Under the pieces are notes generated by a model that saw nothing but the letters and a program-made list of their open reading frames with translations, was not told where the DNA came from and did no database searches. A stretch of DNA of 64,000 bases, taken from positions 8,062,001-8,126,000 of the forward strand of contig OZ076409.1 of the NCBI GenBank assembly GCA_964187785.1. Direction: 5' to 3'. The DNA comes from Amphiscolops sp. MND2022. Taxonomy: Eukaryota. How positions within the stretch are numbered: position 1 is the first letter of the stretch; every line of letters begins with the position of its first letter. The translations under genes were made by a program, and so were the position numbers. This document shows positions 1 through 64,000 of this stretch, in pieces.

Positions 1-10
1 TTCAAGGTAA

Positions 11-220
11 CACGGATGATCATGAATGAAAAGCCATGATTCATGGATGATCATGAATGAAAAGCCATGATTCATGGATGATCATGAATGAAAAGCCATA
101 ATTCATGGATGATCATGAATGAAAAGCCATGATTCATGGATGATCATGAATGAAAAGCCATGATTCACGGATGATCATGAATGAAAAGCCATGATTCATG
201 GATGATCATGGATGAAAAGC
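11..220. repeat. 29-bp minisatellite, about 7 copies (CATGGATGATCATGAATGAAAAGCCATGAT-like)
   Basis: Directly visible near-identical tandem units. Confidence 0.95.
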
Positions 221-582
221 GACAGTGTCACTACTGATTATGACGGAAAGTGCTTTACCTTTTGTAATAGTTAGTGATGCTCTAAAACACCACTAAGTTA
301 GATAATTGGTGAACTGAAACTAGCAGTACCTTGTTTAAAAAAGATGATATGTCAATTCTTACCAAACTTTGTTTTTATATAAATAAAACGGTGTAAAATG
401 AATCTAATTCGACAAGTTGGTTTTAAAACACTTTTTAAAGGTTTCATAGACTTTATTTTTGTTGTTTTCCCATATTTTTGCAGTAAAAATTTTGTGAACG
501 AAATTCGTTCCATTCGAACACTCTCGATTAGTTTTATCTCAAATGCATAAATTATCTCAGTCTTGGTAAAAGATTCCGTGGT

Positions 583-900
583 TAACAAGACGCCCGCTAA
601 ACACCAGGATATTTTCCGCCTTGTCAAAAAAAATCAAGCGAAAGCGAGTTTCGAACCCACAACCTACTGATTGATAGTAACTGAAATAGTCAAGTAACAA
701 AAATAGTCAAGTAACTAAAAGATGGAGATCGTGGAGATGATAAAAAAGATGGAGATCGTGGAGATGACAAGTAACTGAAATAGTCAAGTAACTTGAATAG
801 TCAAGTAACATGAAGATGGAGATCGTGGAAATTTATGAAAAAAACGCAACAAAAATTATAATTTTCCTCCCCCATTTTATTTGGGCGGAAAATAACAAAA
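583..900 (-). mobile_element. HINE-like element, family 4 (related inverted partial copy at about 3990-4105)
   Basis: AACAAG end, subterminal inverted repeats TTTTCCGCC/GGCGGAAAA, internal short tandem repeats, a B-box-like GGTTCGAAAC on the minus strand. Confidence 0.5.
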
Positions 901-1033
901 CATGTATCTCTCTGTCTGGGTTTATCTTAACTTTAATGGTTTGATCATCATTGCCGTGAAGAACACGAAGAAGACATTATTTATATGGGTTATTTCGTAC
1001 TAAATGTCCAAAGATGATACAGTATTATATACC

Positions 1034-1442
1034 AACGAGCCGAAAACAATAATGGGTTAGCGCCTCACGTAAGGCTCAAAAAGAGCAAAAGACTTCAAAC
1101 CCTCAAGTTTTCTCCTTCACAGTACCCGAAAAACAAAAAAGGGAAGGGAACTCGCGCGCAAAAGGGGTGACCCTTCGGAATTGTTAGAACATTTTAGACA
1201 CAATAAAAAGATTTCAAAAAAAATTGAATCACAGTGTCGAATGTGTCGAATAATAGTCGAAAGGTGGCCTTCAGTCTCGTGTCTCGTCCGGTATTGTATG
1301 TTGCAAAAAAAGAACTATTAAAGTTCAGTTCCTATGCCCTTTAAAACTTCGTAGAACATGGAAGCACTGTTTTGGTCAGTTCATATGGGCTGACAGAAAA
1401 GTCACTTTTATAGCCGTGTTTCACTTCATGGAGTACCGAAGA
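1034..1442 (-). mobile_element. HINE family 1, degenerate copy
   Basis: Shares TAAGGCTCAAA and GTTTCACTTCATG segments with the other copies. Confidence 0.6.
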
Positions 1443-1887
1443 AAGACGGGAAAAATTTAAAAAAACTCGTTTCATCCGAGCTTTGAAACCTTCGTTTCGT
1501 TTTGTTCAGATCTTGAAGAATTAATGCTGGAGCCCAGGGAAACAACAAAGAAGCCACAATCTAGATTTTAATTGCAGAGTGGAATCTTAATTTCTTTGTG
1601 ACAACAAAAGCGACAGAAATGATTTCATGCTATTCTCCTGAACAATCGAACAAGGCTCCCTTGAGATGTCCTCTCATAGTATTTTTGATTTGCATGAATT
1701 ACACATTTTTACCTCACTGTAAAAACGCAATCTTAGTTTAACTTCATGGTGTTAGTATCGCATAAAATAAATTTTGAACCATCAAAAATTTTGAACTTTC
1801 TCGAAAGGAACCGTGAACTGGAAGCTTATTTGACACCGTGAAAATCAAATGAACTTTCACTCAGGCATCATTCCAGGATTGTACTAA

Positions 1888-2137
1888 TCCCTGCTAAATC
1901 TTGTACGATGACTTTTTCCTGCAAACTCTTCCAAGTTTAAGGTCTTCCTTGCAAGATTCTTGCAAGGTCAATGTTTCTCTTGCAAGATTCTTGCAAGTTC
2001 AATGTCTTTCTTGCAAGTTTCTTGCAAAACGTCTTGCAAGATTTGTTTCGCATTGTTCTTGCAATTGCATTGTTTCGCCAGGTCTTGCAAGACGTCTTGC
2101 AAGTTTTTTGCAAGGTTTGTATTTTGTAACTCTAGGG
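1888..2137. mobile_element. CCC...GGG MITE with CTTGCAAG subrepeats (EnSpm/CACTA-like)
   Basis: CCCT...AGGG termini and many palindromic TCTTGCAAGA motifs. Confidence 0.5.
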
Positions 2138-2599
2138 TTGTTCACTTGACATCTGATTCCAAAGCACTTTTAGTTTGGTGGCAGGTGATTGGCTGTGGCT
2201 GAAAATTTGGAACGAAAGCCGAGACGATTCATTTAACGTCTGATATGCTTCACTCAACGCGGAAACGGTGCATTCATCATCTTCGGTATAGACAAGTATT
2301 CTTTTTTCAGTGACTTAATCGCTCGTACTACCGTCTCATTGCTGGTATGTAACCGTAGAGTAGTAGATATTCACAATACTTTTCACAACAGAACTCATTG
2401 TACGCAATTGGAAAAAGGCCCCATTTTCACCGAGCGTACTGGTTCTGGCAATCAATGTAGAGTGTTGCATGGTTCCAGGAAAAAAGTCACTTTGCTTGAT
2501 TGAGTCACACTACTAACAGATTTTTATGTCCTGTTGTCGTAGGTTATTCAGCCGAGGTACGTTTTCGGGAAAAATTATCTTTGTATTTCTTGTCCTGGC

Positions 2600-2880
2600 T
2601 CTGTTTTTTTTCCGTTTCACCAAACTGTGTTTTTGGTAATTAACGTCCTATTTTCCGACCCGGCGATATGTGAGCTTAACATCACTCCATCTATTTTGTT
2701 ATCTTTCGACATCTCTGGCCAAATAGATTTCGATTTTCGTTGTTCGGTTTTTGGGTTATATGCATTTTCTGTTTGAAATACAAAAACTCTCCAAATGATG
2801 AAACTAATTGACTTGTGGAAGTGAGTCAAACTCTCTAACCTCTGCGCGAGCTCCGCAGTAATTTGTATTTCAGCTTTCTT
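2600..2880 (-). pseudogene. Decayed Gypsy RNase H fragment
   Basis: HIAGSEN and preceding residues resemble the RNase H C-terminus (YTAGKN) of the intact element at 20400. Confidence 0.5.
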
Positions 2881-2929
2881 CAATTAAAATTCTCTTTATT
2901 CAATATCGGGAACGGAACATACCGTAGCC

Positions 2930-3800
2930 ACAAATAAAAATAAAATAGTACATAGAAGATTGATCTCCAATCCATTACCCTTTCAGCAAACAGTTGCCGC
3001 ACCAACAAAGTGAAGAAACATCCGCCAGAATTACGACCAACCATCCTTCTCAAAAACCCTGGATATGGAAAATAGTGGCGGGAACTCATGTATATACGCA
3101 AGGAAAGTGACGCCCCAACCCATAAGTCACGAAAGAAGCGAGCACTGGTTAAAAAAAAGATCAACCAAGAGACAACAAGGGACAGTTTACGTCACCAGAC
3201 ACGAATGCAGAAAAGGAAGTGGAGCTAAACCTGAGCATTGTATCAGACGAGGAATTCGACTGCTACAACAAATCCGATGGCAAACCGGACAACACCAACG
3301 TTGATGACGACTTACAACTGCTCCCAAAAGAAAACAAACTAACCCCGACCAAGGTATAGAACCGTCAAAATCGGTAAGAAGATCAAATAGACTACCTTTG
3401 GCAAAACAAACCGAAAAGCTAGGCGGAGTACCATACCAATAATAACAAACAGAAACTAACTAATAACGGTAATCTATTACAGAAAAAGACACCAACATTA
3501 ATGGAGGAGAGTAACGACGAGAACCACCGCACAGTACGGCAAGAAAAAGAAATCCGTATAATACAGTCATATAGAAACTTTGAACGAAACTCTACCGGAC
3601 AAATCCGGAGAGGGGAATGTGACATACATAGACCCGACCTTGAACCTTTTTAATACGGACAACAGACAGAGAGACACTTGGTGCTATTGACCAACAAAAC
3701 TCTAATTGCTGTCTGTTTATGTTGCTTAGATTTGTTACCATTTAGTATACTTTTGATACGTATGTGAGATTGAGATTGACGATAATTGTTTTAAACACTT
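2930..3800 (+). mobile_element. Decayed Gypsy 3' end with PPT and LTR
   Basis: PPT GGAGAGGGGAA followed by TGTGAC at 3618; same arrangement as 58537-58556; right LTR boundary uncertain. Confidence 0.6.
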
Positions 3801-4189
3801 TTAAACACAACGATTTTGTAGAACCAAATAGTTCGAGATTACAACAGGATTCAGGATTTCTAACCGTAAAAAATACCGCTAACTGACACGAAGCAGTTTT
3901 AATCTTCAACATTGTTATTTTCGGCCTCCATAATTTTTTTTGTAGGAGTAGGAAAATTATAATCTGTGTTGCGTTTTTTTAAACCAAATTCTGCCAAATC
4001 TCTACAATCTCCATCCACTTCACTTGACTATTTTAGTTACTTGACTATTTCAGTTACTATTGCTCAGTTGAAGGCGGAAAATATCCCGGCGCTTAGCGGG
4101 CAACCTTTTCTGAAAATCCGTTATAAAACATTCTTTCATATTCTTTCTTTACGTCAATTTGTAGATAGAATGATAATGGTCACCTGTCT

Positions 4190-4520
4190 TGTTCAACTCA
4201 AAACTCAGAAGTGTCTGTTTTTGTTTTGTGTTGATTACGGCGTCTTTGACTTCAAAGTTATTTTTGAATACGTCTTTCAAACGTGCAACACTTTCAACGA
4301 ATGCTCTGTCAATTCGCTTCCATTGATGGTTTTTTCGTTTCCAGATAAACTCTGAGTTTCGAGGCGTTTTTTTCTGCGTGCCAACGTAATCATTGTCGTT
4401 CTTGTTTTCTTGGTAACATCGTTTTGAATCTAATTTTTCGAAAGTCTTGTTTTTGTTCAGTTTTGTGGGTTCAATGCCCCCGAGTATCATTGGAATTCCT
4501 CAATTGTTTCGAATTGTACT
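4190..4520 (-). pseudogene. Decayed Gypsy protease/pre-RT fragment
   Basis: LKDVFKNNFEVKDAVIN resembles [17 protein letters not shown] in the intact element. Confidence 0.45.
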
Positions 4521-4590
4521 GTTCATGGTGTTTGTTTTAACATATTACAATATGTTTCCGCGAGTACCTATTTTTGTGTATTACAAACAC

Positions 4591-5082
4591 AACAATCCGG
4601 GAACGAACCAAGGCGGCGTCATATCTAAGGCTCAAAAGGACTTCAAAGTGTCAAGTATTCTCTTTTACAGTACCCGAAAAAACGAAAGTTGAAAAGAATT
4701 GGCGCGCTAAAAGGGGGACGACACCTTTTGGGATCCTTCAACAGCCTTTCTATTGCAAAATATTTAAAAAATTGAAGGGGTTCCTTCGAAGACTAAAAGT
4801 TTTCCGAAAAAAGTCTCACAGTGCCAAAAAAATTGAACGAGGGGACTCTTTGAACTTTTTCAACATCCAGTCTCTCGCAAAATACCGAAAATTGAAAAGG
4901 GTATTGTATGTTACGCCGAAAAAGAGGATTGACCTTTTTGGTTCAGTTCCCTGAGCCAAATGCTTCAATTTGACACCATAAAACTTCGTAGAAATTTGTA
5001 GAACTATTTTGGTCAGTTCTTGTGGATTGAAAAAAAGAGTCACTAGAATAGTCGCGTTTCACTTCACGAAGCTCCGACTAAA
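4591..5082 (-). mobile_element. HINE family 1 copy
   Basis: AACAA-hairpin end and GCTCCGACTAA end. Confidence 0.7.
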
Positions 5083-5655
5083 CCTGAAGTTTTGTTTTCA
5101 GTTCTCAGAAATCCACCGAGTTTAGAACTTCGGTCCTTTGATAGTAACGGTAAGCGTCATAGTCCATGAGATTTCAATGATGCTTTCCAATTGCAACATC
5201 ACTCGGAAAGTGACAAAGTTTCGTCAATAACTTGACTAGTTCTCACTGTTTCGAAATTTTTCAATTTTTTGAAAGTCGAAAGATACACATGGCGTCAAAA
5301 TTAACAATGTTCTGAATTTTTTGTTGGTGCTTCAAGTAAATCTGATTTTCTTTTTATCAAATAAGTAAATGATTTGTGCACAATTTTTATTTCAGCAAAA
5401 GAACTCGTTCAAACATTTTTTTCCGATTACGACTTCTAATTTTGTCATTTTGTCAGTTGAATTGTCCGAACAATTTTTCGAATGAAAATTTGCTCAGCAA
5501 ATCGTCAAATTTTAAAATGTATTGTATTTTAAATACAGAACGAGCAATTGGATAAAATCATGATTAAACTCAATGGATGCAATGAAAAAAAAACAGAGAG
5601 AAGTTGGTTGTGGATTTGAGAAATTCCAGCATTTTCCAGCATTCTATCTGGACCA

Positions 5656-5751
5656 TCAATTGGGGGATGTCGTTATATTGGCTTCCTTCTCCATAAGTTT
5701 GGTCAAAAGAGCTTCGTGGGTCAAGTTTTGTCTTGTGATCATACCCACAAT
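5656..5751 (-). CDS. CLCN6: CLCN6-like last coding exon ([16 protein letters not shown]...TTSPN*)
   Basis: ttctag| acceptor, TGA at 5658-5656; completes CBS2 (VGxITRxNL). Confidence 0.92.
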   Translation of the reverse strand: MVGMITRQNLTHEALLTKLMEKEANITTSPN

Positions 5752-8700
5752 CTAGAATAAACAGGAAAACATCATGCTGGGAAAGCGATAGGAAGTATTG
5801 TTTAATTGGTGTAAAGTACAGTACTGTGATTAAGAAATCGTCGCCCTATGCGCTGAGCGTCGTTATCAACCAATAAGAATTGCTTATTTGCTCTCACTTT
5901 CAATTCTGATTGGCGCATCAAGTGAAATCTCATGCGCAGAAAGAACACTTCTGCTATTTTCCCAGTTTTAGGAAGGTTTTTGAATTTTTTTCAAGAAATT
6001 TTGAATTCATCAAATTGTGCAGATTGTATAGAATTCAATGATACATTTTTTGTTTCAAAAACATTCTAAATGAAAAAATAATCGGTTTTTCGCCGCGAAA
6101 CGTCCATTTCCTATCTCATTACATGGAAATCGATGAAATTTTACCTTTCGAGTATGATATTTCGAAAACGGTTGATAATTTTTGAAATCAAAAAATATCC
6201 ATAGATTCAGTAGATTTGTGCGAGTTATTTGAGCTTAAAACTTGCCAAAAAACATGTGGATAACCTGGTCAAAACTTGGAAATACGGAAAAAGTCCCAAA
6301 TTTGCTCAAAATTAGCTATATGTAACTTTCTCAATTTTTGTCTCAGAAAAATTTTAAAAACACTAATATAAACTAGATAAAATTCTAAGAAACTTTTATT
6401 TCTGATGTTTTTCAAAATTCTCATCAGATTTCGTAAAAATTGAGCCTGAAATCGCCTCGCGGGACGTTTCCTTAATCACAGTACTGTAGTCAAACTTTCC
6501 CCGGTTTTAATGAATAAGTTTTCTAATTACTCAACATCTGACTTCTAGTCAAAGGTTGACTAGTTTAAGATTTATACATGTTCGGAATTGAACAAATTTT
6601 AGGTAAAAATTCTTGACTGGTTTCCGATTTTCTCTAATCACGCTCAATGATCTAAATCCGCAGTTTCTCATTGCACTGTGCATCAAAATGCGCGATGAAC
6701 ACACTGCATTATTTGACTAGAATACGGTTAGTTCTCGGTTTGCGGAAAAAAACACTTTACACTTGATGATAAAATCCATTTTTGCGGCATACGTTGTAAT
6801 GATATGTAAAAGGAAAAGTCAGTTGTGAATTATGACAAATCAATACACCGTATTTTCAAGATTGCTGTGAAGGTTCGAATGAATGAAAATAGAAAGTTTC
6901 ACAAATTATTTAAGGTCGAATAAAAATTAGATCTAGGATCGAAATAGGTGAACACCACACTAATAATGCTATAAAATCGAGAGGGAAGCTACTGAGGGCG
7001 ACGTGCCACTACTTGAAGAGCGGCAAGTTTTCACGGAGGACACCCGAGAGGCTCCCGGAAAGAGAAAGGCCGTTTCACAGAACAAAGTATGAAGTTCTAA
7101 ATTGATTTCAAGACGATCATTTTCGATGCAGTATGATTTGATATCGAACTCCACTGTGAAAAATCTGTTTCAGATTTAAATAGAAATTAGCCTCTGCGAG
7201 TTTTCAGAAACTTTTTTTCATATCTTTCATTATCCCAAATTTCCAAATATGAGAGACCATTCGGAGTAAAAAGTTACCATCAGGTTAAGAAATGGCTTTA
7301 TCCAGGCTCGAAGTCGCAACCTTCTGCCCATAAGCCTCGTGCTGTAAAAACTGTGTCAACTCGCTTGCGTTATGACGTATTGCGCTTGTATTGCATATTC
7401 AACCATTTAGGGATTGAAAAAAAAACTGACGAAAAACCACTAAAACCGGCTTCATTTTGATTCCTTTGTACCGCCCACAAATAAGCAAGAAATGTTTCAA
7501 TTTCATCGAACCTTGCTTTTATAAACCAACAAGCCGGGAACGTCTAAAGTGGGCACCATATCTAAGGCTCAATAAGCGCAGTTTTTGAAATATGCGTAGA
7601 ACGTTTTCATGAAAAACTCCTGTTTTCGAACCTCCGCCTCCTTCCTACTGAAACGCAATATAGTTCGAATATAACGTCAAACGTTCGGATATAGCGCTTT
7701 ACTCCGGATATTAGGAGAGGGTACTTCAATAAAATTTAAGGAGCGCTTTAAAAAAAACTTCGAAAAAGTCTTACAGCGCCGAAAAAAAATTGAATGAAGG
7801 GACCCTTTAATCTCATCCGGTTTTGTATGTTACGTTTAAAAAGTAACCAGAGCCGCATATGCAGTAAAGAAATCGGTGAACAAACTGAACAACAATTTCG
7901 TCGCTTCGAGTCTGTCTTAAAAAAACGAGTGACTGTAATAGTCGGGCTCTTTTATTAATAAGAGCGCCGACTAAATATGAGAAAAAAAACAAGAAAACTG
8001 TATGATGTGGTCTCAATTTTGCCTAACTTTTTCCGCAATAGTTTTTGAGGACCTATTTTTCAAATTCAAAAGTAAGAACTTATTCATTCACATTTCTGCT
8101 GGAGTTGTGTAATGTTTGGCTAGAAAAAACATTGGAATATTTGCGATTCAATTAAAATGGGGTATCCTAAAACTGAACTCTAATTGGTGTTATAATTTTT
8201 CCTCTCAAAATTCAACATTTTTTTTGCTGTTTTCCACGTAAAATATAATTCACCTACTTTATATAGTTTCCACGCTAACTTTTTATGCGTTAAAGTTTTG
8301 CCTGTTACCATAGAGACTAATACAGTGTTTTTTTTCGGCGTGGCAAGTAATCGTTTCTCTTACCTCTCCCACATTGTTGACGACCGGTAGGTGTCTCAAG
8401 CCCATAGTTCTGAACAGGTTGAACACTTTGGGTGCCAGAAGGTGAGGCGAGACCGTGTACGGACTGTCGTTCATATACGGCGTCAGATCCTGGAAACATA
8501 CCCCGGCTCTTTTCTGTTTTCCCCCACCGCCAAAATTTTTGAGAGTGAATTTTGTAAAATGTCAGAGTAGCCTAATTAAAAGTATAACCTTCTTTCATAA
8601 CATGAAGTTAACGTCTATTAGAATAGATTTTTATACGAACAAAACATTTTTCACACACTTTGAATGTAATTATGATCGAAATAATTTTTTGCGACCCAAA

Positions 8701-11700
8701 ACAGGAAGCCGCTGATTTCTTTATTGAGAATGCGTGACTTCATGAACAAAATAGTGCGAACAAAGTTTGTATCTCAATTCTAAACTGTCACCCTGCCCTG
8801 AAAATAAATTTAGAATTGAAGGTTTCTGCATTGTCTTCAAGTCTTTTTGTTGTAAGATTTCCACCTAATTTCCCAGAAAAATTGGTGGTGAAAAATTGGG
8901 GAAAACAGAAAAGAACCCATGGCCCAGTAGGAACAAACTGATGATAATGATAGAATGAAAGGTCGGACTAAGTAGCTACTCAACAAGCAAATTCTTCCTT
9001 CACAGTAATAAAACGGTGACATCTATGAGATCTTTGATTGAAAAAGTTTAACCAAACCAGAGCCGCATATGCGGTAAAGGAGTCGGCTAAGGTCTTTTTC
9101 TTTCTGACTCGCTCCAATCCCAGTTATACGAATTTATTGGAATTGCACACATAGGACCATACTATGGTGTAGAAAATGACTGTAAAAATTTTCCTTCGAA
9201 TCGTGTGAAGTTTTAGCAAAAGTCAAAAAAAGTCGAAAAATGGCTATTTTTTGGCCATTTTTGGGTTAATTTAGTCTATGTTTCTCACATCCCAGCCATA
9301 TGATTTTGATGCCATCGAACATATAAGACTCTAATATGGTGTAGAATAACTGTAGAAAATTTCGTTCGAATCGTATGGACAGTTTTTGAGAAATTTGAAA
9401 TTTTCATGAAAAGGTCGGGAGAAAAAAAACAAAAATAATAGTCGGGCTCTTTTCTTAAGAAAAGCGCCGACTAACAAGACGAGAACGCCTCAAGTCGGCG
9501 CTATATCTAAGGCTCAAAAAGCGCAAAACATTTTTTTTGGAAAAAAACTTGAAATTTTCGAAAAAAAAATTTCTTTCGGTAAATGTCGCACAGTGCCGAA
9601 AAATGTAAAAGGGGGACCCTTTTTGATTTATAAACACGCATTCTGTAGCAAAATAACAAAAAACTCAAAGGGGGGACCCTTTGGGGACATTAAAAAAATT
9701 CGAAAAAAATCTCACAGCGCCGAAAAAAAATCGAAAGGGGGGGGGGTACGAAACTTTAGTCCCGTCCGGGCTTGTATGTAACGTTGAAAAAGTAAATGAA
9801 TGCGCTCCCCGTTTGCCTTTAGCGGTCCAGTAGTTTAGTACTTATTTAGTAGTTGAACGTTAATTTTAACGTTCGTCGCTTCGAGTCTGTCTTAAATAAA
9901 AAAAAAGAAAAAAAACGAGTGACTGTAATAGTCGGGCTCTTTTCTTAAGAAAAGCGCCGACTAAAAACAGCGCGATTGCATAAGTAGTCGAAAATTTTTT
10001 CCGACTCCTAAAAAACCGAACATAATTTTAGGATGAGGGTAAAAAGAAGAACTTACGATGATGTCCCAAGGATCCATCGAACTCATGTCAACATCTCGGA
10101 TGTCTGGGAATCTCGGGTAATCTTCGTTCAGCTCCCAGTAGTCAATTTCTCTTTGACTGAGTGCCTTAAAAAAGCTACATTGATATTTTGTTTCAGAACA
10201 TACTTTATAACTACGATTTGCAGGGGTAATTCAGTCGTAGTCAAATTGTATACGATCTAAAATGATTTTTGAACCTCGAAGTCAAGAACTACCGAAATGT
10301 CGAAATATTGGATAACTCGAAGTTCACCTCATTGGTTTATAATAAGGGGTGACCCTCTTGTCGTTTTTTGCTCACATTAACCACAGGAGCATCTAACGTC
10401 TGGAATCTACTTGTTGATGACATATGGGAAGGAAAAAATAGAGTTTTGCGATCATAAAAATTCTTTTTAGAGTTTTTCGTTATTGTCCGACTTATTGACG
10501 AATTTTTCATTTTTTTCATGTTCTGTGTTAGGTAAAACAGTTTTTTGAATTCTAATTGTGTCTTCTCTGGTTGAGCTTCGCTGCTTCGGTTTCTTTGATG
10601 ATATCAGTGCAAACCAGAGCCGCATGTTGGGTAAAAGAGTCGCAAACCGAATAAAATAATGACAGACAACTTCCGTAATTTATTGTCATTTGGTCAGTTT
10701 GAACTAATTTTGACTATCTTTCTCAAATCCCATTCATACGACTTTGAAGTCATTGCGCACGTAGGGGCACTTTTCGGCGTAGAAACACTGTGTTAAATTT
10801 TACAAAAGTAGTTTTGACAGGTTTTGAGAAAACACATTTTTGAGCATAAAGGCTTACAATTTTTGAAGAATTTCAGCTCTGTAAGTAGAAATCTTACGAA
10901 AAAAATTATCGTTTTTAAGATAACTTCAATCTGAAAGAATTTTTTATTTAACCTGAAAGTTGTAATAGAAAAAACAACAAGGCCACTGCACTTCTTTCTA
11001 CAGTAGTGATTCTAGAAGAAGCAACATAGCACGCGGAAAGAAAGCAAATATACGAATATCATTGGCTCATCAAGGTCTCACGCGCTCATTTCATTGGTCG
11101 AGAGCGATTTCCAAAACATCATTTTTTAGTTTTTTGAATTTTGGACCCACTTATAATTTTTCGATTTCAAAATATATTTGACAGAAAATTTCCCCCAAAC
11201 ATTTCGTGTCTGACAGTATATTTTTTCTCGAAAGTATTCTAAATTGTATCAGTATGAGCTTGTCTTAAGTTGATAAAGTTCAAAATCATATCTTAATACA
11301 TGTCTTTTTGAAAAAGTCTAATTTTACAGCGTATTTTTTCCACCAATTCAGGATGATTTCTAAATCAAAACATATCAAGGGCTTCAGTTGAATCAGGGGA
11401 GTCGATTGCACATCAAATTTCTCTAAAATGTCAAGCAAACGTTGACTAAAAGTGAGAAAAACCTCAAATTTGACCTAAATTTGGTTAATATTGGCTTATC
11501 CTAACTTCTACAGTTTTCATCGCATAACCTTCAAATGAACATATTTGTAAACTAGATAAAAATTTAAGAAACTTTCGCTTTTATCATTTTTCAAAAATCG
11601 CTGCTGTTTTAGAGATATTCGATTTTGAGGTTTGCCTTTTGTTGCTTTTAGAAATATCACTACTGTACATCTTTTCTACTTATACGTTCTACGAAAAACA

Positions 11701-14700
11701 CTGTGGAGTTATTTCTTATTAGTCAACGTTCTGGTGTAAGCTGAGTAAAAAAATTTTTTAGTTCCAATGCCTCTACTTTTTGTGTTGAAGTTAGGAAAAC
11801 TCGTCGAAAACACCTCGTCGAAAACAACTTGCCGAAAACAACTGATCGAAAGTACTAGACGGAGAACTCGTCGAAAAGCAACTCGCCGAAAATTTGACAA
11901 ACTCGTCGCAACAACGGAAAATAGTCTCAGACAAATATAGCGCTAACTCTGTGGTCATTCTGTGTTATCAACTTCCAACCTATTATGAAGTATTACACTG
12001 ATAACTATAAAAGTGAAATATTTCAAGCAATTTTAAAACTAGAAAAGCTATATTATGCTCGAAACTGAAAATTAATTTTAAAAAATTAAGCCATAATTAG
12101 CACTATTGGCGCAATTTCAGAAAAATAGTAAAAAAAAGGAATATCATACAGCGGTGTTAACGTTACAAAATTGTCAGGAAGGAGATTTTCCCAAGACCAG
12201 TAGTTTTGGGATATTGAGTGACAAAGTTCAAAAATGCCCAATCTTAACTTTCCAAGTTTTTATTCGTTTTCGAAACAAAATATGTTGATCAAAAATCTAC
12301 GAAACGTTTACTCCTACAACTTTTTTGTAAAATGCGTATCCTGAAAATGTGCTTTTCAAGTTTTCGCTTTGGATATTAGCGGTCTTTACCTTTTTGGTGC
12401 CATTGTGTGTGTATGTATTCATATGTATTTGAGCCGCCTATTTGCCAAGGTGTTGAGATAGTTACCCCTTCGGTGCTTTTGTAGCACACTTTTTTCTTGA
12501 GTAATCCAATGAGCTGATTGCGCATAATGAGTCCGTGGAATCTGACGTTGCTCATGGGCTCGTGTGGGTTGGATTTGATCTCGTTGTATCTGTTGAACAG
12601 CTCTTGCGCAAAGTGTTTCTCGGTTCTGCAGCAAAACAAACAGTTGTGAGTTTGAGGGTTAAGTTCAAAGGGCACAAAGCCATTACTTAACCTCGACAGT
12701 ACACCGAGAAGTTGAACCAGGGCCGCATCTGCGGTAAAGGATGGGCTTAGGTCTTTTTTTTTCTGACTCGCTTCAATTCCACAAAAATAGATGTTTTCTG
12801 CTCATTTTTGGACTAATTTTGGCTTTGCTTTGCAGATCCCATTCGTACAATTTTGGTGCCATTGCTCACATAGGACTCTAATATGGTGTAAAATGACTGA
12901 AGAAATTTTCGTTTGAATCGTATCGGCAGTTTTTGAGAAAATTGAAAAAAACTTCCAAGAAAAGTTTTTTTGGTCATTTTCGGGCTAATTTTGACTATGA
13001 TTCTCATATCCCTGTAGCACAAATTTGATTCCATTTTGAACACAGGAGAACCTTAGGGTGTAGAGTGACTGTGCAAATTTTTATAGAAATCATATGAACA
13101 ATTTTTGAGAAGTTTGAAATTTTCATTGAAAGGTCGGGAAAAAACGATACGATTGCATAAGAAGTAGTCGAAAATTTTTTCCAACTCCAAAAAATGGACA
13201 ACATTTTTTTCAAGTTTCATTTTTCCACGAATAATAGCCCCAGCGCAAATCGGTTCCAAATTCCGGCCGCACTTATAGCTGAACCTTCTTTTAAAAATTT
13301 TCTATATGTGTTTTCAATGGTGGCCTACTGTGTTATTAGAGTGGGACAGTAACTTAGCAAACAGTTGCTCAGTTATTAGAGAAAATTAGAGAAAAGACTA
13401 ATTTTTTGGAATTTCATTTTTTTGCAAATTTTCATCTCTTCCAGTTATTTTTTCCGGTGGCTCGGAAAAAAGACTTTTTTGACGCAAATAACTCACCCCA
13501 GTTAGTCCAACAGATTGTCGATAAAAAAGACGAAATTTTCCAATATGTTTTTGTGTTTCGTAATTTTTAATTGATTGCGAAAAAATTCGCTATCGTCATT
13601 TCGAGGTTAAGAAAGAAGAAAGATTTACATCTTGTCAACGGAGTTGGTCCTTCGCTGGCTCGATCTCATTGCTGGCGCCTCTGAAATTGAGTGGAGCTGA
13701 AACGTGCCAAAACATTTGTTATTCACTCAATATGTGGATAAATTTTAGTTTTTATGCAAAGAAGTTCATCTCGATTGTCCAAAAATGAACTACAGCTAAT
13801 GGACTTCGGTCTCTTTTCTGCTTTCCCCGCACCACCAATTGTTTTTGGAAAATTAAAAAAAATTATAACAAAAAGACTTGATTACAAACCAGAAACTTTC
13901 AATTTTAAATTACTTCCGGAGTGACAGTTTGGAATTGAGATACAAACTTTGTTCACACTGTTTCCTTGTGAATTCACGCAGTCCTAACAAGGAGATCAAC
14001 AGCTTCCTGTTTCGAGTCATAAAAACAGTGAATACGATCAAAATTACAGTCAAAATGCGTGAAAAATGTTTTGTTCAAACAAAAAATTGTTCTAATAAAC
14101 GTTAACTTACTGTTAAAAAAGAACTTTTATATTTAGACTAACCTGAAAATTTCCAGAAAATTCACTCTCAAAAAACTTGATAGTGGGAGGCAGAAAAGAA
14201 CCGCACTTCGTTTAGAAGCATTTGATTACCCTAATCGAGATTGCTTGAACTTTTTACATGCTGCAATGAAACATGCAGGCTAATTTTTTTTTACAAAACA
14301 TGGAAAATTCCGGGAGCCTGCTTGGAAAGATTTTGTAGGATTACAATGCAGCGTCCACTATTTGAATTAAAACTGAAAACATTTTCACTTCTTCACCACC
14401 GCGATCACTTCGTTTTCACGCGTAAGTTTCTCAAGTATTTTATGTAATCACCGTTAGTCAGATAGCACGCTGAAAATGACTCTACTTTGAAACTTATAAT
14501 GTGACTGAAGTTTGTTTGCATTGAAAGCGCGGTGAAATTGATGACGGTCTCAGCTGCTTTCAAATTTAGAACGGCGTCTTAATGAAACCTGCAACACTTA
14601 GCGGCGCAGAATTGCCGCCAAATTTAGCATGCATCTTATAGGCAGCTTGATAAAATTAAATCGAATCAGTGAAGTTTTGATGCATGGACGTTTCTTCGAG

Positions 14701-17700
14701 AATTTTATAGAATCTTGGAAAATTAGCTTGGTAGCCTACAAAAGCATGTAAAAAGTTCAAGCAGTTCCAACCAGGGTATCTTTGATTGTTTTTAGTCGGC
14801 GTTTTCGAAGAAAATCCCGACTCTTACAGTGGCTAGTTTTTTTCGTCAGTTCAACGCGTCCACTTTTTGTGCATTAATCCAATTAATGCACATTTACCAA
14901 CTTTTACCATATGTACTTAATACTTCATTTTCAACGCATCCAAAGCGTCTAACATGAGAAAAAGCGTCCCCCCTTTACATTTTCGGCACTATGCGACTTA
15001 CCGGAAACTTCGAAAAAAAATAAAAAAAAATCGGAAATTTTTTTTCTCAATTTTTAGTTTTTTGAGACCTTTTGTTGTCTCCATATGTAGAAAAAGTGGT
15101 TTTCGAGTCTTTTTGAGCCTTAGATATGGCGCCGACTTGGGCCGTTCCCGGCTTGTTGGTAGATAGTTTTTAATTTCTCTGGTATATACAGAATTAAACT
15201 TTCTGGCTTTTTCCTCCAATGACGGTCGGGTGTTTCGGACGGAATTAGAATCATAGTTCGGAAATGTTTATTTTTGAGAGTAAACAGGCGACCGCTAATT
15301 TGGCCGATCCGATCCGATTAAATATGATTGGATATCCGTAAAAGTTTTTTCAAATTTGTTATGCAACTAAATTCGCAAAAATTATAGTTTGTGAATTATA
15401 TCAAACAATAAGCAAAAATTTGTTCGTGAACACTCTTACTATTTCTCATTTCAAAAGATACGAAAAATGAAATGATTTTAAATCAAAATCAGCTCCATTT
15501 CGTGATCTCTATGACAATAATTTCATTCTTTTCAAATTATAAACGCCATTTTAGTTCTTATTCCGCTGATCTGAAATTATTTAGTCGGCCAATTGCACAG
15601 TCGGCAAATTGCACAGTCGGCCAAAATGCGGTCGGCCAATTGACCTAGCACCGAGTGAACAAGGTGATAATAACTGAACTTGAGGATCTTTTCTGTTTCA
15701 ACAATTTTTTTGAAAAATTTGTGAAAATCTTATAACAAATCGACTTGAATACAAACCAGAAAGCTTCGGTTTTAAATATATTCTCAGGGTGATAGCTTAG
15801 GATTCAGATACAAATTTTATTCACACTTTTCCCTATGTAGTTACCTATTTTTGATGAACAAATCAACAGCTTCCTGTTTTGAGTTATCAATAAACACTAA
15901 ATACGAACATAATTATAGTCAAAATGTGTGAACAATGTTTTGTTCAAGCGGAAAACTACCCTAATAGAAGTTAACTCCCTGTTATGAAAGAAGGTTTTAC
16001 TCTTAATTAGGTTACTCTAAAGTTTTTAAGGAAAGTTATTTTCAAAAATTTTTCCGCTGGGGGGGGTTACAGAAAAGAGCCCAGCTTGAAAAACGAGAGC
16101 TGTGACGTAAGCAACGAACAAAGAGAAGAGCGTACGTACCCTGTATCGAATGTTCTGTGCGACTAGAGTGGTGGGCACCTTGTCCACGAACAGTGACTCC
16201 TCCATGTTGGTGTCGGGGTGATCTGGGGTGACCACCGGGAAGGCGTTATGTTTGGTCTCCATCAGTAGTCGCATCACGTGCTCCAGGGTGCTGTGAGGCA
16301 TCAGACACCGCAGCTTGTGCTCCATTATGTCCCGCGCCTCCAGACTGCACAGGGAGGGAAACACAAAAGGAAGGAAAAAAGGGGCTCATATTATACAGAC
16401 TTAATATCGGACCACGTGTCTAGTTAAACCATTATAGCTGTTTCAACACGTCCAGCAAAAAAAATTACCCCATTTTTGACGTTGATGTTCAAAATAGCGA
16501 AAATTCACACTTGCTACAAGCTAAAGTCGATAGAAAGGTCCTATTTCAACGCTAATTTTTCTAGTTTTTTAAGGCGTAGCTTTGGGGAATTGAAAGTATG
16601 GGTTTTTCAAAAATCGGCTCATCAGGAATTAGCTTGCAGCGTAATGCTGAAGAGCCTGCTCATGATGCAATTTTCCCTATATTTAGTGGGTAACCTAATG
16701 CCCAATTACTTTCTGAGGGAATATTTCCAGCCTTTTGCTACTTTCGAAACTCCTGAAAACTGTTTTCCTTATTCGTAAATAAAATTTATTCTGAACATTT
16801 TTTGATCAAGTGAAAATAACACCTTCAGTGTCAAGTCTCGTTTCAAAATGACACTGTAGCTGATGCAAACGAGTATGCATTCCACTAAAGAAGTACTTGA
16901 AGTCTCTTGAACTGTTTGTTTCATGAACGTTTGGTTTGCAGTGAGAGTTAAGTAGCTAAACTTGCTTCATCAGCTCTTGGCTTTTTAGAAGCACTCTTTG
17001 AAAATTAAAATAAAGATTTTTTACTTGTTCATTGTGTAATCCAACAAGCGGGTACCGGCTCAAGTCGGCGCCATATCCAAGGCTCAAAAATAGCACAAGG
17101 ACTTCCAAATGTCAATTTACTCGAAAATCGAAAATCCAAAAAATGGACCGCTAGCCCGCCGGGGACACTTCCGAAATTGTCAACATTTTTGTCACAGTTG
17201 AAGGGGGGACCCTTTTGCGAAAAAACAAAATTTTCCAAAAAGGTCTCACAATGCCGAAAAATTGAAAGAAGGGACCCTTTGGGGTTTTCCAACATTTCAT
17301 TCTGTCGCAAAACATCAAAAAAGTGAAGGAGAAAAAATTTTATTTTCGGAAAAAAATCTCACAATGCCGAAAAAAACTGAAAGGGAGGACTTTCAAGAAC
17401 TATTCTGGTCAGTTCGTGTGGATTGAAAAAAAGAAACAAGAGTCACTATGTTGTAGACTCGATAAAAGGTTTAAAGTAGGATGCTCAAGTGAAGAAAGTG
17501 TAAGTATTGTAACATACAAAGTGTAGCTGTCTTCAACGTAAAGTTAGCATCAACTGAATATAGTCTAGAGAGTACTGTAAGTTCATTGGCAGGTACCTAA
17601 TTACTGTTGTCTAGACTATTCTCTCTTCATTCCCCCCTCCTCGGGATTGATGTAAGCGATCTCAATTCTCGCCGGGTTTCTTGTTAGTTCCCGTCTTTGT

Positions 17701-20700
17701 TGTGTTCTTTGGGCTGCGGCGGGAGACGTTGGCTCTTCCGATGTTCTTTGATTTTGGATCTAAATTCAAATTTTATTAGAAATATTCTATTCCTCCCATT
17801 TTTACTACTCTTTTTGCAGATTTTATTCTATCTGATCTGCGAATCCCTTTTTCTCTCACCTTGTTTTTTGTATTCTCCCCCCCTCTAAATTAAGTTCTAC
17901 TACACCTCTATTTGGGGACATGTGTATTTTTTGTGGCGATCCAGTTGGGGTGTTGTCGAAATCCTTAGCAGTACGCTTTGTTTTCTCCGTGCTGCAGTCC
18001 ACTGGTGGAGATATGGCGGGAGTTTCGTTATCTCGAGTCTCTTCTGTTGGTTTCACGGCATCGTCGTATTTAATTTCGGCCGTGATGGTTAATTCCGGAT
18101 CAATGTTTGCCGTGCTCGGTAATTCATCCGCGTGTGATGATTGGCTATCGGATATTACCGTGATGTCCGGTCGTGTTTCAGGCCTTTCAATTGGCATTGT
18201 GGGAATTGTTTTGTCTGCGCTCGTTGATTGTCCCTGTTGTTCGGAACGGATTCTTTTGTGTGTGTCACATAGATCATCATGGCTGAATCAGCCGCATCTG
18301 GTGCATCTGTTGGTGGGTTTCCTCGGCTCTTCTGTTTTCTTTGCTGGCTGAAATTTAAGGGGGTTAGATGCTAGTTTTTGTGGATAACTTTTCCATCGGT
18401 TGTAGTTATCGTATGTTTAGTCTCATTAGCTGCGGTTAAATTTTTTTTGGTTTTGAACCTGCATTTCATAGCATTGGGCTTGGTTTCCTTTTCAAAAAAT
18501 TGGTAACTTTCAAAATTGTCTCTTACCGATCTACCCCTCTTCATTGATTCATTGAGGACCAAGTAATCTGCAAGTTCCCCGTCGGAATCATGGACTGTAA
18601 AAACTTGTAGCTCCGCCGGTTGTGCTAAAATATAATTAGTTAAAGTTTTCTTCCAGTCCGCTAATAGGCAGGTGGGTTGTCCAATCAGATTGGTGATCGG
18701 TGTGCGTGGTTTTCTTCCGTGATGTAATTGAAAGGGAGTCATTTTCAGTGTGTTATGTGGTGTTTGTCTAATTGTTTCAATTGCCCTTGCGACGCTTTCT
18801 TCAAACGTTAGGCCGTCTTCTAAATTGGCTCTTGTTAATGACTTAATTGTGCGTATTGTTCTCTCGACCAATCCGTTTCCCGTATGTAAATTTGGGGTAC
18901 ATCTATTTCGTTAAATGTTTTCACCGTTGCAGTAATCTTTAAACTCGTTGCTTTTAAAACAGCTACCGTTGTCGGTGCGTATCGTTTTCGGTGTTCCGTT
19001 GTCGTTGCAGTATTTTGTTAAAAACTTTATTACGGTCCGGGAGTCCGTATTTTTACAAATTTGTGCGGTTGGCCATTTGCTAAAACGGTCGATGGCTACT
19101 AAAATGTAAATGTCTCCCCGCGATTTTGATTTGATTGGACCGGCGAAGTCCAATTGGATTTCTTCGCCGGGTTCGGTTAAAAGTTCGAGCCTATTTATTT
19201 CCGTTTGCGGTAATTGTGTTTTTAAATTCTTACCTGCTACTCGGCAACTGGGGTAGTTTTCCGCCTTTTCTCTAATGTCCCGGTGTAGTCCCGGCCACCA
19301 AAATGCTTCTGCTGATTTATCCATTTTGTTAATAGAGACATGGCCGCTGTGTAGCATGGCAATTATGGTTGACCGCATTGCTTCTGGGATGACGATTCTA
19401 TCATTATAGAATAGTAGTCCAAATCTGGTCTCCAGATGCTCACGGTGTGGTCGGTATGGGTAGAAGATTCCGTCTCTTTTTCCAGCTTCCAGCGCGATGA
19501 TTGCGTCAAGTATTTTAGCGTCTTGCGCAGTTTCCTCAACTAGTAGAGGTAAATCCATGGAAAAGTCTCTTTCGGCTCTTCTAATCATTTCTGCTGTTTT
19601 CTCGTTTCGTTCTTCTTGCAGGACATTTCGCTTCGCTGTTTGTTTCAATCTGATAAGATTGATGCTCTCATGTTTTTTGAACTTTTTGAGGATGTTCGTT
19701 GGACACTTTTCGGTTTTTATGTGTCTAATCTGGCTTTCGTTGTCTGACGAGGTATTTATCCAAGACTCGTGTAAGTTTTCATTAAATTCCCTGAGTGGGG
19801 TGGTCCCGAGTTTCTCGCAATGGTAAAAAAATCTATTGTAAATCAAGATGTTTAATTTCTCAATTTCTTTTCGATCTTGTTGCGAAGGACGATATTCCAA
19901 TATCCGCTCGTTGTCCTTGCTTTTTCCCACAATTCTGGTTCGATTCGGTTGGAGAAGTTTAAATCGTTCGATCCGTAGGCGGCTAGTTTCTGGGGAGTGT
20001 CCCCGTTTTTTAAAGATAAACTGTAAATCGATTCCGTTTACTCTATCCATCTTTGACATTTTCGGTGCTTGCGAATCAAAGTTTGAATTGTTTGGTGAGT
20101 CAATATCTTTTTGCAGTGAGAAAGTTTGGATTGAATATTCGCGGTTGTTTTGTTTGCGTACTTGCGTTCTGCGTTCTGATTGGTCGGAATTCTTTACCGG
20201 TGGTGGTCGCCGTATGTGTTGCGTAATACTGCCGTTCGTACGATTGAACTCGAATAGGCCGTATATCTGATTGATTACGAATTCCTCTTCGGCTTCAATT
20301 TCATCGCCTTCGTGTGGCGTTTCCGTTTCGTGTTCGTGTATGATCGGATGACGGCTTAAGTATTCTGTTAATGGAATGTTTTTACCAGCGGTATATTGCA
20401 CGTTGACATCGAAATGGCTCAAGCGGTCTAGCCACCGTGTTAATCTTTCGCTGTATTGTTTGTGCGCCCTGTTTCGTTTTAGCAGTGGTTGTAATGCCTG
20501 GTGGTCGGTCAAGAGGTTTACTTTTTTTCCGTAAACGTAATATCTAAAATATTCGAGGCCCCATAAGAGGTCTAGTAATTCTAGCTCATTTATGGCATAT
20601 TTTCGTTCACATTCGGTGAGAAATCGGCTGGCAAACGCCACCGGTCTGAATGTTTTGTTTTCTTTCTGCCATAGGGTTGCCCCTAATCCGGTATTACAGG

Positions 20701-23700
20701 CGTCGGTGGTTATGAAATTATCTTTCTTTGGGTCGAAGTGTGCTAGACATGGTGTTTCGGTTATTTCCGTTTTTAGTTGTTCAAAATCATCGTTTATTTC
20801 TTTTGTCCATTCCCATTTTACATCTTTCTTGAGTAGTTTTCTCATTCTATCGGTCTTTTTAGACAAGTTGTTCAAAAATTTTGATAAATGTTGTATTGAG
20901 CCCAGAAATGATTTTAGCTCTTTTGTGTTTGTGGGGGCTTTTAATTTTGTTATAGCCTCGGTTTTATCTTTAATTGGCTTTACCCCTTCTTGGTTTATCA
21001 AGTACCCCAACCAGGTTAGCTCTTTTTTGAACAGTTCTGTTTTTTTTTCACTCGCTCGGTAACCGGCTTCTTGCAATTTTGTTAGAACTTCGCGTAGTTC
21101 TCGATCGTGTTCTTCTATCGTTCCGTTTGTGACGCAAATGATGTCATCTAACCATACCGGCGTTTTAAATTCTAGGACCTTGTCTATATGTTCTTGAAAT
21201 TCCGTTGGTATGTCTGATAGGCCGTAGAATCCCTTCTTGAACAGGTAGTGTCCCGTGAAATCGCCGCCAATAATGGAGAACACACAATGTCTTGATGCTT
21301 CTGCGGATAGTTTGGCCTGTCCGTATGCATAATCTAAATCAACCTTGGACATCCAAATTTCGCCGTTATTTTGTGTAATTTTTGCAGAAATTTGACTGAT
21401 TAGTTCCTCCATGTTTGGCATTGTTGCTTTTCTTTTTATGCAAGATTCGTTTAGTTTCCGGGAGTCTAGTGCAATTTTTACTGATTTGTCTTTTTTGATT
21501 GTTATAACGGCTGGTGAGACAAAGCAGTTTTCGGTTGTTTTTATCAGCTTTTTCCAAATGTCTTTTTTCGATTAAGTTCTCTAATTCTTTTTTCACAATT
21601 TTTTGAAAGTGTATTGGTACTGGTCTCCCCTTTTGTTGTATCGGTTTTGCGTCTTTTTTCAATTGAATGTCTATGGTTAAGTTTTTTATGGTGTGATTGT
21701 TTTTAAAAAGGTTCTCGAAATCTTTAAAATTTTTCTCACCTTGTTCGTTTGTGGTTATGCTTCTGATGATGTTTGTTTCGCGGCTTCCTTGCAAACCGAT
21801 TTCCAATTTATCTAGCCAATCCAATCCTAGCAGGGGTTGTGTATTCTTTTTCTCGGTTATTAGGATTGGCAACATCACTTTTGTTTTCTCTGTTTTGACC
21901 TCAACTATTGCCTCGCCTTTGAATTCTATCGGGTTTTTGTTTACGTCCACGAAACACTTTGAAGTCGCTTTGATTTGTTTTGGAGTGATAATTGGTGGGA
22001 TAATCGTTACTGGATAGCCGGTGTCAATTATGAATTCAATTGGTTGTCCGTCCACCAATAGGATGGCTTTGTAGAAGTCTACTCGATTTATGCTGTTGAC
22101 GGACTGAATGTGGTCAATTTCTGGCCATGATTCCGTGTTGCTACCGGTATCTTCCTCTTGTATCCGGTTTACGGTTCTTGATCGGCAAACCTTTGCAAAG
22201 TGACCGGACTTTTTACAATTGTTGCATTTCGCCTTCCATGCTGGGCAGATGTGCTCGCGTGTCCAGTTGGATTTTCCGCAGAAGTGGCAATTTCGCTCCG
22301 TGTTTTTCTTTTTAGCCATGAACGTGGCCTTCTTCTTCGTTGCGGGTTTTGTGTATCCGACCTGTTCCTCGTCTGATGTGCTTTCGGATGGATTTTTTCG
22401 CTGTCTCTTGGAGGTTGTTTGTTTGTCTCCATATTTACGGTTATAGTTGTCCAGCTCAATGGTCTCCAATATCAGTGATAGCTTCAGTGGGCCTTTGATG
22501 AATTTGTCTCGGGCCTTTTTATCGTTTATGGTTGCTGCAAATTTGTATGTAATGATGTCTTCGGGTGTGATGGTGTTAAATTCGCACTTTCTTTCAATGT
22601 CTACCAGCCTCTTCCAGTACTCGTCTAGGGTTTCGCCATCTTCTTGCTTGATCTTAAAGAATTGGGCCCGGCTGTGGAATACATTCCTGGTTGATAGGAA
22701 GGTCTTTTTGAATAGTTTCAACAACTCTTGGAGACTAATATCTTTAAGTTCCTTTCCCCATTGACCTCTCATAATTTCGTGCTTTGCTTTTGGGCCCAAT
22801 GCCCATAAAACGTCACCTTTGATATGGTAGGTTGTATGAGGGTCCATAGAGTCCGTCCCTTGTTCCATCAACTCGTCCAGTTTCTTTTGGTATGTCAAAT
22901 CTATGTATTCGGATATTTGTTCCCACCACATTTTGGGATTGGCTTTTGATAGGTCAGTTTCTCTATCCGATAAGATCGGGATCTTGTACTTGTTTCTTTC
23001 AGTCCTTTCGACTGTTGTTTGGTTGACCGCCATTGGGTCGGTTTCGTTGTTGTTGCTCGGGTTTTCCATCGGTTTTCTTTTCTTGTTCGTACTTCTATGA
23101 CTGCGCCATGTTTTTGACTCGATAAAAGGTTTAAAGTAGGATGCTCAAGTTAAGAAAGTGTAAGTATTGTAACATACAAAGTGTAGCTGTCTTCAACGTA
23201 AAGTTAGCATCAACTGAATATAGTCTAGAGAGTACTGTAAGTTCATTGGCAGGTACCTAGTTACTGTTGTCTAGACTATTCTCTCTTCACACTATACCAG
23301 TCGCGTTTCACTTCATGAAGCGCCGACTAAAAATGATACGTTCTCGACCTTAAAGGAAAACTGTTCGATGGATCGGGATACATTGTTCCAAGGAAAAAGA
23401 TTTTTATGAGTGGTGTCAAAAAAGAATTTTTAAGTTGTGGGAATTCAGGACGTGGCATTTCCAAAAACCTGCTCATTAGGAGTTAGACTGCCGCGTTATG
23501 TTGGAGGCACTCCTGTTGCAGCTATGCCACCTTTTCTGTTGGGTAATAAATGCACAATATTTTCTAGAATTTTTTTCCACAATTTTGCTGTGATCAAAAT
23601 TCTCGAAAATGTGTTTATTTTCACTAACTTTGATTTTTGTTGACTTTTTTAAATAGAGATAACAGCTTCAGGGTAAAGGGTGTGATAATAAACTACTCTG

Positions 23701-26700
23701 GTTCACGTGAGTGTGAATTACACTAATAAAGGACGTGAAACCTCTTGTACTGTATGTTTGTTTTGTTTCATTAGCTTTGCGGTTTTAATAGCTTTGCTCC
23801 GGCTCTTCTCATTTATGGAAGTGTATGATTTTAATCGTTCAATGGGAAACCCACAAATGAATCATTCTCGACTTTCAATTGGAACTGTTTAGATCACAAC
23901 ACTTGGTTTCGAACAAAAATTTCCTGTAGATCTTCTTCGTAATCTGTTTTAAACGTTTCCTATGCAATTCTTTTTCGACACCTAACTGCTTTCAACTGTT
24001 TGGAATGTTTCCCTGAGACTTTTTAAATTTGTAATCACAAGAACTTAATGGATCCCTTTACTCATTATATCAAAAAAAATTCTCCTGAAAATATTCGTAC
24101 CGCGCGCTTTAGCTGCGTAAATCTTTTGTACCGAAATAAATTTTTGTCATTTTAAAATTTCAACAGTTTTGTTGGAACACCTGAAAAAAATTAGGCTTCG
24201 AGTATAGTTTTTGAAGTTGAAACGAGCATTGTTGAATACATTCGTCGGCTTTGAATTCAGTTTTTTCATTTCAATATCGGTCCGGTACTCGTAGTCGAAA
24301 TCCGAACCATTAGTCGGGCGCCAAAAAGTTTTTAAAATGGTATGTAATTAGATTTCCTGGTCTCGCTGATTGCAGAAATCCACAGATTATTGAAATTTGC
24401 TTTGCATTTTCAAAAGTATGTCTCCAAGACGAACTCGTTGAGGGCCAGCTACCTGATCGAGATGCCAGTCATTCACAATGTGTTCATCATTTGCAACATT
24501 TTTTGGAAGATTCAAGCGAGTTGCTTGGAAGTATGGGGTTTCAAAAACATACAGAAAACAACCCTAGTCGTCCAACAACGATGTCTGTTTCTTGTGTGCA
24601 ACAAAACAGAGATCTGATGGCTCTCTGTAGTTTTCGTTGACTTGCTGCTCTGACAAATTGTTCACCAGACGAATGCCAAAAGTGTCTAAGACAAACTTCT
24701 AAGCCACTGAACGATGTTGTTCTGAGTGATGTCAAGAATACAGCGTTTGGATTACCACGGTATCGAGGCCATTGAGCGGATGCCAAACTGTTTCATTAGT
24801 GCTCAGACTATGCTATTCAAGGATGGAAAACCTCTTAGTCTGATAATGGGACCAGCGCTATTCTGAATTTACTTTCAGGTAATACACTGGCAAATCATGG
24901 GGAAACCCAATCCAAAAACTCTTACCATTCTCATCTTCAGAACAATATCAACACCTGCATTGCCAGAACGTTTCTGATAATAACACAGGTTTCAACAAGT
25001 TAACACCAAAACCTCATGAGTTCCATGTCCATGAGAGAAACTATCTTAAAATAGAGGGTATAAAAAAGCTCACGACACTAATAGGATTACAGATGTGCGC
25101 TGACCAATTGTCTGTTCAGAATTTGTTGCCGAAACAGGACTCGTTCCTATGCAATTTGTCCTTCAAATGTTGGACAGGATATTCAAATGCAAAAACACGA
25201 ATTGTAAAAAGCCATTGAGTTATGTTCAACCAGTCTGGTTACCAGTCTTCATTCACAATGTCGTTTTTTAACTGAAGCCACATTAAAGACCGACAACATT
25301 GAAGGTTTGTGTATTGCTACATGTAGTTTTCAAAAGGGTCCGATAAATTTTTTGTACATCCTCCAACAAACTCGACAGGAAGATTTTATTTAAAGTCCTC
25401 AGACTGTCTCGAGCGAGCCACTATCAGTTATAACTGTAATAAACCGGATAAACCAAGCCTTTCAACAAACACGTTTTCCATGGGTGTTGCTTCTTTTCTG
25501 GTAGCAGTTCAACTACTATTGCATGCAAGAAAATGAGATGATGCCTTCGATGAGGGTGTGGTCAGCGAAGCACTTTGCGTTAGTGATATCAATGAACAAC
25601 GGGTATCAAGCCCACTTTTCAACACATGGTTCAAAATAGAACTGTCTCAACAGTTTTCGACAGTAATACTTTGATTATATGACAGTCTTTAAATGTAGGA
25701 ATGTCTAGAGAATACAACCTCTTCTGTTCCCGTAGAAGTAGTTCTAACATTGAAAAAGAACACCGCCAGAAGGGGTCATTACTAAAAACTTGTTTTACTA
25801 ATCTATAGAAAGATTATGGCTGTGATCCCCTGATTTTGCTGCCAAATTTTTCATCCCTGATGCTTTTTTTCCCGACCAAATCTCTTCGAGTGATGGAAAC
25901 TATGTTTGTGAATTTGATCCGTTACATGCAAAGAAGGAACCACAGTCAAAATCGTAGTGAGGTATGGAAGTCGTTATGGCCGCTGGTGGCTGTATTTCGG
26001 TTGTGGCACCTCGCCTTCGAAAGTCAATCTTGATAATGTCAAGCCTTTGACACATTCCGATTCAAGTTGCATAAGTTGCCATCACAAGCGTGTCGATTCA
26101 GTTTATACGAAAAATATCAAAATTTAGAGTATTTGGGAAGCTGGTAACAGTTAGTATGTGACAATCATCATGTGTCTCTAACTCCCCGTAGGAAGAAATT
26201 AAACACTGATACCTCATTTAAGTCAAATTGTCAACAAAAAGTTGCAGGGAAATGTTATTCAGACAATTTTTGATCTTGAAATTGTCGCAATCTCTTCAGA
26301 AACAACCTACTTCATAACAATCGCATGCTAGTAGAAGGCCCTACAACGCCTAATAGCGTGTGCACTGCCTTCATGTACAAATGATGATTGCGGTGATGAT
26401 AAATTAGTACCAGAACACGAACCAGGAGATGATACTTTTGCTTCATACGTTTGCAAGAGACTCAGGTACCGTGGAATGCGCGAACATGTCGGGTACATAT
26501 TCCGGTGATATTGCATAGGGAAAAGTCAATGTGGACCAAGCAATACTTCACATGTCATGTTGAACACCGATTGCGATGTGCTAGGAAGAAGCCCTTTCAG
26601 AAATGATCGTCCCAAAACAATCTCACGTTTCTCAAAAATAGTTTGTCGCTTCTTCACTATGAGATTCAAAACCCTTTGTTTACCGCAACGGAGCTCTAAT

Positions 26701-29700
26701 TCCCGCACACTTTCATCATGAACAACCTGACAGACCAATGACAGGTGCTGTTCCTGCCCCCTTTTTAAACCTCAGACAGAGCAAAGCGTTCAATCTTGCA
26801 AACATTGAGGATCAAGCACGAACAGCCAAATCCATATTTACTACAGACAATTGATGGGAGCAGCATTGAGATTGCGTTTGACGCTGTTTGGAATAGTTGT
26901 TCGGTCTTTTCGGACACTCTATAAGTTTTGAGTCGTGGGTTTGAAGAGGTGTCGTCGAACACATCTAAATCAATTAGGCCAAAGGACCCTACTTGGAGGC
27001 TATTAGGTTATCAAAATGATAAAACCGACTCCAGAGTCCGTGACGATAAAACTGCTGCCCTTTTGTCTGTAGAACCTGGGAACCTGCAACGTTTTTCCCT
27101 ACTCTAACTTGTAACCAGAAAGATCACTTTGAGGTAGCACCTATCTTCGAACCATTAGAGAAACGTTTGAACAGGTACCATATCGAAAAGTTGGAAGGGG
27201 GTGTTCAAGCTGAAATGGTACTCCTAACAAGAGCTTGTTACAGGTCTCACAAGCGCTGTTAAAATGGATTGACAAGTCACTTGAAAAAACTTGTGGAAAT
27301 GTTGAAAAACTGTGATACCATTACGAATTCATGTCAACAAAAGGATATTTCCCACATACCTATGCTGTATTCTCGGACAAAAGAATCAAAACAAGAGTTT
27401 TAGTTCAAAGTATCCTGCTCCGGTCCTCAACCAGGTTTGAACAATGTTATTGGAAGTCAGCGAAATCCCAGATATTCGGAGTGACACAATGATCATTTAG
27501 ACTCATTCGTGTGAAAAGACAAATGACAGTTGCCATTAAAATGTGGGAAACAATGGATCGACTCCTTGCAGAAATCCTAGCGATCCCCTTTCAAACTTAT
27601 ATTCGCGGAGGAAAATTCGGTCCTGTCATTCTGATGAAGTGTTACAGAAACTTGTTTACTTCGACTTACCTGTCCCTTCGCTAAAAAGAGGGAAATTGTT
27701 TGGATGAGTCCCATCTCTTTCAGGTAAATATGAGTGCATCGCTTTGAGTGACGCTAGTTTCACCGTTCAACATTCTTTTGTTCCTCTTTCTGAGTCGTCT
27801 CAGAGTCTCCAGCTGTGTAATGAATATTTGTTAGCGATAGACTTAGCGCGGTACGCAGCAGGTATTCAAGAACGTGCTGATGCTCGTGTAGACGCTGTGT
27901 CTTCAAACAAATTGAACTCCAATGTAGTGGCTTGAGAAACGTCAAACTTGCCGGTTGTAAACGCAACGAAATAAACTGACACAGAAAGTTAGTCCAATTT
28001 ATTCCGCTTGTCGAAATTGTTTGGTGATTGTTAGACTTCAAGTATGTCCTCAGCACAATTTTTTGCACCTCTCATTATCTGAAAAAACGCAATGCGGAGC
28101 CTACATCAAAAGCCATTGAACTTTGTCCAATCCCTCGATGACTTTTCTTTCTTCATCCAAAAAACTTTCACATAACCGTGGTGCATTCAACTTACTCAAT
28201 CACAATTGTTGCTACTTGGAGATTCCGTGTTAAGCGAGTAACAGAATTGCAAAAAGTCAACTTTCAGCACTAGATCTTCAGCTCTACTATGTGTTAATAA
28301 ACCAGTCCCTTTTTTCAAATGGTTCCGTTGCATTGGAGTCAAACGTCCCGAGACGAAACGAATGAACTTTGGAAGGATGTAAACTCATCGCAGTGGGTGG
28401 ATGTTTTTGGCTTTCTGGTTTTTTGAAACGATGTTATCTTGAAGACATACAAAAACTCAGAGCTGAAAGTCACAACTTGCACAAACACACAACAGGTTTA
28501 TTCTTGCAAAACTATAGGGAGGAACTGAAAACAGTAGACGTTATTCAAGTACACGTTGTCACAACTAATATTGTCCCTTTGAAATTCTGGTCCATCATGA
28601 TATCCCGTAAGGACATTTCGAGACAGAAATTGATCTTTCCATCACCAAAGTATGTTGGAATTTCTCACACAGATTGTTAAAATGGAAAATGAAAACTCGT
28701 ACTCAAAAAAGACAATTCGCTATGGTAAAATACTATGTGCTCAATGAACTCAACTAACTGCCTAGGGCAAGTTGCTCTCTTGATTGCCATTTGGCATCCA
28801 GTTTCATTGTGTTTTGGAATCTGGTCACAAGAAGTTCAAGGCAGTGAAGCCCTACCATCGGCGCCGCCTCGCGAATTTTCGAAAACACAGAAATTGACTT
28901 CATCTTTACTCAAACTGAGAAACGAGAAAAGTTTGTCAAGGGGTGTTTAATAAATACTGCAGTAACACCTTTACGGATAGATCAAGCAGACTTTGTCGAT
29001 GCTGGTCGTGAAAACTCTTTCATTCACACTTTTTCATTCCATCGATCTAGTAGCCAGTCTAATACATCTTACGCTCTTCCACAACAAGTGTTCTAAACTT
29101 GTCTGTAAAAGTTAGATAAATACTTTCAAACAACTGATGACTTTTAAATTATCAATCTTTTTCGGGAGGCCCAGTATATGTCAAATAAATCGCCTGTACT
29201 ATGATGTTTTCTATCAAGAGCAGTAGCTGATAGTCTGAACTGTGCAATCACATGCTTCAGTGGCAACGGGTACAGCAGCTAGGCGGGGAACATGTTCACA
29301 AAATGTTTGAATTCCGTGTTCACTGAAATCGAGAACCCGGGATCATCGCAAGTAAGTGTATTAAAGCTCTTGGAATGGATGTAACACTCTTCACTGAAGT
29401 AGGACTCCTGGACAGTGTGTTCATTGACGTGGTAAGCCAACTCAATTTCGAAAAAACTAAACGCACTGGAAATAGTTCCAGACAATGTGGGAAGTTCTCT
29501 ACTAAAGACAGGCGATCCAAAGCAATTGCTTCCCCTGACGGCTCCCTGATTTGGAATTCACCAGAACTACTTACAAGGTATGACGTTCACTATTTCATTC
29601 TCTACATCCGAGCAGTTATCTGCACAACTAGACGGGAAAGAAGCCATTCCCACTAAAGTCGCTAATCTCGTGAAAGGAAAAATTTCGAATTGTGCAATAA

Positions 29701-32700
29701 AAACTCTATGCAGACGACGACTTTGTCATGCAAGTTTTTAGTACCCGAGATGCTGAAAAGGAAGCAGCTACCAAAGATTTCGAGAAAACTGTCGGAGACC
29801 AATCAGTTCCGTGTTCAATTTTCCAGCGACAGGGGATGAAACGGTGTCTCGACGGAATCTTCCTTTTGGCTGCCTGCTTCCGATAAAAACTCAAAATTCA
29901 TTCGATGCCTTTCAATTGTACCCAACTGTATATAGGTGCTCGTTTGAGATTTACAGCAAAACTTTGGAACACCGAAGCGACACAAGACAGTTATGTCTTG
30001 TCTGGGATTTCACAGAAGAATCAGCCACTGCCATTGAAAATTGGATTGCATCTCCGGGACGTCGCAGAGTAACTCTCTCCAGTGAAGCCTTGTTGGTGTA
30101 TTTTCATCTAAAATCTGCGGGACAGACTTTTTTGTGATCCAACTGCTCGAATTGCACCCAAGTTTGTCCTAATGTTGTCGAACTAGCTTGGTCTTTCCTC
30201 TGGTCAGCAGAAACATTGCACGCGTTTGCTTCATTGGAGAAGCAACTGGAATCCGTCGTGAATTTAAAATATTCAATTAAGGCGATGGCGCACTTAAAAC
30301 ATGGCCAATAGAAAGGAGACCGTGGTCTGGGCTTACCTTTGTCACTGGTTTGTTTTAATCGTTGAGGAAATACCGAGCATCTACTCTTGGTCAAACCGTC
30401 GGAAATGCAGCAAAGCAGCAATGTACACGATGTTAAATGGTTCGCTCAAACATTTGAGATGATAAGTCAACAACTGAATTCACAGATAATTCAAATGGGA
30501 GCGTCTAACAATCATACAGGTGATAAAGCATGTCAGATTGCCCCATTGACGCAGTAACCCGGGGTAGGCTTCATATAAAACACAAAAACATCCTTTGGTT
30601 CATTTTTTGAATTCAAACGTTTTGTTGAGCAGTTCTGCAGCACTTTTCTATTGCCAATTGATCTAGCTTTCCCTGCGTTGTAAAGGTGTAGTGAATAAGC
30701 TGTCATTACTAAAATTTGACAATAAAAACCTTTAGTAAGAGTGAAAAGAAACGATGTTTTATGTTTATGAAGGAGTTCAATTGTTACAAAATGAAAGTTT
30801 TTCTCGAAAACTAAAAAACAGAGACTTTGAGAGATTAGAGGAGATTAGAGAGAACGAGAGATAGATAGAGAGAGAGAGGAAGACAGAAAGACAGCGAGCG
30901 AGTGAGAGAATGAGAAAATATCATAATTGAAAAAGTAGTAAAACGTGAGCTAATTATGGCATTTTTTTAAAAGTTGAAGACTTGGTAATTTTTTTGTTTA
31001 GTATTTCTTTCCTTGCATCTTGCATTGATCAAGATAATAATTTTTTGTTAGATCAAATGTAAAGTTGGTTTCTTATTCGTTTCAGATTTCTGATGCAGAC
31101 TTTAATAGATCAGTTCCATCATGCCCGTAATCAACGGATCTTTCATGCGGAGACGCGAACAGGATGAATACCAAATTCCAATCAATTGATAGATACATGT
31201 AGATAGATACAATAGATACATGTATTAGTGATGTACTAGAGACGACTGGATAGAAAATATTTGATATGTAGAGTGCTTCAAGTGAAAGAGTGTATGTAAG
31301 AGGTATCGTATTCCGAGCTGACAGTTGGCCAGAAACCAAAACAAGAAACGAACTGTTTCAGATTTAAACTGTTTAAACGATACGAATCAATTGGGGGCAC
31401 GTGTTATATATTCTCAATCAGAAGGCTTGGAGTTGCTGTGGTTTTGCAACGAATTGACGCCAGCAACTGCTTGTGCTATCATTCGTGTGATTTTTGAAAA
31501 CAAAGACAAGGGCTGCGTGGAAATGACAACACTTATTGCTACAACTGAACCATTGGTTCCACTCAAATTTAAAACCGACAATGTTGTGAGTTAGCCTCGA
31601 ATTGTTCCTTTGCCACACGTCTTCCTTTTTTACAATAAGTGCAATGTTTCAACTCCAAATATCATTGTATCAGTCTACTTTGTGACGGTCTTGAGATAGG
31701 TGTATTGAAACACCAATTGAGTTCTGACGGCAGAAATTAGAAATGACCAACTTCATCACCCAGCCAAAGTTTTGACCGAAACATTTGATTGACATCTTTG
31801 CTTTGAAATGTAGAAATGCTGAACCGGACAAAAAAAGTTTGATTTTCTCGATCTGCCTGATTGTGTAGATCAAAATGTCAGTAAATTCATTTCTGAAAGT
31901 GGATGGTCACTTTATGGATGCGTCATATATACAGAGTGTGCACCTGGAGCAACAAACTACGATTTTGAACTTTACGCTGTCTATTTTGTAAAATTCCTGC
32001 GAAATTAGAGCGGGTGAATTTTAATTTGAAATGAGTTCAAAATGTAAAAATTGGAGTTTGTCGAGTCGAGTTTATTAAACTATGAAGTTTGTATTTTACT
32101 TAAAATGAAAAAGACGAGATAATAGAAATCAAACATGACAACTACTCTTCTACTAAAGAGTCACTCAAATTGTTGCCCAGTTTAACTACTTTTTCTCAAA
32201 CGTTACGCTTTTCCAGAAGCCTACAAACGTCCTCAAAGAGGCTTGCCTCATATCTAACCCCGGAAATTTCTAACGTTGTCAGCTGCAACAGCTATACCAA
32301 CTTCAACTGCAGTATCCTCAACAGTCAATGTAAACAACAGTTTTATGAAAGGAAAGACAATTCAAAAACTTACTCAATCAAATGAATGGGAACCGTTTAA
32401 ATTCTGAGATTTGACTCAGGGATTTCATCAAAATCATGAACAGTCAAAAACTTGACAGATTTAGTTTGGTTAAATAGATGTTACGTCCCTTAGTTGTAGG
32501 TTGTTTGTATAGCTTATCATAGCAAAATAATTCGACACATTTTAATTTTAAATTATCTCGAAAGTTGTAAGTAATGTTGTGGAAATAACAATTTTTTTCA
32601 AAAGACGTTTTAGATAATGTTTTTACACAACAAGAAAAAGTTTCGTATTTCAAGCTGACAATTCGCCGAAAACAGAAACAAGAATCGAATTTCAACAGAT

Positions 32701-35700
32701 TCATACTGTTAGAAGTGTCGGGCACGAATGAAGTCCTGCCACGTTTTACAAATTCCCAAGTAAAAAGCGCGAAGTTAATGTGTTTCAACTCCTTATAGCA
32801 TTGTATTAGCTTATTTTGTGACGTTCAGCCGGAAGGGGATTGTTCATGTCGTGAGATAGGCTTAAAAAACACCACTTGGGTTCTGACGGCAGAAATATAG
32901 AATGACCAACTTCATCATCCAGCAGAAATTTTGACCGGAAAAATTCCTTAACATTTTTGCTTTGAAATGTAAAAATGCTGAACCGGACTAAAGAAAATTT
33001 GATTATCCCGTTGTGCCCGATTGCGAGGATCAAAATGTCAGTGAAATCAAATCTGAAAGTGCATGGGCACTTTATGGTTTCGTCGAACCAAGAGAGTCGG
33101 CGCCTGGAGCAACACACTACGACTTTGAACTTCACGCTGTCACTCTTGTCCCAAAATGCCTGCAGAAACTAGAGCAGGTGTATTGTACTTTGAAATGATA
33201 TTAAAAAGGTTGCAATAGTTAGATTTTGTTGAGTCGAGTTTACCACACTTCGAAGTTTTGAAAATACTTGACAATGAAAAATACGCTATAACAAAAATCA
33301 AACATGATAACTACTCCTTTTAAACAGTCACTCAATTTGTTTTCCAATTTAACTACTTTTTGTCAAACGTTACGCTTTTCCAGATGCCTATAAACGTCCT
33401 CAAAAAGCCTTGCCTAAACAACTAACCCAGGAAATATCAATCGTTGTTAGCTGCAACAACACACCAACTTCAACGGCAGCATCCTCAACAGTTAATGAAA
33501 AAACACTTTTTAGGAAAAGAAAGAAAAATCAATAACTTACAGAATCAAATGAATCGAAACCTTTTGAATTCTGAGATTTGATTTACTTTCAAGTGTTTGA
33601 ATCTTTAACTAATGGAATTCATCAAATCATTAACAGTCAAACATTTGGCAGATTTAGTTATGTTAAGTAGATGTTACGTCCAGTATTAAATGAACCGGGT
33701 TTATAAAGCTTATCACTGCAAAATAATTCGACTCACTTCAATTTAAACGTTTACCAAAAGCTATGTTTAATGTTTCTTTAATGGTAATTTTTTCAGTACG
33801 TGTTTCAAATAAATTTTGAACACAACAACAAAAGAAAGTCATGATTTTGGATTTACCACGTTGATCTTTTTTTACGAGAAAGCAATAAAACTAATATAAA
33901 TATTTGTGAAAGAAACGACATCATTTATCATTTTTCAATTTCGACCATTTTTCGGCATATAATATAATAAATGGTGTTTTCGTTCTTTAAAGAATTACAT
34001 GTGTACCGACCGACGTCCCCTACCTTATATCAATGTCCACCGTCTGCCAGCATGCCTTTCGACGACGTATCACAAATACCTCTAACCTACACTCACGCTC
34101 CCCGCTAGTAACAAGCTAAAGTCGTAAAAAGGGCCCTATTCTCAAGCGGCAGCGAGGGTTGTGGTATATTCACGTATTCTGTGAACTATATTTAGTCTAA
34201 CTACTCTGACGACGTTGAAGTTCATGATCTTGAAGAGTAAAACATTTGTTTTGATTGTTCATTCCTGAATAAAATAACCTTTTTTATTCAGGAATGAACA
34301 ATCAAAACAAATGTTTTACTCTCAAAAAATGTTTTTCATAAAAGGATCCCCAACTCACCAATACTTTGACATATTGAAGTCCTTTTGCTATTTTTGAGCC
34401 TTAGATATGGCGCCGATTTGGGCCGGTCCCGGCTTGTTCTTGAAGAACAAGCCGGGACCGGCCCAAGTCGGCGCCATATCTAAGGCTCAAAAATAGCAAA
34501 AGGACTTCAATATGTCAAAGTATTGGTGAGTTGGGGATCCTTTTATGAAAAACATTTTTTGAGAAAAAAGTCTCACAATGCCCAAAAAACTGAAGGGGAG
34601 GAACCTTTGGGGGTTTGCAACATCCATTTTGTCGCAAAACTCAAAAAAACTTGAAGAGGGGAACCTTTGGGGAAATTTTTTCCGAAAAAAAGTCTCGCAT
34701 AGCCGAAAAAAGTGAAAGGGGGACCCTTTGGTATTGTCCGGTATCGTATGTTACGCCGGAAACGTCTTGGTTCAGTTCCCTGGGCCAACAACGGCAATTT
34801 AAAATTTTGTAGAACTTTTGGTAGAACAATTCTGGTCACTTCAGGTGTATCGAAAAAAAAACAATAAAAAAAATTTAAAAAACACTGACAAAAAGTCATA
34901 ACTATAGTCGACTCTTTTCAAGAAAAGCGCCGACTAAAAAGATTCAATCTCATTGTAGCCACGGAATTGTTTAGAAATAGCCCAATTTTCGTGCATTTGT
35001 TGCCTACGTTTTTTTAGCGTGTTGCCTATAAAAAAATATGAGTGTAGTATATACTAACGATTCCATTCCTTCGGGTGCGTCAAATTCCAGGAAGGGAATG
35101 CCTTTCATTTCGTTGTGGATATCATACAGACCGATGTTAAACAAGTCGCCCACAAATTTGGCTGTCTGCACAAAACAATCCAGGTAATTGTAGTTTCACT
35201 CAATTTCGAAAGGGTCTTTTTTCTGCATATTTCGCAACTGATATTTCGCTTTTATTACGACTGGCTGGGGTTTTGCAAGCAAATCGAGGTTTTTGAATCA
35301 GTCGGATTGTGTTAATTTCATCATATAGGTACAAAAAATTGAGAGAATTACAAAGAGCTGATTAGGAATTTTTGCAGTTTTTCCAATTTTTACCGCTTCA
35401 TACACAGTTTTTTGCCAAATTTTTTGCTCAATTAACTCCCACAAATCAACAAAATCCATGAGTGTATTTTGATTTCGAAAATGACCAACCGTTTTCGAAA
35501 AATCAGGCCCAAAAGATGTATTTTTGTCAATTTACATGAATTTCACCTGATGCACAAATCAAAATTGAAAATGAGAGTATGCTCTCATTTTCAATTTTGA
35601 TTTTGAAACAATTTTTGAAACAATTCAATTATGATTTTGAAACTGTGTATTTGCAAATACACAGTTTCAGTTGGCTCAATTGGCTGAGAAGGGGCTCATA

Positions 35701-38700
35701 GGGACATGATTTCTTAATCACAGTACTGTACATTGTATATTTTCAGTGAGTTTCAAAAGGGGCTTTTTCCTGCGTATTTCGCAATTGTTCTCTCGCATTT
35801 GTTATAACTGTAACTGGTTTTTCACCAGCAAATCAATAACTTCAAGTTTTTGCAGCAGTTGAATTTTGGTTATTCTATCAGGTAAGTGCGTGTACGAATG
35901 AAGGGTAAAGGTTTAAGGTTCACGAGTTGACCCTCTTACTAGCATCTTGGCTGTCTTGGCAAGATCTTGCCAAATTCTTAATACAGGCGTTGTTGGCGAC
36001 GGTTTTGCCATTGATAGAACAATGTAAACAGTTCACGATGTGAACTCATCCCTAAATAAACAGCAAAGGACTCCAATCAAATTTTATTCTTGCTAACGGA
36101 AAACTTTAATGTCTAACAAAATAGATCTGCAAAAAATGTTGATTTTTGTTGACTTCCTTCCAGATTTTTTTCTTTCCAAATAGGATTTTACAATAAAAGT
36201 TTTCTTGGAAACATGGCTCTCTTGATAAGATCTTACCATGACATCTTGCAATTCTTGCCAATATCTTGGCAAGATCTTAGCTAAGATTTTTCCAAGATCT
36301 TGGCAAGATCTTGCCAAGATCTTACTAAGATATCCATGGAGGGTCGACCTGGGTTGGTAACATACCAAGAGGGTGATCATGATGGGGAGACCATACGTGA
36401 TCTGATTGGTTGTTTCGATCAAGATCACAGTCAGACTGATTGTCATGCGCACCACTCCCCCCACGAAGGCCGCTGACCCTATCAGGGCGTACGAGCCAGC
36501 ATACAACGAGGTTCCGAACACTTCCCACCTAGAGAAAACATACATAACAAATCACCAACAACAGTAGCGTTCTAAAATATCGCAACCTCATTGCTTAAAA
36601 TGGCAAAATTCAAAACCAAATATCTTGTAAACTGTCATGAATACAAAAATTTGCCAGCTAAAAAAGTTTCCTAGAATTTTATCTAGTTTACAAAAATGTT
36701 TGTTTGAAATTTCTATGACCCATACTGAAATGTTTAGAAAATACAAATTTTAGAGAATTTTAATTGAAATTTGAGTTTTTTCGAAAAGTGAGTGGCTTAA
36801 TTTTTTTGGATTCTTTCTCATTCGGAGACTCCTATAATCTCACGAACCCACTGAATTGTTTTGATCGAGAAGTTGTTCCGAATCAGAAAAAATGCACTTT
36901 CCAATATCTAACTTTTGTAATTTTTGTCGCAGAAATTTCAAACAAACATTTTTGTAAACTAGATAAAATTCTAGGAAACTTTTGTAGCTGACAATTTTTT
37001 GTATTTGTGACAGTTTTAAAGATATTTGGACTTCGTAATTTTAGGCAATGGAGTTGCGATATTTTAGAGTGCTACTGTATTTAAAGGGGAATAAATACAC
37101 ATGACGAGAATGAAATTCATGAAAAGTCATAACCATAGCTGCATGTGCGGAAAAGGAGTCGGAAATGGATTGAAATATTGAAAACAAACTAACAACTTTA
37201 TTGTCATTTGGTCATTTTTGGACTAATTTTGCTATCTTTCTCAGATCCCAGTCATACTATTTTGATGTTATTGCGCACACAGGAGCACCGTTGGGTGTAG
37301 AATGACTGCGCAATATTTTATAAAAATATTATGAACAGCTTTTGAGAAATTTGAATAGTTCATCGAAAGGTCGGGAGAAAAAAGTAGAAGTGCATAAGCA
37401 GTCGAAAATTTTTTCTATCTCCCAAAAATTTTTACAGGGCCATTTTAATATGACGTTGAAGAGAATTTCGAATAATATCATTTTAATCGTTTTTTTCAAA
37501 CCACTGGTTGCTTTTGAATCTTCTCAAATAATTTTGTTTGTCTTCTTTAATTTGCAGAAGTTTTCCCATATATTTTGTTTTTTTTTTGCTTAAAAAAAGT
37601 TTTTTGGCATCAGTTGATCGTTCTGAAAAATGTATTTTTAGTCAGCGAACAAAATGAGCCCGACTATTACAGTGGCAAGTTTTTTTTCTGCTTTTCGTCA
37701 GACCACAGAATGTATGCGTAGTGGAGAATTTGTCTACAGAACTACTAAACTGGTAGCCCGGCCCACCAGAAACGCATCCAAGTTAGTGCAAAGTGTCTCC
37801 TTCACTTTTTTTCAAATTTTTTTGTCTCCAAAGGGTCCCCCTTTCAAGTTTTTTGATATTTTGCAGCAAACTGAAGTTTGAAAAAGCCTAAAGGGTCTCC
37901 CCTTTCTAGTTTTTCGGCACTATGAGACTCTTTCAATATTCTCAGTTTTCGTTTTTTTTCGAAAGTTTTTTCAGAAAACTTTACGAATTTTTTTAAATGT
38001 CTCCAACGGGTCCCCTCTTCATTTTTTTTGATATTTTGCAACAAACTGGATTTTCAAAAAGTCGAAAGGGTCCGCCTCTTATAATTTTAAAAACTTTGCG
38101 CTTTTTGAGCTGACTTTAGATGTAGCGCCGACTTTGGCCGTTCCCGGCTGGTTCTGTCTCAAGTATCGAATAGTAATGAAAGGCTGTTGGCTCTCACTTG
38201 CTCATGAAGTGTCCAAAAAGTCGACCGTAAGCGGCACCACAGAGAATGCTGGGCACGAAGAGTCCAGAGGGCACCATGATGCCATACGTCCAGCAGGCCA
38301 GAAAGAAGAAAACCACCAGGAAAATAACCAGAGTCGTTGGAGAGAACGAATCTAGGACAGTATCAAAATTAAATGTTAAAACTATACTATACAGTAGTGA
38401 TATCAAAAGCAACATAAGTAAACATCGTTAACATCGTAAACCGGCAGTGATTTTTCAATAATGCTAAAAATAAATTTCCCAGTTTTTTATCTAGTTTACA
38501 AATATATTTGTTTGAAAATTAGGCGATGAAAATTGCAAAAGATACGATTGGCCATTTTCACCAAAATTCAGATCAAAACAGGTTTTTCTCACTTTTGGTC
38601 TACTTTTGCTCAATGAGATTTGTTTATTTGCTCTCTTTCGGCGTGCTATGTTGCTTTTAATAATTTCGCTTCTTTAGGTATGACGATTTGAAGAACCATT

Positions 38701-41700
38701 CTTGAGGTGTGCATTGAACCAAAATCAAAAGAGATGCATTTGAATATTCAATTGCTAGTTAAAAAGACACCGGCCACTAATGAGTGAAAATATCATTTTG
38801 ATTTCGCCTCAGAAGACTTTTTGTGAGAAAGATGATAAACACTAATCCGGAGATACGAAAACAAAATGTGCGGATAACAAAGAGAAGAAAACAAATCGGA
38901 GTGGATGGTTCACGTAGTCATCCAATGGGACTGATTGCTCATTTGGCTGCCTTGTTATTCCGGAGATAGAAACCCGGGTCGACCCTCCATGGATATCTTA
39001 GTAAGATCGTGACAAGATATTGCCAAGAATTGCAAGATGTCATGGTACGATCTTATCAAGAGAGCCATTTTTCCAAGAAAACTTTTATTGTAAAATCCTA
39101 TTTGGAAAGAAAAAAATCTGAAAGGAAGTCAACAAAAATCAACATTTCTGCAGATTTAGTGCAATGACCGCCGTTTCTAGCAGTAATAAGGCTGCTGAAA
39201 CAGGCTCGAAGAAAGCTGGAAATATGATTTTACAAAAACTTCCGGAATTTAAGGTCTTTGCTTTGTAACTTTCCGACAGTGGGTCTGGACGTTTGAGAGC
39301 ATTTTTCTCCGTCTCTGGAATCGACAGGAGGGATAAATTACAAGTTTTGGAAAACCCTTGAAAAGAACGTTCATTTGGTACATTCGCATTTCTCAGTCTT
39401 AAACAGGTGAGGACTTATCAGGATTCTCGTCAAGTTTTCGGAAGCCAGAATACGTTATCGTAATTTTTCACGCCTTTTTTCATGCAAAATTTTTTCAGCA
39501 GGTTTAAGCATTTTGATTATGAAAACGAGTAGAAATAGTCGTTGTTGGGTGAAATGAGCCTTTAGATTGAGTCTCGGCTGTTTGTACCGAAGGACTAGTG
39601 ATTTCTTTTTTAATTCTTAAAATTTTGTCCATCGTGATAAGATACGATCTTGGAATAAGTATTATCTTGGTAAGATCTTAATAAGCATCTTGCCATGGGA
39701 TCCATGGCTGCCAAGATGTATTAAGAATTTGGCAAGATCTTGCCAAGACAGCCAAGATGCTTTCCCCCGGTCAACCCGAGAAGAAAGAAGCAATCATCTA
39801 AAAAAATTCGAAAATAACGAGCAAAAAAGACTCATTTTCAAAAGTATTCCTCACTTTTGGCCCACATTTGCTCAATTTTTTTAAAGTTATGTTCAATTGA
39901 CCCCCTGAACTTACCAAAGTCCTTGATATGTTTTGATTTCGGAATCATTCTAAAACCTTTGGAAAAATAAGCTGTAAAATTAGGCTTTTCCGAAACAAAA
40001 TGAACAAGGATACGACTCTGAAATCTTAACTTAAACCAATCTCATTCTGATACCATTTCCTTTATTTTCGAGAAAGGATTATTTTGTCAAATTCAAAATG
40101 TTCGGGAGAATTTTCTCTTTCTAATCACTCTCAAAAAGTGAAACTCGGGTCAAAGTGAGATGCAGAGGTCAAACTGCCAATCTCCATCAAAACTACTACA
40201 AACAGAGAGTTGTACAGTCTGATTGTAAAGAACCTTTTAGTAAAATTCTGTCCAATTTGTGTTATGTGACTTTGTATACCATTGATGATATGAACCTACA
40301 CTAGAAAACAGTTGAACTGAAGATCTACATACACTAATGTTTTAACCTTAGATAAGCGAAATTAACATGGCGCAGTAAGCAAGATCCACATCCTTTTTAC
40401 AGTGTACAAAACCTTTTACCGACAAACTAACCACCGATGATTGCCACAACAAACATAAGATTACCGTTTTTGGAAGACACCGGGCTGGACGGGAAAAAAC
40501 TACATACACCCAAGGAATGAACTGAAAGATTTCGGCATTATATAAAATGAATCCACAATGTCGTTATCAAAATACATTAGTAGATGATACGACACCAACC
40601 GGCGACCCCCGGGATACCGAAGAACAGGAGATGAGACAAGATTTCATTGGGGGCACTGGACCATCAGCAATTGAAATAATCACCGAAAGATAATTTAACA
40701 CCGACCCAGATACCATCAAAACCGATAAACTGATACAGTTTTTCCGGGAATACTGCATGCCAAAAAGAAACACCTATCACAGTCGTGAATGTTTCTTCTG
40801 GGCAGAACAAGAAGACGATTAGACATCCTAAGAAAAAGAACTGCGACTTCAAAGACAAAAAACAACAGGATTTACTTATATCAAAATTCATTACCTGCTC
40901 CACCGACAAAAAATTCCGGGAAAACTAATCCGTGAAAAACCATATACCTGAAAACAACCGTAGAATTCATTACCCGGGACAAAAGACGACAGAAACAACC
41001 TACCATACCACCCGCATAAGCAAAAAAAAACAGCGATAAAGCAAGAACCGATCTAAACGGTTCAAGCAAGACAACACCGAGAATAACGGAAAACACAACG
41101 GTGAATTCTGCGGACAACAAAACTGGACGCCCCAACATGACTGTACGGCGAAAGTTTGCAATGTAACAACTGCCAGAAATTAAAACACTTTGCACGGATG
41201 TGCCGCGGAAAACCAAACAATACTACAAAAAGAATAAATTATGTGGACAAAATGACTTCGGAGAAAGATTATGAAGAAAGCGAACCCGAACAACTAGGCT
41301 GGATAACACAAATAAAGAAAATGTTGCCGGACAACAGCGACAAAATCCGTATCGAAATGAAACTGAACAAATAACTTAACCAATGACACCGGCTCTGTGT
41401 TTACCATTATGCCAAACCATCCACGACTATGGCCGACGAATAACATCCAACCGATGAAGGAAAGATACCATGATGTGAACTAAAACAAAATCGAATTCCT
41501 CGGAAAGTTATGGGTGAAAGCAGAATACAACAACACAAAACCGAAACTGTCACTACAAATTACGAAGTGAGACGATATAACACTCCTCCTGGAGAAAATT
41601 GGCTAAAACAACTACCAATCACTAGCAACGAAATATAACTCGACAAAGAAACCAACCAATCAGAAACAATCCACACAAAACTCAGAAAGTTTTTCGAAAC

Positions 41701-44700
41701 AAATCACATTATCAAAAGTGCTAAGTGTAAACAAATAAAACCGGAACGTTACCCAATATAACAAAAAGCGCGACCAATGTCATATCGCTTACAAGACGAC
41801 GTAAAAAACGAACTGGTTCGACTAATAAAATCCGGACATCTAGAAAGATTAGAAACAGTCGAAAAAAAACTGGTTCGTATCCCCCGCAGTAATTACATTG
41901 AAACAAAAAATTGGTCAGAATCGCACAAGATGCACGAACATTGAACGATTGTAACTGAACGGTATAAAAGCGACCACACATGCCCAAAATGGACGAAATA
42001 CTTAGCCAAATTTCATCCGAAACCGATCTGTCAAAAAACGACTCAGACCCGATTTGGATATCAGTGATAGACTTCGACTACGCTCACAAACAGATTCAAC
42101 TAGCACCGGAAACCAGCAAACACTGCAATTTTGCAATCACGGGAGAAACAATTACCAGATACTACCGCTTTCTAAAAAGATTGTAGGAAGCAGATGTCAT
42201 ACCGACCATCTTCTGAGGGAAAACAGACTAATAACTCGGCCACCAAACACCAATATGGTTATATGAAATTATAGTTGTAACAGGTGGAACAAAGGAACAA
42301 CACACCAAAAAACTAGAATCAGACCTAACAAAACTGGAAAACGAAGCAAACAGAGCCAGCAAAACGAAATCAAAATTCTAACAGAAGGAAACAGCATGGC
42401 TGAGCCACACGTTTTCACGTAGTTAAATCAAATCGACTAGAGAAAAGACGGAGGCCATCAACAATTTGAACCCACAAACAAGCACCAAAACATTGAAGTC
42501 TTTTCTCGCAGTAATACAATACTTTGCAAAATTCTTACCAAGTCTATCAGAAAAGACGAACAATATGAGACAAATCTTAACCAACGGAACGAATTGGAAA
42601 TGGACGGAAGAACGAAGTACAGATTTCAACTGATTAAAAGGACATTTCACGACGCAATTGTGTTTAGCACTTTACAACAAAAACAAAGAAAACATTGTCG
42701 CAACAGATGCCTGCAATACCGGCCTCGTGATGGCATTATGGCAAAACAGAATAACAACGAACTACAACCCATCGCTTTCACCAGCCGCGACCTGAACGAC
42801 TTCGAAAAGAAAATCTCCGTTTCTGAGTTAGAACTATTAGCCATAGTTTGGGGCCTCGAGTGTTTCAGATTCCACCTATACAGTAAATAAGTCCAATTAT
42901 TATCAGGCCGCCAAGCAGAACCATTATTAAAGAAAAAAAACGAAACAAACAAACAGTACAGCGCCCGGTTAACCTGATGGTTGGAAACACTAAACCACTT
43001 CAATATAACTTTGAAATATACAGCGAGCAAAGAATTCAATTTTGCTGATTTTATCAGCCCAAATCCAACAGTAAATGAGGAACCGGAAGAAAATTACAAT
43101 GAAGAATTCGTCATCAACACCATCGCGCAACTTGCAACGGTAAAAGACCGTATTTGACGGATCTTCAACCAATCAGAAAGCAAAAACATAGGCGCAACTG
43201 TCATTGCGCGACGGCTCCGAGCAGACGACCTCTTTGAGAGAGCTCAGGAGTAATGGGTTCTACGAAAGTGCGCCCAAGCACCCCAATTGAATGGGGTACA
43301 TCAAAATATTTTCGCAAAAAAAACAGATTTTTGTCGCAAAAAATCCATAACTTTTCCGATTTTTATTCGCCATTTTCTCAACGACCAATGATCATAGGAT
43401 AATGAAACTTTCATGAGATTAAAGAAGACATCCTCCTCTTGCGTCGGTCGTTGCTAATTATGAGCCGGTCCGATGTCGTTTAATTAGAAAAAATGAGCAA
43501 AATGTACATTTAGAAAATTTTTCCGGAAAACCGAAAAATGTTACGATTTTTATTCGCCATTTTCTCAACGACCAATGATCGTAGGATAATGAAACTTTCA
43601 TGAGGTTAGAGAAGACATCCTCTTGCGTCGGTCGGAGCTAATTATGAGCTGGTTCGGTGTCGTTTAAGTAGTAAAATTGAGCCGAATCTACATTTACAAA
43701 ATTTTTTCGCTAAAAACCCAAAAACTTTTCCAATTTACATTCGCTATTTTCTCAACGACCAATGATCGTAGGATAATGAAATTTTCATGAGCTTAGAGAA
43801 GACATTCTGTTGCGTCAGTCGGTACTAATTATCAGCCGGTTCGATTTGTTTAAGTAGTAAAATTGAGCAAAATCTACACTTAGAAAATTTTTTCGAAAAA
43901 AAACCCAAAAAATTCCCGATTTTTATTCGCCATTTTCTCAACGCCCAATAATTGTAAAAGAATGAAACTTGCACAACCTTAAAGAAGACATCCTCGTGCG
44001 TCAGCTGGTACTTATTTTGAGACGGTTCGATATGGTTCATGTGGAAAAATTGCGCAAAATCGGAAAAAACCCTAAAAATTTTCGCAAAAACCATGTTTTC
44101 GAAGCTAATATAATCGCCCAGGCGGAAAATTTTCGGAACCTTCTTACATGGCCAGAATGGGCATTCACTTGCGGATCTTTTTTGAAATTTTGAATTGTCT
44201 CGGAGAAATAGGCTTGAAGAAAAATAGCCGAAACTTCTACAAATGCAGAGGGATGTCACGTTTTGGCGAAAAAAAAACATAGGGGATCAAACATAAAAAA
44301 CAGTCAAAAATAGCGTTTTTTCAAAACTTCTTTTGAAAAAAAACCATGAAGCCGAATTTTTTTTTCGAATTTTTTTTCGACGAAAATGTAGCCCAGGAAC
44401 CTGCGCAACTTTTAGCGGAAACATGGTGTCCGTATCTGTTATGGGTTTTGAGAAATTTGCCGCACAAGTTTGAAAAGTTGGCACATGTAACGAAATCTGC
44501 GAAAAAAAACATAGGCGCGACGGCATGTCGCGCTTGGGCACGAGCAGAAACGTTCAATGGTCTGCAGAAGGTGCTAGAAAATGTGTATATCCCAGATTCC
44601 AAAACCTAGTGAACTTATCTAGTCTCAGATCAAGAAAATTTAGATGAAAGAACTAAAAAGAAAGGTGAGAAATTGAAGTTTGAGAAAAATGAAAATTGTA

Positions 44701-47700
44701 ATTTTAGCAGAAAAACGTAGTCGTCATACTTGATGACGTAAACTTTGATAGTACAAGAACTAGCCTACATCTTTGCATAACTCTGTGAGGGAGAATGGAG
44801 AATGGTTTTGTATCTACTTTCCCTTCTGAGAAAAATCAGTTACAATTTGGGAAAAAATGAAAACTTTTCGAATTTTTTCTTCATCCATTCATTTGCCCAA
44901 TAATACCAGAGCGAGAAAAAGTCGACGTCATTTTTACCTTTACACATAGCCTACAGAACCCTTGTACAAATTACGAAACCATGGACTCCGTATTCGTTCT
45001 CGGTCCTGATATACAGGATACAGATATACAAGCTCGAGTAAAAAAGAACTGCGAATTTTTTTCAAAAAAATCAAGTATTTTTAGCAGAAAAACGAAGGCG
45101 TCATACTTGATGACGAAAACTTGATTAGTACAAAAAAGCCCACATCCTTGCTATTTGTCTTGAGGAAGAATCGTTTCTGTATCTTTCGTCAGTGTTGAGA
45201 AATATGAGCTACAAATGAGAAAACATTTTCCGACATTTTTTTTCATCCATTTTTTTGCCCAAAAAACCAAGTCTGAAAAAAATTTTGACGCCAATTTTAA
45301 GCGAAAATGTAGCCTATGAAACGCTTGTAAATTACACGAAACCATGGACCCTGTATTTGGTCCTGGTTCTGAGAAATAGGGGATCAAACATAAAAAAAAC
45401 AGTCAAAAATAGCGTTTTTTCAAAACTTCTATCTAAAAAAACCATGAAGCCGAATTTTTTTCGAATTTTTTTTCGACGAAAATGTAGCCCAGGAACCTGC
45501 GCAACTTTTGGCTAAGACAAAGGTTTTTCGTATCTCTTTTCAGTTCTGAGGAAAATCAGTTACAAATTATGAAAAAATGTGAAATTTTTAAAATTTCTTC
45601 TTCATCCCTTTATTTGCCCAAAAAACCGGAGCAAAAAAAATTCGACGTCATTATTGGTTTCAAACGCAGCCTACTGAGCCCTAGTACAAATTACGAAAAC
45701 ATGGACTGCGTATTTGTTCTCGGTCTTGAGATATAGGGGCTTAAGTATAAAATAAATAGGAAAATTTTTCAAAAAAAAAACAAGTATTTTTAGCAGAAAA
45801 ACGAACGCGTCATACGTGATGACGGAAACTTTGTTGGTGCAAAACCTAGCTAACATCCTTGCTGTTTATCTTGAGGGAGAATGGTTTCTGTATCTTTCGT
45901 CAGGTTTGAGAAATATGAGCTACAAATGAGAACAAAAATTTTCGACATTTTTTTTCATCCATTTTTTTGCCCAAAAAACCAAGTCTGAAAAACATTTTGA
46001 CGCCAAGTTTGAGCGAAAATGTAGCCTACGAAACGCTTGTAAATTACACGAAACCATGGACCCTGTATTTGGTCCTGGTTCTGAGAAATAGGGGATCAAA
46101 CATAAAAAACAGTCAAAAATAGCGTTTTTTCAAAACTTCTTTTGAAAAAAAACCATGAAGCCGAATTTTTTTTTCGAATTTTTTTTCGACGAAAATGTAG
46201 CCCAGGAACCTGCGCAACTTTTAGCGGAAACATGGTGTCCGTATCTGTTATGGGTTTTGAGAAATTTGCCGCACAAGTTTGAAAAGTTGGCACATGTAAC
46301 GAAATCTGCGAAAAAAAACATAGGCGCGACGGCATGTCGCGCTTGGGCACGAGCAGAAACGTTCAATGGTCTGCAGAAGGTGCTAGAAAATGTGTATATC
46401 CCAGATTCCAAAACCTAGTGAACTTATCTAGTCTCAGATCAAGAAAATTTAGATGAAAGAACTAAAAAGAAAGGTGAGAAATTGAGTTTGAGAAAAATGA
46501 AAATTGTAATTTTAGCAGAAAAACGTAGGCGTCACACTTGATAACGGAAACTTTGATAGTACAAGAACTAGCCTACATCTTTGCATAACTCTGTGAGGGA
46601 GAATGGTTTTCGTATCTACTTTCACTTCTGGGAAAAGTCAGTTACAATTTGGGAAAAAATGGAAGTTTTTCGAATTTTTTCTTCATCCATTTATTTGCCC
46701 AATAATACCAGAGCGAAAAAAAGTCGACGTCATTTTTACCTCTACACATAGCCTACTGAACCCTCGTACAAATTACGAAACCATGGACTCCGTATTCGTT
46801 CTCGGTCCTGATATACAGGATACAGATATACAAGCTCGAGTAAAAAAGAACTGAGAAATTTTCTCAAAAAAAACAAGTTTTTTAGCAGAAAAACGAAGGC
46901 GTCATACTTGATGACGAAAACTTGATTAGTACAAAAAAGCCCACATCCTTGCTATTTGTCTTGAGGAAGAATGGTTTCTGTATCTTTCGTTAGTGTTGAG
47001 AAATATGAGCTACAAATGAGAAAAAATTTTTCGACATTTTTTTCATCCATTTTTTTGCCTAAAAAATCAAGTCTGAAGAAAATTTTGACGCGAATTTTGA
47101 GCGAAAATGTAGCCTTTGAAACGCTTGTAAATTACACGAAACCATGGACCCTGTATTTGGTCCTGGTTCTGAGAAATAGGGGATCAAACATAAAAAAACA
47201 GTCAAAAATAGCGTTTTTTCAAAACTTCTTTTTAAAAAAACCATGAAGCCGAATTTTTTTCGAATTTTTTTTTCGACGAAAATGTAGCCCAGGAACCTGC
47301 GCAACTTTTGGCTATGACAAAGGTTTTTCGTATCTCCTTTCAGTTCTGAGGAAAATCAGTTGAAAATTATGAAAAAATGTGAAATTTTTCAAATTTCTTC
47401 TTCATCCCTTTATTTGCCCAAAAAAACCGGAGCAAAAAAATTCGACGTCATTATTGGTTTTAAACGCAGCCTACTGAGCCCTAGTACAAATTACGAAACG
47501 ATGGACTGCGTATTTGTTCTCGGTCTTGAGATATAGGGGCTCAAGTATAAAATAAATAGGAAAATTTTTCAAAAAAAACAAGTATTTTTAGCAGAAAAAC
47601 GAACGCGTCATACGTGATGACGGAAACTTTGTTGGTACAAAACCTAGCTTACATCCTTGCTGTTTATCTTGAGGGAGAATGGTTTCTGTATCTTTCGTCA

Positions 47701-50700
47701 GTTTTGAGAAATATGAGCTACAAATAAGAAAAAAACTTTTGACATTTTTTTTCATCCAGTTTTTTGCCCAAAAAACCAAGTGTGAAAAAAATTTTGACGC
47801 CAATTTTGAACGAAAATGTAGCCTACGAAACGCTTGTAAATTACACGAAACCATGGACCCTGTATTTGGTCCTGGTTCTGAGAAATAGGGGATCAAACAT
47901 AAAAAAAACAGTCAAAAATAGCGTTTTTTCAAAACTTCTTTTTAAAAAAACCATGAAGCCGATTTTTTTTCGAATTTTTTTTCGACGAAAATGTAGCCCA
48001 GGAACCTGCGCAACTTTTGGCTATGACAAAGGTTTTTCGTATCTCCTTTCAGTTCTGAGGAAAATCAGTTACAAATTATGAAAAAATGTGAAATTTTTCA
48101 AATTTCTTCTTCATCCCTTTATTTGCCCAAAAAAACCGGAGCAAAAAAACTTCGACGTCATTATTGGTTTTAAACGCAGCCTACTGAGCCCTAGTACAAA
48201 TTACGAAACCATGGACTGCGTATTTGTTCTCGGTCTTGAGATATAGGGGCTTAAGTATAAAATAAATAGGAAATATTTTCAAAAAAAAACAAGTATTTTT
48301 AGCAGAAAAACGAACGCGTCATACGTGATGACGGAAACTTTGTTGGTGCAAAACCTAGCTTACATCCTTGCTGTTTATCTTGAGGGAGAATGGTTTCTGT
48401 ATCTTTCGTCAGGTTTGAGAAATATGAGCTACAAATGAGAAAAAATTTTTCGACATTTTTTTTCATCCATTTTTTTGCCCAAAAAACCAAGTCTGAAAAA
48501 CATTTTGACGCCAAGTTTGAGCGAAAATGTAGCCTACGAAACGCTTGTAAATTACACGAAACCATGGACCCTGTATTTGGTCCTGGTTCTGAGAAATAGG
48601 GGATCAAACATAAAAAACAGTCAAAAATAGCGTTTTTTTCAAAACTTCTTTTAAAAAAACATGAAGCCGATTTTTTTTCGAATTTTTTTTTCGACGAAAA
48701 TGTAGCCCAGGAACCTGCGCAACTTCTAGCGGAAACATGGTGTCCGTATCTGTTATGGGCTTTGAGACATTTGCCGCACAAGTTTGAAAAGTTGGCACAT
48801 GTCACGAAATCTGCGAAAAAAAAACATAGGCGCGACGGCATGTCGCGCTTGGGCACGAGCAGAAACGTTCAATGGTCTGCAGAAGGTGCTAGAAAATGTG
48901 TATATCCCAGATTCCAAAACCTAGTGAACTTATCTAGTCTCAGATCAAGAAAATTTAGATGAAAGAACTAAAAAGAAAGGTGAGAAATTGAGTTTGAGAA
49001 AAATGAAAATTGTAATTTTAGCAGAAAAACGTAGGCGTCATACTTGATAACGGAAACTTTGATAGTACAAGAACTAGCCTACATCTTTGCATAACTCTGT
49101 GAGGGAGAATGGTTTTCGTATCTACTTTCACTTCTGAGAAAAATCAGTTACAATTTGGGAAAAAATGGAAGTTTTTCGAATTTTTTCTTCATCCATTTAT
49201 TTGCCCAATAATACCAGAGCGAAAAAAAAGTCGACGTCATTTTTACCTTTACACATAGCCTACTGAACCCTCGTACAAATTACGAAACCATGGACTCCGT
49301 ATTCGTTCTCGGTCCTGATATACAGGATACAGATATACAAGCTCGAGTAAAAAAGAACTGAGAAATTTTTTCAAAAAAAAACAAGTATTTTTAGCAGAAA
49401 AACGAAGGCGTCATACTTGATGACGAAAACTTGATTAGTACAAAAAAGCCCACATCCTTGCTCTTTGTCTTGAGGAAGAATGGTTTCTGTATCTTTCGTC
49501 AGTGTTGAGAAATATGAGCTACAAATGAGAAAAAATTTTTCGACATTTTTTTAAATCCATTATTTTGCCCAAAAAACCAAGTCTGAAAAAAATTTTGACG
49601 CCAATTTTGAGCGAAAATGTAGCCTATGAAACGCTTGTAAATTACACGAAACCATGGACCCTGTATTTGGTCCTGGTTCTGAGAAATAGGGGATCAAACA
49701 TAAAAAAAAAACAGTCAAAAATAGCGTTTTTTCAAATCTTCTTTTTAAAAAAACCATGAAGCCGAATTTTTTTCGAATTTTTTTTCAACGAAAATGTAGC
49801 CCAGGAACCTGCGCAACTTTTGGCTATGACAAAGGTTTTTCGTATCTCCTTTCAGTTCTGAGGAAAATCAGTTAAAAATTATGAAAAAATGTGAAATTTT
49901 TCAAATTTCTTTTTCATCCCTTTATTTGCCCAAAAAAACCGGAGCAAAAAAAATTCGACGTCATTATTGGTTTTAAACGCAGCCTACTGAGCCCTAGTAC
50001 AAATTACGAAACCATGGACTGCGTATTTGTTCTCGGTCTTGAGATATAGGGGCTTAAGTATAAAATAAATAGGAAAATTTTTCAAAAAAAAACAAGTATT
50101 TTTAGCAGAAAAACGAACGCGTCATACGTGATGACGGAAACTTTGTTGGTGCAAAACCTAGCTTACATCCTTGCTGTTTATCTTGAGGGAGAATGGTTTC
50201 TGTATCTTTCGTCAGGTTTGAGAAATATGAGCTACAAATGAGAAAAAATTTTTCGACATTTTTTTTCATCCATTTTTTTTGCCCAAAAAACCAAGTCTGA
50301 AAAACATTTTGACGCCAAGTTTGAGAGAAAATGTAGCCTACGAAACGCTTGTAAATTACACGAAACCATTTACCCTGTATTTGGTCCTGGTTCTGAGAAA
50401 TAGGGGATCAAACATAAAAAACAGTCAAAAATAGCGTTTTTTCAAAACTTCTTTTAAAAAAAACCATGAAGCCGAATTTTTTTCGAATTTTTTTTTCGAC
50501 GAAAATGTAGCCCAGGAACCTGCGCAACTTTTAGCGGAAACATGGTGTCCGTATCTGTTATGGGTTTTGAGAAATTTGCCGCACAAGTTTGAAAAGTTGG
50601 CACATGTCACGAAATCTGCGAAAAACAACATAGGCGCGACGGCATGTCGCGCTTGGGCACGAGCAGAAACGTTCAATGGTCTGCAGAAGGTGCTAGAAAA

Positions 50701-53700
50701 TGTGTATATCCCAGATTCCAAAACCTAGTGAACTTATCTAGTTTCAGATCAAGAAAATTTAGATGAAAGAACTAAAAAGAAAGGTGAGAAATTGAGTTTG
50801 AGAAAAATGAAAATTGTAACTTTAGCAGAAAAACGTAGGCGTCATACTTGATAACGGAAACTTTGATAGTACAAGAACTAGCCTACATCTTTGCATAACT
50901 CTGTGAGGGAGAATGGTTTTCGTATCTACTTTCACTTCTGGGAAAAATCAGTTACAATTTGGGAAAAAATGGAAGTTTTTCGAATTTTTCTTCATCCATT
51001 TATTTGCCCAATAATACCAGAGCGAAAAAAAGTCGACGTCATTTTTACCTTTACACATAGCCTACTGAACCCTCGTACAAATTACGAAACCATGGACTCC
51101 GTATTCGTTCTCGGTCCTGATATACAGGATACAGATATACAAGCTCGAGTAAAAAAGAACTGAGAAATTTTTTCAAAAAAAACAAGTATTTTTAGCAGAA
51201 AAACGAAGGCGTCATACTTGATGACGAAAACTTGATTAGTACAAAAAAGCCCACATCCTTGCTATTTGTCTTGAGGAAGAATGGTTTCTGTATCTTTCGT
51301 CAGTGTTGAGAAATATGAGCTACAAATGAGAAAAAATTTTTCGACATTTTTTTTCATCCATTTTTTTGCCCAAAAAACCAAGTCTGAAAAAAATTTTGAT
51401 GCCAATTTTGAGCGAAAATGTAGCCTATGAAACGCTTGTAAATTACACGAAACCATGGACCCTGTATTTGGTCCTGGTTCTGAGAAATAGGGGATCAAAC
51501 ATAAAAAAAAAACAGTCAAAAATAGCGTTTTTTCAAAACTTCTTTTTAAAAAAACCATGAAGCCGAATTTTTTTCGAATTTTTTTTCAACGAAAATGTAG
51601 CCCAGGAACCTGCGCAACTTTTGGCTATGACAAAGGTTTTTCGTATCTCCTTTCAGTTCTGAGGAAAATCAGTTAAAAATTATGAAAAAATGTGAAATTT
51701 TTCAAATTTCTTCTTCATCCCTTTATTTGCCCAAAAAAACCGGAGCAAAAAAAATTCGACGTCATTATTGGTTTTAAACGCAGCCTACTGAGCCCTAGTA
51801 CAAATTACGAAACCATGGACTGCGTATTTGTTCTCGGTCTTGAGATATAGGGGCTTAAGTATAAAATAAATAGGAAAATTTTTCAAAAAAAAACAAGTAT
51901 TTTTAGCAGAAAAACGAACGCGTCATACGTGATGACGGAAACTTTGTTGGTGCAAAACCTAGCTTACATCCTTGCTGTTTATCTTGAGGGAGAATGGTTT
52001 CTGTATCTTTCGTCAGGTTTGAGAAATATGAGCTACAAATGAGAAAAAATTTTTCGACATTTTTTTTCATCCATTTTTTTTGCCCAAAAAACCAAGTCTG
52101 AAAAACATTTTGACGCCAAGTTTGAGCGAAAATGTAGCCTACGAAACGCTTGTAAATTACACGAAACCATGGACCCTGTATTTGGTCCTGGTTCTGAGAA
52201 ATAGGGGATCAAACATAAAAAACAGTCAAAAATAGCGTTTTTTCAAAACTTCTTTTAAAAAAAACCATGAAGCCGAATTTTTTTCGAATTTTTTTTTCGA
52301 CGAAAATGTAGCCCAGGAACCTGCGCAACTTTTAGCGGAAACATGGTGTCCGTATCTCTTATGGGTTTTGAGAAATTTGCCGCACAAGTTTGAAAAGTTG
52401 GCACATGTCACGAAATCTGCGAAAAACAACATAGGCGCGACGGCATGTCGCGCTTGGGCACGAGCAGAAACGTTCAATGGTCTGCAGAAGGTGCTAGAAA
52501 ATGTGTATATCCCAGATTCCAAAACCTAGTGAACTTATCTAGTTTCAGATCAAGAAAATTTAGATGAAAGAACTAAAAAGAAAGGTGAGAAATTGAGTTT
52601 GAGAAAAATGAAAATTGTAACTTTAGCAGAAAAACGTAGGCGTCATACTTGATAACGGAAACTTTGATAGTACAAGAACTAGCCTACATCTTTGCATAAC
52701 TCTGTGAGGGAGAATGGTTTTCGTATCTACTTTCACTTCTGGGAAAAATCAGTTACAATTTGGGAAAAAATGGAAGTTTTTCGAATTTTTCTTCATCCAT
52801 TTATTTGCCCAATAATACCAGAGCGAAAAAAAGTCGACGTCATTTTTACCTTTACACATAGCCTACTGAACCCTCGTACATATTACGAAACCATGGACTC
52901 CGTATTCGTTCTCGGTCCTGATATACAGGATACAGATATACAAGCTCGAGTAAAAAAGAACTGAGAAATTTTTTCAAAAAAAACAAGTATTTTTAGCAGA
53001 AAAACGAAGGCGTCATACTTGATGACGAAAACTTGATTAGTACAAAAAAGCCCACATCCTTGCTATTTGTCTTGAGGAAGAATGGTTTCTGTATCTTTCG
53101 TCAGTGTTGAGAAATATGAGCTACAAATGAGAAAAAATTTTTCGACATTTTTTTTCATCCATTTTTTTGCCCAAAAAACCAAGTCTGAAAAAAATTTTGA
53201 TGCCAATTTTGAGCGAAAATGTAGCCTATGAAACGCTTGTAAATTACACGAAACCATGGACCCTGTATTTGGTCCTGGTTCTGAGAAATAGGGGATCAAA
53301 CATAAAAAAAACAGTCAAAAATAGCGTTTTCTCAAAACTTCTTCTTAAAAAAACCATGAAGCCGAATTTTTTTTCGATTTTTTTTTCGACGAAAATTTAG
53401 CCCAGGAACCTGCGCAACTTTTAGCGGAAACATGGTGTCCGTATCTGTTATGGGTTTTGAGAAATTTGCCGCACAAGTTTGAAAAGTTGGCACATGTCAC
53501 GAAATCTGCGAAAAAAAAACATAGGCGCGACGGCATGTCGCGCTTGGGCACGAGCAGAAACGTTCAATGGTCTGCAGAAGGTGCTAGAAAATGTGTATAT
53601 ACCAGATTCCAAAACCTAGTGAACTTATCTAGTCTCAGATCAAGAAAATTTAGATGAAAGAACTAAAACGAAAGGTGAGAAATTGAAGTTTGAGAAAAAT

Positions 53701-56700
53701 GAAAACTGTAATTTTAGCAGAAAAACGTAGGCGTCATACTTGATGACGGAAACTTTGATATTACAAGAACTATCCCACATCTTTGCATAACTCTGTGAGG
53801 GAGAATGGTTTTCGTATCTACTTTCACTTCTGAGAAAAATCAGTTAGAAGTTGGGAAAAAATGGAAATTTTTCGAATTTTTTCTTCATCCATTCTGTTGC
53901 CCAATATTACCAGAGCGAAAAAAAGTCGACGTCATTTTTACCTTTACACATAGCCTACTGAACCCTCGTACAAATTACGAAACCATGGACTCCGTATTCG
54001 TTCTCGGTCCTGATATACAGGATACAGATATACAAGCTCGAGTAAAAAAGATTGAGAAATTTTTTCAAAAAAATCAAGTATTTTTAGCAGAAAAACGAAG
54101 GCGTCATCTTTGATGACGAAAACTTGATTAGTACAAAAAAAGCCCACATCCTTGCTATTTGTCTTGAGGAAGAATGGTTTCTGTATCTTTCGTCAGTGTT
54201 GAGAAATATGAGCTACAAGTGAGAAAAAAAATTTTCGAAATTTTTTCATTCCTCTTTTTTTGCCCAAAAAGCGCAGTCGGAAAAAAGGTTGACGTCATTT
54301 TTTAGCAAAAATGTAGCCTACAAAACGCTTGTATATTATACGAAACCATGGACCCTGTATCTGGTCTCGGTTTTGAGAAATAAGGGAAGAAAATGAAACA
54401 CTCTAAAAATTTGCGTTTTTTCAAAACTTTTTTCAAAAAAAAACAGGAAGCCGAATTCTTTTTGGAAATTTTTTTCAACAAAAAGGTAGCCAAGGCTTCT
54501 ACCCAACTTTTGGCTAGGACAAAGGTTTTTCGTATCTCTTTTCAGTTCTGAGGAAAATCAGTTACAAATTATGAAAAAATGGGAAATTTTTCAAATTTCT
54601 TCTTCATCCCTTTATTTGCCCAAAAAAACCGGAGCAAAAAAAATTCGACGTCATTAGTGGATTTAAACGCAGCCTACTGAGCCCTAGTACAAATTACGAA
54701 ACCATGGACTGCGTATTTGTTCTCGGTCTTGAGATATTGGGGCTCAAGTATAAAATAAATAGGAAAATTTTTCAAAAAAAAACAAGTATTTTTAGCAATA
54801 AAACGAACGCGTCATACGTGATGACGGAAACTTTGTTGGTACAAAACCTAGCTTACATCCTTGCTGTTTATCTTGAGGGAGAATGGTTTCTGTATCTTTC
54901 GTCAGTTTTGAGAAATATGAGCTACAAACAAGAAAAAAATTTTTGACATTTTTTTTCATCCAGTTTTTTGCCCAAAAAACCAAGTCTGAAAAAAATTTTG
55001 ACGCCAATTTTGAGCGAAAATGTAGCCTATGAAACGCTTGTAAATTACACGAAACCATGGACCCTGTATTTGATCCTGGTTCTGAGAAATAGGGGTTCAA
55101 ACATAAAAAATAGTCAAAAATACCGTTTTTTCAAAACTTCTTTTTAAAAAAAACCATGAAGCCGAATTTTTTTCGAAATTTTTTTTCGACGAAAATGTAG
55201 CCCAGGAACCTGCGCAACTTTTAGCGGAACCATGGTGTCCGTATCTGTTATGGGTTTTGAGAAATTTGCCACAAGTTTGAAAAGTTGGCACATGTCACGA
55301 AATCTGCGAAAAAAAAACGTCACCATATGGGCAATCTCGCTCCGCTCGTGCCCCAAAAAAACGTCACCATATGGGCATCTCGCTCCGCTCGTGCTCCAAA
55401 AACTAAACGCAAACAATAAGGCCCCTCGCTTCGCTCGTCGCCTTAAAAAAACAGACAAGACGGCAAACATACATAATAAGCACGCGCTACTGCAAAACAA
55501 ACGATGACCAATCTCATTCAAATTCGACCGCTAATCCGAATACCATTGGAACGCCACGCCGCAGTACTATTTCTCAAATCAAAAGCAATGACAAAAAACA
55601 ATAATCAACAAAATACGGCTAGATACACACGTGAATCTACTTTGAGGTACCACTGGTGCGCAAACGACGAGATAGTGAAAATCATCAACAGACTGACAAC
55701 TTCACGCAAAAACCAGAGAGCTCGAACGAAGAAAATTTGAACTGACGAGACCGGCACACATCGCCACCAATGGCACAAGAAACTAGATAGGAAGAGCCTG
55801 CTCCCCAAAGCACCAGGTGACGCTGACCGAAAAGAGACAAAAAGAATTGATATCCAACTACGATGGAAGGAAAAATGCCGCGATACACACCTCGGAGGCG
55901 GTTACTCCAAAACTTTTGGCGACGAAATCCCACCGCGAACAGCACCAACCACCGAAGCAAATCTGGTCACAATAACAGTTCAAAAATCATCAGTAGACAT
56001 CGAATCTACGGTATCATTATTACCAGAAGAGTCTATTATCACGCAAGAACATACCCAGCCTCCCCCCGTACAAGAGTATCGCGACGGACCGATCGAAGAA
56101 ATTGCCGTCCACTACGTACAGAAAAACCGGATGATAGAGAAGAAATCAACCCAAAACCGACAGCAAGAAAACAACATCCGATCCGCTGACCTGGATTTCA
56201 TGTTCAATTTGAAACCCTGATTAAAGAAACGGCAGTGGATCCAGATCTAAGTAAAACTACAATGCTGTCTAAAGACAACAAAATGCAGGAGATTCAAGAA
56301 GACTATAAGCAAGTGGCAAAGAGACATCGCTTTGGTATAACCATGGTAGACGACCGAATTATCGTTCCAAAAGTCTACGATATTCTGCATTAAACCCCCT
56401 ACACTTTGACTATCCGGGTAGCGACAAGATATGCAGCGGTGGAGTAATCTTCTGAAGGCCGAACATGCGGTCGGAAATAAAGAAAAAGGCAAAAACCTAC
56501 TTCGCCTGACTAAATACCGTTGAGACTTTAAAACCACCAATTTCCAGTACCAAAAATTCAAAAACCGAACTGCCAAAAAAACCCTGGAAATTAATTCATA
56601 TTGATATCACAGAAAATTTGAATAGTAAATATCTAAACACTTTCCCTTCTATTAGTCGCCGTAGATTAAAAAGCCGCTGGCAGGTGTCAAAAAGTTGCAA

Positions 56701-59700
56701 AAACACCAATCACCACACGGTGATAACATTTCTACTGGAATACATAAATGGTGTACCGAAATTAATTAACGTTGATGAAGGAGGTGCTTTTATCTCCAAG
56801 TAGGAAAACGAAAATAAAAAGAGCTCGCTCGGTAGTAAATTCGTTATTGAACAGCAAACCGCAATCTTTGGATCTAAACACACCGTAACTACCGACAAAA
56901 ACGAAACTATACACAGGAAATCAATTTCTAAATCAAAAGCGTTCCAGAGTACAGCCTCGTCAACAAACGAATCAGCACAAGGACGGTGACGATAGCTGAT
57001 AGACCGTCAAGATCAAAACGGCTGAACCAACGGCAGTGTGCGAATACAGAAGGAACGTGCCACCGCGCCCAGAAAACATGGACAATAGCGCGGATTGGAT
57101 AAAAAGGAAAGAACAACCCAGACACGAGATGGGCCAATTCACAAGCCCTGATGAGTCGACAGGAAAGCCCATAGACCTCGATCTCAGTATGGTTTCCGAG
57201 AACGAAAATTTTCACTGTTATAGTACAAGCGAAGGAAAGCCAGTCAACACAAACATCGAGGACGAGCTACAACTATCGCCGATAGAAACATTATTGACCC
57301 CGGAGACATGTATAAACATTGACCAGAGCTGCATATGCGGTAAAGGAGTCGGCTTAGGTTTTTTTCTTCTGACTCGCCCCAATCCCAGTCATACCAATTC
57401 ATTGGAATTGCACACATAGGACCATACTAAGGTGTAGAAAATGACTGTAAAAAATTTCCTTCGAATCGTATGAACAGTTTCAGCAAAAGTCAAAAAATTC
57501 GAAAAATGGCTATTTTTTTACCATTTTTGGGGTAATTTAGGCTATGTTTCTCACATCCCAGCAGTACGAAATTGCTGAAACTACACACAAAGCACCATAA
57601 CATGATGTAGATTGACTGTACAAAATTTCATTCGAATCTTATGGACAGTTTTTGAGAAAGTGGAAAAAAAACAAAAAATGAATGTTTTTCGGCCATTTTT
57701 GGTCTAATTTTGTCTATGTTTCTCACATCCCAGCCATACGATTTTGATGCCATTGCACGTATAAGACTCTAATATGGTGTAGAATAACTGTAGAAAATTT
57801 CATTCGAATCGTATCGGACAGTTTTTGGAAAAATCGAAAAAAATGAAAAACCGCTGTTTTTTGGCCCTTTTTGGGCTAATTTTGGCTATGTTTCTCACAT
57901 CCCAGCCATATGATTTTGCTGCCATTGCACATATAGGACTCTAATATGGTGTAGAATAACTGTAGAAAATTTCATTTGAATCGTATGGACAGTTTCTCAG
58001 AAAATAGAAAAAAAATGAGTGTTTTTCGGCCATTTTTGGGCTAATTTTGGCTATGTTTCTCACATCCCAGCCATACGACTTTGATGCCTTTGCGGACGCA
58101 GGGGCCCTTTTGGGTGTAGAATGACTCTGCAACATTTCGTGAAAATCGTATGGACAGCTTTTGAGAAAATTGAAATTTTCACGAAAAGGTCGGGAGAAAA
58201 AAAAAACAAAAAAAACAGCACGATTGCATAAGTAGTCGAAAATTTTTCCCACTCCTAAAAAACACCTATTGAACACCACCAAACGGTGAGAAGATCGCAA
58301 AGACTACCATATGCTAAACAAACTAAGAAAATAGGCGGTGTACCACACCATACCGATAATAATATAAAGAAAATGAATATTTGTTGTGCTTTACAGGAAC
58401 GCCAGAACAACCAGCCCTGGACAAACAGCAGTGAAGAACCGATGAACCGTATTATATTGACAAAACTGGAAAAACTTCAAACTAACCGCGAAATATGGCA
58501 TCACAGCACTCAACAACCCCATACAACCGATTCTATCCGGAGGGGGAATGTGAGATACAGAGGTCAAGCTGCCAATCTCCTTCAAAACTACTACACACAG
58601 AGAGTTGCTTAGTCAGATTGTAAGCAAAGTCTAATAAGAATTCTATCCAATTTATGTTATGTGACTTTATATACCATTGATGATATGAAACTACGCTAGA
58701 ATACAGTTGAGTTGAACATCTACATACAGTATTGTTTTAACCTTAGATTAGCGATATTAACAGGTAAAAAATCGAAAAACTAAAAATTGATGTTCTCGAA
58801 AAATTTTTTGACCAATAAAATGAACGCGTTAGATCTCAATTAGCCAATGAGAGTTGCGTATTTTATCTTTTTACACAATCTTTTTACGTGTTGTTCTTTT
58901 AAGTTCACTACTTCAGATAGTGCTGTAGAGCAAATATAGCTCAGTCAACACAAAAAAAACATAATGACTTAGTACTCAGAGTAAAAGACTGGACGGTCAT
59001 CAAATAGACTTCACGATGCAGTTCCCATCACAATTTGTGCATTAGTTTGTTCAATATATGCAATGATTCTACCGATGGGCTGTCGGTTGCCACTGCAAAG
59101 CCGCAGATGGAACCTCAATGGCCACTGGTGTGACTTGGATGAATCATAAGCGACCACCGGTGGTCTGCGATTGGTTGCCAACTCGGGTGTCAATCTGTCA
59201 TCAACCTGACTGAGACTCTACTCGTAGATATTTCAGCCCTGATTGTTGAAAGAAAAATCCTGGCTAGCGGTGATTTTTCAGTGAGTTTTGGCGATGACTA
59301 ATTTGAAATATTTGCAGCCATACTAACTTCTACATGTATCAGAGCATAATTGGAATCAATCATGTTTCAGTTTGACCGTCATTGGAACTACTTTTCAGAT
59401 CAAACCAATCATTCAACTCGGCGTAGGAAAAAGGAATGCACTTTTATGAATGACCAAGAAGTTTATCAAACCGGTAATTACGGGACAGGGGGAATTACAA
59501 GGGAACTATCTGACCCATACCTTTTGTATGGAAAAGAGCTTTGATTGAAGCTTCCTGGCCGTTGAAGAAAAGAGTTGCCATGTCATTAAACTCATTTTCG
59601 ACGCAGAAAAAGGAGCGCAAAGAGACTGTCTCGTTGTTATCCGTCTGGTAGTCGTTCTGAAACACAAAACTTTCAACTTTTTGCAATAGAATTCATGCCA

Positions 59701-62495
59701 TTATAACTAAATCAATCTTGGAAATTCTTTGAACTGAAATTGTAACGGTTCATTTTCCCAAGCCATTTCCGAAAATTTTTTATAACTTTCGTTTTTTTTC
59801 GAACTTTTAAATGACGCCGAGATAAGAATGCTGCAAGAAAAGCACTGTTGAAGACCAAGGAACTCAATTTGTTCACCTATTGAATGCATCTGATTCTTTA
59901 ATTTTATATAATCTGTGATTAATACTTTTCCGCACCCCTGGGTTGAAAATCCTAACTCTACTACAAGCCACAACAACGTATAGTGTTCATTTTTTATAAA
60001 ATAAGAAAATTATAAAACCTAGGGGTGCTCATAAGCTTTGGATATGATGAATACATTTTTTTAAAGAATTTTTTTTCAATTTTCACAAATTACAGTAAAC
60101 CCTCGATTATCCGCCACCATCGGTCCAGCGCGAATTATGGCGGATGAGTGAGAGTGGCGGTTAATCAAGGGAGCTTAGACACGGGTGTTATAGCAAAATG
60201 TCCCCGTAGATTTGTGGCGGTTGACCAAAGGTGGCGAATAATCAAGTGGCGGATATTCGAGGGTTTACTGTACTTTCATTGTGGTTTTGAAAGTGAAATC
60301 TCATTTATGATTCATCTAGATTTTTTCGACATTGACTTGCACTGTTTGAAATAACGAGGATTTGTGAAAATCCGTTCACGCGGAGAGTCGTTTTGTCGAC
60401 ACCCAAATCTGACTGGATTAATTTATATCAAGGAGTTCAACAAGGTACTGTTCTCGACCCCTTGCCGTCAATAAATAGTATGCCAAACAATATGCCAGAA
60501 AGCTCAGTTTTGAAAACGTTTTTGGTGAGAAAATTGTCAATGGAATCGATAGACCTAAATATAGTCAGAATTGTTGGAGTGAATATCAATTCAGGAAGTC
60601 AAATGTTAATGTTCAATCTTTGTTCAAATATTCTTTTATTATGTCAAATTTTCTTTCAAAATTCTGTTTTTACACTGCCTTTCATTTATATGATATTTAT
60701 GTTTACCTTTTGGATGTTTTAAATGAAGAAATTTTACAAAATGAGCGCAACTGTTACCGTGACAAGTTTTTTTCTTTTTTTTCGTCGAACCAAAGAATAT
60801 ATGCATAGTGGACACTTTTTACAGAACTACTAAACTACTGGACCGTCAACTAGAAACGCATCTAAATTAGTGCTAAGGGTTCTCCTTCCATTTATTCCTT
60901 TTAAGCCTAACATAAAAAACCGGACGAGACTGAAGGGGTTTTTCTACTTTTTTCGGCACTCAGACTTTTGTTGAAAATTGTTTAATGTCTCCAAAGGGTA
61001 AGCCCTTGATTTTTAAAATATTTTACAACGAATTGGATGTTGAAAAATCACAAAGGGTCGTACATTTTACATTTTTCGGCATTGTGAAAATTTTCAAAAT
61101 CATCATTTTCGTCTTTAAATTAGGTTTTCTCAAGGGCCCAGCACGCTATATCCGAAATTTTAACGTTATATCCGAAATCAGTTTCATTTCAGCAAAGGGG
61201 TCGCCGAGGGGAGGTTCGAGAATATAGCGCCATATCCTAAGTTTTGACGTTATAACCGAAGTATACTGCGTTTCACTAAGGAACAAACGGAGATTCGGAA
61301 ATATTGAGCTATATCCGAAATTTTATTTAAGACCAGCGTTTTTTTGGTACTATGCGACTTTTTTTCTAATTCGTTTTCATGGAAGCCCTTCTCGATTTTT
61401 ACTAGAAGCAAAACGTTTTTGAGTTTTGAGCATAGAGGACTCCTCGGGGTTTTCGGCACTATGTGACTGATCGGAAACAATTCTTGGAAAAAATTCTGGA
61501 AAGAAATGTTTTTTTTCAATTTTTCGTTTTTTGAGAGGTTTTCGGTTGAGCAAAATTATTTTTCAGTTGTCCTGTGGGACTGACGTTTCATCAATAATTG
61601 TGCAAAAAACGTCTCCTTTTGGATTTTCCGGTGCTTTGAGACCTTTTCGGAATGAAACAGTCCTAGTTATTTGGTGTTTCCAGTTGAGGAAAAAGTAGTT
61701 TTCGAATCTTTTGCCTATCCCTTCGGGTATTTTTGGCACTGTAACATTAATCAAATTTTAACAATAGTGCTGTTCATCAATTTTTGAAACTTTGCGCTTT
61801 TCGGGCGTTAAGTATAGCTCCGACATTAGACGTTCCCATTTTTAGTCGGCGCTTTGGGTAGAAAAACGCAGACTATAGTAGTGACTTTTTTTCTTTTTTC
61901 TTCAAGACCAACGAAGTTACAGATTTTATAAGCTTTATAAGCTGGCTTCCTTCAACTGCCACACTAATTTAAGATGTGCATAGAGGTTAATTAGGATTTT
62001 TTGAGGTCTGCCAAGTTTCAGGGGGTCTGCCAAGGCCAACCCTTTTTACATTTTTCGGCTCTATGCGACTTACCGGAGACTTCAAAAAAATTCAAAAAAA
62101 AAGATTTCGGAAACTTTTTTTCCTCATGCGGGCACTGTAGAAGAGAATACTTGACACTTTGAAGTCATTTTGCTATTTTTGAGCCTTAGATATGGCGCCG
62201 ACTGGGGCCGTTCCCGGCTTGTTTATTTTTCTAGGTGTCATACCATCTTGAGACATTGACCCAGAGTCATGGAAGCTGTGAAGGTGAAGAGTGTGGTGAC
62301 ACCCACGACTAGGAGAGCCTCCAGCATCCGCATGCCTCGGCCCTTGGGGATAACGTGGAGAATGCGCCAACGGGTGAGGTAGTAGTTGAGCTGGTTGAAA
62401 AGTGCCCCCAGGAGCCCCCCGATGACACCCATCACCACAAACATGAGCACGTCCGGCAGAGACCACAACGTGCAGTTTTCGGCTTCTTTGGGACA
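5656..62495 (-). CDS. CLCN6: CLC-6-like H+/Cl- exchange transporter, 3' part (11 exons; 5' exons outside the window)
   Basis: The spliced exons join in frame with GT-AG borders. Motifs include [52 protein letters not shown], two CBS domains separated by a long linker (CLC-6-like rather than CLC-7-like), and [13 protein letters not shown]. Confidence 0.93.
5819..6487. mobile_element. Tc1/mariner-pogo-type MITE
   Basis: TIR CAGTACTGTGATTAAG...CTTAATCACAGTACTG with flanking TA. Confidence 0.8.
7528..7974 (-). mobile_element. HINE family 1 copy containing a family 2 end fragment (7846-7880)
   Basis: AACAAGCCGGG and GCGCCGACTAA termini. Confidence 0.75.
8364..8489 (-). CDS. CLCN6: CLCN6-like exon, CBS2 (DLTPYMN...[17 protein letters not shown])
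   Basis: ttccag| acceptor, |gtaaga donor, 126 nt, phase 0/0. Confidence 0.95.
8505..8918. mobile_element. Merlin-like MITE
   Basis: TIR GGCTCTTTTCTGTTTTCCCC...GGGGAAAACAGAAAAGAACC; degenerate 8-bp TSD catacccc/catggccc; related copies at 13808 and 15684. Confidence 0.65.
9055..10012 (-). mobile_element. HINE family 2 copy with a nested family 1 copy (9473-9965)
   Basis: AACCAGAG-CCGCATATGCGG hairpin, subTIRs AGGAGTCGG/CCGACTCCT; family 1 inserted into an A-run without TSD. Confidence 0.8.
10057..10164 (-). CDS. CLCN6: CLCN6-like exon ([36 protein letters not shown])
   Basis: tttaag| acceptor, |gtaagt donor, 108 nt, phase 0/0; EDYPRxPDI motif. Confidence 0.92.
10612..10830 (-). mobile_element. 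HINE family 2, truncated
   Basis: AACCAGAGCCGCATG end plus an internal repeat unit. Confidence 0.6.
11001..11666. mobile_element. Tc1/mariner-pogo-type MITE
   Basis: TIR CAGTAGTGAT...ATCACTACTG with flanking TA. Confidence 0.75.
12466..12625 (-). CDS. CLCN6: CLCN6-like exon (TEKHF...[20 protein letters not shown])
   Basis: ctgcag| acceptor, |gtaact donor, 160 nt, phase 2/0. Confidence 0.92.
12715..13192 (-). mobile_element. HINE family 2 copy
   Basis: Both termini present; about 120-bp internal repeats. Confidence 0.75.
13629..13696 (-). CDS. CLCN6: CLCN6-like small linker exon ([22 protein letters not shown])
   Basis: tttcag| acceptor, |gtaaat donor, 68 nt; supplies exactly the phase 0-to-2 change needed between its neighbours; GC-rich island in an AT-rich intron. 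Confidence 0.75.
13808..14202. mobile_element. Merlin-like MITE
   Basis: GGTCTCTTTTCTG...CAGAAAAGAACC termini; flanks ggacttc/gcacttc. Confidence 0.6.
14229..14776. mobile_element. CCC...GGG MITE with TA duplication
   Basis: TIR core TGCTTGAACTTTTTACATGC / GCATGTAAAAAGTTCAAGCA. Confidence 0.7.
14791..15157 (+). mobile_element. HINE family 1 copy
   Basis: TTTAGTCGGCG 5' subTIR with an adjacent inverted repeat; 3' GCGCCGACT, hairpin and CTTGTT, matching DINE-1 architecture. Confidence 0.8.
15684..16081. mobile_element. Merlin-like MITE
   Basis: GGATCTTTTCTG...CAGAAAAGAGCC termini; flanks gaacttga/cagcttga. Confidence 0.6.
16140..16344 (-). CDS. CLCN6: CLCN6-like exon, CBS1 (LEARDIM...HNAFPVV...NIRYR)
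   Basis: gtgcag| acceptor, |gtacgt donor, 205 nt, phase 2/0. Confidence 0.93.
18371..18900 (-). CDS. Gypsy integrase C-part (after a frameshift near 18910)
   Basis: [12 protein letters not shown] catalytic Glu and [13 protein letters not shown] motif. Confidence 0.85.
18911..21421 (-). CDS. pol: Gypsy Pol: RT, RNase H, long spacer, integrase N-part
   Basis: VDLDYAY, WLDD, TDAC, ELEL, TDHQAL, H...H zinc finger, LDFAGP, TDNG. Confidence 0.93.
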   Translation of the reverse strand: MPNMEELISQISAKITQNNGEIWMSKVDLDYAYGQAKLSAEASRHCVFSIIGGDFTGHYLFKKGFYGLSDIPTEFQEHIDKVLEFKTPVWLDDIICVTNGTIEEHDRELREVLTKLQEAGYRASEKKTELFKKELTWLGYLINQEGVKPIKDKTEAITKLKAPTNTKELKSFLGSIQHLSKFLNNLSKKTDRMRKLLKKDVKWEWTKEINDDFEQLKTEITETPCLAHFDPKKDNFITTDACNTGLGATLWQKENKTFRPVAFASRFLTECERKYAINELELLDLLWGLEYFRYYVYGKKVNLLTDHQALQPLLKRNRAHKQYSERLTRWLDRLSHFDVNVQYTAGKNIPLTEYLSRHPIIHEHETETPHEGDEIEAEEEFVINQIYGLFEFNRTNGSITQHIRRPPPVKNSDQSERRTQVRKQNNREYSIQTFSLQKDIDSPNNSNFDSQAPKMSKMDRVNGIDLQFIFKKRGHSPETSRLRIERFKLLQPNRTRIVGKSKDNERILEYRPSQQDRKEIEKLNILIYNRFFYHCEKLGTTPLREFNENLHESWINTSSDNESQIRHIKTEKCPTNILKKFKKHESINLIRLKQTAKRNVLQEERNEKTAEMIRRAERDFSMDLPLLVEETAQDAKILDAIIALEAGKRDGIFYPYRPHREHLETRFGLLFYNDRIVIPEAMRSTIIAMLHSGHVSINKMDKSAEAFWWPGLHRDIREKAENYPSCRVAGKNLKTQLPQTEINRLELLTEPGEEIQLDFAGPIKSKSRGDIYILVAIDRFSKWPTAQICKNTDSRTVIKFLTKYCNDNGTPKTIRTDNGSCFKSNEFKDYCNGENI
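21366..23069 (-). CDS. gag: Gypsy Gag plus aspartic protease (frameshifted from pol near 21540)
   Basis: Two zinc knuckles (CHFC...[17 protein letters not shown]), IDTG protease motif, LLGLDWL. Confidence 0.9.
   Translation of the reverse strand: MENPSNNNETDPMAVNQTTVERTERNKYKIPILSDRETDLSKANPKMWWEQISEYIDLTYQKKLDELMEQGTDSMDPHTTYHIKGDVLWALGPKAKHEIMRGQWGKELKDISLQELLKLFKKTFLSTRNVFHSRAQFFKIKQEDGETLDEYWKRLVDIERKCEFNTITPEDIITYKFAATINDKKARDKFIKGPLKLSLILETIELDNYNRKYGDKQTTSKRQRKNPSESTSDEEQVGYTKPATKKKATFMAKKKNTERNCHFCGKSNWTREHICPAWKAKCNNCKKSGHFAKVCRSRTVNRIQEEDTGSNTESWPEIDHIQSVNSINRVDFYKAILLVDGQPIEFIIDTGYPVTIIPPIITPKQIKATSKCFVDVNKNPIEFKGEAIVEVKTEKTKVMLPILITEKKNTQPLLGLDWLDKLEIGLQGSRETNIIRSITTNEQGEKNFKDFENLFKNNHTIKNLTIDIQLKKDAKPIQQKGRPVPIHFQKIVKKELENLIEKRHLEKADKNNRKLLCLTSRYNNQKRQISKNCTRLPETKRILHKKKSNNAKHGGTNQSNFCKNYTK
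24300..26300 (-). pseudogene. Decayed CACTA/EnSpm (CMC) transposase
   Basis: Frameshifted motifs in the expected order: IWSGKK (~25875), D..K.VL.M...G...C (~25780), HTLIEGII (~25550), PWKTCLL (~25475), SCFAFE...HLK (~25190). Confidence 0.55.
30830..30915. repeat. (GA)n-rich simple repeat
   Basis: Directly visible. Confidence 0.85.
31690..33830 (+). repeat. Diverged tandem duplication, period about 1160 bp
   Basis: GAGATAGG...GTTCTGACGGCAGAAAT at 31692 and 32853; collinear for about 950 bp. Confidence 0.9.
34234..34564. repeat. Two adjacent fold-back palindromes (41-bp arms and 122-bp arms)
   Basis: 34234-34274/34282-34322 and 34320-34441/34443-34564 are reverse complements. Confidence 0.95.
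34446..34938 (-). mobile_element. HINE family 1 copy, intact
   Basis: AACAA-GCCGGGACCGGC hairpin, AGTCGGCGC subTIR, GCGCCGACTAA end. Confidence 0.85.
35059..35165 (-). CDS. CLCN6: CLCN6-like exon ([35 protein letters not shown])
   Basis: gtgcag| acceptor, |gttagt donor, 107 nt, phase 0/2; carries the central Tyr motif GLYD; not present in the ORF track. Confidence 0.93.
35921..36353 (-). mobile_element. EnSpm-like MITE, deletion derivative of the 38973 element
   Basis: TIR CACGAGTTGACC/GGTCGACCTGGG, 2-bp TSD TT, CAAGATCTTG subrepeats. Confidence 0.8.
36366..36528 (-). CDS. CLCN6: CLCN6-like exon (WEVFG...[16 protein letters not shown]...ITLL)
   Basis: tctag| acceptor, |gtatgt donor, 163 nt, phase 2/0. 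Confidence 0.95.
36562..37077. mobile_element. Tc1/mariner-pogo-type MITE
   Basis: Long TIR CAGTAGCGTTCTAAAATATCGCAAC/GTTGCGATATTTTAGAGTGCTACTG. Confidence 0.8.
37131..37425 (-). mobile_element. HINE family 2 copy
   Basis: Degenerate termini and one internal unit. Confidence 0.65.
37636..38153 (+). mobile_element. HINE family 1 copy
   Basis: TTTAGTCAGCG 5' end; GCGCCGACTTTGGCCGTTCCCGGCTGGTT 3' end. Confidence 0.75.
38198..38351 (-). CDS. CLCN6: CLCN6-like exon (DSFSPTTL...[20 protein letters not shown])
   Basis: cctag| acceptor, |gtgaga donor, 154 nt, phase 1/2; GxFxP selectivity-filter motif. Confidence 0.95.
38973..39780 (+). mobile_element. EnSpm-like MITE
   Basis: TIR CCCGGGTCGACC/GGTCAACCCGAG, 2-bp TSD AA. 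Confidence 0.8.
40437..43184 (+). pseudogene. Decayed gag-PR-RT-RNase H of the older Gypsy (continues at 55447-57320 and 58263-58548)
   Basis: [37 protein letters not shown]; many stops and frameshifts. Confidence 0.9.
43350..44060. repeat. About 187-bp tandem repeat, 4 copies, inside the outer HINE
   Basis: TTCGCCATTTTCTCAACG-like motif at about 43366, 43553, 43741 and 43927. Confidence 0.9.
44508..55317. repeat. Tandem array of 6 units (1809, 2506, 1804, 1801, 1090, 1800 bp) built from ~355-bp subrepeats
   Basis: Unit starts at 44508, 46317, 48823, 50627, 52428 and 53518. Confidence 0.95.
57321..58260 (-). mobile_element. HINE family 2 copy with about 4 internal repeats of ~175-180 bp, inserted in the older Gypsy
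   Basis: Both termini present; CTATGTTTCTCACATCCCAGC repeated. Confidence 0.85.
59521..59656 (-). CDS. CLCN6: CLCN6-like exon (NDYQTD...[23 protein letters not shown])
   Basis: tttcag| acceptor, |gtatgg donor, 136 nt, phase 0/1. Confidence 0.92.
60093..60270. mobile_element. Short pogo/Tigger-type MITE
   Basis: TIR CAGTAAACCCTCGA/TCGAGGGTTTACTG with TA TSD. Confidence 0.85.
60370..60462 (+). pseudogene. Non-LTR (LINE) reverse transcriptase fragment
   Basis: [27 protein letters not shown] matches the GVPQGxxLGP RT motif. Confidence 0.7.
60742..61821 (+). mobile_element. HINE family 1, long degenerate variant
   Basis: Shares ACAGAACTACTAAACT and GGGT..CC repeats; degenerate 3' end. Confidence 0.55.
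61840..62223 (+). mobile_element. HINE family 1 copy
   Basis: TTTTAGTCGGCGC 5' end; GCGCCGACT-hairpin-CTTGTT 3' end. Confidence 0.8.
62244..62495 (-). CDS. CLCN6: CLCN6-like exon ([11 protein letters not shown]...LGQCLKM)
   Basis: tgcag| acceptor, |gtatga donor, 252 nt, phase 0/0; transmembrane segment [16 protein letters not shown]. Confidence 0.92.
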
Positions 62496-62707
62496 CTGCA
62501 AAACACACCAGAGACACATGTGCGGTGAAGGAATCGGAAAAACTAAATGAAGAAATGCTGAGATTCCACATCCGTGGAAATCTCTCGTTCAATCACTTAC
62601 TGCTTTAAGCTATCCGAGGTCTAACGCTCTCAAAGCCTCAAAACTATCGCAACTTGACTCAATTCTACTTCTAGACACTACCAAGAAGCTTCTTTACTGC
62701 TTACTAC

Positions 62708-63006
62708 AACCAGAGCCGCATGTGCGGTAAAGAAGTCGGAAATCGATTAAAATATTGATAAACAAATTACCTACTTTATTGCAATTTGCTCATTTTTGGA
62801 CTAATTTTGGCCATATTTCTCAAATCCCAGTCACATGATTTAGATGTCATTGCACACGCAGTGGCCCCTTTGGGTGTAGAATGACTGTGCTAAATTTTGT
62901 GAAAATCGTAAGGACAGTTTTTGAAAAATTTGAAATATTCATTTGAAGGTCGGGAGAAAAAAGGTACGATTGCATAACCAATCAAAAAATTTTTCCGACT
63001 CCTAAA
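62708..63006 (-). mobile_element. HINE family 2 copy
   Basis: Both termini intact. Confidence 0.8.
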
Positions 63007-64000
63007 AACAAAACAGCTGGTCCTCACTTGAATCTTTCTCCGGAATCTTATTTTCATTGAGTAAAACTTCTATGTATCTATAAACTTTTACATTCATGAG
63101 AAATCGAAAAACGTTTTGTGATTCTCAAAAAAGCTCTTTAGTCATTGTGACGGCATGATAAAACGTTTGTTGGCTGAAGTTTTATCATTGCCTGCAAATC
63201 AAACGCGCAATTGTGACGCAACCCTGATTCAAGACGCCCACTGAGCGTCCTGAATTACTCTAGTCGCAGCAAACTCTTAGAACTCTTGCATTTAGATTTC
63301 TCGAAGCTAAAAATATGCTTATTTTTTGTTCTTAATCTTTCATTTTTCATTCCCAAAGATTATTTTATTGCATCATTTTAAGTTTGTTTTGGGGGCTTTT
63401 TTCCACATTTGATTTCTTCTCCAGTGGACTAAGCTCTTTGGAATATGAAATGAGTTTGAGTAGTGAGTTAAAGGTGTGGTTTTATTCTCATACGCTGAAT
63501 GGGCGAGAGAAAAAACGAATATTTTCCATCTCATGATAAAAAATATACCAAAAAAGCCAAAATGTTTCATAATCTAAGGACTGGAAAGTGAATCCTTTCA
63601 ACAACCTTTCGATGTTCTCGCGGAGTGGGCAATAGCAAAGACGTGCACATTCAATAGTGCCATTGTTGCAGAAAATTGAGGCACTTAATCAATTCGAGAA
63701 TCAAAATAAGAGCAATGCAAAACTTTCCACTACAGAACATTGAAAACAGATGCACACACTTGTGGAGACTGTTGAACCTTTTAGCATGCTGCAGGCCTGC
63801 ATGCAGGGTAATTTTTCATAAAACCTAGAAAAGTCAGTAAGGCTTCATTCGTGGATCCACTGCATCAAATTCGAAAATGAATCCTGCTTCATTTTCGACA
63901 CGGTCACTTTTTATTCACACTTTATTTTCGAAACTATTCATCTGATGTGATCACCGATTTTCAAATAACACGCTGAATTTGACGAATTTGCATATTACAA

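What the first reader, a model, noticed from the sequence alone, without database searches (positions are those of the whole stretch)
43185..55446. Self-nesting rolling-circle (Helentron-type) element turning into a higher-order satellite
Seen: an outer element opens at 43185 (AACATAGG plus its own hairpin). A second opens at 44276 but jumps via ATAGG microhomology to a late internal position. Six more openings (AACATAGGCGCGACGGCATGTCGCGC) follow, each in the same A-run after GAAATCTGCG. Only three closing caps exist, stacked at 55318, 55362 and 55403; the first two carry GCTCGTGC subTIRs. The Gypsy frame on either side ([13 protein letters not shown]) rejoins without a TSD. Known: a 3' hairpin, subTIRs and TT-site insertion without TSD is HINE/DINE-1 architecture. 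Inference: the element inserted into its own subterminal T-run, creating a direct repeat that was then amplified. This would be a snapshot of satellite birth by self-targeting.
Basis: partly seen in the sequence, partly recalled or inferred. Interest (0 to 1): 0.8.

Follow-up and report, generated by a model that had tools for sequence, protein, structure and literature searches.

The report
Transposons stacking inside each other's ends
This 12-kb stretch is a stack of rolling-circle jumping elements (Helentron type): across the genome three related families sit, hundreds of times, in the short T-run just inside one another's starting end, likely because they are steered there, and here one nested copy was then likely duplicated into a small tandem array.

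Summary
In detail: 8 openings, 3 stacked caps, inside a decayed Ty3/Gypsy-type element. The elements read on the minus strand: 'caps' are 5' ends, hairpin 'openings' 3' ends. They are non-autonomous Helentrons (HINE/HLE2). Three families (A, B, C) each have RepHel-coding partners with the same ends; one A partner has an intact 2,047-aa ORF. The outer element is family A and the third cap is its own, so nesting crosses families. Genome-wide, at least 423 of 1,790 hairpin ends sit in the T-run just inside a resident cap and 138 directly beside a cap; two internal A-run controls give 0 and 0. Cross-family junctions are mostly distinct (39-43 of 47). The window array is two or three insertions plus local duplication (U2-U5 form one clade), matching the two B caps. 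'No TSD' is undecidable (5 extra A per insertion). 'Satellite birth' is overstated: the largest amplified run seen has about 15 units. Self-insertion near Helitron2 5' ends and dimer-to-satellite growth are already published; a single, cross-family landing site at this scale was not found in my searches. The scan had not noted this elsewhere.

The parts
43187..44277 (-). Family A non-autonomous Helentron, body: 3' hairpin end (43192-43209), imperfect 3' subTIR (43213-43222), four 187-bp repeats (43327-44061), landing T-run at its far end
   Evidence: solo A copies; autonomous partner
44278..44509 (-). U0: truncated B unit (end motif joined at ATAGG to a B tail), sitting in A's landing run; tail identical to U1's
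44510..46318 (-). U1: B unit (1,809 bp); likely the original B inserted into A
46319..53519 (-). U2-U5: four B units (2,506, 1,804, 1,801, 1,090 bp), 0.55-1.7% apart, one clade among 58 sampled B sequences; local duplicates. Internal periods about 170/350/710 bp
53520..55354 (-). U6: complete B element with its own 5' cap (55318-55354, subTIR GGGCACGAGC); 5.2-5.4% from U1-U4; independent innermost insertion
55362..55397 (-). 5' cap of the outer B element
55403..55444 (-). 5' cap of the outer A element
41141..43186 (+). Host, left part: decayed Ty3/Gypsy-type gag-pol (zinc knuckle weak, RT_RNaseH 42441-42887)
55452..57327 (+). Host, right part: continuation of the same decayed element; paralogues are contiguous across the site

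Best explanation
The stretch is a nested stack of non-autonomous Helentrons (an A copy holding B copies), likely built by RepHel-driven insertion that is steered to the T-run just inside a resident element's 5' cap, and then likely lengthened by local unequal exchange. Shown: the ends, the partner ORFs, the last-in-first-out order of caps, the concentration of insertions beside caps, the clade of duplicated units. Inferred history here: A inserted into a T-run of an old Gypsy-type element; B (U1 lineage) inserted into A's run; a second B (U6) inserted into that B's run, giving two direct repeats and two B caps; exchange in the identical first ~80 bp of the two B ends duplicated the outer B body, further exchanges gave U2-U5 and a deletion at ATAGG gave U0. 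A third insertion (U2-U5 separate from U1) with loss of one cap is not excluded. Inferred targeting: RepHel binds or nicks the resident 5' cap (hairpin, subTIR, GAGCG repeats), and the first T-run behind it, tethered or made single-stranded, takes the incoming copy; each insertion leaves cap plus five T intact, so the site is reusable and each new copy brings a new site.
For: Partners: an A hairpin end lies about 300 bp behind the stop of a 2,047-aa ORF (DUF6570, Helitron_like_N, PIF1; Exo_endo_phos weak, E 0.002, under cut-off) with Rep motif ECQWRGSLHGH, and A's repeats and cap lie upstream; C and B have broken or decayed partners with the same RGS motif. Targeting: 423 ends in landing runs (control 0) and 138 directly beside caps (control 1) of 1,790; 0 and 0 at two internal A-runs of B, although the first context occurs 11 times in this array against 7 landing runs and fits the solo-site preference (A5 then C 57%, then A 57%, 56 flanks). 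In the first 100 listed ends on contig C1 plus window, 88 were classified: 39 in A/B/C landing runs, 1 in a D tail, 6 after a cap, 42 'flank' (3 of these are in fact element tails or a cap). Cross-family cases alone are 8 of 88 (9%), against about 0.05% expected from about 3.3 million A5+C sites or 0.7% from about 0.26 million A8+C sites (estimated from 644 kb non-element DNA). 39-43 of 47 cross-family junctions are distinct; three unique RepHel-bearing copies themselves sit in landing runs. Fully balanced multi-family stacks exist (L163, L272-273, L289-288). No opposite-strand nested element was printed. Local duplication: U2-U5 clade, support 0.905 among 58 sequences, with shared rare alleles; U4/U5 share alleles absent from 52 outside copies; U0 and U1 tails identical.
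Against: One assembly, no reads (one search listed none); A-run lengths are prone to sequencing error. The 423 includes locally amplified junctions (15 in L139/L140, 6 here, of 39 in the sample). Composite units can spread as wholes, so distinct junctions overcount events by an unknown amount (4-8 of 47 cluster). Caps and openings often do not balance: among multi-element stacks of the C1 sample I read 7 balanced, 8 cap-poor, 3 cap-rich. U1 shares no rare allele with U2-U5 and its smallest clade with them holds 17 outside copies. The outer edge of a cap is also used (L266), and a fourth, unrelated-looking family D receives insertions in its A-tail (3 cases: L133, L138, L276), so long A-runs attract some insertions without a cap. 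The A subTIR matches at only 8 of 10 positions; cap hairpins fold no better than shuffles. No intact B partner was found. The binding/nicking step is untested.
Confidence: 0.72

Rival explanations
1. No active targeting: a few chance nestings formed composite elements that then spread by rolling-circle copying (start at an outer cap, stop at the first hairpin or read through it) and by local duplication, inflating the counts.
For: Cap-rich units (one opening with 9 caps in L172, 2 caps in L126) and cap-poor ones exist; this is the model of PMC5148889 Fig. 7; some junctions recur at distant loci (L155/L272, L283/L288).
Against: 39-43 of 47 cross-family junctions distinct, many host-length and family combinations; unique RepHel-bearing copies in landing runs; even few founders should sometimes have used the more numerous internal A-runs, yet 0 and 0.
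Confidence: 0.12
2. Plain sequence preference: the endonuclease likes long T-runs in this local context, and the landing run simply is a very good site, without any protein binding to the cap.
For: Solo sites are A-rich with A5+C; family D's A-tail also gets insertions; only two internal runs were tested genome-wide.
Against: Solo flanks show no motif beyond 2 bases; three landing runs with different flanking letters are all used; B holds 12 A7+C runs per 2.5 kb that are not used; genomic A8+C sites outnumber landing runs about 140 to 1.
Confidence: 0.1
3. The window array is a rolling-circle concatemer or a series of seven separate nested insertions whose caps were later lost, not a product of unequal exchange.
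For: Tandem 42-bp caps are easy to lose; concatemers are reported for plant Helitrons (Xiong et al., as summarised in PMC12628747); U3-U5 are only 10-13 changes per 880 bp from outside copies.
Against: A concatemer should carry cap-to-hairpin junctions or extra 5' ends; here 3' ends are in excess and units differ in length and by 0.55-2.6% in a graded way; U2-U5 are one clade with alleles absent elsewhere.
Confidence: 0.04
4. Assembly artefact inflating unit number.
For: No reads could be checked; U4 and U5 differ by 1 in 880 bases.
Against: Units differ by 6-97 substitutions and in length; comparable stacks occur on many contigs.
Confidence: 0.02

Closest known systems
HINE / DINE-1-like non-autonomous Helentrons (Thomas et al. 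2014, PMC4067079; passages seen); HLE2 of HELIANO (PMC11417382; passages)
   Same: subTIRs, 3' stem-loop, T-rich target with variable T count, central tandem repeats, partner RepHel with RGS motif, DUF6570 and C-terminal endonuclease-like domain
   Different: subTIRs here are 10 bp (B), 12 bp (C), 8 of 10 (A) against 12-15 bp; the passages seen report no landing site inside the elements' own ends
FoHeli Helitron2 elements of Fusarium with multiple 5' termini (Chellapan et al. 2016, PMC5148889; passages and section 10 seen)
   Same: Short duplicated 5' ends (31-85 nt) explained by proposed self-insertion near the 5' end and start at the outer 5' end; one FoHeli4 inserted 2 bp from another's 5' end
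   Different: There a hypothesis from few cases; here intact nested stacks, one fixed T-run, three families using each other's sites, at least 561 of 1,790 ends, with internal controls
Double insertion of TEs seeding satellites (McGurk and Barbash 2018, PMC5932611; passages)
   Same: Insertion at a reused site makes a direct repeat that unequal exchange can expand
   Different: The reused site is carried by the element itself, so every copy makes a new site; that paper has no mention of Helitrons (0 hits)
Cg_HINE of oyster and DINE-TR1 carrying or releasing satellite repeats (PMC7492417 passages; review PMC12628747 passages)
   Same: HINEs with internal 170-190-bp repeats dispersed through a genome
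   Different: There the internal repeat is the satellite; here the near-whole element body is the repeated unit
Nested maize Helitrons with multiple termini (PMC3288121; passages); Alu-into-Alu tail and MITE self-nesting (recalled, not checked)
   Same: Nesting followed by mobilisation from mixed ends
   Different: Canonical Helitron1 ends, mostly extra 3' ends, no fixed site shown in the passages seen

Membership tests
HINE (non-autonomous Helentron / HLE2) | Subterminal inverted repeats at both ends | tested here: met
   B GGGCACGAGC / GCTCGTGCCC (10 bp), C 12 bp, A 8 of 10; shorter than the 12-15 bp of PMC4067079 for A and B
HINE (non-autonomous Helentron / HLE2) | Stem-loop near the 3' end | tested here: met
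   7-bp stems in A, B, C with different inner pairs and loops; B z -2.55, A z -0.48; 3' position fixed by ORF direction
HINE (non-autonomous Helentron / HLE2) | Insertion into T-rich (TT) sites with T on both ends | tested here: met
   At least 2 A before all 73 solo openings; 5 or more A after 47 of 59 solo caps
HINE (non-autonomous Helentron / HLE2) | No target-site duplication | tested here: inconclusive
   Empty landing run mode A9 against A8-10 plus A5 when filled; host site 12 A against 7 bases in paralogues: net 3-5 extra A, not assignable
HINE (non-autonomous Helentron / HLE2) | Autonomous RepHel partner sharing the termini | tested here: met
   A: intact 2,047-aa ORF; C: broken ORF with 97-98% C ends; B: decayed, 81-92%
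Helentron (partner) | S in Rep motif 2 (RG-S) and DUF6570 | tested here: met
   RGSLHGH in L305, L301, L298, L295; RGL in the Helitron1-type L219; DUF6570 in L305, L301, L298; criteria
Helentron (partner) | C-terminal AP endonuclease domain | tested here: inconclusive
   Exo_endo_phos E 0.0022 and 0.0012, under the curated cut-off; no PDB match; many weak matches to LINE-sized ORFs
Canonical Helitron1 | 5' TC, 3' CTRR, insertion between A and T | tested here: not met
   3' end is hairpin-CTATG-T run, 5' end follows a T run
MITE / cut-and-paste TIR element | True terminal inverted repeats and fixed TSD | tested here: not met
   No minus-strand self-match in the region; ends asymmetric; partner is RepHel
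Satellite DNA / higher-order repeat | Long, high-copy homogenised tandem array | tested here: not met
   7 units here; about 15 in the largest amplified run fetched; only 1,790 ends in the whole assembly. Multi-level periods (170/350/710/1,800/4,310 bp) are present. Unassembled arrays not testable

The most novel reading that the evidence does not exclude
This Helentron group has an active, protein-guided landing-pad system: RepHel recognises the 5' cap of any resident copy of three families and integrates into the adjacent T-run, so the elements build their own reusable safe harbours and so mass-produce direct repeats that seed tandem arrays; the intact 2,047-aa element makes Helentron target choice directly testable.
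Probability: 0.5. Interest if true: 0.75.

Novelty: new variant of a known kind. Interest (0 to 1): 0.55.

Why it matters
How Helentrons choose targets, and what their endonuclease-like domain does, is untested (PMC4067079 calls for biochemistry). A third of all copies sitting beside one 40-65-bp cap gives a sharp, testable target rule, a likely explanation for the multiple 5' ends reported in fungi, and a route from dispersed transposon to tandem array in which each copy supplies the next site. It also matters for annotation: such stacks break end-pairing tools and look like satellites.

Tried and rejected
The look-up of sequencing runs listed no run: none was listed, so reads were not examined. 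A genome-wide cap count double-counts on one strand and misses family C, so it was not used for balance. PDB search of the endonuclease-like tail gave nothing. Seven long RepHel ORF classes fetched (L202-L209, L213-L220) do not carry these ends, so they are not partners. A long target motif shared by caps and solo sites was sought and not found. Mosaic U1/U6 origin of U2-U5 rejected: U6's private alleles are absent from them. MITE and Helitron1 rejected (membership tests). Counts of window-specific variant motifs and of control-site numbers over all fetched loci were not obtained; the control-site number rests on this window only. Depth of after-cap insertions (about 25 enclosed by an outer cap, 2 not, several unresolved) is my reading by eye, not a computed count. 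Literature: 8 searches answered; no paper seen describes a fixed cross-family landing run in Helentrons; subscription papers (Xiong 2016, Dias 2015, Thomas and Pritham 2015 review, Repbase entries) were not readable, and supplements of PMC5148889 (Table S6, Fig. S11-13) were not opened and may bear on novelty. Earlier scan notes: three look-ups gave one unrelated note.
Full report
Observation. The coordinates are right. Eight AACATAGG starts, six full B hairpin ends after GAAATCTGCG plus an A-run, and three caps at 55318, 55362 and 55403 are present. The window is G000:C1:8062001-8126000 of a 1.07-Gb assembly. The flanks are a decayed Ty3/Gypsy-type element (RT_RNaseH; many stops). Seven of 14 fetched paralogues have 7 bases where the filled site has 5+7 A, so the insertion added five A; whether these are element ends or a duplication cannot be told in a homopolymer.

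What the elements are. Searches with the B junction, the cap region and the A end returned 1,651, 1,777 and 561 first-look candidates. The loci show three families sharing the end CATAGGCGC plus a 7-bp hairpin but with different hairpin interiors, bodies, landing runs and caps. The third cap in the window is A's. On the minus strand each element reads T-run, cap with subTIR, T8-10 run, body with 170-190-bp-scale repeats, subTIR, hairpin, CTATG, T-run. That this is the sense strand is shown by the partner: at C5:69.43-69.44 Mb an A hairpin end lies about 300 bp behind the stop of a single 2,047-aa ORF with DUF6570, Helitron_like_N, PIF1 and a weak Exo_endo_phos match, Rep motif ECQWRGSLHGH, with A repeats and cap upstream. 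S at that position and DUF6570 are the published Helentron/HLE2 marks (PMC4067079; PMC11417382; passages seen). C has a broken partner with 97-98% identical ends, B decayed ones at 81-92%.

Targeting. Of 1,790 exact ends (control 109), 423 follow the shared ATGTCACG motif and A-run that lies just inside a cap (control 0) and 138 follow a cap directly (control 1). Two internal A-runs of B gave 0 and 0; the first occurs 11 times in this array against 7 landing runs and matches the weak solo-site preference. As an unselected sample I fetched every cluster among the first 100 listed ends (C1, 0-45 Mb; 50 regions) plus the window; 88 ends could be assigned to A, B or C: 39 in landing runs, 1 in a family D tail, 6 after caps, 42 in flanks, 3 of which proved to be element tails or a degenerate cap. 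Twenty-one of the 39 come from two amplified arrays. Cross-family cases cannot be local duplications: 8 of 88, at four loci, against 0.05-0.7% expected from A-run counts in 644 kb of non-element DNA. Over all parsed loci 47 cross-family junctions fall into 39-43 distinct groups, and three unique RepHel-bearing copies sit in landing runs. Several stacks close in exact last-in-first-out order across families (L163, L272-273, L289-288). Junction lengths are regular: empty B run mode A9 (17 of 29), filled A7-10 on one side, A5 between caps (19 of 23 for B-B), A3 or A5-6 from cap to a new end. Insertions after a cap are nearly always still enclosed by an outer cap (by eye about 25 against 2), so the rule is best put as 'the T-run directly behind a resident 5' cap', which each insertion leaves intact.

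Against a clean picture: caps and openings often do not balance (7 balanced, 8 cap-poor, 3 cap-rich among multi-element stacks in the sample, my reading); one copy has nine caps (L172); the A-tail of family D also takes insertions (3 cases); some junctions recur at distant loci, so composites do move. Start at an outer cap with stop at the first hairpin explains cap-rich copies; read-through of a hairpin (shown for the Helitron1 Helraiser, PMC4778049, passages), cap slippage or local duplication explain cap-poor ones. These are inferences.

The window array. U6 is 5.2-5.4% from U1-U4; U1 is 2.0-2.6% from U2-U5; U2-U5 are 0.55-1.7% apart and form a clade (support 0.905) among 58 B sequences, with alleles rare or absent outside. 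U0's tail equals U1's. The simplest history has two B insertions for two B caps, then repeated duplication of the outer B body; U1 shares no rare allele with U2-U5, so three insertions with one cap lost remain possible. Length differences come from gain or loss of the 710-bp internal dimer. Other amplified runs exist (about 15 units of 1.06 kb in L139/L140; A-head/B-tail units of 1.09 kb in L174), but nothing fetched reaches satellite size. No reads were listed.

Comparison with what is known. The elements are ordinary HINEs. Self-insertion near the 5' end as the source of multiple 5' termini was proposed for Fusarium Helitron2 elements (PMC5148889; passages and section 10); nested origins of multiple termini for maize Helitrons (PMC3288121, passages); double insertion then unequal exchange as a source of satellites for Drosophila TEs (PMC5932611, passages); HINE-borne satellites in oyster (PMC7492417, passages; review PMC12628747, passages); Helitron-derived subtelomeric arrays in Hydractinia (PMC11934779, passages). 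In eight searches I saw no report of one fixed, element-borne landing run shared across families and used by about a third of copies; closed-access papers, Repbase notes and the supplements of PMC5148889 were not seen.

Verdict. Real feature; known family; a quantified new variant of a proposed behaviour. Targeted nesting is well supported as a pattern (about 0.85), cap-guided RepHel integration is the likeliest cause (about 0.5-0.6), local amplification of this array is well supported, satellite birth is not shown. Interest 0.55.

Noticed in passing
window 57328-58215 and about 9060-9436: Two copies of a fourth repeat family (D) with 172-bp internal repeats and an A-rich tail after GGTCGGGAG; elsewhere A and C elements sit in that tail (L133, L138, L276).
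   Followed up: partly
G000:C1:73.4-76.5 Mb (L215, L216, L220): Sixteen Helitron_like_N matches, many in 2,350-2,390-aa open frames, all on the + strand within 3 Mb; a member of this size class elsewhere (L204) has a GIY-YIG match just under cut-off. Possibly another oriented, site-preferring RepHel family, perhaps centromeric.
   Followed up: no
L172 (C10:57,238,480-57,240,440): One B element with nine stacked caps and unique flanks.
   Followed up: partly
L173-L174 (C3:41.155-41.165 Mb); L286-L287 (C3:44.75-44.77 Mb): Tandem arrays of chimeric units (A head with B tail, 1.09 kb; B head ending in an A cap, 2 kb), made by deletion across a nested pair and then amplified.
   Followed up: partly
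L132, L152, L156 (C1): Further hairpin ends starting CATAGGCGC with other stems: likely more families of the same group.
   Followed up: no
G000:C1406: The same multi-family stack recurs three times at 45-kb spacing on an unplaced contig: a large tandem segment or an assembly duplicate.
   Followed up: no
window 18371-23144, minus strand: Long open frames of 592, 886 and 179 aa, probably a younger retroelement; not annotated.
   Followed up: no
L219 (C8:51.74 Mb) and related loci: Helitron1-type RepHel (RGL motif, 1,320-aa frame) coexists in several near-identical-scoring copies.
   Followed up: partly
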